Source: Chiloscyllium plagiosum (taxonomy: Eukaryota). Taken from it: a stretch of DNA of 64,000 bases. The number at the start of each line of letters is the position of its first letter. Position 1 is the stretch's first letter. A program made the translations under genes and the position numbers. The notes beneath the pieces were generated by a model that had not been told where the DNA came from, searched no databases, and saw nothing but the letters and a program-made list of their open reading frames with translations. The DNA lies in the NCBI RefSeq assembly GCF_004010195.1, contig NC_057758.1, forward strand, positions 2,875,340 to 2,939,339, given 5' to 3'. Positions 1 to 64,000 of this stretch are shown one piece after another.

Positions 1-430
1 GTAGTGTTGTCCCAGTCGATTTCATGTTGCTTGTTGTCTGCGTGTGTGGCTACTAAGGATAGCTGGTCGTGTCGTTTCGTGGCTAGTTGATGTTCATGTA
101 TGTGGATTGTTAGCTGTCTTCCTGTTTGTCCTATGTAGTGTTTTGTGCAGTCCTTGCATGGGATTTTGTACACTACATTACAAACACATCGACCTGGACC
201 CAATATACCAACCACTACAGCGGACAGCTGAAACTGACAACCGGAAGCGGCAGGGACAGACCACTATAAACACCGGAGGAAACATCAAAGAAGCGCTTCA
301 CAGGAGGCTCCCAAGCACTGATGATGTCGCCTAACCAGGGGACGAAACGTTTGCAACAAAAACTTCCAGCTCGGCGAACAGAACCACAATAACGAGCACC
401 CGAGCTACAAATCTTCGCACAAACTTTGTA
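1..430. mobile_element. Penelope-like retroelement fragment: inverted GIY-YIG segment plus 3' terminal region
   Basis: Minus 1-175 reads VVYKIPCKDCTKHYIGQTGRQLTIHIHEHQLATKRHD. Plus 178-430 reads KHIDLDPIYQPL followed by a terminal region with a hammerhead motif. Confidence 0.85.
315..354 (+). ncRNA. Minimal type I hammerhead ribozyme motif (Penelope-associated)
   Basis: GCA-CUGAUGA-U-[GUCGCCUAACCAGGGGAC]-GAAAC-GUU-UGC: intact core, stem I GCA/UGC, stem II GUC.CCU/AGG.GAC. Confidence 0.7.
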
Positions 431-479
431 CATCTTTGGCAGCAGATACTTGATGGGCTGAAGCGTCTCTTTGGAATTC

Positions 480-1310
480 AGTGATTCGATGTATCTGTGG
501 GTTTCCGTGAGTTATCAGGAATCACATTGGACCCAGTCTCTATAAAATAATGAGAATTCTGGAACGTTTATAATAAGCAGGGAAGCCATTGCAGCCACTG
601 TGCATATACTGGCTCCAAAAAGGGAAGAAGTGAGGACTGCAGATGCTGGAGATCAGAGCTGAAGATGTGTTGCTGGAAAAGCGCAGCAGGTCAGGCAGCA
701 TCCAATGAACAGGAGAATCTACGATTCGGTTCTTGAAGAAGGGCTTATGCCCGAAACGTCGATTCTCCTGTTCCTTGGATGCTGCCAGACCTGCTGCGCC
801 TTTCCAACAACACATTTTCAGCTCCAAAAAGGGAAACCCCGCTTCTCCTAGTCTGCAGTCCTCTCTCTGCAATCCTTTCTATTCATCACTTCCAAACAAA
901 TATCTAGCTCTCTTTTTTGAAATCTGTGATGGAATTCGCCTCCACCACACACTCCAGTCCTGATAACTCTCCGAGTGATAACTCCCAGTCGGACAACATG
1001 AGGGGAGTACAGGAGCGCAGGGCCTTGGTGAGCGTTTTTCAATATGATCAGCAGGTGTTCTGGCAGGATGAAACCGTTTTTTTAAGAAGCACATTGCAAT
1101 TACTAACAAATCTTTGACTTAAGACCTTTCTCCTCATCTCATTCCGAGCTCTCTTGCGAAACATCTTGAAATTATCATCCCACTTACTGACCTACCAACA
1201 AATGGAAACGAAACATCCTTCATTACCCTTTCAAAATTGTCCACAATGTTGAGCATCTGAATGAAGTTACCTCTTCTTGGCGCCGAGGTGAGCAAACACA
1301 GTTTCTCTAA
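480..1310 (+). repeat. Block paralogous to ~57885-58390 (includes an old minus-strand CR1 3' fragment)
   Basis: Shared strings such as CAGGAATCACAT.GGACCCA.TCTCTA.AAAATAATGAG and AAGACCTTTCTCCTCATCTCATTCC, in the same order. Confidence 0.8.
627..824. mobile_element. Fold-back (palindromic) element derived from Penelope terminal repeats
   Basis: Inverted arms ~657-720 / ~760-824; hammerhead-like centre UUGAAGAAGGGCUUAUGCCCGAAACGUC; direct repeat GCTCCAAAAAGGGAA at 612-626 and 821-835. Confidence 0.8.
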
Positions 1311-1668
1311 GGACATGGATAGGATAAATAGGCAAAGTTGTTTTCCCTGCGGTCGGGGAGTCCAGAACTAAATGGAATAAGTTTGGGGCGAGAGGGGAAA
1401 AATATAAAAGAGTTTAAAGGGGCAACCTTTTCATACAGACGCTGATATGGATATGGAATGAGCTGCCGTAGGAAGTGGTGGAGGCTTATACAATTGCAAC
1501 ATTTAAGAGGCATTTGGATGGGTATATGAATAGAAAGGATTTGGAGGGATACAGGCCGGGTGCTGGCAGGTGAGACTAGATTGGGTTGGGATAGCTGATT
1601 GACATGGACGGGTGGGACCTAAGGGTCTGTTTCCATGGTGTACATCTCTTTGACTCTATGACTCTATT
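1311..1668 (+). mobile_element. CR1 LINE 3' end
   Basis: End of ORF2, 3' UTR GGGTCTGTTTCCATGGTGTA and (GACTCTAT)n tail. Confidence 0.85.
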
Positions 1669-1779
1669 CTCTCTTTCTCCTTTAAATCCTGCATTCATGG
1701 TCGACGGTGCAGACTGCTGCTACTACGCATCAGCAGTAGAGGGTCGGCTCGAGATGTGTTGCCCACCAAGTGGCTGATT

Positions 1780-1990
1780 TTTCCTCGAATTGTGTCGAGT
1801 TTCGTGGGCATTGTCGGAGTTGCACCCGCTCAAGGATGTTGGAAGATTTCTATTGCACTCCTGACTTGTTTCTTGTAAATGGTGAAAAGACTTCGGGGAG
1901 TAAGGAGATGAGTTACTCGCCCAAGTCTCCCAAGGCTCGGAACTGCTTTTGTAACCTTCATATTTAAATGGGCGTAATTTTATATTGTAT
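1780..1990 (-). mobile_element. Old non-LTR retrotransposon RT fragment (second LINE family)
   Basis: Similar to 29370-29960 and 37120-37410, which encode YKAQVRSVMEYSP on the minus strand. Confidence 0.55.
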
Positions 1991-3315
1991 TCAATTTCGG
2001 ATCTGCAGTAACCCTCAGAACATATATAGCCCATATTTAAAGGCAGAGATAAGCTCCCTGTCTTTCAAAGGGTGGATTTGAAATTTCTTGACGACAACTC
2101 CACATCTATTATGAAACAGCCCTGTCAGTAGCCGTTTTCTAGGAATTGTTCAGTGATCATTACAGAGTGGTGATAATTTCCACGTCATAAAGTTGCATTC
2201 TTTGAAGGGACATTGCCATCTTTAAAGATCACTGATAAATTATCCCTTGCTATTTAAGTTGTTTGCAAAGACTGCTTCTCAAGAAACAGTTCCCTTCCGT
2301 CAGAATATTCTGCACACTCGACAGGTAATTACGCAATGGCGTTGTGGATGGGGTGCTGTTGTAACAACTCAAAACTGAAGTTGAACCAAACAAGCAAATC
2401 TACGGCGTAAATCAGCTAACACAAGACGGTCATACTTCAAGCTGTAATGTCCATATAGATAAACTGGATAAGACGAGATTCTCCACAGGATGAAACATTA
2501 GGGAAGTTATCAGCTCTCTGTAAACTGGAAGTTCTCAGTATGTAACCATTCTATAAAGGCGCATTTTTGTAACTCATAGTTTGACCACAGTCACAATTTT
2601 GAGATTTAGTGGAAAGTTGAAGGACAATTCTGACAGTACAGTGTTCTGAATTATTTATGAAATTGAAGAATTAGGAAGAGAAGCAACAAATTAGCGTGAA
2701 AATGTTAGCTGCATTTTCGAAGGAAATGTCCATTGGCAATAAAGAGGTCCAATATATTGTCAGGGATGAAAAATAATGAGTTGTATAATTGCGATTCCAG
2801 AAAATGCAAACGTGGCGCTCGAGTGGGATGAAGACATTACGACAAGGGAAAGATTAACAATTGAAACCTAAGTGCAATCGTTCCCTAATTGTTTGTGGAA
2901 TATAAGCAAGTTTCATTTGATTGCTTCATAACGTTCTTTAGTGGTGAATTTCAATCTAGTCTGTTGACTTGGAATGTATGTTTCTTTGTCAAGTAAAGGC
3001 AATTCTTTTTTGCAAAGTTTATGGAGAGGAAACAATAATGTTATAATTAAAAATGAAACGAGTTTAAAGTCAACTTACAGCATGTAAGCAGCAGGGTTTG
3101 TAAACTGCAGTTGCAAGTCAGAGGAACTCTTGTATAATGTCTCAGGTTGAGATGAGGGAATTGGTGTTCTCAATTTGTCAGCTATTGATTGCGTGAAGTT
3201 GATTTTGAAGACTGGAACAATTGGTAGAAATTAGAATCTTTCCTAATCTGCCATTTTCAAGTTGCTGAAGCATTTGGAAGAATTGGAAGGGGGTGGTACA
3301 GGGCAAGAGCTATAG

Positions 3316-4916
3316 ATTGAGGAAGGGCAATTATAATGCGATTAGCCAAAAGTTTGGAGGCATAGACTGGGTAAGCAAAATGCAGGGGATGTGGACATTC
3401 GAATTGTGGAGCTGATTTAAGGAACAGATATTGCGTGTCATTGTTCGGTATGGCCCTGACAGGCAGGGAGGAGTGATCAAAGAAGAGAACCGTGGTTTGC
3501 TGAACAAATTGTATCTCTTGTTCAGTGGAAGAGGGAGGCTTACGTGAAGTTGAGTCGAGATGGTTCAGATGAGGCGATGGAGAGTTAGAGATTCGCCAGG
3601 AAGAATTTAAACACAGAGATCAGAAAGCAAGGAGGGCATATGAGCAGTCTTTATCCGGAAGAAAGGGGTAGCAAAATGCGGGGATGCAGACAATGGAAAT
3701 GTGGAGTTGGTTTAAGGAAATGATATTGCGTGTCCTTGATAGGTATGTCCCTGTCAGGCAGAGAGGAAGCGATAAGATAAGGAAACCATGGTTTACTACA
3801 GAAATTGCACCTGTTGTTAAGTAGAACAAGGAGGCTTGTGTGTTGATGAGGCAAGGTGGTTCAGATGAGGCGATGGAGAGTTATAGATCAGCTAGGAAGG
3901 ATGTAAGGAGAGAGTTAAGAAAAGGAAAGAGAGAACACGAGCAGTCTTTAGCAAATAGAACACAGGAGAACCCTAAAACTTTCTATAGGTGAGGAATAAG
4001 AGGATGACTAGGGTAGGAATAGGGCCAGTGAAACACAGAAGTGGGAAGTTGAAGGTGGACCCTGTGGAGATGGGAGAGGTGCTAAACGAACATTTCTCAT
4101 AGGCTTTCACTCAGGAACAGTAGAATATTGTCGAGGTGAATAATGAGGCACGAGATATTAGACTAGAAAGGATCCAGGTTAGTTACAATAGGTGTTATCA
4201 ATTCTAAGAGGAGTGAAAGTAGACAAGTCCCCTGTGCCGGATGGGATTGATCCGAGGATTCTCTGGGAAGCTTGGGAGGAGATAACAGAGATTTTGGCTT
4301 TGATATTTGAGTCATCGTTGTCTGCAGGGTTAGTACCAGAAGACTGGATGATTGCAAATGTTGTGCCCTTGTTCAAGAAGGGCAATAGAGATGACTCAGG
4401 TAATTATAGACCAGCGAGCCTTACATCTGTTGTAGGAAAGGTGTTGGAAAAGATTATGAGAGATGAGGTTTATAATCATCTCGCAAGCAACAATTTGATT
4501 TCAGACAGTCAACATGGTTTCATCAAGGACAGGTCGTGTCCCATAAACATCACTGAGTTTTTTTTAAGAAGGTGACCAAGCATATAGAGGAGAGTAAGGC
4601 AGTTGACATGATATCCCTGGACTTCAGTAAACCCTTTGTTAAGGTTCTACATGGTAGGCTGTTGGAGAAAATGCAGAAGCATATGATTGAGGGTAATTTA
4701 GCGGTTTGGATTAGAAACTAGGTTTATGAAAGAAAGCAGCGAGTGGTAGTTGATGGAAAATATTCAACCTGGCGTCCGAATACAAGTGGTGTGGCACAAT
4801 GATCTGTTTTGGGACCATTACTGTTTATCATTTTTATAAATGACGCAGGCATAGGTGGATGGATTAGTAAATTTGTAGATGACACTAAAGTCGGTGGAGT
4901 AGTGGACAGTTTAGAA
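3316..4916 (+). mobile_element. CR1 LINE ORF2 (RT region), with a diverged ~295-bp internal duplication
   Basis: KSPVPDGIDPRIL...PEDWMIANVVPLFKKG...NYRPASLTSVVGKVLEKI...SQHGF; ends near FVDDTK. Confidence 0.92.
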
Positions 4917-5696
4917 GACTGTCGCTGGTTTGAAGTTCCCCATTGGCTGTTCGCACTGTTGTGACATCTAGAAATGGCAGTTCGTTGCTGTTTTCTTCCT
5001 CTTTAGAGAATTTTATGCAAGTAAGGGTATTATTGATGGTCGTGAAGACATCCTCTAACTTGTTTCGGTTAGTGATGGCAAAGATGTCATCCACGTAGCG
5101 GACCCAAAATTTCACGGTGGCCCACAAACACACCAAAAGACTAAAACAGCAGCTAATGAACTTGAATGACCCTATACAGACAACAAGCAAAACTAATGTC
5201 AATTACAAAGTACCGTGCAAGGACTGTAACATGGATTGGACAAACAGGTAGCAAGCTAGCCGCCAGGACACACGAACATCAACTAGCCACAAAACGACAT
5301 GAACCTTTCTGACTAGTATCCTTACATACAGATAAGGAAGGACACCACTTCGACTTGGTCAACAAATCCATCCGAACACAAGCCAAACAGAGACACGCAA
5401 GATAATCCCTAGAAGCATGGCATTTCAACCGGAACTGTATCAACACACACATCGAGTTGGACCCCATCTAACACTCCCTCAGAAAAAGAAAAGGAATTGA
5501 CTTCACCACAGGAAATGACATCACCAACGCAAAGAAACCCAAACAGATAAATAGGAAGCCGGAATCAGCAGCACGGCTTCGCGCGGAGGCCCACTGAAGA
5601 TGTTGCTTAGTAGTGTGAGGAAACATTTGGAACTGAACCCTGTAGCTCAGCGAGCAAACCTACACCCTGCAGCTCAGCGAGCAAACCTACACCCTG
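4917..5696. mobile_element. Penelope-like element with 5' inversion (RT minus, GIY-YIG and terminus plus)
   Basis: Minus 4917-5113 reads WVRYVDDIFAI...IKFSKEEE...LPFLDV. Plus 5117+ reads NVNYKVPCKDC...IGQTG...EHQLATKRHE. Degenerate hammerhead at 5591-5630. Confidence 0.88.
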
Positions 5697-5917
5697 TCGC
5701 TGTGCAGTTTGCACATTCTTGCTTGTCTGCGTTGTTTTACTATGGGTGCCCCAGTTTCCTGCCAGAATCTAAATTGTGACAGTCAGGTGGATTGGCCATG
5801 CCAAATTGCCCAAATTGTCGGGTGCATAAGTCAAACGGAAAGGTGTCTGGGTGGGTTACTCTTCGGAAGGTCATTTGGACTGTTGGGCCGAATGGTCTGT
5901 TTCTGCAATGTCGTGTC
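5697..5917 (+). mobile_element. 5'-truncated HE1/V-SINE-like SINE
   Basis: TGTGCAGTTTGCACATTCT central domain and a CR1-like 3' tail, as in 39334-39649. Confidence 0.75.
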
Positions 5918-5975
5918 TCTAATCTAATCTAATCTAATCTAATCTAATCTAATCTAATCTAATCTAATCTAATCT
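5918..5975 (+). repeat. (CTAAT)n microsatellite, expanded SINE tail
   Basis: About 11 perfect units directly after the SINE. Confidence 0.95.
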
Positions 5976-6779
5976 ATTTCTTCACGAAAAGCAACTATTC
6001 ACGTTAATTGTAATTAATGCTGTGAAGCTGGCAAAAGTCTTGGAAGGAATAAAACTGTTAGAAGCATTGTAAGACAACAAACACAGTTGTTTGAGGTACT
6101 TGTCAGGCATCATGAGAATATAGAACTGTCCATTTATTGGATTGAGTGTTCAGATTTGTTTAATGTGCCTAAACATCTTATCAAGGTTGCGTTAGTTACT
6201 GTAGCACGAATGAAAGTAAAATGTTGTATTTCCTTGGGGAACCTGGGCATCATTGATCTGCAGATCCGAGCTGTAATGATTAGGGAAACTGCGCCACGTA
6301 AAAGCCACATCGAGGTAGACTCACGTGGAAATTCAGCTCTGGAGGAGCGACGGACCACCGGACCGAAGACTCCTCTTTGATATTTCTCCCTACGACATAT
6401 GCTTGTTGCTGTTTGGTTTGAACTTCTCCAATGCTAATGAAGTTGCATTCGTCCCGACAAGTCTTACGCCTTTTAGTGGTGGCCAGACGTCAGGCAGCCA
6501 AGAGGTGAGATACTTCTTTTGGAATGCATTGGTCTCCTGACAGCACTTGCGGCCAAAACATGAATACTACTGATTCACTGAAGATTCCCGGCAATAACCT
6601 CTGGGTTTTCCAAGACAGCTATTGACGCATGGAAAGGCAATTGAGAGTCTGAGGGAGATGCTTGAATTATCTCTTAGAAATTTCAGATTTACACAGTAGA
6701 TTTACTTGCTCATAGGTGAACTGAATCTCAGTCCAATCTTATTCTGCATTTTTCAGCTCATGTTCTCATTGAACATATT

Positions 6780-7750
6780 TTATGGTAAGAGTGAAGTGTA
6801 TTTCAGCATATGTTCAACTGATGTCGGAAAATAATCTGTGCCACAGCATGCATATTAGTGTGTGCACAACAACTCAAAAGCTACAGCATGAATGCCATTT
6901 CATGTACAAGGCCAGGTATTCAAAATTATACATCACCGACCAAATTCATTGATTCCACCGAGAATAGACCATTAGCATTGCTCATAATAATATAAAATTA
7001 GCCGAGAGTACAAATTGCATAGTGATGGAAATTCTTTGACTTGCTATTTCTGGGACTTTGCTCGGTTTTGTGGGCCTGCAGTCTTAAATCAGATTCTCTC
7101 CAGTGTGGAAACAGGGCTTTTGTTCCACGCTGCCCCTCTGAAGAGGAACCCCCTACCCTAACTAACACTGTGGGCCATGTAGCATGACCAGCACATCCTT
7201 GGATTGTGGGAGGAAACCGGTGCACACCCACACAAAGATCTAATGCGCAAACTGCACGCACAAGGCGGGAATCGAACCAAGGACTCGGGTGCTTTGAGGC
7301 AGCAGTGCTAACCACTGTGCCAACGTGCGAGCACTGCGAGCTGTTGGCTAGTACTTGACAGTTAAAGCATTAAGAAGCAGAATCAAAATAAATGGAACAC
7401 ATGGTGTCATAATGTATTGTGGAAAATCGATTATTGTCCATAGCAATGTCTGGACACCTTCTGTACAACGAAACCCGTGAGCTTTCTGAAGGGTGCATGC
7501 GCTTTCATACATGAAATACCAGAAAATGTTCTTGAAGCAGCTCAGCGCATTCACTGCTCCCAGAAGTGGAGCTGCTGTTTACTCACTGCAATATTTACTT
7601 TTCAACAAATGGCTACAGATCAATTAAAGTTGAAAGTGATGGTGAATCAGACAGAACAGTCAGTGGCTGCATAAAGCAGGAAGGCGTGATTTTTACACAC
7701 GGGGAATGGAATACAGGAAATAAAATGCTCCTGATAAACAATCGGAATAG
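6780..7750 (-). pseudogene. GPR139-like pseudogene, exon 2 remnant (TM3-TM7), interrupted by a SINE
   Basis: Minus strand reads IPIVY...HAFLLYAATDCSV*FTITFNFN*SVAIC*, LSCFKNIFWYFM, TPCVPFILILLLNALTVKY, then past the SINE VLSANFILL*AML and ML*LLSCC...AVAQIIFRHQL. Multiple stops and frameshifts; 5' side cut by a CR1. Confidence 0.88.
7085..7328 (-). mobile_element. HE1/V-SINE-like tRNA-derived SINE inserted in the GPCR pseudogene
   Basis: Minus strand A box TGGCACAGTGG, B box GGTTCGATTCC, and shared 3' tail. Confidence 0.85.
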
Positions 7751-7751
7751 A

Positions 7752-8757
7752 CAATAGACAATAGGTGTAGGAGCAGGCACTTCGGCCCTAAAAGCCAGCA
7801 CCATCATTCATTATGATCATGGCTGATCATCGTCAATCAGTAACCTGTCACTGCCTTATCCTATATCCCTGGAATCTACTATTTTTAAGAGCTCTATCCA
7901 TCTCTTTCTTGGAAGTATTCATAAACTTGGCCTCCACTGCTTTCTGGGGCAGAGCATTCCATCTATCCACCACTCTCTGGCTGAAGAAGTTTCTCCTCAA
8001 CTCTATTCTAAATGACCTCCCCCTTATTTTAAATCTTTGTCCTCTGATTCTGGACTCACCCATCAGCGGAAACATACTTGCTGCCTCCAAAATGTCCAGT
8101 CATTTAATAATCTTATACGTATCATTCAGATCCCCGTTCATCCTTCTAAACTCAAGTTTTACAAGCCCAGTTGCTCCAATCTTTCAACATATGATTATCC
8201 TGCCATTTCAGGAATTGATCTTGTGAAACTATGCTGCTCTCCCTCAATAGCCAGAATGTCCTTCCTCCAATTTGGAGTCCAAAATTGCACACAGTGCTCC
8301 AGGTGCGCTCTTACCAAGGGCCTGTACAACTGCAGAAGGACCTCTTCGCTCCTGTACGCAATTCCTCTTGTTATAAAGGCTACCATGCCATTAGCTTTCT
8401 TCACTGCATGCTGTACTTGCATGCTTGCTATCATTGACTTTTGTACAAGAACATCTAGATCGCGTTGTACTTCCCCTTTACCTAACATGACTCCATTTCG
8501 ATAATAATCTGCCTTCCTGTTCTTGCCACCAAAGTGGATAACCACACATTTATCCACATTAACCTGCATCTGCCATGCATTCGTCCACTCACCTGGCCTG
8601 CCCATGTCAACCTGCCAGCCAACTTTGTGTCATCAGCAAAATTGCTAATGTTCCTTTTAACAGCTTCATCTATATCCTTCATGTATATTGTAAATAGCTG
8701 CGGTCCCAGCATGAAACCTTGTGGTACCACACTGATCATTTCCTGCCATTCTGCCAT
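7752..8757 (-). mobile_element. CR1 LINE 3' ~1 kb
   Basis: VPQGFMLGPQLFTIY, FADDTKL, LYRPLVRAHLEHCVQFWTP, RRNFFSQRVVDRWNALP, plus a short tandem tail. Confidence 0.92.
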
Positions 8758-11700
8758 ACTCAATGGAGCAGTAAATAAAATATTTGGAGTGATCTCACTC
8801 CTCTGAGTGACTATCTAGCTTCTAGCTTCTAATTACCCGTGTTGATGAGATGAGGGACTGTATAAAGGCTAGTTTGTAGCAAACATTTATTAGTCTCCCT
8901 CACTGTTGTCAGAACTGCATTTTTAAAATCATAAGATGTCTGAGCAGAATAAGCACACTTAGTGTGTCAAGAATATTTCACCATTCAGTGAGATTGTGGT
9001 TGATCGGATCATCCTCAAATCCACGTTCCTGCCTTTTATTCCGAACCCTCAATGCCATTCCAGTTTGAAAATCTGCCTAATCGACACTTGAATACAAGTG
9101 ATGACTCAGTGACAACAACCCTCTGCAGTGCAGAATTCTACAGACTCACTAACTTTTGAGAGAAAAGATTACTCTTTATCTCTGCCTGAAATGTGTGACA
9201 CCTTACAGTGAAGTTGTCCCAAGCACTAACATTACCTCCCCACAGTTCAGCAAAGAATCTTGGATGTGTCAAAAAAGTAGCCAGTCGTTATTCTATATTC
9301 CAACAAGTACAAAAAACATCTTTCCCAACACTCGATTGGGAAATCACTTCGAAATATTGAAACCTTGAGGAGATATTTTCTATTAAATGTTGAGACTGAT
9401 ACTGATGCAGGTTTCTGAAACGTTGAGTGTTGAGAGCAAAGAAGTTTCAAATAATAAACAAAGATGCAGTGGTGAAAAATGCTACATGTTGTCACAAAGA
9501 CAACTGTTAGCATCTGCAGCATTCTCCATGGAATTGCAGATGACACAATCTCAAACAAGATTTAATTCTTCGGATAGAAAAGCAGGAATCATCGATGCAT
9601 TTATTTGTTTGACCAATAAAAGGAGAGTACAAATGGTGAGATGATTATTTCATTACACCATGAGTTACTTGGTGAGCTGAATGGAAAAGATCAGCACTGT
9701 CGTCTGATGTGATCCTATGAACAATAGGAAAAGAGAGAAACAGAAAAAAAGTGACTTAATGGATACGGACAGAGAGACACTGAAAGTGAATGACGAGGAT
9801 GGAAGAAAAAAGGTATCGATTTGAAAATTGCGGACGTAAAGAATGTTTCAAAAAGGGCAATATCCTGGTCAGGATTGTACTTAGAGTATTGAAGGATTCG
9901 CATACAATTAGAAGAATTTCAAATTCGAGACCTCGCCCGGATGGGACCTCATGGCCATCGTGAACGCAGGGGTAAAAAAAGACTTGGTGTGAGTGAATGA
10001 ATAACTTACCAGCTTCGGATGAATTGCAGTTAACAGAAGTTTATATCTTTGGAATCTCGCTGGAAGAATATTAGACAAGCGGAGTGAGAATTTAACAAAG
10101 ACGCTGATGAGCTTTCATAGTGCAATGGGTTCAGACGGATTGCAGCTGGACACAACAATAGGGTGGTTGGCGGCAGAGTTGGCTCAGTTTATAGTCTGGA
10201 ATTACGGAATTAATGTGTTCATCTATAGTCCTGTTCAGAACAATGTTGGCAGTGGATAATGAGAAGGCTGTGTGCGGATGAATGAAGAGAGTAGCCTCGG
10301 TTTTCCAAGGATTTGAGTAAGAAGTGGAGCTGCAAACGGATAAATATTTTCAATTCAATCATCACATGATTGAGACTTTCCAGGGCAGAAACAGCGGAGA
10401 ATGTTGGACAGACTAACACTAATTTTCAATTATTTTCACATAGTTATGGATCTGAGTTCAAGGACAGAAATGAACGTTGAAGAGCTAAATGTGGCAAACT
10501 TGCTTTGAACAGGCAGCGACTCGTTTTTGATGAGGACTGACGAGGAAGGTGATGGTCATTCATTAGAAAATCTGGTGTATGCTGTGAACGAGTCTTGCTA
10601 GGCTCACTGTTGGTTGTTTGTACCATTTTGATTTTGCTAATCAAAGGAGGAGAGACGCTAAACAGCTAAAACAATGAATATTGATTGAAATGAATAGAGA
10701 AAATGGGTTTTGGCAGAAATGGTTTTTGGTGTCTTTGAGACTGGCTCATATGTTTCTCTCTCTCTAGTTTTTGTCGAGTTCAACAAATGCTGAATGCTCT
10801 GGAAAAAGAAAGAAAAAAATACTTTTCGAAGCCTCCTGAAACTGTTTGAAATCCAATTGGACTTAAAAATTAGAGATAGAGCTTTGCGCCTGTAAACAAG
10901 TTTTTATAAAATGAAGCCTTAGAGTGCATCGTTTGAAACTCACTAATTGACCTTCAAACTTGAATTGCTTAATTTTCTTTGCAATTCTTCCCTCAACTCT
11001 GGCTGTCAGTATGTGCGTGAGTAAATATCATGATCAAAGAAATTTGAGATCAAATCATAGTCAATAATTAGAATTCATATATGTCCTGCCAAAGTTAACA
11101 CATGAATAAAAAAATGAAACTTTTGCTTAAGTCATCAAGTTAATGCTAAAGATCCATTACTCTGACACTCTGGTTAGGAACCATTGGGAAATTTTGAATG
11201 TGATTTAATACTTTAAATTCAGTATTATACAGATCCAGGTCACAGTGATATTTTTGGTTCTGTTTGCTACTCCTGTTTATAAAAACGTGTCTGAGAGTAC
11301 TTTTAAAGAATACTAAACACAGTTATCTGTGCTCTCAACATTTCACAGTTTTATTCAGATACTTCCCCATGACATTAACCTCAGCTGGAGGGAACAGTAA
11401 ATAACGAACACATTCTTGCAGTAAAGCCTGCTTTCCACCATCAATCACTGATTGGAGACATGCCAAAAATAGCCAGAATGGGATAGTACAAATGCTCAAA
11501 AATCCGAATTGAACAATAGATCCTCGATTCCAAATCTATCTATTTGGGATTCTCATTAATGCAATGAAGCTCACAGGAAAACCATTTTTCTGATGTTCTC
11601 ATGTGAGGCGAGGTCAGAGTAAAGGAAAGACAATCACTATTCTCATCCAGTCAGCTCCCATGCGTCACTCTGCAGTCCTCGCTCCCAATACAGAGATGGA

Positions 11701-12329
11701 TCGTGTCATTGACCGATCCATCAGTCCGATACAGGCATAAATCATTGATGTTTGTTGTGATATGCAAAAGGAGCATTCAGATTCAGATCTGTTAGTAACT
11801 CTGTTCCGAAGATGCAGGGAATTGCAATGGAGAGTTCAGTTGAGAGGGAATATTTTGGATGGAGGCTCAGCGTGTCTCTGAGAGTGAGTGTGCTGCAGTC
11901 AGTGGAAACCTGGGATAGGCTCTTCACTGACTGGAGTTTTTGCATTCTCTCCAATCAATTTTGCATTCTCTCTAAAAGCCCTCTATGCTTGCAATAGTGT
12001 TATAGCAATAAATGCACACGATCCTCCAGCGTTGGCCTGACGAAAGACCAGAACATGAGAGGTCTGTATGTTGCTCATTTTCTGCTTCTCGGGTCCTCTC
12101 TGTCAGGAGTTAAGACACGGATTTGAATGTGTAATAAGATAGCGACACTGAATACTTGGCAGTGTCGTCCTGTTTTTGTCCACATGGCCGAGAAAGCAAT
12201 GTTTGATGGCTCATTGGTTTGACACCATCAAATGGAGTCTGAACTGCTCAGATGACAGATTTCTGCATTCAAAAAATCGAATGATTTCCATTGTTGCATA
12301 TTGACTTTTCTTATTAAAGTAGAGGCACA

Positions 12330-12525
12330 GAAAAGCTGCAGATGAGGGAGTCCAAGGTAGACGAGCAGGAGGCTGGAAAATGACCGCAAGCCAGGCAGTA
12401 TCAGGAAGTGCTGAGGACAATCTTTCGAGTGTAACCCTTCATCATACAACCGAAGCGTTGACTTTTCGACCTCTTGATGCTGCCTGGCTTGTTGTGTTCT
12501 TCCAGGCTCCTGCTTGTCTACCTTT
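12330..12525. mobile_element. Older Penelope-terminus fold-back element
   Basis: Inverted arms AAGGTAGACGAGCAGGAGGCTGGAA / TTCCAGGCTCCTGCTTGTCTACCTT. Confidence 0.7.
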
Positions 12526-13432
12526 TCTTCTTTGATGTCTGAAAGGTACACAACAGAATCCCTAGACCATGCAATACCCCTGGACCATAATTAAAACATA
12601 GTTAACACATTGTACATCACTGCAATAACTTCCTTCTAAAACACATGGAACGAGTGGAGCTAGGAGAGAGAATAACTGGAGAAAAAGGTTCACTGATGTG
12701 AACAATCGAACAGAGTAGGGCATCCACCTGTGGTCTCATTGAGGTACACAAAGACAGAACAATGCAAATTGTTGCCTTCATTTTCTCACCAAAATGTATT
12801 GGGATCACAGCAGTGCAGGTTATGTGAAGTTTATTCTAACAACTGTTAGTGAAGACAAGAACTGTGTGCAGTGCTGCAGCTTTGGCCGATTATTGTTGCA
12901 TCAAATTCAGAATGAAACGGATGTCCCCAAGGTGGAGATATTTGGGAAGCAGGACTGTCAGATTCTCCATCAGTTTGGCAACAGAGACTGAGAAGGTATC
13001 GGAGTCTTTGGCGGGCTTAAAACTGGTCAGAACCCCAGGTCCGGAACTGAGCAACGTCTTAATTCAGAGACTTGTTCGAATTTGTAAGGCGCTGCTTGGG
13101 AGAGTGGTGGAGGTGGATTCCACAGGATGTTCAAAAGAATATATATTCGACTGAGAGGGTCATAGGGATTGAGATGGAGAACAGGAATAAGTGGGAAGCT
13201 CTTTCAGGAGCGTAGACCGACCCGCTGACTGAAAAAGTCGTTTCAGCACTGTAATACTAAATGATTTTTACATGTTGGTTAGCAGAACAAATCCTGCTCA
13301 AAGGTGCGTTGTTTCAAGACCGGTCTTAAAGAAAGAGATAAACATGGTTAGTTTTAGAGAGGCGGTACATGGTGTAGAGAACTCGCAACTTGGGGCATGA
13401 CCAGCAATGCTAACATCATTAATACGGCATCG

Positions 13433-13903
13433 TGTGGTGAAACGGTTAAAAATTATGTCCCAATACATGTGTGAATCTAACCGGAATGGAGGTGTTGCTT
13501 AGTCCCGTGTGAATCTTATTACACACCTCCCCGTGTGAATCTTCTTATCTGTATGTAACCAGAATGGAATGTGTTTTTTAGCCTTGCTCTGCTGTTCACA
13601 TGAATGTTTATATCTGGAAAAGAGTATATCAGCTGGAAAAGTCTCCAGTTCGGTGAGTCTGCTCCGGGGTTACGTTTAACCGCCGAGCGTGGGTTGTTGG
13701 CAACCGCTCTACGAGAACTGACGGCTCCCAGTTCCGGTAACATGTAGAGTGAGTATAAACCAGACCCGTTGTAAGTACGAGACCTGGTTGTGGCGACGCT
13801 GCGGGGAATAAAACACTTATATTCTAGCAGACTCGCCTCTTGGTCGTTTGTTCTGTGTCAGACTACTCTCCTACGAACCTGACCTTGAGAATTTTTTAAA
13901 ACA
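13433..13903 (+). mobile_element. Probable solo LTR
   Basis: TG...CA ends with CATCG on both sides (13428-13432, 13904-13908); TATAAA near 13754 and AATAAA near 13807; CpG-rich. Confidence 0.6.
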
Positions 13904-15899
13904 CATCGATCACAGAAGGACAGATTTGGAGGGGCTCTGACACCATGAGGATTCAATCCGTCACCCCCTTGCAGTTATCAGACAAGAAGACGGAGGAGCA
14001 TAAGTAAGCCATTCATAACATCACGTCTGCTGTGACATTCAATGCCATCGTGGTTTATCTGATTATTCTCAAATCCAAACTCCTGCATTTTCGTGATACT
14101 TTCTCGATTAGCATCGTGCTTAAGATTCTGTCTGTCTCTCTGATCACTGAATCTTCTCTGGATTATTTCCAATGCCAAAACATCTTTCCTCGGACGAGGG
14201 ACTGAAAGGTGTTATCAATATGCCAGTGGAGCTCCCACGAGATTCTTGGAGGGTTTCGGCAAAGCCTCCTGGCCTTAGGACTTCATTGCCTTTGAAAGTA
14301 CGGTTTGGCAAAGCCATGGATGCATTTCAAAACTTGTGGGTGTATTTGCGAATCGATCTACTCAGAGTTGGTTTTATACACCTCTGGATTATTTCGGAAT
14401 TGAACACAGAGTTTCCTCTATCAAACGTCGGGCTACTACAACTGGACGACAAAAGCCCGCCGTCACTTCGGTGCAGCCTGTCAATGGGACAACTGATAGT
14501 ACAGCGAATTGCTGAACACACACCTGAACAGCAGCAAAAGAGGACAGATGCTACTGTTGCACTGTTATCCTATTTGCAAATGGTGAGATTTACAATCTGT
14601 TGCAGTAAAATTAAATGATGAACATACCTTCTGTGTCGGCTTCCATTAACACTAGGGCGTCAGGCAGCAAAAGCACTGTTGTCACATCACTGCTGTAATT
14701 GTAAGAGGGAGAATGATCCGACTGAAACACAGATCTTCTTTTCATGTGCTCACAGAGTATTGTGATAGTATTAAACATCGACACAATGACGACTGTCTCC
14801 ATTTGGCTTCTATTAAAATGCCGATCACTAACTGAGACCGACAACAAATGGAAAAAAAAGCTTAATTTTATCTTCTGGACTTTTACATCAAAAAACGAAC
14901 GATACTGATCTGATTAATGATTAAAACGGATGAAGTTCAAAATCGATTCTTCCTTGAAACAGGGGGATTCTATTCATCACCTCTAGTCAGTTCAGCCGTT
15001 CAATAAGAAGATGGCTGCCCTATGCCAGTCCTGGGACCATATCATTGATGTAATTGCTGAATATTCAACTGTCCGGGTCATACATTCTCAAGGTTATGAA
15101 ATCTGTTTGCAGGTAGAAGTGATTTCTACCATCTCTCCTGAATGACCTGCTCTTCATTCTTACAATTTTATGCGAGGGTCTTTGGCTGAGACTATCATTT
15201 ATTGCCTATCTCACGTTGCCATTGATAAGGTGGTGATGCACTGCGTTCTTGAACAGAAGTAGTTCATATACTTCAAGTAGACCAATGATGTGTTTCGAGA
15301 CGTAAGTGCAGCAGTCAATCGCAACACATTTTTGACTTCAAATTCAACCTTTGGGAATAGTTTATTTTTAGCAACCCTGTCTTTTTCTATTAACATCGAG
15401 AAGACCTCAGCTGTAATCGTTTTTAGACATCTAAGTTCCAGGGAATAAAGGTGTAACTTGTCTAATCTTTCCTCAAAATGCAACCCCGAAGTCCAGGGCT
15501 CATCCCTGTAAACCTGCACAAATTTCACTCAAACACCAAAATGACCGTCCTCGGGTCTGGTGCTCAGATCTTCTGACTGCAATTTCAGGGAGCAATTGAC
15601 ATGGACCACATGATCCCTCTGTATACTTTTGTCTAAATAGCTATTCAATGTTATGTGAATTTCTTCGTCCCCAAACTTTACAGGCAGTTAGTTCCAGATG
15701 AACCTGAAGGATGGGGCAAACTCCTGAATTCATCAATGGATCTTGAAACTATATGTCCATCCTGCTTATAAGAAGATTCATAAGACTGAATCCAGGTATG
15801 GGAGACTGTCTCATAAGGAGATGTTGAGTAGATTGAGCCTGCACCCATCGGAGTTTCGACGAATGAGAGTCAGCTTTTTTGACATATATTAAATTGTTT

Positions 15900-16830
15900 T
15901 GGAACTTGACAGAGTTTATTTCCCCTTTGGGTTGGAATCTCGGACGAAAGGGCATCATCTCAGAATAACGTTTCGCCCATTTAAGGCGGAGGTAAGGAGC
16001 GAAAATTCACTGGTCTCAGTTATAGCCAACATAACAGTAGGTGGAGATACAGTTGGTGAGATATCGATTCAGATTATAAAGAGATGTTTGTCGTTTAAAT
16101 CAGATGGTGGGGGGAATGGTAAATTGTGTATTATGTGTGAAGACGTGAAGTAGGTTATTTTGGAAGGGAGAACAAAAACAATACAATATTATTTAAATGG
16201 AGAAAACTTCAACACAGTGTGGTTGGGGCTCCTGTGCTCAAATCACAGCAATTAATCAGAAATTTTGATGGAATTTCCGTCTGTGTACTGGGCAGTCCTG
16301 GTCCCCATTTTACGGGAAAGATATCATTTCATTAGAGGCAGTTCAGACAAGGTTCACTGGGATTCTTGCTGATATGAAGGGATTATCTCATGAGCAAAGT
16401 CCAAAATGCTTGTGGATGTACTTACTGGAGTTTAGAAGAATGAGAGGTTTTCTGACGTTCAATTATTGGAATTTTTAAGGGGTCTTTACATGGGGATTGT
16501 TTAGAGAATGTTACTCCTCATGAGGGAGTCAAGGACCAGAGTCTCAGAATACAGTTGTACTCATTTAATACTGAGATGAGGAGTAAGTTCTTCTCTCAGA
16601 GATGTGATTGCTTGAAAATCCTTGCCAAAACGAGTTGTGGTGGCCACTTCCCCACTTACCTTGCTGGCTGCAACAGGGATATTCTCGATCAGTCAGTCAG
16701 AATCAAGGGAAGCAGAGAAAGGGCAGGAAAGTGGATGTGAAGAATGTTTGAGAAGCAGACTTTTGGGTGAATAGCAGAGCAGGTTTGAGGGGCCGTGCGG
16801 CCTTCTCCTCGTCCTATCTTTAGCAGTCTT
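15900..16830 (+). mobile_element. Degraded CR1 3' fragments
   Basis: Decayed FWSP and RSKFFSQR-type coding plus 3' UTR similarity to other CR1 copies. Confidence 0.65.
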
Positions 16831-17134
16831 TACTGAAATTAATCCTTCATTGTTAACATCACTCTGTATCACAAACCAGCCTCTCGGCCAACTGAGCTAC
16901 TCAGATGGAAGTGGGTATTGCAGATGCTGGAGATCAGAGTCAAGATTGTGTTTTAACAAGAAATGACTAGGGAAACATCAACTGCAAGTTCCACACATTT
17001 CTCTAAATTGTGTCTGCTAAGTCCTGACATTTCTGGGGAATCACAGCAAACCAGGGACAACACATACCCTCACCTTTACTTTCCAAAGCAGAATTTGAGC
17101 AATGATTGTGAATTAATTTGAGACAAGGTTAGAA

Positions 17135-17297
17135 AACTGCTGAAAAAGCACTGCAGATCAGGCATCATCCGAGGAGCAGGAAAATCGATGTTTCCGGCCA
17201 AAGGCCAGAATCCTGATGCACGGCTTTTGCCCGAAACGTCGATTATCCTGCTCCTCGGATGCTGCCTAGTCTTCTGTGGTTTTGTAGCACCACACTA
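17135..17297. mobile_element. Penelope-terminus fold-back element with hammerhead-like centre
   Basis: GGCATCATCCGAGGAGCAGGAAAATCGA / TCGATTATCCTGCTCCTCGGATGCTGCC; centre AAUC-CUGAUGC-A-CGGCUUUUGCCC-GAAACGUC-GAUU (one core mutation). Confidence 0.75.
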
Positions 17298-17606
17298 ATA
17301 TCAACTGAGCCACTCAACCCCAACATTGACATAAAGATGCATGATTGAAATACTCTTCGCACATGGTGGTTTCAAGGTATCAGGCAAGGTTGAGCCAAAG
17401 GAAAATAATTGAGAAACAGAAAGGCAGAGATCATGCAACACCTTACTAGCTGCGAGGCTCCATTCCGTCTCTCAGAATTCAACAGAGCTTGCACTGTCCC
17501 ATAGTAAAAACTGGAAAAGATCCAGCATCCCACTGTGTGCTGGCATAATCTATAAACAGGGTGCAATCAATTGAGTGATCAACTGTCAGTCTCCTGGACT
17601 GCAGAC

Positions 17607-18390
17607 TGTTACAACATGGCAGTGAACCTTTCTGCGAATTAAACGCAACACCCAGAAAAAGCTGACCTCATCTCATAATCTGCTAAAGTATGAGTAACAA
17701 GGAGCTCCCAAATTCAAATACTTAAATTAAATAAATTAAGATATTATTTGACTTTAAAAATGGACATTGGACAATTACAATTTACAACTCTAAGCCTCCT
17801 TTCTCTTTAATGCATGTTATCTGGCTCCAACTCTTTCACAATATACTGTTCCAATGCACATCCGTATTTGAATTACAAATACTTCATTCCTCACACACCA
17901 ACCAGCTGTCGTCATCGGCGCATGTCTTTTTTCAGGTTAGATCTCCCTGGGTCGTCTTCAGTTTTCTATGTCAAAGATGTTGCAAATGAAAAAGATACCT
18001 TTATTAGAGAATATTTTGAATGGTAATCTCTCTCTAGATGGCAGTTACTCACTCGATGCCAGTAGCTCTCTATCTAACTTTCCAACGTGCCTGTTTCTTT
18101 ACAACCTAAACAATAGATAATCTCATTACTTTCAGGTTGGCAAAAAACATGAAATTCAAACTCGACTGATTTTGACTATACTGGGGAATTGTTTAAACTG
18201 ATTTGTTAAATTCGAATCGTTGTGAAAACAGCAACCACAACTCAGGATCTTGATTTGCAGACAAATATTCCACGTATTCAGTTTTCCAGTGCACTCTGAG
18301 AGAGCTGGCTCGTCACGTCGTAGTTGCTGGCCAGCCTGCAGTGCAAAGCAGCTTTCACTCTCTCTCTTCATCACCTTCAACTTCACAACA
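17607..18390 (-). mobile_element. 3' LTR of a Gypsy retrotransposon
   Basis: TGTT...AACA termini; preceded on the minus strand by purine tract AGGGGAAAGG (18391-18400); homologous along its length to the solo LTR at 44691-45437. Confidence 0.8.
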
Positions 18391-18569
18391 CCTTTCCCCT
18401 AAAGAAAAAGAAATGAACTATCAAACTGAAAAGATAGCTTCATTCTTTTTCAAATTATTGACTCCCACTACAAGGAAATGCACAGGACATTAATCTAAGT
18501 TCATATCAATTCCTGCACGCACACAGGCATATAGACACAATTGTTATCTGCTCAGCCTCATTGTATCCG

Positions 18570-19310
18570 TTAAATTCGCGATAACGCATTTGCTATCGCA
18601 TTCTTACGACCACAACATGTACAGTTTGTAAATTAAAAATGTGTAACATCAAACTCCAAAGAAATGGTTTCATATTCTTGTCTTTAAATATTGCCAAGAA
18701 TGCAAGGGGATTGTGATCCGATTGCACAACTGTCTCTGACACATTGTTTGTCAAATAAACATTACAGTGGTGTAAGGCCTGTACCAGCCTCGTTAATTCC
18801 TTTTCGATGGCAGAGAATTTTCACGGGTGGTTGTTCAGTTTCTTCGAAAAGTATCCAATTGGCCATTCAATTCCATCGTCATTATCCTGTAGCATTACCT
18901 CTCCGACTCCTTTATCACTTGCACCGATTACAACTTTGGAGGGTTTCAAAATATTTGGTGTAGTTCAAATTGGTCCGATTGTTCATCCTGCTTTCAACTT
19001 GTCAACTATCTCCTGCATTGTTCTATCCAACGAAATATTATGTTCTTCTTCAGTATGTCTGCAGCCGTGCCAATATGCTGCTGAAATTGGGATGTAGCTC
19101 GTGGTGAAATTCGCTTAGTCCCAAAAATGGAAGCACCTCTTTCTTCGAGATTGGTCATGAAAATTCCTCGATGGCCTTCATCTTTACGTTCCTTGAGGTC
19201 AATCTTTCATGACTGATGTTATGTCCCAAGAACATCACCTCTACCTTCGCGAATTCTATTTACTTTAAGATTATTACCAGTTTTGCTTCTCTTCATCTTT
19301 TAAAGCGCCT
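18570..19310 (-). mobile_element. Gypsy pol remnant (RT C-terminus and RNase H), probably Gmr1-like
   Basis: EFAKVEVMFLGH...FLGL...GASDKGVGEVMLQ...PIGYFSKKL...FSAIEKEL...SDHNPL...GRKNAIANALSRI*; pol ends after RNase H. Confidence 0.85.
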
Positions 19311-19554
19311 AACTGCGCCTTGTGGTCTTTCTATGACTCACAAAAGGTCACTACATCATTCAGACAGACCGCACATTATATTAACTCAGCCACAACACGT
19401 TTCATGCGTCTTTGGAATGTGGCTGGTGTGTTTTTCATTCCAAACTATTCAATTCACTAAACGTGCTTTCCATGACCTCTTCATTACAATTGTTCAGCTG
19501 GTATAAAATGTTAAAAAGAAGAGCAAACATTATTTCAACAGAGAGCTAACGCAA

Positions 19555-20040
19555 AATTAGTTATGCCACTGTTGGAATATTGTGTGCAATTCCAGTCACC
19601 GTCCCATCGAAGAAATTGTGACACTTGAAAAGATTCGCAACAGATTTACAACGATGTTGTCGGGACTTAAGCTGTAGGGAGATGCTGAATAGTCTGGGGC
19701 TACTTTCCCTGTAGTATCGAAGGCTGAAGGGTGACCGTGTAGGAGTTAATAAAATCATGAGTCGCATCGATAGGGTCAATAGACAAGGACTATTTCCTCT
19801 GGTCGTGGAGTCTGGAACTAGAGTGCATAGCTTTAGTTGGAGAGGAGAAAATTGTAGGACGGACCAAAGGGGCAAACGTTAACGCACAGTGTCGTGCATG
19901 TATGCAATGAGCTGGCACAGGAAGCGGTGGAGATTGGCATGTTTACAATATCTAAAAGTTGTCGGGGTGGGTACATGAATAAGAACGAATTAGAGGGTTA
20001 TGGGTCAAGTGTTGGCAAAGAGAAACAGGTTAGTTTAGGA
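19555..20040 (+). mobile_element. CR1 LINE 3' fragment
   Basis: PLLEYCVQF-like coding through to the 3' UTR. Confidence 0.8.
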
Positions 20041-20129
20041 TCAATAATGTTTAAGATTAAAAATGACAATAGATGTCAGAACCATGTTATGCTTCTCTTG
20101 CTCAAGGTGAGAGCTCAGGACCGTAGCTG

Positions 20130-23100
20130 ATATCCCTGACTCCACCACGTGTGGTGTTTCCAACTGCAGTTCATGTTCGACTGGATGACTGCTCGACAGC
20201 TGCAGATGGATACGCTTTGTAGCATCTGAAGTGTTGAATGGTCGTGGAAAGCACATTTAGCAAATTGGTCACACAACGCATTAGACTTGCTGAGAAGAAA
20301 GTGAATGGGTGACCAAAAGGTGGGGAAAGAACAGGTAGGTAGTGCAGATGTCCACTATGGTCATCTAACTCCAAAACAGGTATACTGTTTGGGATACTGT
20401 TGTGGGAGATAGCTCACCAGGGCAAGGCAGCAATAGCCAGATTCATGTCATCGTGGCTGGCTTTGATGTACAGAAGCGTGGGGAAAAGAATGCCAGGGCT
20501 GCTGTGATGCGTTTTCAATTGGAAGGGGAGAAGATAGGCGATTCTGTGGTCGAAAACGAGACAGCTGAATAGAACGTTGCCTCCAAAGTACATTGGTCAG
20601 TGATGTCTCAGGTAGGCTGTAGAACAATCTGAAAGGGGTGGGAGGGGGGAGGTGGTGAACAGCCAGTTGTCGTGGTGCATAGAAGCAACAGTGAAATAGG
20701 TTTTAAAAAAGGACGATGTCCTCTTCGCAGAATTTGTGGGGTTATGAGCCATGCAAAAATGTACTACGTTGGAGGTATTGATCCAACGTCAGGATTGTTG
20801 CCAGTGCCAGTGCTCATCAGCATAGAAATGAAAGAATAGGCAGGATGAATTTGTGGATTCGGAGATGATGCAGAAGGGAGGTGTTCTCATTTTAAGGACG
20901 TGGGAACCACTTCTGGGTTAGGTGGGCCGATTACAAATTGGATGATCAGCACCAGTGCACGACTGGAAGCAATGTCCTATGGTGTGCTTTGACTAACGCT
21001 GTTGGGGACGGTTTAAACTAACGTGGCAGAGGGATGAGAATCAAATGAGGAGGTTAGTGGAGGTAGTAACTAAAGTTTGTTAGGAGCAGGATAATGAAGT
21101 CAACGTGACAGAGGGCAAGACTAGCCAGGGCGGAGATGATTTCCCAAAAGGACAGGTGGTCTGAAGTAAACCTTTTTTAAAATGTTAGACGTGTAGTAGG
21201 TGAGGTGAACGTATGGCATGAATTAGTTCCCGTGATCTTGATGATATTGCTCGTACTGATACTTGTTTGATGGAAGATTTGCAACTAAAAATTCCAAGAC
21301 ATAGAAGTTTAGGGCGGGATGATGTGTGAGGTAAAATAGGTGGAGGATTTGCACGACTGGTCAGAGAGGATAATCACAATTCTGCTGAAGAAGAGTACTA
21401 TGGAAGACATAAGCAGTGAGTAAATATGGGCAGAGCTCAGGAATAGGAATTAGGAAGGGTGCGTTAACAATGTTTGGGCTGAATTACAGGCCTGTCGACA
21501 GTGAGTCTAATAAAGGTACAAATATATTAATAGATTATGGAAATGTGTCAGAACAACAGGCTGGTGGTGATAGAAGACTTTTCTTTTCGCAACATTGATT
21601 TAGATTCACTTAGTATTAGAGATCTAGTTGAAACAGAATTTCTGAGTAGCAGCCAGGAGCATACATAAATAGTCCAGGAGGGTATGTAAATCATTCAACT
21701 CGGAATGGGGCCATTCTCGACATGTTGTTAGAGAAAAAGGTGAATAGGTGGTCGCAGTTTCAGTCGGGCATGACTTTGGGAATAATGATCACAATTATAT
21801 AAGTTTTAGAATACTCATGGACAAAAACAAGAGTGGTCCTAAATAAGGGTGCTAAATCGGGGGAAGGCCAACTGTAGAAAAATATGGCAGGAGTTGTGGA
21901 ATGTGGATTTGGAGCACCTGTTTGAAAGTAAATCCACATTTGATATGTGGGAAGCTTTTAAAGGTAGATTATTAGAGCGCAGGACTGACATGCCCTGTGA
22001 AAATGAGGGACAGATAGCAGGTGAAATGGTCAGAATAGCTAAGAGGAAAATGGAAGCTTAAGTAAGATCTAGGCGACTGAAAACAAGCGAAGCTTGGAAA
22101 AATGTCTGGAAAGTAGGAGCAATCTGAAATGAGGCAATAAGAGGACTAAAAGGCGTCAAGAAATATATTTAGCGAACAGTGTTAAGGAAAACCCCAAAAC
22201 CTTTTATTGGTACATGAGGAGCAAGACTGATGCTCAAAACAAGGACAAAGGAGGTAAGTTTTGCGTGGAGTTAGAGAAAATGGGTGAGATTGTTAATGAG
22301 TACAGTGACTCATTAGGACACGACAGTGTTGAGGTTAAGGATAGATGTTGATTTCTCTAGATCAAGTTGGCCGAAGGAGACAGAAAGTGTTGGATATTCA
22401 GAAAGGCATTAAGATGGACAAGTTCCCAAGCCCAGATGGGATCTATATCACGATACCGATGGAAGCGAGAAGGAAATAGTTTCGGCATTAAGAAAAAAGT
22501 ATCTTCAGTATCGCTGATCACAGGTGAAGTGATGGACGACTGGAGAATTGCTAATGTTGCCCCCTTGTTTAAGAATGGTAGCAGCGAAGTTCCAAGTAAT
22601 TATTGACTGGTCAGCCTGATGTCAGTGGTAGCGAAGCTGTTGGAGAAGGAACTGAAGAATGGGATTCATTTACATTTGTAAGAAAATTCACTTATTAGTG
22701 ATCGGCAACATGCTTTTGTATAGGGAAAGATTATGTCTTATCAACTTCAATAGACGTATTTGAGGAAGTGACAAATTTCATAGATGTGGGAAGGACTGTA
22801 TTTGACATATACATGGTTTTCAGTGAGGCTTTTCATAATGTTCCACGTGGTAGGCTGATGGGAAAATGAAGTCCCTGGGGTCCACTGCCTGCGAGCCATA
22901 AGGATCGAGAACTGGCTGGGCAGCAGGAAACAGAGCGTAGTCACCGAAGGGAATTTCTCAAAATGGAGAACTGTGACCAGCAGTTTTCCACAGTGATCTG
23001 TGTTGGGGCAATTGTTTTGCATATATGATCTGGAGGAATGTGTCGATGGTCTGATTAACAAGTTAGCAGATAACATCAACATTTCTGGAGTCGTAGATAG

Positions 23101-23955
23101 TCGGGAAGACTATTAGAGAATGCATCAGAATATAGATTGATTGGAGATTTTGGCAGAGAAATGGCAGATGCAGTTCAATCTGGGAAATGTGAGGTTATGC
23201 ATTTTGTAACATCCAAGAGTGAATTATACAGCAAATGGAAATGCCCTGGGGAAAATTGATGTCCAGAGAAATCAGTATGTACAAGTCGATTGTTCTGTAA
23301 AGGTCGCAATGCAGGTCGATAGACAGGTTAAGAATATATAGAGCATGCTTTCCTTAATCGGACTGGATATTGAGTACAAGGTTTGGCAGGTTATGTTCCA
23401 GTTATCTGGAAATTTCGTTTGGCCAAAATTAGAACACTGAATGCAGTTCTGGTCGTCACATTACCGAAAAGATATGGATTCTTTGGAGAAAATGAAGTGG
23501 AGGTCGACCAGGATTTTGCCTGGTATGGAGGATGCGAGCTATGAAGAGAATTTGAAAATGTTGTTATTATTACATTAGAAAGAAGGATGTTGAGGAGTGA
23601 CCTGATTTAGATCTACAGAAATCACGAGAGGTAGTGGGAGGGTTGGGTATCAAGATGCGTTTTCCTAGAGTAATGATTACATGTTCAAGGTGACAGGAAA
23701 AGTTTAAGGGAGAAATACATGGAAATATCTTTATGCACAGGGTGATGGCTGCCTGGAACACTTTGTAAGAGGAGGTGGTAGAGGCGGGCATCATAGCATC
23801 ATTTAAGATATATCGAGACAGATATAAAAATGAGATGAAAGCAGAGCGATACATATCCTTGGTAAATAGGCACCAGTTTTAATAGAGAAGCTGGATGAGC
23901 GCAGGCTTGGACAGCTGAAGGCCCGTTTCCTGTGCTGTAATTCTCTTTGTTCTTT
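20130..23955 (+). mobile_element. Near full-length decayed CR1 LINE (ORF1 esterase-like, ORF2 APE-RT)
   Basis: ORF1 DRRFCGRKRDS and EQPVVVVH motifs; ORF2 DWRIANVAPLFK; (TTCTTTG)n tail at ~23941-23957. Confidence 0.88.
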
Positions 23956-24059
23956 GATATGTGGCCAGGATGGACGACTCGCACTAAATGGTCTGTTGCT
24001 GTGTTGTAAATCTCTATGATTCAATGATTCTAATCATTTTGCGGAGTGGAGAGATTTTT

Positions 24060-24810
24060 CTTTTCAGATGCACGAGTCCCAAGTAGTTCTTGTGTAAGCA
24101 CAGGTTATCATACAGGGGCTAATATGGTGCTGGCCTTTATGACAAGATGGAGTGAACTTAAGTGTGATTTTTCCATTATACAGGGTGCTGTAGTTTCCTC
24201 ATCTGTAATATCGTGTGCGTTTCTGGGCGCCTTATTGAAAGATGGATGTAAATTTGTTGGAATTTGGTGAAGAACAAAGATTCATGGTGAATAACCTGAA
24301 ATGAGCGGTTTGTTTGACGAGATAAGGTTGGAAAAATTGTGCTTGCTCCTTCTGGAGTTTTGGAGAGTGAAGCAGTGTGGGGGAGAGGGACGATTGATGC
24401 TGCAAGACATTGTACAGTCTTGTCAAAGCAAACATGTGGCGAGATATCTCCTGATGTGGGTCAATCTGGAATGAGAGGCGAACGGATTTACAGCTGGGGA
24501 GGATCGAGGTGGGGGATGGACCTTTCAGGTCGGAGATTAAAATTGTCTCTTTCACTCTCTGAGGACCATTATGTGTGACTGTGGCACTCTGTGCACTCGA
24601 AAGGTGCTGGAGGGGGTATATGGAAGATTTTTGAAGACGGTGGTGAACAGATTAATGTTGACAGAGAAATGGAAAGTTTTTGGAGGCGGACGGGGCAATG
24701 TGAAATTTCAAAGACAGCAGAATCACTCATGGACATTTTGAATGATGGAGTAGGGTCAAGGGAGCCGAATACCTTATGGTCTGCTCCTGACTGTTACCTC
24801 CTGTGATTGT
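24060..24810 (+). mobile_element. Old CR1 3' fragment
   Basis: Decayed CAFLGALLK (CVQFWSP-like) region; paralogous copy at 61960-62300. Confidence 0.65.
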
Positions 24811-25484
24811 AACTGAACGAAATCTTAATTAAACACATCCCGTGACCCTGTTTGCAGTTAATGTCTTAGCCGTCATGTCCATTTTTTCTGGAGCGGATGA
24901 CTTCTCACCTCGTTAATCTTAAACCTCTCCTGCGTATTCACAGCTTGCAATGTACTATGCCATGATGGTACAATGTGTCTAAGTTCCTCCAATGACGTGC
25001 TGCTAACAATGGTCACAATCTCTTCTTTATTTGGAACATCCACTCCTTCTCTTATTCCTGCAAGCACTTCAACCCTTACCTTCATCAATTATCTTTTCTC
25101 TACTGAATGTCTTGTAACTAGGAAGACGACACACCCCAGTCCTGCTCTAAGTGAAACCCCGACTTTGGAGCACCACAGCATTATTTTGTTTTCTACTGGG
25201 GACAGGTGGAGTGAAGATCTGCCACTGTATCTCGCCAACACTGATTTCCACTTACGTTGAACTCGCTTGCAGCACAATATGCTAACTTCCATGTTATTTC
25301 CTTTCCTACCCCTAATTACGAGTGTCTAATAACTTTCAGTTTCCTGAGGTGGGGTTACCAACAGTGAAATCATTCGATGCACCTTTTTGTTTCTCTCCGA
25401 ATTTTCACTATGGGACCACGTGTCTGACCAGTTGGTAAAAACACCTGCCCAGTGATAAACTAACATCAGACTGCAGTCTGCCAT

Positions 25485-26237
25485 ACAGTTATAGAGTCAT
25501 AGAGATATACAACATGGAAACAGATCATTCAGTCCAATCCGTCCGTACCGACCAGATATCCCAACCCAATCTCGTCCTACCTGCTAGTACCCAGCCCGTA
25601 TGCCTCCAAACCTTTATTATTCATATACACATTCAAATGTCTTTCAAAATTTGCAATTGTTCCAGTCTCCACCACTTACTCTGGCAGCTGATTCCATCTA
25701 CGTACCACCGTCTGTGTGAAAACTTTGCCCCTTAGGTCTCTTTTATATCTTTCCACTCTCGCCCTAAATCTATGCCTGGACTCCCTGACCCCAGGGAAAC
25801 GACTTAGTCTATTTATCGTTTCCATGCCACTCATAATTTTATGTACCTCTATAAGGTCACCCCTCAGCCTCCGACGGTCCAGGGAAAACAACCCCAGCCT
25901 GTTCAGCCTCTCCTTATAGCTGAAATCCTTCAAACTTGGCAACATCCTTGTAATTTATTTCTGAACACTTTCAAGTTACACAACATTTTTCCGATAGTGA
26001 GGAGACCAGAATTGCACGCAATACTCCAACAGTGGCCTAACCAATGACCTGTACAGCCGCAACATGACCTCCCAACTCCTGTACTCAATACTCTGACCGA
26101 TAAAGGAAAGTATACCAAACACCTTCTTCACTCTCCTCTCTGCCTGCGACTCCACTTTCAAGGAGATCTAAACCTGCACTCCAAGGTCTCTTTGTTCAGC
26201 AACACTCCCTCGGACCATACCATTAAGTGTATAAGTC
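25485..26237 (-). mobile_element. CR1 LINE 3' fragment (absent from duplication copy B)
   Basis: LYRSLVRPLLEYCVQFWSPHY, RLGLFSLDRRRLRGDLIEV, and an ATAGAGTC-type tail on the plus strand. Confidence 0.92.
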
Positions 26238-27043
26238 AGAAGTGGACCCACTGAAAAGTGTCTAGTTCATATTAGTCTCGTCATTTTTGATATTGTCTTT
26301 TCACTGTAAAGCACTCCATTTTGCTGTACTTTTCTGGCCTCTTTTTGTTTTCTTTACTATCCTTCCTTCAACTGTGAGACTCATCAATTCTCTCTGCTAC
26401 TTTCTGAAATATACGAAACAGATTCATAATTATCAAACCACGACAGATCCGTATCAGAGCATGGAGCATCATTATAAGGTGAAGGATCAAGTCATTTCGA
26501 TTATTACTGAGATTTTCTTTTCACCCAGTGATGTGTTTTGTGCTGCCAGAGACTGTAGTGGAGGCAATTACTCTCACAAAATTGTTAAGAATTATCTGAA
26601 CGTGCACGTATTGGGGCATAGCAGCCTCTGACTGCATGTTTTGTGCTAATTGGAAAAATGTGTTTGTATTAAAAAAATATGGTCCTATCCCTACCTTTGC
26701 ACTATTGCTGATACTATGCTTAGAGAACTGGACATGCATTGTTTATGACTGCCACTACCTTATTCAGAGGTTAACGTTTTGCATAACCTCCTCTCGTACA
26801 AATTAAGGGAAAAAGCTCAGAATTGCAAAATTGAAAGATTTTGCTGTTTGTGTGTTTAGTTTTTTTTTCTGTGAAGTCCTGTTTTCAGGATGTCTCAAAG
26901 GGAAATTTAATGTTTTGTGATTTTCTGAGGACAAGACGTGTTGCTCTGTGAGACATCAGCAGAAACTATTTGTTCAGAGACGAAAGTGATGTCAGTCTCC
27001 AGGGAATTCTTGTTGTATCACTGAACATATCCCCTCTTCTCCT

Positions 27044-27050
27044 CATAAAG
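27044..27050 (+). promoter_or_regulatory. Candidate TATA-like box (CATAAAG)
   Basis: 140 bp upstream of the ATG; retained at the same relative position in the duplicate (63550-63556). Confidence 0.3.
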
Positions 27051-27183
27051 CCGGCACTCCAAAGTGCCATCTCATGGTACCAAAGGGAGCCTTCACCTGT
27101 GTCTTGCAGAGGAATCGGCGTCAGTTAAAAAGAGGGAGAGGAGTCATCGAAATCCGAGAAGGACGCACTGGAATATTGCAGCA

Positions 27184-27364
27184 ATGGAACCGACCCTGGA
27201 GACAGGAGACTGGAATTTAACAACTATGAATAGAAGATTCCCTTCGCAAATCGCCTATTACATTAGAAATCAGCACTGGATGACAGTCTACTATCGAATA
27301 CGATATCTTCTTCTGCTGTTTCAGCACGTTTACTATCCATTCCTTGCTGCTATTGGTGTCTTGG
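27184..27364 (+). CDS. GPR139/GPR142-like class A GPCR, coding exon 1 (N-terminus and first half of TM1)
   Basis: ATG at 27184 in context GCAATGG. Encodes MEPTLETGDWNLTT...QHVYYPFLAAIGVL, with an NLT glycosylation site. Ends at a phase-1 donor G|GTAAGG at 27365 and joins exon 2 in frame (181+908 nt = 363 codons including stop). Confidence 0.85.
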
Positions 27365-27699
27365 GTAAGGTTTTCGATACAGTAAATATCGCTCATGATT
27401 TGGGGTGTGAGTGGTCTATCAAATGAAGAGAGATCGAACAGTTTAGAAGCATATTTTGCCATTTGTCGTCTCAGCTGACTGCGGGGCTCCTGTGTGATGC
27501 AGAGTGACATTAGCAACAGGGGTTCAGTTCCCATATCTCATTATGACACCCTATTCATGACCTCTCCCTTTGCAATTTAAGTCCTACAAAGACCAAGATG
27601 AGCTTCAATTCAGCGATCAAATCTCTTGTCCTGGGAAGTGACCATGTCCGGCTCAGCCATATCATCCACGCTGACATCTTGAGCAAAGATCCTCCAGAC

Positions 27700-28230
27700 T
27701 AGTTCCACATTCTGCTTAAGTGGTCTTATCCTGAAACTGGGCTCATCAAATCAAGTTACAGCAAACTTAAGCTGATGACATTTGAAGCTTAGTATCCTGT
27801 TTTTTGCAGTCTCTGTCTCTAGGACACAGGCATTCACTCCATCAGACATCAATGCCCAGTTGCAGTAGCGTGTACCATTTATAAGATACACTGCACATTT
27901 GCAACGAAGGTGGATAACCAGCACCTTCGAACATCATGGCCACTTACATCTAAAAGGACAAGGACAGTAGATACGTGGGAGTATCACCAGCTACAAGTTC
28001 CCCTCCAAACCATCCACCATCCTTTTTAGAAATATATCAGCTATCCCTTTAGTGTCACTGAGTCAAAATCTGTGAACCCGCTCCTTAACGGGATTAATCT
28101 GTGTGTATCCCACAGACTGCAGCAGTTTAAGAAGGCAGCTCACCACAACGTTCGCACTGAGTCAAATCGAGATCGGCAATAAAATGCTGTCACAAACAAA
28201 GGTGCTCACATCCCACAAGTGAATCAGAAT
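27700..28230 (+). mobile_element. 3' end of the second LINE family (CR1/L2-clade-like)
   Basis: GACTGCAGCAGTTTAAGAAGGCAGCTCACCAC...GGCAATAAAATGCTG; a reverse-oriented copy lies at 29370-29960. Confidence 0.6.
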
Positions 28231-28385
28231 AATGCATGGAACGAAGATTGGAATTTGACATTGTAATGACTTGAACAAAGTGTCCTTCTTCTTTTAGTAA
28301 TGCGTGCATAAATAGTCAAAATTTCGTTCCTGAAAAGCAAGCTTGACATTGCATCATTGCCCCTTGATTTTCTTGTAAAAAGGAA

Positions 28386-28696
28386 TTAGATTAGATTACT
28401 TTCAGTGTGGAAACAGGCCCTTCGGTCCAACAAGTCCACACCGTCCCGCCGAAGCGCAACCCACCCATACCTCTACATTTACCCCTTACCAACACTAGGG
28501 GCAATTTAACATGGCCAATTCACCTGACCTGCACATCTTTGGACCGTGGGAGGAAGCCGGAGCACCCGGAAGAAACCCACACAGACACGGGGAGAACGTG
28601 AAAACTCCACACAGTCAGTCGCCTGAGGCGGGAATTGAACCCGGGTCTCTGACGCCGTGGGGCAGCAGTGCTAACCACTGTGCCACCGTGCCGCCC
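28386..28696 (-). mobile_element. Full-length HE1/V-SINE-like SINE
   Basis: Minus strand GGGCGGCACGGTGGCACAGTGGTTAGC, B box GGTTCAATTCC, tail TAATCTAATCT. Confidence 0.92.
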
Positions 28697-29369
28697 ACAA
28701 ATTCTCAACGTTACTCATCATTTGCCCTCCTTTTCACCCCCACTGCTCCAACATCATTGGCATCTTCAGAAACTCGATTCCCTGACTTAGCCATCATTCT
28801 TTTGCCAAAATGTATGCCATCCCAAACCCTGCCTGTTATACCAGTAAACTCCTGTGAAATCAGCGATTGAGCCTTGAGTCTGTCACTGAACTCTGATCAA
28901 CAGGATGCATTTGTCTCCTAGGTTCAGAAGAAGGGTCACTGGACACAAATTGCTGATCTGCTTTGCATTCACATGTGCTGACACACCTGCAAATCATAGT
29001 TTCTCCAGCAATTTTTGTTTTCATGACTGATTACCTTCTCATATCCCAACAAACAACACCAAATAAACCGGAAGAACTGTAGATTTTTAGAAATCAGATA
29101 CCTGAACAGGAATTGCTGGAACAACATAACCGTCTGGCAGCATCAGTGAACAGAAATCAGACTTAAAGTTTCAGATGCAGTGACACTTCTTCCGAGCCAC
29201 AGCTCCCAAATTTGGAGAAAGAACCATAATATCTCTTTTTCTCTACAATATTTACCAGGGACCGAGTCATCATTGTATCGATGGTTTAATACCCAATTGT
29301 CACTGCTTCAAAATTCTTCAGTCAAACTGAAAGCTTCAGTTGGAGTCTGTTTTCCAGTTATCTATCAAA

Positions 29370-29960
29370 TTTTATTTTCTGCTCTGGTGGAATGTGGACG
29401 TCAATGGCTGAGAGCAGAATTTATTGCTCGTCTGTAGCTGCCCCTTGAGAAGGTTTGGTGAGCTGACTTCTAGAAACGCTGTGAGTCCACATGTTATAGT
29501 TAGATGCACAATTCCCTGAAGGAACCGGTTCCAGAACCTTGATCCAGCCACACTGAAGTAGCAGCTGATATATTTCCAAGTACACGATGGTGAGTGGCAT
29601 TGAAGCGAACCTGCATGTGGTGGTATTCCCATGTATCTGCTGTCTTTGTCCTTCTGGAGGAAAATGATTATGAGTTTAAAAAGTGCTGTGTGAGAAGCTT
29701 TGGTAAATTTCCATAGTGCATCCTGCATGTAACACACGTTGTTGCTATTGAGCGTAGTTGGTAGATGGAGTGGACGCTTGTCGATGTTGTGCTAATTAAG
29801 TGGACGGCTTATCTTTAATGATTTTGAATTCCTAGAGTGTTGTTTAATTTGGATCCCACACGGCAATGGTGGGGTATCCATTACAATCCTGACTTGCGCC
29901 TTGTCAATGGTGAACAGGGCTTTGCAGGGATTCAGGAGCTGATTGACTCATTGCAGGATT
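29370..29960 (-). mobile_element. 3' end of the second LINE family
   Basis: Homologous to 27700-28230 (inverted) and 37120-37410. Confidence 0.65.
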
Positions 29961-29969
29961 CCTCGATTT

Positions 29970-31975
29970 TCAGCAGCGGCGGGAGCAGTGACAGCAAGGG
30001 TCGGGGCTGCTAGGAAGGTAAATTTCCCTCTGAAAGGACTGACGTCGAGAGTAAGTGGCCTCCATTTTGCAGCAGCAGGAACGGTGAGAGCGAGGAGCTG
30101 AGTGGGAGCAGTTGAATTTCTCTCTGGGGAGGTGGGTGAACTGGTATGTCGTGTTGGAGAAGAAACAAAAGAATAGGCAGGATGAATGAGTGACTTGACA
30201 GATGTTGCGGGAAAGAGGTTTTCAAACTGTGGGGATTTTGGGACCGGTTCTGGGGGAGATAGGACTATTATCACTTAGACGGTCTACACCTGGGCAGATC
30301 TGGAACCAATGTCTGAGAATGTACTTTTGTGAACGATGTTGGGGACGGATTTAACAACTGTGGCAGGTGTGTGGGAACCAAATAAGGAAGATAGAGGACA
30401 GTAAGTAGATAGTAACTCATTCTGTAAGGAATGAGATCATGAAGTCAGCGTGACGAAGGGGAAAGAGTAGGAGGGAGCAGATGATGAACGCAAAAGGACA
30501 GGTGGTCTGAGGTGCATTTGTTTTAATGTAAGAAATATAGTAGTTAAGACAGGCGATTTTAGGGCTTGGGTTAGTACCTGGGAGTATGATGTTTTTGCTA
30601 TTCCTGGGACTTGGTTGATGGAAGATATTTGATTACTCTTGGTCATGTTGGCAGAAACAGGGAGGAAAGTGTTGAGTGTTCTCAAACGCATTAAGATGAA
30701 CAGGTCCTTTGTTTCAGATGAGATCTATCGCAGGATACTGAGGAAAGGGAGAGACGCAGTAGCTGGGGTCTCAACAGATATCGTTGCAGCATTCTTGAAC
30801 ACGAGTGAGGTCCCAGAGGACAAGAAAATTGCTAAAGGTGCCCTTTTATTTAATCAGGGCAGTAAGGAAAGTCGACAGGGATAATTCGGGGCATACTATC
30901 TATATGGGCAGTGAATTGGCTGGGCATATGTGGACAGAGAGTAGTAGTGGAAGGGTGTCACCCAAAATGCGGAACTGTGGTGTTCCACTGGGATACATTT
31001 TGGGACCATCGTTGTTTGCGATATACATAAATGATCTGGAGGAATGCATAAATGGTCTGTTTAGCAAGTTTGCAGATGACAGTAAGATTGGTGGAACAGC
31101 AGATAATGAAGGGGACTGTCAGACATTGCAGCGGTATATGGATAGGTTGGAAAGTTGGGCGGAGAAATGGCAGACGGACTTCAATCCGGGCAAATGCAAA
31201 TTGAAACACTTTGGAAGATCAAATCCAAGAGCGAACTGTACTGTAAATGGAAAGCCCTGGGGAAAACCGATGTCCAGAGAGATCCATATGTTCAGGTACC
31301 CTCAAGGTGGCAAAACAGGTCGACAGAGTGATCAGTAAATCATATTGCATGCTTTCCTTTATTGGTCACGGTATTGAGTACAAGAGTTGGCAAGTCATCT
31401 TACAGTTGTATAGGAACTTGATTCGGCCGCATTTGGAATAGTGAGTATTGGTCGCCATGTTATCAAAAGGATTGGATGCTTTGGAAAGGGTGCAGAGGAG
31501 GTACACCGAGTTTTTTTTCTGATATGGAGGAAGGGAGCAATGAATAAATGTTGAGTGGGTTGGGAGTAATTTCATTTTCATTTGGGGTGTGAAATTGATC
31601 GAGGTATTCCAAATCATGAGACGTATCCACGTGGTGGATAGTAGGAAGCTTTCTTCCCAGTTGGCAGATTCAATTACTGGGCATCACGAGTTCAAGGTGA
31701 GAGGGGAAACTTTTAAGGGAGATAGCGTGGAATATTATTTACACAGAGGGTGGTGAGTGCCTGGAACACGTTGCCAGCGGAGGTGGTAGAGACAGGCACA
31801 ATAGAGTAATTTAAGATGTAGCTAGGCAGATATACAAATGGTCAGGTAGCAGAGGAATATAGATGTGAAGAAAATAGGGGACAGATTTAAATAGAATATC
31901 TGAAATGGTGCAGGCTTGGAGGGCGGAAGGACCTGCCCCAGTGCATTTTTTTTTTGTTCTTTGTTCTTTGTTATT
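29970..31975 (+). mobile_element. Internally deleted CR1 LINE
   Basis: ORF1-end and APE-start pieces; GVPLGYILGPSLFAIYINDL...KFADDSKIGG; (TTCTTTG)n tail. Confidence 0.88.
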
Positions 31976-33637
31976 CTTGTGCAGCCATTGCATTTATAAA
32001 GCTCGATCAGATCAGTTTTGGTGTAAACACTGTAGCCAGCCAAAAGCGCGTACAATGAAAAAATCCACTTTTGATTGCATTCAGTATGTCCAAAAGGTCA
32101 ATCAGGACCTCCTCAAACATGTATCCTGGTGTGCACTTTCCCTGATGTTTTCTCTTCTTCAAAGTACACTTAGAGGCAGGAGGCTTCCCCATTGAGGCAT
32201 AACACTCTCAGTGCATGCCACAGGCTCGTCGCAACATCAGCAGAGATGAAACAGTGCCAGCCGAATCCTTTATGCAAAACGGGAAAGGGGACAACAGACC
32301 CAGTTTCTGAAGAAGGGTGATTGGACCCTAAATACTATCTCTGTTCCAAACTCCTCAGATGCAGTCAGACCTGCTGAAATTTTCCAGTCATTTTTGCTTT
32401 GGATTCAGACTTCCAGCAGCTCGTTGTTGTTATTTTTACTGTCCTAATTATTCACCTGGACAAATGGAGGAAAGGAGTGGGAAAACACAAGAATAGAAGG
32501 AATGGGTGGTGAGAGATATTCATTGATAAGGTAATTGTTCAATTTCAAGGCTACGCATGTGTCTTTTGGAGATTCTAACAGTCAGAGGCGAAGTATAAAG
32601 GCTCCAAATTTGGACTTGAAAGCGTGAACTTTGAAGTGATCTTCGCTCATTCGATCATCGAGCTCAAATCAAGGAACTAAATCTTCATTAAAGGAGACGT
32701 ACAAGAGTAGGATCATGTAAATCTAAAAGACTAACTGAAGGTTTAATGAAGAGATCCAATCCAGGATTTATTTCACAAGCAGCACGAATGCATGCGAGTG
32801 ACAGATCTGAGTCATTCCCAAAGAAAAGCGTGGGGTTTCGGAACTGCTGATTCGCCAATATTCAGTTGAAAACGATGGCGGGCAATGGAAGTAGCATCCG
32901 AAAGTCTAGTCGTGCCGCATATCCCCATCTTATGCAGTCCTGCACAGGGAGTCAGAAGCAATCTTAAGCATTCCTGAGCTAATTCTGTCAGACGTGCCTC
33001 ATATCTGTTCGGTCCTCACCTGCATCCAGTCCACATTTGCAAGTCCAAAATCCAGCTTTTGGAATAATGATACTGGCTCAAAGAAATGGCTGCACCGTTA
33101 GTGACGCTGCTTCGGTCCAGATAAATTCCTGAACCAATCTAATCTCATCCCGTCAGGCTTCATTCGTTGTCAGCTAAGTGTTGGCACATTGCTTTCACTG
33201 CAATGTTCACTGAGGTCCAGCGAGTGATCTTCTCGGGCCATTGACACAGAGGACCATGAGGACAAACCTTGGAGAAGCTCAGCAGGTCTGGCAGCATCTG
33301 TGTAGATAGAGGAAGAGAGAGAGGGAATCAGAGGTCACGTTTCATTTCAGCACTATGCCGAAACTTGGACTGTCACCATATTTATTCCCGTTCCTGGTGT
33401 TTCTGGTCATCAGGAACATTCTTCCCATGTTTACCCTGCTGAGTTCAGTTTCGAGTACAGTATCAGTATTCTTCTGGACAGCATTTTTCGCGGTAGTAAG
33501 AGGGTGAAATTTTTAAGCCCAGTGTGATTTATGTACTAATAACTCTGGTCCCAAAGGTACTCTATGCAAGGGATTCAAAGGTACACAACTTTGAATGAAG
33601 CCATCCATCCCATCTCAAGTAGCTGCCTCTATATTCT

Positions 33638-33851
33638 GAGCTGAAAATGTGTTGCTGGAAAAGCGCAGCAGGTCAGGCAGCATCCAAGGAACAGGAGAAT
33701 CGACGTTTTGGGCATAAGCCCTTCTTCAGGAAAGAAGGGCTTATGCCCGAAACGTCGATTCTCCTATTCTTTGGATGCTGCCTGACCTGCTGCGCTTTTC
33801 CAGCAACACATTTTCAGCTCTGATCTCCAACATCTGCAGCCCTCACTTTCT
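33638..33851. mobile_element. Young Penelope-terminus fold-back element in the GPCR intron
   Basis: 89-bp arms 33638-33726 / 33732-33820 with ~3 differences; direct repeat CTCTATATTCTGAGC at 33627-33641 and 33852-33866. Confidence 0.88.
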
Positions 33852-33945
33852 CTCTATATTCTGAGCGTCTGCTCCTCTGTGTGCTGTGAAACGTAATGTG
33901 CACTATTCAACTGATGGATAATTTGCAGGTATTATTTTTTTGCAG

Positions 33946-34853
33946 TCAACGGACTGGCCATTGCAATCCTCTCTCGGGCGAAGTGTGGTCTATCAAAATG
34001 TATCAACCGGTATCTGGTGTACATGTCAGTGGCGGATCTGCTGGTCAACATCCTTGACCTGACACTGAAGCATATTCCAATTGTATATAATACAAAATTT
34101 CTGTTTATGAAGTCGATCCCTGCGTGCAACATCCATGCAATTCTAGTCCATGCAGCCACAGACTGTTCTGTCTGGTTCACTGTTGCTTTCACCTTTGATC
34201 GATTTGTGGCTATCTGTTGTCAGAAACTGAAATGTAAATATTGCACCGAGAAAATTGCATCTGTAATTTTGGGAATAGTGACAATACTGAGCTGTTTAAA
34301 GAATATTTGTTGGTATTTTATGCTAACAAGTCAGTATCGGCTAAAGAACCTCCCTTGGTTCTGTCATGAAAAATCAGGTATTGGACAATCTCATTTCTGG
34401 GGAACATTCGAAATCATTCATCATCTTCTAACCCCATGTTTGGCAATTCTTTTGACTGTACTATTCAATGCATTTTGTGTCAGACGTATCATACTGGCCA
34501 ACAGAGCCCGCAGGAGACTCAACACTCACAACAGCGGGAAAAATGCCACAGACCCAAAAATGGAGAGTCAAAGAAAGTCCATAATCTTGTTGTTTCTCAT
34601 TTCAGCCAATTTAGTACTGTCATGGGCAGCTTTTATGCTCCATTCAATATGGAAACGGGTGTGGCGATTGGGACTGATGGCAATCTATCTCCATTATTTT
34701 GTGGCAGAAATTGGATACATCTGCCAGCTCACCAGTCACTGTACAAATATTTGTATTTATGCCGTGGCATTGAGCAAATTCAGGGATCAGTTGAAGAATG
34801 TGCTCAAATATCCAATTTCACTCTCATTAAATTTGCTTAAAAATAAAATGTAA
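33946..34853 (+). CDS. GPR139/GPR142-like class A GPCR, coding exon 2 (end of TM1 to C-terminus)
   Basis: Acceptor TTTTTTTGCAG ends at 33945. Open frame VNGLAIAILSRAKCGLSKCINRYLVYMSVADLL...TDCSVWFTVAFTFDRFVAICC...SHCTNICIYAVALSKFRDQL to TAA at 34851-34853. Shows TM1 Asn, TM2 Asp, DRF motif and NxxIY in TM7. Family call is from motif recall. Confidence 0.92.
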
Positions 34854-34855
34854 TC

Positions 34856-34861
34856 AATAAA
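34856..34861 (+). promoter_or_regulatory. Candidate polyadenylation signal AATAAA
   Basis: Immediately after the GPCR stop codon. The context is AT-rich, so it could be chance. Confidence 0.35.
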
Positions 34862-35307
34862 ATAATGAAGTTGAGGATTGAATTATACTCTCAGTAGCAA
34901 CAAGTATATGTAGATTTCTATTAATCACAAAATGGCTTTTCAATTTAAAATAACACACAATATGTCAACATATTACAGTTGATTGGACTTTTATTGTAAT
35001 TAAGAACCATTTCCCAGGAAATATCATTGGATTAAGCTGCTATAAATCATGTCACCTTATTATATGTGATTGGTCTTCTTTTGTAAATAAGGCTGTACTA
35101 TCTCTTAAAAAACATATACATAATGTGTAATTTTCGAATGTAATTGCGCCATTTCTCGAGGGAAGCTTCTAACCTCCGTATTGCTGGACAAATCCGTGCC
35201 TGTATGCCTTAATTTATTAAACTGGTGACCTTGCTTCAAACAGACTGTGCTTCTAGTAATTCTTTTGACCGGTCTCGAACACCTTTGGCGGGGTTTAAAT
35301 CTTCATT

Positions 35308-35325
35308 TGGTGCCGTGACGCTTGA
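35308..35325 (+). promoter_or_regulatory. Primer-binding site complementary to tRNA-His
   Basis: TGGTGCCGTGAC matches the first 12 nt of the canonical His PBS TGGTGCCGTGACTCGGAT and lies 2 nt after the LTR-terminal CA. Confidence 0.7.
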
Positions 35326-36389
35326 TTAAGCATGGACAGATTGCAGACAATGGTTTAAGAACCTTTAGTCCTTCACTGTTGAGAATTGAGGAATGCAGCC
35401 GGCCAGACATGAGTGTTGTATATACGTTTGTTTATGTTTCTCATTCAATTTGTGTCTGACCTGATACCTCTCTGTCTATTTTCTAGTCCAGCTCCCAAGG
35501 ATCGGTCTTAGCAAGGGGATGGATAAGGGAACACTATATATAAAATAGGGAGGGGGGAGAAGTGATTAACTAAATTTGGGGCTTCTTTTTGTACTTATGG
35601 ACAGTGGTTTCCTAAAAATTGAGGAACTCTGAGGGGAGTCTTCAACTCTCATTTCTCGAGTTTCGTTAATTTCTGAAGTAAAAAGAAATCTCCGATTTTT
35701 GCATCCTCGAAGATTTTCGGTGCCTGGTGGCTTAACATTTTAATACAGACAGTTAACATTTACGGAGGTAGGTAGCCCCAATGTTTTTGATGATTACGGA
35801 GGCAGGTGGCCTCGATATTTTAATACAGGCGGTTGATCATGGTTTTATGGTATACTGACTAATATTGACATGCTTAAAGTAGGTAGAAAGGAGGTGTGAA
35901 ACCTTCTCAGAATTAAGAAAACCTGATTTGGTTGGATTGGCGTTGTCTAAATTAATACCTAAATTGTTCCGTGAAAGAAAGAAGTGTCATGATATATTAA
36001 AACAAAACTGTCAGAGTTTTAGATTGTCGGGAATGTTCTGCAGAAACATTAGTCTTGTTTCTTGTTTTCAGGTTGTTGATTAATGTTAGTTTTATGTCAA
36101 GTTTATTTCTGTCATAAGCTTGGCTTGTCTTGCTTTGCTGCTTTTTGTGCTTTTCTTTCTGTTCATTTTGGAGTTTACTGTTTATGAAATGTGGAGGGTA
36201 TTTGATGCCACAAAAGCTGGCTGGGAACAAAAAGTGCTGTTCGAAAAGCTGATACAATTATTGCTACTTAGCTACAAGTTGTTAGTGTGGGTACTCAAAA
36301 GGGTCCTAGTGTCTGGGCAGAAAGGTCTTATAAAAGAATCTTTTTAACTAGTAATAGAGAATTTGCTTGTCCCATGGTTATGATAGATG

Positions 36390-36600
36390 AAAGTTGAAAC
36401 TTTATTGCTGGAACAGCACAGCAGGTCAGGCAGCATCCAGGGAACAGGAGATTCGACGTTTCGGGCACAGGCCCTTCTTCAGGAATGAGCAGAGAGTGTT
36501 CAGCAGGAGAAGATAAAAGGTAGGGAGGAGGGACTTGGAGGAGGGGCGTTGGAAATGTGATAGGTGGAAAGAGGTCAAGGTGAGGGTGATAGGTCGGAGT
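36390..36600 (-). mobile_element. Penelope-like 3' terminal fragment
   Basis: Same terminal sequence as the fold-back arms, with AATAAA on the minus strand and a hammerhead motif. Confidence 0.8.
36451..36486 (-). ncRNA. Minimal type I hammerhead ribozyme motif
   Basis: AUUC-CUGAAGA-A-GGGC(CUGU)GCCC-GAAAC-GUC-GAAU: perfect stems I and II, complete core, GUC cleavage triplet. Confidence 0.75.
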
Positions 36601-36604
36601 AGTT

Positions 36605-37117
36605 AGCATTGTTGCCTCCTAAATTAGGCTCCTAATAACTGAAAAAGCTGCAAGTCCACAAGCTGTCAGGAAAATTACTTATTGCTTTTCATCTGCCCCA
36701 ATGTCATTTACCCAGAACAAAAAATACATTCTTTCCACCTATTGGGCCCAGTCTTTGATGGCAGGATCAAACAGGTCAAGCTTCCCAAATAATAGAATGA
36801 CGCCAGAAATGCTTACCTCAACTCAAAGCAGACTGTGTTGAGCATGTTTCTTCAGGTATGTGCATTACTCTTGTCGCCACTGAAATAACTCTACGGAGGC
36901 CAGCATCCTGCCAACATGTCACCCTTTATTAACACGTGCAAAGTCCTCGACACCAGTCCAGTTTCCTCAGAACCAGTTCACAGAGTGTCAGATTGTCTGA
37001 ACACTCCTTTTTTGTGTGTGTCAGCCAGGGCTCCCTGATTGGACCAGATTAACAGCCCCAGTCAGGGAATTTGTATTCTATGCAGTCCACCCATCTGACC
37101 TCATTACAATCACCACA
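36605..37117 (-). mobile_element. Truncated Gypsy element: 5' LTR (36881-37117), PBS and gag start
   Basis: LTR TGTGGTG...ATTTCA with AATAAA, then G-TGGCGAC, then LFGKLDLFDPAIKDWAQ*VERMYF...FLTACG...FSVIRSL. Confidence 0.75.
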
Positions 37118-37119
37118 TT

Positions 37120-37410
37120 GAGGGTCATGGATTTAGAAAGTGCTGCCTTAAGGAGTCTTGGTGAGTTTATGGAGTGCATGTCGTGAGTAGTACAGACTGC
37201 TGTCATTGATTGTTGGTATTGAAAGGTGTGAATGTTGAAAGTGTTGGATGGCGTACCAATCAAGTGCTTCATCTTGGATGGTGTTAGGTTTCTTGAGTGT
37301 TGTTGGAGCTGAACTCATCCAGGCAAATGGGGAGTATTCCATCACACTCCTGACCTGTGCCTTGTAAGTGTCGGACAGACTTTGGGGAATCAAAAAGTCA
37401 CTCACCTCCT
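37120..37410 (-). mobile_element. RT C-terminal fragment of the second LINE family
   Basis: PQSLSDTYKAQVRSVMEYSPFAWMSSAPTTLKKPNTIQD. Confidence 0.75.
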
Positions 37411-38004
37411 AGCGTCAAAATTGCTCTTTGTTGCCACAAACTGGCACTTACTGTATGAAACAGTGAGCAAAGTGCCATGGCATTACAGCACCTGTGAGCA
37501 TGTATCGCAGCATTAATCAGCACCTTCAGATAAAGAGGGAAGAACGTGGGGCAAACGTTCTGTGAAAACGTAGAAGTGAGTGTTGAGTTTGTACACAAGT
37601 GTGAAACACAGGCATCCAGTACCTAAGGAAAATAAACACAAAGAGTAGAATAGTTGTTCACAGATTGTGCCAATACAATGCAGTAATTAGACTCTCTAAA
37701 CTCAGTCGTCAACAGGAAATGAGCAGTAGGGCTCTGCACATTTAAAATCCAATGCTGCACATTGAGTTTCTATGGAAACGTAACACACTCTTTTACAGAG
37801 TGTTTAATTTCTTACAGACGGCAGAGAGAGTCTGCTCATTTATGTTAGCGCTTCTTAATGGTCAAAATGATTGACCTTTGAGAAGGTATGCTAAGAATCT
37901 GTGTTAATGTGACCATTATTCCTTTAATAAATTATAAACTAATTATGGTAGTGACAAATACAATTGATCTCATAGAAAAGCTGAAGTATATGTGATTAAT
38001 GAAG

Positions 38005-39322
38005 CAATGGCTGTACACAACATTGGTGAGGCCACTTTTAGAATACCGTCTCCAATTCTGGTCACCCTTCTATAGGAAAAATGTTGTTAAACTTGAGAGG
38101 GTGCAGAAAAGATTTACACAGATGTTGCCAGGACTGGAGGTGTTTTGTTATAGGGAGAGGCTGAATAGGCTGGGGCTACTTTCCCTGGAGTGTTGGAGGC
38201 TGTGGTGACTTTATAGAGGTTTATAAAATCATGAGGGGCATGGATAGGGTGAAAAGCCAAGGTCTTTATCCCCAGGGTAGGGGAATCTAAAACTAAAAGG
38301 CATAGGTTAAGGTGAGAGAGTGGTGGTAGATGGTAAATATTCAGCCTGGGGCCCAGTTACAAGTGGAGTTCCGCAGGGATCAGTTCTGGGTTCTCTGCTG
38401 TTTGTAATTTTTATTAATGACTTGGAAGAGGGAGTCGAAGGTTGGGTCAGTAAATTTGCAGACGATAAGAAGATTGGTGGAGTTGTGGATAGTGAGGAGG
38501 GCTGTTGTCGGCTGCAAAGGGACTTAGATGTGATGCAGAGCTGGGCTGAGGAGTGGCAGATGGAGTTCAACCCTGTCAAATGTGAGGTTGTCCATTTTGG
38601 AAGGACAAATAAGAAGGCAGAATACAGGGTTAACGGTAGGGATCTTAGTAAGGTGGAAGAGCAGAGGGATCTTCGGGTCTATGTTCATAGCTCTTTGTAA
38701 GTTGCCACTCAGGTGGATAGAGCTTGTAAGAAGGCCTATGGTGTATTAGCGTTCATTAGCCGAGGGATTGAATTCAAGAATCTTGAGGTGATGTTGCAGC
38801 TATACAGGACCTTGATAAGGCCACATTTGGAGTACTGTGTGCAGTTCTGGTCGCCTCACTTTAGGAAAGATGTGGAAGCTTTGGAGAGTGTGCAGAGGAG
38901 ATTTACCAGGATGTTGCCTGGAATGGAGAATGTGTCGTACGAGGATAGGTTGAGACTGCTGGGCCTTTTCTCATTGTAACGACGAAGGATGAGGGGTGAC
39001 TTGATAGAGGTTCATAAGATGATCAGAGGAGTAGATAGAGTAGACAGTCAGAGACTTTTTCCCCGGGTAATACAGAGTGTTACAAGGGGACATAAATTTA
39101 AGGTGAAGAGTGGAAGGTATAGGGGGATGTCAGGGGGAGGTTCTTTACCCAGAAAGTGGTGGGGGCATGGAATGCGCTGCCTGTGGGAGTGACAGAGTCA
39201 GCATCATTGGTGACCTTTAAGCGGCAATTGGATAGGTACACGGATAGGTGCTTAAGCTAGGACAAATGTTCGGCACAACATTGTGGGCCGATGGGCCTGT
39301 TCTGTGCTGTATTGTTCTATGT
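38005..39322 (+). mobile_element. Two adjacent CR1 3' pieces (38005-38305 and a younger 38306-39322)
   Basis: LVRPLLEYRLQFWSP; SGVPQGSVLGSLLFVIFINDL...KFADDKKIGG; LIRPHLEYCVQFWSPH; 3' UTR ending TTCTATG. Confidence 0.92.
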
Positions 39323-39333
39323 AAAACTCTAGT

Positions 39334-39649
39334 GGGCGGCACGGTGGCGCAGTGGTTAGCACTGCTGCTGCCTCACAGCGCCAGAGACCCGGGTTCAATT
39401 CCCGACTCAGGCGACTGACTGTGTGGAGTTTTCACATTCTCCCCGTGTCTGCGTGGGTTTCCTCCGGCTGCTCCGGTTTCCTCCCACAGTCACAAAAATG
39501 TGCGGGTCAGGTGAATTGGCCATGCTAAATTGCCTGTAGTGTTAGGTTAAAGGGGTAAATGTAGGGGTATGGGTGGGTTGCGCTTCGGTGGTTCGGTGTG
39601 GACTTGTTGGGCCGAAGGGCCTGTTTCCACACTGTAAGTAATCTAATCT
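39334..39649 (+). mobile_element. Full-length HE1/V-SINE-like SINE
   Basis: A box TGGCGCAGTGG, B box GGTTCAATTCC, central domain, CR1-like tail GGGCCTGTTTCCACACTGTA, then TAATCTAATCT. Confidence 0.92.
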
Positions 39650-39773
39650 TGCCTTGAACATACTTTTAAAATCACAAATTGAAGGGTTGAGAGATATTTA
39701 GATTTTGCACAAGTGGTTATGTAATAATGTGCCACACCTCGGACTTATGAGACTAAACTCCAAAGCTCAAGAC

Positions 39774-39780
<7 letters not shown>

Positions 39781-39822
<42 letters not shown>
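39781..39822. repeat. (GA)n microsatellite
   Basis: About 21 units. Confidence 0.95.
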
Positions 39823-39825
<3 letters not shown>

Positions 39826-40865
39826 TGGGGGAGAAAGAGAGATAGAAGGCCCCATAACTCGTAGCAGGTTTAATCCTTTGTGATTCGGTTTGAATGCACA
39901 TATATTTGGTAATTGAATGTTTGTCCTTTGCTCCCTGGAACTCGAGATCCAGGGATGTTTTGAATCTGATTTGCATTTTGGAAATTTAACATGATTTAGT
40001 TTAATGTTAAGGACCCTTCAGTGATTATGAAATAAAATATAGGCTCCTGTTACTTTTGAAGGTCATGGTGACCCTATTGTCAGTTTCTAACTAATCTCTT
40101 TTATCCTTACATGAAAGCCAAAATTATTCGATTTCAAATTAGTTTAATACGGAAGAAGACCACATAATAACTATTTTGTTATTTCAGACTCATTTGTTTC
40201 CACTTAATTTTAAGACTGTTGTGTTTTATTGGAGATTATTAGAAAGGACAGTTGTTGTCTTATTGAGGGAGACCCCTCCGTCAATGATAATTGAAGTTTC
40301 ATTTCAACATTAGGTTGTGATAAATCTTTTAAGGCAGCTCCAATTATTTCACGACCTATAGCATTGTAATTGAACAATGACTGGTCAGGACCACTTAAGA
40401 AACCTATCCTTAGATTTAAATTAAGGGACTAAAATCGGATAATTATAGTGGACTTCAAAGTTGCGAACTGTAAAAGTTTTACATTTTAACTATTAAATAC
40501 TGAATAAATGATTTTATAATTTATATTGATGACTGAAAGAAAATAAAATGCTGCATGTTATTCAGATGCATATTGTAAATATAATGACCATTGATATATC
40601 ACCACAGAGGAGGTTTGCTCTTAAAACAAGACAAAGACAACTGAACTCTATTAATTCGCCAATGCCAACAAAAATAAATGAAACCTTATTTTTCGGACTC
40701 TTTATAAGCTGGATCCCCACTCAGTAATGCGTAAAGTATGCTTGGTTCCACTCCACTCAGTTGCATGTTGTATTCCTTTTAACATTGTCAGTGACCTGTC
40801 TTATTGCTTCATGGTTAGTTTAAAACGGCCGTATTTTTCATTGTTAATTAAAGGCTGGAAAGCTA

Positions 40866-40866
<1 letters not shown>

Positions 40867-40927
<61 letters not shown>
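40867..40927. repeat. (CA)n microsatellite
   Basis: About 30 units. Confidence 0.95.
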
Positions 40928-40929
<2 letters not shown>

Positions 40930-42506
40930 GATGGTGACTCTGAATGGGTGTGTGTGTGTATATAACGGACATGAGGAAACAGTGCAAGGCCACTCAGGTT
41001 AAAAAATGCATAAACAAGATTAAAACAACAATACTATACTGTAAAATAAAGAACTTAGGCTCGGGATTCCGAATAGTATCTATGTCTGGCATACCAATCC
41101 TTTTTGAGGAATGGGATTTTGTTCCTGTATACCTGCTGAGACCCTAAAATCTCCTGATTGTCTCCAGATTTAAAATAAACCACCCACTTGTTACAAAGCT
41201 TGCCTTCTTTTGATAACGAAGCATCCAGTCTTCATAGCTGATACCATGGGGATAAGTGGCCCGCGCCACACTGCACCGGATTAACATAACTCTTCATTAA
41301 CTAGAGTTATGTTAATGAAGCATGCCACTGAGTGCAAGACCAAACAGTCCAAATTTTCTCAATATGTCCAACGGTGATGCTGATGCAAATGCAGTAAAAC
41401 TTCGTGCGTGGCCTGAGTAGCCTGAATACGAATGGGTTGAGTTTAAAACCTGGAAGATGTGCCTGTCTGTCTGATGGAATTGACAAACAGTTGAACAATA
41501 ATCAAGAAGCTCCATTAGCTTTACTTAACCCTATGTTTTGCAATGTTTTCCGCCTGCAGACACTGATATTTCCAGACCAACAGTACGAACTAGTGCAGGA
41601 ATTACCATTCGTAAATGAGGTGAGCAATGGTTTTCTGTTGGGCTGGCTAGAACTGGAGTGAACCATGATGCAAGTTACGGGTAAAACAAATTATATGCAT
41701 GGCCCTCGCAATCCCAAATGCCGTATGCCAGCCATGATCGGGTTGGTTGGAACCAGGATACCCACTGGGGGCGGTACCTACCTCATATGCCCACCCGATG
41801 GTAACTGATGGACATCTTTTCCCGAGGGGAAATGATATAAACATTTGAGACTGGCAACAAGACATCAAAAAACTCCAGGGACAAATGTCTTAACTGTTGA
41901 AATGTGGCCAATGGGGAGAAATGTATCTTTGATGTTGCCATGGAGGTAACATTGGGAATTGACATGCTTTCATCCTATCAAAAGCAAAATCAACCAATAT
42001 ACACTGAGTCTTCACTGCGTGTTTAATATGATCCACGATTTTAGAGCCTTGTGGGAACATTGAAGATTTTTAACCCGCAAGGGGTCATTGTTATATTAAT
42101 GCCATGTTGTTCAATCAATCAGAAAATGATCAAGATGTTCGGCTCATTCCGAGGAAACCAATACTGTTTCTAAAGTAGTGGGTGAGTATCTGCACCTGCA
42201 CCAGGCAGCCGTACACCCCAATTTTCTGATCCCATTGTGGCCCCAGCAAAACCCGGCTAGACACAGTATAAGGACGGTTATGCCAGACCTGGTTAAGGTG
42301 CAGAAATCACGGGGCAATTAGACTGTCTATTCAGTGCCAATTCATAATGTAGAGATTGATTTTTCTATTGCATACTGACTGTAATCATACGGGTTTAGAG
42401 TTTGGATTGTTTTCCATACTGTTTGGAAATTTGAAAGCAATTTGCAAATTTCCATTTCTGAAATAATTACAGGCACTTTAGATTACAATATACTACTGGC
42501 CGAATT

Positions 42507-42809
42507 GGACAGCACAGTGGCTCGCTGGTTAACACTGTTGCCTCACAGCACCAGGGTCCCAGATTCGATTCCAGCCTCGGGCGACTGTCTTTGTGGAGTT
42601 TGCTCATTCGCACCGTGTCTGCGTGGGTTTCCTCCCACAGTCCAAAGATGTGCAGGTCACATGAATTGGCCATGTTCAATTGCCCATAGTGCTAGGTACA
42701 TTAGAGAGAGGGAAATGGGTCTGAGTGGGTTACACTTTGGAGGGTCAGTGTGGACTGGTTGGCCAAAGGGCCTGTTTCCGCAGTGTAGGGAATGTATTCT
42801 ACTCTAATC
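42507..42809 (+). mobile_element. HE1/V-SINE-like SINE
   Basis: Diverged A and B boxes, central domain and tail, as in 39334-39649. Confidence 0.88.
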
Positions 42810-44690
42810 ATCAAGTGATTTCATTTCATACATAGACGCTCAGCCTAAATGTCTATGCTTTGTGTATGGAGCTTATAAGAATGCACACTGGTTGATTTGA
42901 GTTATCTTTGGATAGGGATTTTAAATCTAAGAAGAAGTGTGTGGCTGAGCTATTACTTTCTCTTAAATGTTTGATCCTGAACAGTGATGGTTTATAATTT
43001 TATCTCTACCAATGTCCATATTCTAGGGTTAGGTCAATATTAGAAAATTCCAGTGTGGTTTGAAAGCTTTGTTTCATGTTACTGTAATTTGGGGACAGCA
43101 TTGCCCTCCAGCAAATATTCATGACCAACTTTTCTGCCCAAAATCACCATCTGGTTTCCACGTTTAATTCGAAATACTGCTAACTACAGCTGTAGATGAG
43201 GCAATTTGATTAGGCATGAGGTTATTATGTGTTTTTAAAAAGAATACAATATATTGCAGAACCAATATAACTTTTAAGTAATATCAATGATTCTATGAGC
43301 AAAACATTGAAGACTGTTACATCTTAGCAAAGCTGCATTTATAAAAATGGGTTAGCTTAATTCGCCCATGCCTGGGCTCCTCCATATAAAGTAAGAAAAT
43401 AATGGGAGGAAGGGAATCTCGAGTGCACTGTTTAAAATGAACGAGCCTTTTGACAGTTTGGGAAATATATTTACTCAAGTAGGTTTTTGAGTTCAATTAA
43501 TTTGAGAATTACTGATAACAAAATTGCTCTTAGGTCTTCTAGCCTGCTGAAGAACACAAATTAGGGCCTCAAATAGGATATTACCTCTGTACTCAAAACA
43601 GAATATGGGTGACTCATACTAGGTTAGTTTGTGTACCTTCTTTGCTGCTGCCAATTTTAATTGATTATGTGTATATTGTATATACTTATATACAAGGAGG
43701 AAATGGTTTATACTTTATTACAATGGACACTCTGCTGTCTCCAATTTTGCAAGGGGGGACATGATAAAAATCGAACTTGATCTGCTGTGTGGACTTGTCA
43801 TTGCCACCAAGAAGGTACAGTTTACCTCTGCGATCCTGAGCAAACAGAGACTGTGTACCAACTTTGCCAGGAAGGTGCCCTTGTGTGACAAGAGACTTGA
43901 TGTCACCAAGAATGACAATTGCAGTGCATCAAAAATATTGAACAGTTCATTTGCAGAACAAGTCTAAATTTTTTTTTACCCTGTAAAGGTATTGTTTGCC
44001 AGTTTTATTTCATTTGTTCTATGGGCATCCCTGTTAGGCAAAGTCCCCATTCAGATAGTAGTAGTAAAGAGACAAAGAGGGAATGTTATCTTTCCCTAGC
44101 AATTTGTTTCCAGAAACCCATAACAAAATATTTGGAGAGGATGAGGTAGTTTCCTACGCCTTTACTTCAGCAAGAGATCCCTGACCCTCTTTTAATTTTC
44201 AAAGTCTTAACATGGATTTTAGAATAGTTCTAAAGTATTTACAGGATTATGGACTTCCTCCAATAAATCTGAGATAACCTCTCCAAATTGCCACAATAGT
44301 AAGGGATGGGTGTGCACTTATGTAAATGTGCCTAAACCTATCCCCTGTGCTTTGATTAAATGTATCAGTCGTCACTGTTTCCGTGAAAGACCGTGCATCT
44401 CATGCGTATGCCTTTAGGAGGAATGTGTCTCTATTACCATTGGCATTCAAGCCCTTTTTGGGTGGACAACAACACTCACATTCATTATGACATCATTATT
44501 GCTTCAAACAGACCGTACTCCTATTGATTACTTTAACTGACCTCGAACCAAGAGCCCTCTTTTGAGGTTTTAAATCTTCAAAGTCAGAAATCAATGCAGG
44601 ATCAGTGCATTTGACTTTCACTTAGAGTCAGAAGAGAGCTCACAGATGGTCAGTAAACGCATATTAACATGTGATATTCATGCACAGTGG

Positions 44691-45437
44691 TGTTCTGAGT
44701 TTGAAGGCTTGTACTGTACCTTTAAGAGAGAGTGAAAGTTGAAAAACTGGCAAACACTTACCATGTGACTGCCTGCATGCACAAAGTGCACTGGACAATT
44801 TGAATATGCAACATTTGAGCTGCAACTCAGATACTGAGCTGTTTTCACAACAATTCGAATTCAACCAATCGGTTCAAACTATGCCCCAATACACTAAAAT
44901 CCAATCAGAATGAATTTTATTGTTTTCACAACATCAAACCTTTCAGACGATCCGATGTTTTGGGGTATGAAAAGCAGCAGTTTGCACGGCTAGCCAGAGA
45001 AAGAGCATCTACCATTGTCATGCACACTGTCCACAATGCTTCTCTCTAAAACGTACCTTCATCATATTAAACCTCTTTACAACAGAAGACCAAAGACAGC
45101 CCAGGGGAAATCTACAGAGGGAGTTTGATACCCGACGGTGACAAGTGGTTTTGAATATTGATTTGCTGTAAATTTAACAGGGCGTTTATCAGAGCAGTAT
45201 ATTATTATAGAGTGGGAGGTAGACAACGAAATTACAAGAGAAAGTAGTCTTAGAGTTGTGAACAGTTTTTGTCTCATATTTTCTTTTGGAGTTAAAGAAT
45301 AAAAGTGTTAATGTTTAGGTTAAATGGTGGAATTTGAGTAGTTCTCTGTCATTCATATTTTAACACATTGCAACGCGATGTTAGCTTTTCTGTGTGTTTG
45401 GTTTAATTAACACGAGGTTTTAATCTGTGTGGTAACA
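44691..45437 (+). mobile_element. Gypsy solo LTR
   Basis: TGTT...AACA ends; GTGG on both sides (44687-44690, 45438-45441); AATAAA near 45298; homologous to 17607-18390. Confidence 0.85.
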
Positions 45438-45789
45438 GTGGGGTCACTCTGACTCTCCCTAAAGTTAGCGCAAAACACCAGTTGGAACAGTCTACTCTCC
45501 TCTGGAGTCTGAAGTACACAAACACAGGTGTCACTCTGCGCTCACCTTGGGATAGTGATAAACACATAGTAGTAGCAGTCGGACCCCTTCCTGCGGTCTA
45601 TGATAGATATAGACAAAGATTTGTCTGCTCACTCTCTGGGGACAGTGATCCACACACAGTGGTGTCAGTCAGCTCTACTCAGGTGTCAGTGATACGCAGA
45701 GAGTTTTCAGTCTGCTCTCTCTCCCGGTCAGTGATATACCGTTGTTCCCTATGATAGCATATCGTTGCCTGTTTGCGTGCCCAAGCTTC

Positions 45790-46640
45790 GCATTCCAACC
45801 TCTTTTGATACTCTAATTTCCTTCTCAAGTTGAAGAGTAAATTGAATCATATTGCGATCTTTGCCTGCTTAGGGTTTCTTCACCTTAACTTCCCTTATTA
45901 AGTCTGCCTCATTGTGCCTTAGTGGACTCCACCACAAGCTGTTTCAAAACACCACCTTGTAGACATTCCACAAATTCGTTTCCTTGCAATCTACTACCAA
46001 CCTGATTTCCCAGTCCACCTGTATATTGAAATTCCCCATGATCACTTCGACTTTGTTACACTACTTTACTTCCTCCTGGTGTATCTTGACACCCAGTCAT
46101 GACTATTCTTTGGAACCCTCTACATAACTCTAAGTACGTTTTTTTTAACCTTGGCGGTTCCTCAATTCAACCTGCACAGATTCTACACTGTCTGACCCTA
46201 CGTCGATTCTTACTATTGACATAATTTTAATTCTTACCAATCAGACAACTCTTATCCCTCTGCCCACCTGCCTCTTTTTTCGATGGGATTTATATGCTTG
46301 AATAATCAACTCCCAAATCCGAACTCCTTCAGGCAAGTAACCATGACAACCACCAAGTCATACCTGCCAATTTTGATCTTCGCCACAAGCTCATGTATCT
46401 TACTCCTTATATTTAGGTATAAAAGCAGCAGTCCTGTGCTAACCGTCCATCATCTCATCATCATTCTTATGTCCAGTATGCTTGAAGTCCGACTGTTACT
46501 GCTTTCCAAACATTCTGTCCTATTTGTGTCTGTGCTGGAGACTTTGATAACCACTCCAATTTTCTCCTTCCCTGTCGGATCATTCATATTCTTCCAAGCA
46601 TTTCAATCCACCCCTACAGATGCTAACCTGCTACTTTGTT
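45790..46640 (-). mobile_element. Old CR1 ORF1-end/endonuclease fragment
   Basis: Decayed APE-like coding (IMGNFN-type motif near 46025-46045 on the minus strand). Confidence 0.55.
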
Positions 46641-47475
46641 CATCAGCTTGTAATTATAGATAACTTGCTTCACTGTCCACGATAGTCATCCACAAACTTA
46701 TCTGGCATGCCTCCTGTAATCTCATCCCAAACCATTTCGGAAAATGATGAACACGAGTTGGCTACAATACAGATCCTTGTGGCAATGAGTGGTCACACAC
46801 ACACACGTGGGGGTGGACGACAGTTTACACACACACACACGGCGGGGGGGGAACAGTTTACACACACGCACGGGGGGGTTATCAAAGTCTCCAGCACAGA
46901 CACAAATAGGACAGAATGTTTGGAAAACAAGCATTCACTCCGAACAAAAACAGTCAATTACCACGCTCGGTTTACAACCATCAAGCTAATTTTGCATCCA
47001 ATTCGTCATATGATCTCGCATTGCAAACAAGTCACTCAATATGGCTGTTCATAAATCCAAGCGTCCTGTAGCTTATTAAGTGCTTCAATTTGCCTGGCGA
47101 CCTACAGAGAATCATGGATGTGAACCCCAAGGTCTCTCTGCTTCTGACCCATTTCCAGTTCTTGCTCCCTCAATCACCTTACATGTCCGTCCTCCAATAC
47201 CTTTCCAGTAGTCACTCTCTCAACTCCTTCTGAATTCTATTCCCTGATCTAAGCTCCCCCAGTATTGTCCCTCTGAATACGTTTCGGCAGACTGACCTTT
47301 TTCCAAGTCTGATCCCGTGAATCTGTTCCTGCTCTGAACCTCTGAATACATTTCCATTTAGCACTTCTGTGATTCATAGAATTTTACAATGTGGAAGGTT
47401 GTATCATGTCTTCTGCCAGCTCCTGAAAGATATACAAAGCTAGACTAATTCTTCAGCTCTATCTCTGTAGTCATT

Positions 47476-47768
47476 TAGATTAGATTTTTTCTCTACAGTG
47501 TGGAGACAGGACCTTCGGCCCAAACAGTCCACACAGACCCTCCGAAGAGTAACCCACCCAGATGCATTTCCCTCAGACTAATGCATCTATCACTATGGAC
47601 AATTTAGCGTGGCCAATCCAACTGACCTACATATCTTTGGACTGTGGGAGGAAACCCATGCAGTCACAGGGAGTATGTACAAACTCCACGCAGACAGTCG
47701 CCTGAGGCTAGAATCGAACCTGGGACCGGAAGGCAGCAGTGCAAACCACTGAGCCACTGTGCCACCCA
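47476..47768 (-). mobile_element. HE1/V-SINE-like SINE
   Basis: Minus strand GGTGGCACAGTGGCTCAGTGG, GGTTCGATTCT, and a CTAAT-type tail. Confidence 0.88.
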
Positions 47769-49063
47769 TTTATTCCTATCACTTTCAATTATGTATCCAG
47801 TGCACTTTGAAACCTTCTACGGAATCTGCTTCGACCACTCTCCTAGGCAGTGCCTGAGTAAAAACGTTTCTCCTCATCTCATGCCTAGACCTCTGCTGAC
47901 AAACTTGAATCTCTATGCCCCCAGTTACTGATACACCAACAAGAGAAATTGAATATCTTTTCGTACCTTTCAAAATTATTTATAATTTTCAACATCTCAA
48001 ATATCACCTCTTAATCATCTCTGCGCCAAGGAGGATCTTCTCAACTTTACAAAATTTTTACTTGTACCTAAAATCCCTCATTCATGGTTGGTTTGAGTAA
48101 ACTTCTTTGCACTCTTTCCTGGTTTTATCACCCTTCCTGAAGGGCCTCGAACAAATGAAAAAAAAAATGATTCAGACGATGAGATCTGAAGGGTGAGTGG
48201 GACAAACAGCACACAAAAACATAAGACATTGGAGCAGAAATTGCAATTCAGCCTATCGAGTCTGCTCTGCCATTTAATCATGCTTGATAAGTTTCACGAC
48301 CCTAATTTTCTCCCCATAACCCTTGCTCACCTTAACACTCATTCTCATTCTGAAATATACTCAATGGCCTGGCCTCCACAGCCTTCTGTGGCGATGAATT
48401 CCATGAATTCACTAATCTCTTCCTGCCAAAGTGTCTCCTCATCTATGGTCTAAAAGGTCTTCCATCGACTCTAAGGCTATACCCTCTGATCCTAATCTCT
48501 GCTACAATTTTCGCAATACTTACTGTGTACAGCTGATTCATTATTCTGTATGTTTCAATAAGATCCTTCATCATTCGAATCGACAACGAGTATAAATCCA
48601 GAGTTCTCAAACGTTCCTCGTGTGTTAAAAAAAAAGAACGTCGATGACGAATACCAGGGAGGAGTATATTAATCATGACTTGAATTAATGTCCCAAACAG
48701 TTTCACAACAGATGCGAATATGTCATCATGGCTGCAATGTAAAAAAAAGTCTGCCAAATTGTATGCAGCAACTATCCATTCAGAAACAGACTGATGTTTT
48801 TTCATTTCTTTGTAGGAATGATTTGCCTTGAGGCATTCACTCAACCTCTGATGCCTACTGAGGGTTGGGGATCTGTTGCTACCCCTTATTGTGATCTTTA
48901 ATGTAGTGTGTTAATGGTCAATGGACGCAAAGCTCGAAATAACCGTTGCATAGAGTATTTAAATAGTTGAGGCCAGTCATTCAATAGAAACACAAAAGGC
49001 AGAATGAAAGGAGGCATGAAATGTATTGAACACGTCTTTCAATAAAAGTTGTGCGGTCTTGAT

Positions 49064-50586
49064 CGAACAAAGAACAAAGAACATTTCAGCCCTCCAAGCC
49101 TGCACGGACCTAGATTCCCTATCTAAACCTGTAACCTATTTTCTAAGGATTTGTATCCCATTGCTCCATGCCCACTCTGTCTAGATACTTGTATCTGTCT
49201 TGATACATCTTAAATGGCGGTATCATGCCCGCTTCTCCAACGTCTGCTGGCAACGTGTCTCAGGTACCCACCATGCTCTGTGTATAGAACTTTCCACGCA
49301 TAATTGAAATAAACGTGTCCCCTCTCATCTTGAACTCATGACCCCTAGTAATTGAAATTTCCACCCTGGGAAAAAAAAGCGCTTCCTGCTATCCATACTG
49401 TCTACTCCTCTCATGATTTTGTAGCATTGCATCAGGTCCCTCGTCAATCTCTCTTTCTAATGAAAATAATCTTAACCTACACAAACGCGCTTTGTTGCAA
49501 GCGTCCTCCATAACCAGGCAACATCTTGTTGAACCTCCACTGCACAGTCTCCAAAGCATCTACATATCTTTGGTAATGCTGATGACCAGAACTGTACGGA
49601 GTATTCCAAATATGGCCGAACCAGCATCTTATACAAAATGGAACATGACCTGCCAAATTCTTGTATCGTGAGGATGAAGGAAAGCATGTCGTATGCCTTC
49701 TTGACTACTCTATCGTTCTCTGTTGCCACCTTCAGAGTATAATGGACCAGAACACCTAGATCTCTCTGGACATTAATTTTCCCCAGGACTCTTCCATTTA
49801 CCATATAGTTCGTTCTTGAATTGAAACTTCTAAAATGCATCACCTCATTTGCCCAGATTGAACTCCAGATGCCATTTCTCTGCCCAAGTCTCCAATGTAT
49901 CTATATTCTGCTATTTCTGGCAGTCCCCTTTACTACCTGCTACTCCACCAATCTTCGTGTCATCTGCAAACTTGCTAATCAGACCACTTACAACTTCCTC
50001 CAGATCATTTATGTAAATACCAAAAAAACAGTGGTCCCAGCACGGATCCCTCTAGACCACCACTGGTCACAGTTCTCCACTTTGCGAAACTCCCTTCCAC
50101 TACTACACTCTGTCCGCTGTTGCCTCGTCAGTTCTCTGCCCACATATCTCATTCACGCTGGATCCCATGCGACTTCATTTTCTCCATCAGCCGACCTTGG
50201 GAAGCCTGATCAAACGCCTTATTGAAATCCATGTGTTTGACATCTATACCCCTTCCCTCATCAATCAACTTTGTCACTTCCGCAAAGAATCCTATTAAGT
50301 TGGTAAGACTTGACCTTCCGTCACAAGTTCATGTTGCCTAACACTGCTAAGCGCATTTTTAAACAAATGGAAATCGATCCTATCCCTCAATATCTTCCCC
50401 AGAACCTTCCCTACCATTGACGTCAGGCTCACCAGTCCATACTTGGATTATACCTGCTACCGTTTTTATTCAATGGCACAACATTAGCAATTAGTCAGTC
50501 CTCAGGGACCTCGCCTGTGTTGAAGGATGCTGCAAAGATCTGTGAAGGCACCAGCTATTTCCTGTCTTGCTTCCCTCAGTAACTTG
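49064..50586 (-). mobile_element. CR1 LINE 3' 1.5 kb
   Basis: LVRPYLEYSVQFWS; (AAAGAAC)n tail on the plus strand; similar to 20130-23955. Confidence 0.9.
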
Positions 50587-50658
50587 GAGGAGCTGAAGAG
50601 TCTCCCCTGTTGGCTGTTTCGTAAAAGACAGACACAAACGTCATTCTCCCGGGTTCAG

Positions 50659-50805
<147 letters not shown>

Positions 50806-52475
50806 CCTGTCTCTTTCTTTCCATTACTCTCTGCGTGAAAGAAAATCAATTGGACTTGGTGAAGCATATTTTGCATGCGTGTTGTTCTGAGTTAGTAAGC
50901 CATCACCTGAATGCAACCAATCACAGCCATGATAGTGTGATGCGAAGTTGGATCGAGTATTTGTAGATTGGGAGACTGGAAATTAGAATTTGGTGTTTGT
51001 GAAATTTTAGGGGCGAAAGCACTGCATGGTTATTTTGAAATGTCATGTGTTTTTTTCTGTGGTTAGTGATTGATAATGTATGTGAGCAGCTGCGTGAACG
51101 CTTGCAAGTACTTTCATTTCCTCTATAACACGACGATCATTTCTTGTGCAAAAATGCGTGATTGAAACATCATTCTTTAGAAACAGCACTTGAAGTGCTG
51201 GTGATGTAATCGTGTCACAGCCAACATGTGCTCTTAAATTTCAGACTTTAGAAACAGCATTTCACTAATCTAATGACAGTCAAGTCGTGTCAATGATATG
51301 TGCATAACAAACAGAACAACCCTGCATACAGAGAGCACCCAAAATGAAACATTTGGATCAAAACTTCATACAGTTAGCAGGCCAAGCAACAGTTTCCACC
51401 AGAAAAAAGCTTTTGAATTTTGCTAATCAATAAAAGTCTATTAAACTTAAAAGTCTAAATGCTAATTAATTTTTAAGAGTGAGACTTATTGGAACAGCAT
51501 ACCATAGGATTCTTGTTTTATTCAGGAAGTTAGTAGTTATAAGGGATTTATTCGGTTTGTTAATAGTTCTGTTAATTTGTTCAGTGTCAGAGTTAGAGAA
51601 ATAAATTGTTACTTGTTGATTTTAAACTGAGTGCCAGGATTTATTTTGTTTTATCACTGTAATTTGCTGAAAATCAGCTTACGTCCATTTTACTGATTGT
51701 GTGGTGTCGTGCTCTTCTTTGGATGTTTCAGTTTCAGCTCACAGAGGGGGAGGGGGCAACCTCCACTTTATGAGTGTGTTTAGCAGTGAATTGGAGAATA
51801 CCTCTTGAACTCATAAAAGAGTCTGCAGACTAACTCAAGACTGGAGCTGTAAGATATTCAGTTGACAATGTGGAAAGCAGCACTCTCGGCATTCGTTGTC
51901 CTGATGCTTTTAGGGCCTATTATTTCTGATATATTATTCAATGCTTCCAATATTGCAGGTTAGTGTATTGCTTGCATTGGAACATTATTGTTGGTACGTG
52001 AGAAGACCATTCAGTCTCTCAATTCTTATCTCCCATAATATTTCATCAGCAATTCCTTTTGGTCAGTCAAATTACATCTTTATTTCGACCTAAATCTTGG
52101 TGCTTTCTTATTGGATTGGAATAAATTTCAATTTTGATGTGCAAACATTTTTCCACTGGCTTCCAAGTCTGCCAGTCTTCTGGGCAATAGGCAGTGTCTT
52201 TTCTTATCTTATCTACCCAACATTCCCTTCTGAGTGACCATCTGGGGCATCGTTTCCTTTGCAGGTTTTACGATTTCTCCAAATATGAATCCTTGTACCT
52301 TAATTCAGAATGGGCAGACACATGGAAAGACTGAATCCAAAGTATTGCTGAATTGCTACGGCACAAAATGACGCCATTTGCTCCATTGTTGATACTTCTG
52401 GTTCAGAAGAGGATATGAACTCAGAGCAGGAATAGGCCATTTACCCTCCGAGGCTGTTCCACCGTTCAAAGTGAT

Positions 52476-52690
52476 CCTCCCACAATCAAAAGGTGTGCAG
52501 TTTAGGGTGAATTGGACGGGCGAAATTGCCCATAGTGTCCAGTAATGTGTACGTTAGGTGCTTTAGTCAGGGGTAAATATAGAATAGTAGGGTAGGGGAA
52601 TAGTTCTGGGTGTGTTACTCTGCAGACGGTCGATGTGTATTTGTTGGACCAAATGGGCTGTTTCCACACTGTAGAGATTCTACGAATCCA
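52476..52690 (+). mobile_element. 5'-truncated HE1-like SINE
   Basis: CCTCCCACAATC...GGGCTGTTTCCACACTGTAG. Confidence 0.75.
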
Positions 52691-52779
52691 TATTAAGACA
52701 TTTAAGAGAAATGGGAGCAAGTCAATTTTTGATGGTGAAAAATAAGGAGTCAGGTAATTCAGAATGAGTATTGCCTGAA

Positions 52780-53400
52780 TACGTGGTAATAAGTGGTCAG
52801 CACCCTGCAAGAAGGATATGGTTGCTTTGGAGAGGCTTCTGAAAAAGGTGGATTTTCCTGCTCTGCATGGCCTGCTGTGTTTTTCCAGCACCACATTTTT
52901 CAACAACAGTAAAGGTTTATCAGGATGTTGTCTGGATTGGGGGGTGGGGGGGGGGGCGTTTCAGCTATGAAGAGAAGTTGGATGGACTTCTTCTGTTTTC
53001 ACTGGAACGCAGGAGGTTGAGGGGCTATCTGATTGATGCTGATATCATTGTTGGACAGAGTGCAAAGTGCGAGGCTTTTGCCCCCAAGGTGGAGCGGTCA
53101 ATTGCTAGGGGAGACAGGCTCAAGCTGTGAGGGGGACGTTTCAGAGAGATGTGCAAGTCACTTTTTTCACACAATGAGTGGTGAGTGCCTAGAACGCACT
53201 GCCAGAGGTGGTGGTGGGAGCAGACACAACAGCAGCAATGAAGAAGCACTTGGATAAATGCAATGAATAGGAAGGGAAAAGTGGGATACGAATCCGGTAA
53301 ATTGAACTCGTTTAGTATGGAAGGGCTAAATATACCGGCATAGTTTTGGAGGGTCGAACGGACTGCTCCTGTGGGGTGTTGTTTTTTTTTTTCTCTTTGC
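52780..53400 (+). mobile_element. CR1 3' fragment with a short Penelope-terminus piece (~52845-52905)
   Basis: LFSLERRRLRGYLID and 3' UTR. Confidence 0.75.
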
Positions 53401-54119
53401 TGTTCGAAGAAAGAGAAACTCTCGGTTCCAGAAATACATTTTATCCTTAGTAATGATACAGTTGGATCACAGGTGGGAGGCATGCCTACTCTGACTGAAA
53501 AGCCGTGGAAAATCAGACAACTGTGATGTTACAGGAAGTGTAACCTGGGACCTTTAGTCAGACAGTCATTAAGCACAGAGTCAAGCCCTTTGCTCCATAC
53601 TGGCCCATGTCGACCAGAATGTTCGTTTGTGCTTACCCCATTTCCCTGCACGTGTCCCACATCCTTCTCAAACTTTCCTATCCATCTACTTGTCCAAATG
53701 ACTTTTAAATATTATTCATGTACCTGCCTCAACTACTTCCACTGGCAGCCCATGCCAGCCTCTGTGTAAAAAATGCTCCTCAGCTTCCCTTTTTTTCATT
53801 CCCCTTTACCTTTAAACGAACCCCCTCTGGCCCTTGCCTCCCCGGCTCTGGGAAAAAATTGAGTGCATTCACGCTATTCATGTCTCCCATGAGGTTAAAC
53901 ACTGCTATAACATCCCCCCTGAGTCTCCTACACACTGAAGAAAAATATCCTAGTTTGTTCAACACTTCCCTATAACTCAGAACACTGAGGCCTTGTAACA
54001 TCCTTGTAAATTTCGCCTGCACTCCCTCCAGTTTAATAACGTCCTTCCTATAACAAGGTGACCAAACAGAACATAATACCTAGTTGCGATTCCCTACATT
54101 ATGCATACAGGCAATTCAT

Positions 54120-54408
54120 CCTTAGTCCACACCGACCCTCCGAAGAATAACCCATCCAAACACATTCCCCCACCCTGTATTTACCCGTGACTAACGCACG
54201 TAACACAATGGGCAATATAGCATGGCCAATTCACGTAACCTGCACATCTTTGGATTTTGGGAGGAAGCCGGAGCACCTGGAGGAAAGACATGCAGACACG
54301 GGGAGACTGTGCAAACTCCACACGGACAGTCGCCAGACGTGCGACTGGAACCCGGGTCCCTGGCTTTGTGAGGCAGCAGTGCTAAACAATGAGCCTGCGT
54401 GCCGCCCC
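54120..54408 (-). mobile_element. HE1/V-SINE-like SINE
   Basis: Homologous to 28386-28696. Confidence 0.85.
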
Positions 54409-54596
54409 AACGCTTCACAGTGTGGCCTCAACAATGTCTCTTACAACTGTAACATAACTTCCCAACATCTATACTTAATGCCCCGAGCGTCATGATTGGC
54501 CTACCTGTGACTCCACTTTAAGAACATGAACTCCTAGGTCCTTCTATTCCACTGCACTCCTTAAGGCCCTACCAATCACCATGAAACGCCAAGGAC

Positions 54597-54797
54597 AAAG
54601 TGAGGATTGCAGATGCTGGAGATCAGAGTCGACAATGTGAGGCTTGAAAAGCACAGCAGGTCAGGCAGCATCCTAGCAGTAAATAATAAACGTTTCGGGT
54701 ATAAGCCCTTCCTGATGAAGAGCTTTTGCCTGAAACATCGATTCTCCTGCTCTTCGGATGCTGCCTGACCTGCTGTAATTTTCCAGCACCACACTCT
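54597..54797. mobile_element. Penelope-terminus fold-back element
   Basis: CAGCAGGTCAGGCAGCATCC / GGATGCTGCCTGACCTGCTG; CUGAUGA at 54712; TCACCATGAAAC repeated at 54576 and 54798. Confidence 0.78.
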
Positions 54798-56139
54798 TCA
54801 CCATGAAACTCCTACCTTGATTTGACTTTACAACATATAAGACCTCACATTTGTTTATATTAAACTCCATTTGTCATTTCTTGGCTCACTTCCCCAGCTA
54901 ATCAAGATCCTGCTGCAATTACTGTTAACCTTCCTCATGGTCCACGAAACCAGTGTATTCTGCACACTTCGTAATTATGCCATGTACATTCTCATCCAAA
55001 TCTTAGAGATTACAAACAACAATGGACCCTGCACCAAGCCCTGAGACACTCCACTTTCCACAGCCCTCTCGTCCGAGAAGCATCCTTCCACTATTACCAT
55101 CTTTTTCCTAAAATCAAGCCAATTGTTTATCCAATTTTGCATTCTCTCTGGATTCCTTGCGATCTAACCTTCCAAAGCAGCATACCATGTGCGATCTGAT
55201 GAAATGCCTGACTGAAAGCCACACAGATCTACCCTCCTCAACCTTCATGGTCACTTCATCAAATAACTCTAACAACTTTGTGAGGCATGATCTCCCACTC
55301 ACAAATTCCACTTCATCTCAGCCCTTAAAGCATTAGCAATCCGAGCGGATGCTGGGAAAATTAAACTTCCCTACAACTACAATCCTATTGTTCCTGCAAT
55401 TCTCCTCACTCTCCCTGCATATTTGTTGCTCTAATTCCCATTGACTGTATAATACAACGCCAACAATGTCACCATCCTCTTGCTTCTTGCTCAACCAATA
55501 AAGCCTCACCGGATGATCGTCCAGCTGTTTCGACTACTGCTGTGATACTCGCCTTAAAGAAAAATGTAACTACTCTTCCCATTCCCACCAGGTCTGTCCG
55601 ACCATAAGCACCTGTACCTTGGCACATTTATCCAGTGCTGTCCATCCCTTCACCATGATTCTGCAACGTCGATAATATCCCAGTCTCACCCTAATGATCC
55701 ACACCCTGAGTTCAACTGCTTTACCTGTCAGTCCTCTTGCACTGAAATAAATGCAATTGTAGCCAACAGGCATTCCATGTTTCCTGTCGTGTTCCAGCCA
55801 GGACCTGTCTGTTCAACCTGCTATTTATGATTATTGTATCTCCTTCCAGCCTTGCACTTGCATCCCTGCTGTTGAGGATATCGAATGATCAAAAAATCTG
55901 TATGAATATCCCCTGCACGGATTCCGTAGCCATACATTTATCTGCCATACGCTCCTGTTCTTAATCTCACGAGCACATGACACGGGAAATAATCTGGAGA
56001 TTATCAGCAAAGAGGATGTGCAAGGGCAGCGAGAGAGAGAGAGAGAGAGAGCGAGACAAAGGAAGAAGCGGGCAGCGAGAGCGGGAGAGCGAAAAGAACG
56101 CAACTGGATCAGGACAGCGAAAAGACTACAGCAAGAAGG

Positions 56140-56500
56140 GGAGAGCGAAAAGAGGGCTGGAGGAGTCATAACAAGGAAAGAACCCTCTGGCCTCCCCTTC
56201 CACCCCACCAACCACGAGATTCACCGCATCACCCTCCACCATATTTGTCACTTCCAAACAGGACACAACACCAGAGACATATTTCCTTCCCCAGACTACC
56301 TTGTCACGTCCAGACCCCTACCAAACCAACTTCCTCTCCAGACACCTTCCCTGACCATCGCAAGAAGTGCAAAACTTGCGCCCATACCTCCACATTCACC
56401 TCATTTTAAACCCCAAAGGATCCTTGCACATCGGACAGAAATTAACCTACACGTCCACTCACGTCATCTACTGCAGCCATTGCACAGAATGTGTCCTTTA
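56140..56500 (+). mobile_element. Penelope-like linker/GIY-YIG fragment
   Basis: FHPTNHEIHRITLHH...TRDIFPSP, then KKCKTCAHT and HVIYCSHCTEC across frameshifts. Confidence 0.7.
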
Positions 56501-57089
56501 GCTGTTTAAATTTCCATCTCTTGTTACAAGTGAAAGTTTAGCAACGATTTTCGATCAGATATATTTGTACAAAAACACTCTCTGCCTAAATGCAGCATGA
56601 CGCAAATAAAATCAGGCTTGTACACACAAATAGCAACGTAAATAGTGTCTCTCAGGTTTCAGTAAAGTTGTAATTGTAACAAAATGAAATCAAAACACTA
56701 CCCACCATCCCGACCTTGATGTTCAATGACGTTCCCATTGCTGAAATGTGGAAAAGTTGCATCCTGGATTGGACCATTCATTTCTCACTGAATCTGAATT
56801 ACGTCTTATAACCTGGTGAAACATCAGCAGGTCAGAAGCTGGGAATTCCATAGCATCCACACTTAATGCTGCCGAGGTGACAGCAGGCCGTTTGATTAAT
56901 CAGATGTCTACCATTTGAGCAAGAACTCCATTCTCCATCCCCTTTTGGGGAAGCAGTGTGCACCATGTAAAGAATCAGTTTCAGAGCGATGGAAACTGCA
57001 CTGTTGATGTATACGTGAGTTGTTTCTTTCGGTGACAATATGATTTGAAAAATGTGAGGCTTCATAAATTTCAGAGCCTATAAATACTT

Positions 57090-57400
57090 TGGGTCTTCTC
57101 GCTGCTCGATATATTTAACAATTCAATTAAAGGACAGTTCAACACATTCTTCAATTGCTCTCTGAAATTAGTCTCGGTCACGTCAGAACGGCAAATGTTT
57201 TATTTTTGATTTTTGTAGCAACTCAGCAGCTGCAGCATGAAGCCTATTTCACGTGCAAATTCTGGCAACCATAGGGGACTTCGACCAAAGTAATGCATGT
57301 ATATCCATATAGAAAAAAACATCAGCTTTGTCCATATTAAGACAAAATTCTCCGCGTTCACAGACTGGAAAACGATTGATTTACTTCCATTATTCACGTT
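57090..57400 (-). pseudogene. GPR139-like pseudogene fragment (TM6-TM7-helix 8 only)
   Basis: SKSIVFQSVNAENFVLIWTKLMFFSIW...EIGFMLQLLSC, then after a frameshift VTETNFREQLKNVLNCP, matching EIGYICQLTSHC...KFRDQLKNVLKYP of the intact gene. Confidence 0.8.
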
Positions 57401-57991
57401 CATCTCCTTCGTCTCAAATCGCAGAGACAACATCACGAGGGATCGAACAAAATTGTCCTAAGACTCAAAAGACATGCTTTACATCACGAAATAATTGACT
57501 AATCTGAGAGATGCACAGGAATTTTTGTAGGAAAAAACTTTTGCTTTTGCAGTTACGTGGAAGGTCAGCAGAGATTTGCATTGGATCAGTTTTAACACAA
57601 GAGGAACAAAGAGAGAAAGAGAGAGTAAGGGAGACTATCAGCCTCAGATACATGACTTTATTAAAGTCATTCATTCAAAACGTTTCCGTCGCTCTCTCTC
57701 TCTCTTGGTCAAACACACACACATGCATACACACTCACACGCATGCATCCATGCACACATACAAAGAAGCAGACACACAGATATTGGGTCGGAGCAGATC
57801 ATCTATGAAGTGAGTCTGGCTGCCTAGCCTGCTGCGCTTTTCCAGCATCACACATTTCAACTGATGGATCTCTTTGTCAGTTTGCGATTCGATGAATGCG
57901 TGGGTCTCCCTGAGGTTTCAGGAATCACATGGGACCCAATCTCTACAAAATAATGAGTCTTCTGGAACTTTTATAGGACACAAGAAAGCCA

Positions 57992-58025
<34 letters not shown>

Positions 58026-58459
58026 CCAGTTTTCTTTTAAAATCTCCTATGGAAGCCACCTCCACCACTCTCCCAGGGAGTGCACTCCAATCCTGATAAC
58101 TCTCTGAGTAATAACTCTGAATGGGATAACATGAGGGGAGTATCGGACCAGAGTAACCTGAGGAGCTTTTTTCGCAAATCCGAACAAATGTCTGACTGAA
58201 GACCTTTCTCCTCATCTCATTCCTAGCTCATTGGCTGACAATCTTGAAATTATCATCCCACTTATTTACCAAACAATAAGTGGAGACAAAATATTCTTTT
58301 TTTACTCTGTCAAAAATGTTCACAATTTTGAACACCTGAATGAAGTTACCTCTTTTTGGCACCAAGTACAACAAACCAAGTTTCTCTAATCGTTTTTGTC
58401 TAAAATCCCGCATGAATGACCGTTGGTGCACACTTTTGCTACTGCACGTCGGTGGTAGA

Positions 58460-61400
58460 CGGTTGGGTAGGGATGTCTCAGATCGGCTGCAGAGCATTCT
58501 GAAGAGGGAGGGCGAACAGCCAGTTGTCGTGGTGCACAAATGCACCAATGATATAGGTAATAAAAGGGATGCAGTTCTCCTAGCAGAATTTAGGGAATTA
58601 GGACCACATTGCAATGTAGGATGTTGACGCATTCATTCAACATTAGGATTGCTACCAGTGTCACGTGCTAGACACAGTAGAAATTAAAGAATAGGCGTGG
58701 CTTGGTAGATGGTGCAGGAGGGAGGTGTTTTGATTTTCAGGACATCGGGACCGTTGTATATAAGGTGGGACGATTACAAATTGGATAGTCTGCACCTGGG
58801 CAGGACTGGAAACAATGTCCTACGGGGTGCTTTTGCTAACGTTGTTAGGGAGGTTTAAACGAACGTGGCAGAGGGGTGAGAACCAAATGAGGAGGTTAGT
58901 GGAGCGCAACCCGGTATTAACTAAAGATTGTTCGGAACAGGATAATGAAATTAACGTGACTGAGGGGAAGAGTAGACAGGGGGCAGGTGATGAACGCAAA
59001 TGGATAGGTGGTCTGAGGGGCACGTTTTCTAAAAGTGAGAAGTGCAGTTGGTGAGGCAGATGAATATGGGCATGAATTATTACCTGGGAGTATGATGTTA
59101 TTATTAGTACCGAGTTTTGGTTGATGGAAGATTTGCAAATAAAATTCCCAGGATACAGATGGTTCAGTCTGGATAAAGTGTGAGGTAAAAGAGGTGGAGA
59201 ATTTGCACGACTGGTCAGCAAGGACTATGGAGGGCACGAGCATTGAGACAACATGGGCAGCATTTACGAATAGGAAATAGGAAAAGGGTGTTTAAAATGT
59301 TGCGGCTCACCTACAAGTCTTCCAAAAATGAGTGTCAGATCGAGGTACATATGTATTGGCAGATTATGGAAGTGTGTCGGAGCAACAAGATGGTGGTGAT
59401 AGAAGATTTTAATTTTCCCAACATTTACTTGGATTCACTTAGTGTTAGAGTTCTCATTGGAAGTAGCATCCAAGAGAGTACATAATTAGTCCAGGAGGGT
59501 ATATACATCGTCCGACTCGGGAAGCGGCCATTCTCGATGTGTTGCTGGGGAAGGAAGTGAATAGGTGTTTGAAGTTTCAGTTGGACATAATTTTGGTAAT
59601 AGGGATCACATTTACATAAGTTTCAGAATATTCTTGGACAAAGCCGAATTTAGGACTAAAGTAAGAGTGCTAAATTGGGGGAAGGCAAACTCTAGAAAAA
59701 TGTGGCAGGAGCTTTGGATTGAGGATTGGGAGCGCCTGTTTGAAACCAAATCCTGATTTGATATGTGGGAAGCCTTTAAAGATAGATTTATTGGGGAAAG
59801 GATAGACAAGCTCTGAGGAAATGTGGGATAGCACTGGTAAAATCAGGGAGCCAGGGACGCCAGGTGAGAATAACTAAGAGGAAAAAGGAAGCTTAAATAA
59901 GGTCTAGGCGACTGAAAACAGCCGAAGCTTTGGAAGAATATCCAGAAAGTAGGAGCAATCTGAAATGAGGCAAAAAACGGTCTAAAATGGGTCGTAAAAT
60001 ATCTTTAGTGACCAGGGTTAAGGAAAATCCCAAAGCTCTTTATTGATATGTAAGAAGGAAGAGGGCAACTCCACTCAGGATTTGCCCAGTCAAGGACAAA
60101 GGACGTAAGTTATGCGTGGAGTCAGAGAAAATGGGTGAGATTTTTAATGACTACGTTGACTCGGTATTCATCGAGGAGAAGGATATGACAGTGTCGAGGT
60201 TAGAGAGAGATGTTGATACTCTAGTTCAAGTCTGCCAAAGGAAGGAGGACGTGTTGGAAGTTTCGAAAGGCATTAAGGTGTCGAGTCCCCAAGTATGGAC
60301 GGGTTCTGTCCCAGGATACTGAAGGAAGCGAGAGAGAAAATAGCTGGAGCCTTTAAAAATGTATTTTCAGCACATTTGAGCACGGGTGAAGCCCTGGATT
60401 ACTGGAGAATTGCTAATGTTGTCCCCTTGTTTAAGAAGGGTGGCTGGGATGATCCAGGACATTATTGACTGGTTAGCCTATGTTCGTGGTAGCGAAGCTG
60501 CTGGAAAAGATACCGAAGAATGGGATTCATTTACTTCTGTAAGAAAATGCCTTATTAGTGATCGGAAATATGATTTTGTGTCGGGAAAGGTCATGTCTTA
60601 ACAACTTAATAGAATTATTCGAGGAAGTGACAAAGTTCATTGATGAGTGAAGTGCTGTAGTTGGTGTTCAGTAAGGCTTTTAATACTGTTCCGCATGGTA
60701 GGCTGATCGCGTAAGTGAAGTCACATGAGGCCCAGTGCGTACGAGTCATATGGATCGAGATCTGGCTGTGCAGCAGAGGACAGAGCATAGTTGTGGAAGG
60801 TAGCTTCTCAAAACGGAGAAGTGTGAGCAGTGGTTTTCCACAGCGATCTGTGTTGGGACCACTCTTGTCTGTGATTTACAGAAATGATTAGAGGAAGGTG
60901 TAGATAATATGATTAACAAGTTTGCAGATGGCAACTTTTTTTTGTATTCGTAGATAGTGAAGGGGACGATTAGAGAATGCATCAGAACATAGGTAGATTG
61001 GAGAGTTGGGCAGAGAAATGTCAGATGCAGTTCAATAGGGGCAAAAGCGAGGTGATGTAATTTTGAACTTCCAAATCAAGAGTGAATTATACAGTAAATG
61101 GAAAAGCCCTGGGAAAAAATGATATCCAGAGAGATCTGCGTGTTGACGTCCATTGTCCTGTGAAGGTCACAACATTGTCGATAGATTGTTCAAGAAGACA
61201 CACGGCATGCTTTCCTTCATCGGACGGGGTATTGACTATAGGCTTGGCTGGTCATCTTCTAGCTCCCTCGGAGTTTCGTTCGGCCAAAATTGGAATAGTG
61301 TGTACAGTTATGTTCGCCACATGATGTAGATGTTTTGGAGAGGTGCAGAGGAGGTTCACCAGGATGTTGTCTGGTATGGAGGGTGCGAGCAATGAAGAGA

Positions 61401-61812
61401 GTTTGAGTTTTCATTGGATAGAAGGACGTTGAGGAGGGACCTGATTAAGTTCTACAAAATCAGGAGAGGTAGAGACAGGGTGAATAGCAAGTGGTGTTTC
61501 CGAGAGTGGGATTTCAACTGTTAGGTATCACGAGTTCAAGGTGACAGGGAACATTTCAGGGAGATATACGTGGAAATTTCTTTATGCAGAGGGTAGTGGG
61601 TGCCTGGAACGAGTTGCCAGTGGAGGTGGTAGAGGTCGGCACGATAGCGTTATTTCAGATATATTTAGACAGATATATGAATGAGCTGGGAGCAGAGTGG
61701 TACAGATCCTAAGAAAATAGGCAGCATGTTTAGATCGAGGATCTGGAGCAGAGCGAGCTTTGGAGGACTGAAGGGTATTTTCGTGTGATGTAATTCTCTT
61801 TTGTTCTTTGAC
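58460..61812 (+). mobile_element. Decayed CR1 LINE (paralogue of 20130-23955)
   Basis: RDVSDRLQSILKREGEQPVVVVHKCTNDIG, VVIEDFNFPNI, RT remnants and TTCTTTG tail. Confidence 0.88.
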
Positions 61813-64000
61813 AAATGGTCAGTATGAATGACTTTAACGAAAAGGTCTGTTTCTCTGCTATCCATCTTTATGAATCGAATGACTTTGACGAAGGGGTCTG
61901 TTTCTCTGCTATACATCTCTATGAATCCTTGTCTCTAAAATTCTACGGAGTCGCGTGATTTACGTCTTCAGGTGCACGAGTTCCAAATAGTAACTGTGTA
62001 AACACAGAACATGATGAAGGAGACTAATCCGGTGCTGGCTTTTAAGACAAGATAGACTGAACCTAAATGTGATCTTTCCGTTATACATGGGGTTGGGGTT
62101 TCCTCAGCTGAAATATTGTGTGCGGTTCTGGGCTCCTTATTGAAAGATGGATGTAAATTTGTTGGAACTGGTGAAAAAGGCCGTTTCATGGATTGATTCC
62201 CTGGAATGACCGTTTTGTTTGACGATATAAGGTTGGAGTGATTGTGCTTGCTCCCTCTGGTGTTTTGAGGAGTGAAGGGGAGTGGGGGAAAGGTTGTGTA
62301 CTACCTCAAACTGAACCTTCCTTTGCAATGTGTCTGAGATACTCGCAATGACCTGCTGTTAAATAAACGGCCCCAATCCCTTCTCTGTGTGGTACATCCT
62401 TTCTCTCTCTCTCACCCCGCACCCTCCCACAAACACTACAACATTTACCTTCATCAGTTCCTGGACACCTTGTAACTAGGAAAGTGAGGCACCCAGCCAT
62501 GGTCTAACTGAAACCCCGAATTTGGAGCACACACGACATTATTTTTGCTTTCCATCGGGACAGGTGGAATGAAAATCTGCCACTGTATCCTACCAACACT
62601 GTTTGCCATACACTTTAAATGCACGTACAGCTTTCTTACGTATCATTTCAATCCTATTGCCTCTCTTACCCGTAACTATTAGTGGTCAGTATCTTTCAAT
62701 TTTTTGAGATGAGGTTACCGCCCCTGAAATCATTCAGTGCGTCTTGTTGTTGATCTCCAAATGTTCACTCTGGGTCCATGCTTTTGACCAGTTGGTGAAA
62801 ACCTGCCCACTGATAGGATCACATAAGCCGCACTGTATTTTGTCAAAGTGTATCTACTGGACAGTGTCCAGGTCACACCAGTGATATTGTTCCTTCACTC
62901 GAAAGCACTCCATCTTGCTGTTGTGTTCGAGCCACATTTTTTGTTTTCTTTACTATTCTTCCTTCAATTGTGAGACTCATCAATCCTCCCTGCTACATTC
63001 TGATAGATATGTAACAGATTCATCAGTATCAAACCATGACAGATCTGGCTCAGACCAAAGAGCATTAATTTAAGATGAAGGAGCAAGTGGTTTCTAGGAG
63101 ATCTGAGATGTTCTCTTCAACCGGGCATGTAGACAGTGGTGGATGCAGTTACTCTCACAAAACTTTAACACAATGTCTGGACGAGCACTTGACATATTGG
63201 GGCTTAACAGGCTCTGACTTCATGTTTAGTGCAAATTGAAAGAATATATTGGTATTACAGTAATATGGTCCTGTCCATCTCTATACGCTATTTCTGTAAT
63301 CAGCTCTCAATCAAATCAAACAAAAAAGCTCAGCATTATAAATTGAAAGACTTTGCTGTTTGCATGTTTGTTTTTTGTGAAGTCCTATTTTCAGGATTTC
63401 TCAATGGGAAAGCAAATGTTTTGTGATCTTGTGAGGACAAGTCGTGTTACTATAAGAGAGGTCACCAGAACTTATTTATTCAGAGACGACAAGTAAGGTC
63501 AGTCTCCAGGAGTCCTCGTTGTATCACTGGAGAGTTACTGTGTTCTCGTCATAAAGGCGACATTCCAAAGTATCATCTCATGGTATCAAAGAGAGCCATG
63601 AGCTGTGGCATGCAGGCGGATCAGTATCGGAAAAAAAGAGGGAGAGGAGTGATCAAAATCGGGGAAGGACACACTAGACTATTACAGCAATGGAACCGAA
63701 CTTGGAGATAGCGGACTGGAATTTCACAAAGATGGACAGAAGATTCCATTCGCAAATTAGCATTGGATGACAGTCTAATATCGAACACGATACGTTCTTC
63801 TGCTGCTTCAGCTCATTCCTTGCTTTTGTTGGTGTCTTAGATAAGTGTGTCGATACAGTAAACTTCGTTCACGAACTGGAAGTGAGGGGTCTATCAAATG
63901 AAGAGAGATCGATCAGTTTAGATGTTTCTTCTGCCTGTTATGGTCTGAGCTGACTGCGGAGATCCTGTGTGATGGACAGAGACACTCGCAACAGGTTTTC
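58470..64000 (+). repeat. Segmental duplication copy B (runs off the window end)
   Basis: Examples: 61960-62290 ~ 24060-24390; 62440-62830 ~ 25070-25470; 62860-64000 ~ 26250-27530. Confidence 0.85.
63690..63840 (+). pseudogene. Disabled paralogous exon 1 of a second GPR139-like gene copy
   Basis: MEPNLEIADWNFTKMDRRFHSQI aligns to 27184+. A 19-nt deletion gives TGA at 63768-63770, there is a further ~11-nt deletion, and the donor GTAAG is mutated to ATAAG at 63841. Confidence 0.85.

Follow-up and report, generated by a model that had tools for sequence, protein, structure and literature searches.

Five short palindromes in the genome of Chiloscyllium plagiosum, probably built from inverted pairs of Penelope-type 3' ends

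The five palindromes found along a stretch of 64,000 nucleotides of Chiloscyllium plagiosum DNA (hereafter, the window) are, judging from their sequence, probably pairs of 5'-truncated 3' ends of Penelope-like elements (PLEs) that were joined head to head and contain no ORF. Each of them likely corresponds to a single event of PLE retrotransposition in its shortest form, with target-primed reverse transcription taking place from the two ends of the target. The anatomy of the arms, the direct repeats that flank them and the lack of any common centre among the copies are the main evidence for this reading, as detailed below.

Results

Palindromes and PLE termini in the window

The window is repeat-rich, vertebrate-type DNA with a GC content of 40-46%, in which LINE reverse-transcriptase remnants and one reading frame for a seven-transmembrane (7TM) receptor were recognised. 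A survey of inverted repeats of at least 30 nt with arms no more than 400 nt apart returned seven cases, five of which were the palindromes of a preliminary description of this DNA, named here after their positions as copies 627, 12330, 17135, 33638 and 54597. The five pairs of arms were re-found, one of 92 nt with 96% complementarity and others of 74 nt (91%), 75 nt (79%), 80 nt (74%) and 51 nt (78%), and all five folded far better than dinucleotide-shuffled sequences (z of -25.9, -13.8, -13.2, -9.2 and -8.2; no equally good shuffles among 200 or 100), which confirms them as real structures at these places. Another inverted repeat, between 46500-46557 and 46872-46929 (58 nt, 95% complementary, 314 nt apart), was unrelated to the PLE terminus; its two halves resemble the termini of a small TIR element.

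With a profile made from 12 pieces of the window, 19 matches were obtained, 18 of them to terminus pieces and a marginal one (E 0.82), while the reversed window gave none. Eleven of these terminus pieces build the five palindromes, and the remaining seven are single-arm pieces. Rfam searches with the palindromes gave only sub-threshold matches to miRNA hairpins, the hammerhead family being absent from the matches, and no tRNA-type head was found. In addition, an exact-motif scan of metagenome, viral and prokaryote collections returned 6, 0 and 3 loci, respectively, all of them chance matches of 23-28 nt without further similarity. Pfam and protein searches with the ORFs of the window, including a remnant at 56100-56490, showed no PLE match, and the search with this remnant returned one unrelated-looking repetitive protein. 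The remnant itself (plus strand) is frameshifted and coding-like, is unlinked to the stubs, and contains a CxxC-type motif that we take to resemble the region before the GIY-YIG domain of PLEs.

Anatomy of the five copies

Arm positions are given on the ribozyme strand and counted from the predicted hammerhead cut after GUC, with cut positions set by inspection. In the five copies, the 3' ends of both arms lie on the outside and their truncated 5' ends abut at the centre, and a tail of about 32 nt (+65 to +96) is found on exactly one arm, so that tail-less arms end at about +58 to +64 and tailed arms at +93 to +97. The inner ends of the ten arms range from -10 to -34 from the predicted cut, and in each copy one arm starts at -26 to -34. 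Both arms carry the same -10 to +58 segment, with 65-90 nt of overlap between the arms of a copy and no ORF between them, making up units of about 200 bp. A complete arm and a cut arm had been reported for copies 627 and 33638; this difference is real and corresponds to the known PLE tail, although two copies were too few, as it is present in all five.

In copy 33638, the youngest one, the tail-less arm (33638-33732, minus strand, -31 to +64, core G12 changed to A) is followed by the tailed arm (33733-33852, plus strand, -24 to +96, with the tail at about 33821-33852). Its left direct repeat of 15 bp (33627-33641) overlaps the tail-less arm by 4 nt and is identical to the right one (33852-33866). 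In copy 627, the tailed arm (627-729, minus strand) represents the PLE 3' end from -10 to about +93 and precedes a tail-less arm (730-824, plus strand, -31 to +64) in which the minimal hammerhead at 733-760 (plus strand) has C3 changed to T. The left direct repeat of this copy (612-626, 15 bp) matches exactly the right one at 821-835, as a probable target-site duplication, and the first four bases of the latter are the last four of the tail-less arm.

Copy 54597 is flanked by exact 12-bp direct repeats (54576-54587 and 54798-54809) and consists of a tailed arm (54594-54708, minus strand) running from -21, or -24 if a 3-nt overlap at the centre is included, to about +94, and of a tail-less arm (54709-54798, plus strand, -31 to about +59) that keeps the core letters and has helices II and III damaged. 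Copy 17135, previously delimited as 17135-17297, proved to be a genuine palindrome of larger extent (16905-17303), as the tail and the outer end of its tailed arm (16905-16952, minus strand) are parted from the inner part of the arm (17138-17206, minus strand, -20 to +49) by a later insertion of 185 bp (16953-17137) that is single copy in the window. Its tail-less arm (17207-17303, plus strand) starts at -30 to -34, ends at about +58 to +63 and has core A9 changed, and its left direct repeat (16889-16903, 15 bp) shows one mismatch with 17302-17316. Finally, the copy at 12330-12525 was assigned to a second, distantly related family, with a decayed tailed arm (12322-12444, minus strand, -26 to about +97), a tail-less arm (12445-12524, plus strand, -15 to about +64) and a weak direct repeat (12305-12315/12522-12532) that overlaps the tail-less arm by 3 nt.

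The centre junctions differed in all five copies, with an overlap of 0-3 nt or with a little filler sequence. No junction is shared within any of the ten possible pairs of copies, not even between 627 and 33638, which have the same outer ends and an identity of 93-94% between their arms. Within each of these two copies, both arms belong to the same subfamily (90-96% identical), whereas private variants common to both arms of a copy were limited to one column in four pairs, and left and right arms do not cluster apart. The arm that reaches farther upstream is the tail-less one in four copies and the tailed one in the other (4:1, p = 0.375), a ratio that supports neither an order of events nor a rule by which the tail-less arm would be ahead in every copy. 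Long palindromes are unstable, and the centres could have been trimmed after insertion.

Single-arm copies

The solo copy at 36388-36600 (minus strand), from a sister subfamily, is non-palindromic and extends upstream to about -146, which indicates that the arms of the palindromes are truncations of a longer element. Single-arm ends from further PLE-like families were detected at 28923-29035 (plus strand) and 29072-29195 (minus strand), placed tail to tail with 36 bp between them, and at 32305-32421 (plus strand) and 33269-33302 (minus strand). The main family is also represented by very short stubs without a tail, at 52844-52903 (plus strand), apparently inside a LINE remnant and with a 6-bp repeat near the stub ends, and at 57819-57861 (plus strand). 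In three single-arm copies the first position appears to coincide with the front edge of the ribozyme; as the terminus profile begins there too, they lend weak support to a stop at this edge.

Hammerhead motif

A minimal type I hammerhead was found intact only once in the window, at 36455-36482 in the solo copy, with no match in 100 shuffles. As in the minimal hammerheads reported for metazoan PLEs (PMC4209133), the motif shows a CUGANGA core, an extra base before helix II, G10.1-C11.1 and a helix III without loop that consists of the palindromic ACGU, and no shark is named among the hosts in the accessible text of that work. The same source describes paired hammerhead motifs on opposite strands and 100-700 bp apart in Schistosoma; unlike these, the motifs of our palindromes abut or truncate each other and their helix II has 4 bp. 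Helix II is 88.9% paired across families, with one C-G/U-A swap and few independent events. No stable monomer fold was observed for the solo copy (z 0.26), which is neutral because a dimer-type ribozyme is expected to behave in this way.

Every arm of the palindromes has a core defect, a helix defect or part of the motif missing, and the core pattern is passed by at most one of the ten, in which the helices are damaged. The earlier proposal that the inversion centres lie at or beside the hammerhead could be refined, as the centres of the five copies fall inside the motif at a distance of 10-34 nt from the GUC cut, on its upstream side, and never at the cut itself. Furthermore, all ten arms contain sequence from both sides of the cut, and none of them begins at +1.

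Direct repeats and overlap with the tail-less end

Three of the copies have exact direct repeats (15, 15 and 12 bp), that of copy 17135 is of 15 bp with one mismatch, and copy 12330 has 8 bp exact, or 11 bp with one mismatch. When the same search was run at 1500 random positions of the window, exact repeats of at least 12 bp appeared at 3 of them, repeats of at least 11 bp with one mismatch at 8, and 8-bp exact repeats at 17. Direct repeats are consequently far above chance in four of the five copies, the fifth being decayed; the three pairs of 12-15 bp recognised in the preliminary description are exact, and those of 17135 and 12330 have to be added to them. In contrast, no convincing direct repeat was found around any of the seven single-arm fragments (6 bp exact at best).

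In agreement with the previous observation that one arm of 627 and 33638 is cut at the same base with a GAGC/GCTC overlap, the arm ending at +64 in these two copies shares GCTC with the direct repeat. Overlap between the direct repeat and the tail-less end amounts to 4, 4 and 3 nt in copies 627, 33638 and 12330 and to 1 nt in 54597, and is ambiguous in 17135 (0 nt by its own tailed arm and 5 nt by a family variant), whereas it is of 0-1 nt at the tailed ends, by inspection. The probability of finding at least 3 nt of overlap in three of five copies by chance is about 0.0015-0.002, a value that is post hoc, with n = 5 and one weak repeat among them. The overlapping bases match the end of each family, and there is no single fixed motif, so primer-template pairing is favoured over a preference of the nuclease. 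A search of the freely accessible literature yielded no account of such an overlap at the tail-less end.

Abundance and junctions in public contigs

Public contigs from the same species and from one relative were aligned to positions 33450-36700 of the window (3,251 bp) at 80% likeness. Between 67,447 and 94,729 contig records per run were obtained on this region, and the summed contig depth over the element, which is not a copy number, was four to five orders above that of the flanks; the family is very abundant in both species. No reads from a raw RNA run, of which about 6% was sampled, aligned to this region, an outcome that is uninformative on expression, editing or cleavage. Loose contig ends pile up at +96, the end of the tail (418 and 724 contigs).

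Fifteen of the 605 joints were listed, 13 of them involving the element and 12 being of the head-to-head type. Nine of the latter link an arm reaching -29 to -31, which is the limit of the reference arm in these contig joints, with another arm whose start lies between +38 and +54, two link +7/+8 to -23/-24, and one links +22 to +75. Joints with known filler add +45/-23, -30/+25, -12/+46 and +17/-23, and the starts of the second arm in head-to-head joints span +25 to +54. Neither a joint at +1 nor an empty-site joint was present among these 15 of 605. The joints listed imply that the centres vary across the genome and that often only one of the arms reaches the ribozyme, with the caveat that joints with short sides may, at 80% likeness, derive from other repeats. 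In addition, each of the three DNA runs contains diverged contigs whose first base is precisely 33852, where the right repeat of the youngest copy starts, which hints at an empty orthologous or paralogous site; a break of the assembly graph one base away would look similar.

Discussion

Relationship to known PLE insertions

The palindromes probably belong to the PLEs by their RNA motif, tail and layout, the protein searches having given no PLE match. On these three traits, the identification as two inverted Penelope-type termini made in the preliminary description was upheld. Insertions of EN+ PLEs with a head-to-head inverted and 5'-truncated copy, a tail of 30-40 bp at one end and a flanking target duplication have been described (PMC3846280, PMC8557442), and our palindromes share with these inverted-pLTR PLEs the head-to-head layout, the one-sided tail and the flanking repeats. 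They differ from them in that neither an ORF nor a second, direct pLTR lies between the arms, in their size of about 200 bp, in the length of the presumed duplications (11-15 bp here, and 8-10 bp in rotifer PLEs, PMC3846280), and in that, in all five copies, one of the two arms ends where the hammerhead begins, at its front edge. The phenomenon is, in consequence, mostly known: with its layout already published, the palindromes define no new kind of element and are less new than was supposed at the beginning, and it is the overlap at the tail-less end that we have not found in print. The same search of the freely accessible literature did not yield any account of shark PLE palindromes that lack an ORF, although Repbase, Dfam or subscription journals may contain both this and the overlap, and an expansion of PLEs in whale-shark introns has been reported (PMC5753468, PMC8969392, PMC6155905, 10.1101/443036).

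Non-LTR retrozymes, which have been described in cartilaginous fish (bioRxiv 10.64898/2026.07.22.740005), are likewise short, non-coding, PLE-derived and provided with a type I hammerhead. However, retrozyme units follow one another head to tail and each contains a whole ribozyme, whereas the copies described here are head-to-head pairs with broken ribozymes; this assignment was rejected on the orientation of the arms and on the core pattern, passed by one arm in ten at most.

A proposed mechanism with two priming ends

A close reference for our arms is the Poseidon PLE of the green anole, in which two reverse-transcription start sites flank the tail (nt 85-119, about +56 to +90 if counted from the cut at 29/30), at a distance from the ribozyme similar to that found here (+65 to +96) (PMC11167929). 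According to the same source, the enzyme, a predicted dimer, nicks and extends both strands, uses mainly uncleaved RNA in vitro, where ribozyme cleavage is unneeded, and initiates without homology to the cut DNA at both start sites on both strands. It follows from the latter that overlap is not required; unlike in the anole element, the tail-less end here often overlaps the target by 3-4 nt, and inverted insertions are not treated in the accessible text of that work.

In the two-ended mechanism that we favour, the GIY-YIG endonuclease would produce staggered nicks 11-15 bp apart, and both free 3' ends would prime reverse transcription on uncleaved element RNA, the templates being either a pair of RNAs bound to a dimeric enzyme or a single RNA copied two times. 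Initiation at the outer start site would yield the tailed arm, and initiation at the inner one, about 32 nt upstream, the tail-less arm, in this case probably aided by pairing of 3-4 nt of the target overhang. Both cDNAs would stop early, usually inside the folded hammerhead or at its front edge, and end-joining, with 0-3 nt of overlap, would connect their ends in head-to-head orientation, gap filling leaving the direct repeats. The products would be dead-on-arrival stubs and not a mobile family. A role of the ribozyme as a roadblock at its front edge is plausible, because the hammerhead core must unfold before the enzyme passes, as stated in a legend of PMC11167929; an RNA 5' end at this edge is the alternative.

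More tentatively, we propose that integration is asymmetric, with the tail site primed without homology, the inner site primed through 3-4 nt of pairing, and the hammerhead acting as roadblock or marking the 5' end of the RNA; it is also possible, with a similar degree of doubt, that such a step is not yet described in the literature. If true, this asymmetry would account at once for the inversion of the pLTR, for the presence of the tail on one side only and for the large number of stubs headed by the ribozyme. The origin of the inverted repeats of PLEs and of their one-sided tail is presented as an open question in PMC8557442 and is unvalidated in PMC11167929. Short and very abundant copies bounded by putative target-site duplications would provide the cleanest natural data on it, as priming junctions and internal joint are all found within 230 bp.

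A similar process, "dual priming", in which both target strands prime cDNA synthesis, was proposed without validation for LINE-1 (PMC2837659). As in L1 twin or dual priming, the palindromes are inverted insertions within a putative target duplication, with possible microhomology at the target junction and little of it at the internal junction. Twin priming of L1 generates two non-overlapping fragments with an internal deletion, unlike the arms described here, whose overlap of 65-90 nt fits dual priming or read-through on one RNA. The twin-priming-like insertion suggested in the preliminary description is therefore retained as two-ended target priming and not in its classical form, as the arms overlap almost fully.

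Alternative origins

The second arm could have the same PLE origin and be generated by fold-back self-priming, either of the new cDNA or of an antisense RNA; the latter was put forward for rotifers, and head-to-head PLE junctions have been explained in print by such priming on an antisense template (PMC3846280). The identity of 90-96% between the same-subfamily arms of 627 and 33638 is in line with it, and so is the longer tailed arm of copy 12330, the polarity expected for a cDNA fold-back. This origin is nevertheless unlikely, as in four of five copies it is the tail-less arm that runs farther upstream, which is impossible for a cDNA fold-back, and a cDNA without the tail offers no template for one. 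In addition, private variants are shared between arms at that one column in four pairs, and target priming at the tail-less outer end is in keeping with the overlap seen there with the target.

Our data argue more strongly against a non-autonomous hairpin retroelement that PLE enzymes would mobilise as a single transcribed unit and whose centre would later have been eroded by deletions. The stereotyped size of the units, their number (five in 64 kb), the identical outer ends of 627 and 33638 and the very high depth of the family in public contigs would be expected from it, but a master hairpin is very unlikely when no two centres match, and this part of the preliminary description was not supported. 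The left and right arms form no separate clusters, two families show the same layout, and single-arm and longer copies coexist in the window. Moreover, the transcript of the youngest copy folds as one long duplex in which the ribozyme is buried, and there is no arm with an undamaged ribozyme.

The other origin suggested there, insertion of short RNAs with a hammerhead-cleaved 5' end, can be given hardly any credit. It agrees with the location of the centres at the ribozyme in five of five copies and with the published proposal that the ribozyme processes PLE RNA (PMC4209133). However, linear ribozyme-cut RNA is excluded as the template because ten of ten arms span the cut, and neither an arm beginning at +1 nor a +1 joint among those listed was found; in the anole, RNA-seq reads ending at the cut were absent, and cleavage mutants still inserted (PMC11167929). 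A cleaved and then re-ligated circular RNA is the only version of cleavage that would still fit as template. Finally, a MITE derived from a DNA transposon and bearing long terminal inverted repeats is just as improbable in spite of the short, non-coding, palindromic and high-copy character of the units and of their direct-repeat flanks, as the ends are asymmetric, with a 32-nt tail on one side in place of fixed TIRs, the repeats vary from 11 to 15 bp (15, 15, 15, 12 and possibly 11 bp), one-armed and upstream-extended copies of the same sequence exist, and the hammerhead is of PLE type.

For annotation purposes, the palindromes mimic MITEs and microRNA hairpins, as illustrated by the weak Rfam miRNA matches, and the RNA of any copy that is transcribed would form a nearly perfect duplex of 75-95 bp.

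Other features of the window

The 7TM reading frame (33915-34853, plus strand, 312 codons) carries a 7TM domain of the rhodopsin family (Pfam 7tm_1, E 2.4e-12), starts about 50 bp after the youngest hairpin and has many diverged paralogues in public contigs. Direct similarity of 71-77% extends over several kilobases between 20593-27520 and 58463-63995, with further pieces at 30161-31963 and 49085-50587, and corresponds to LINE-like remnants or to an old local duplication. A dispersed repeat of about 300 bp, probably a SINE family, is present in at least six copies (5694-5934, 28386-28698, 39332-39649, 42506-42809, 47475-47768 and 54088-54407). In addition, positions 3369-3653 and 3666-3950 form an adjacent direct duplication of about 285 bp with 78% identity.
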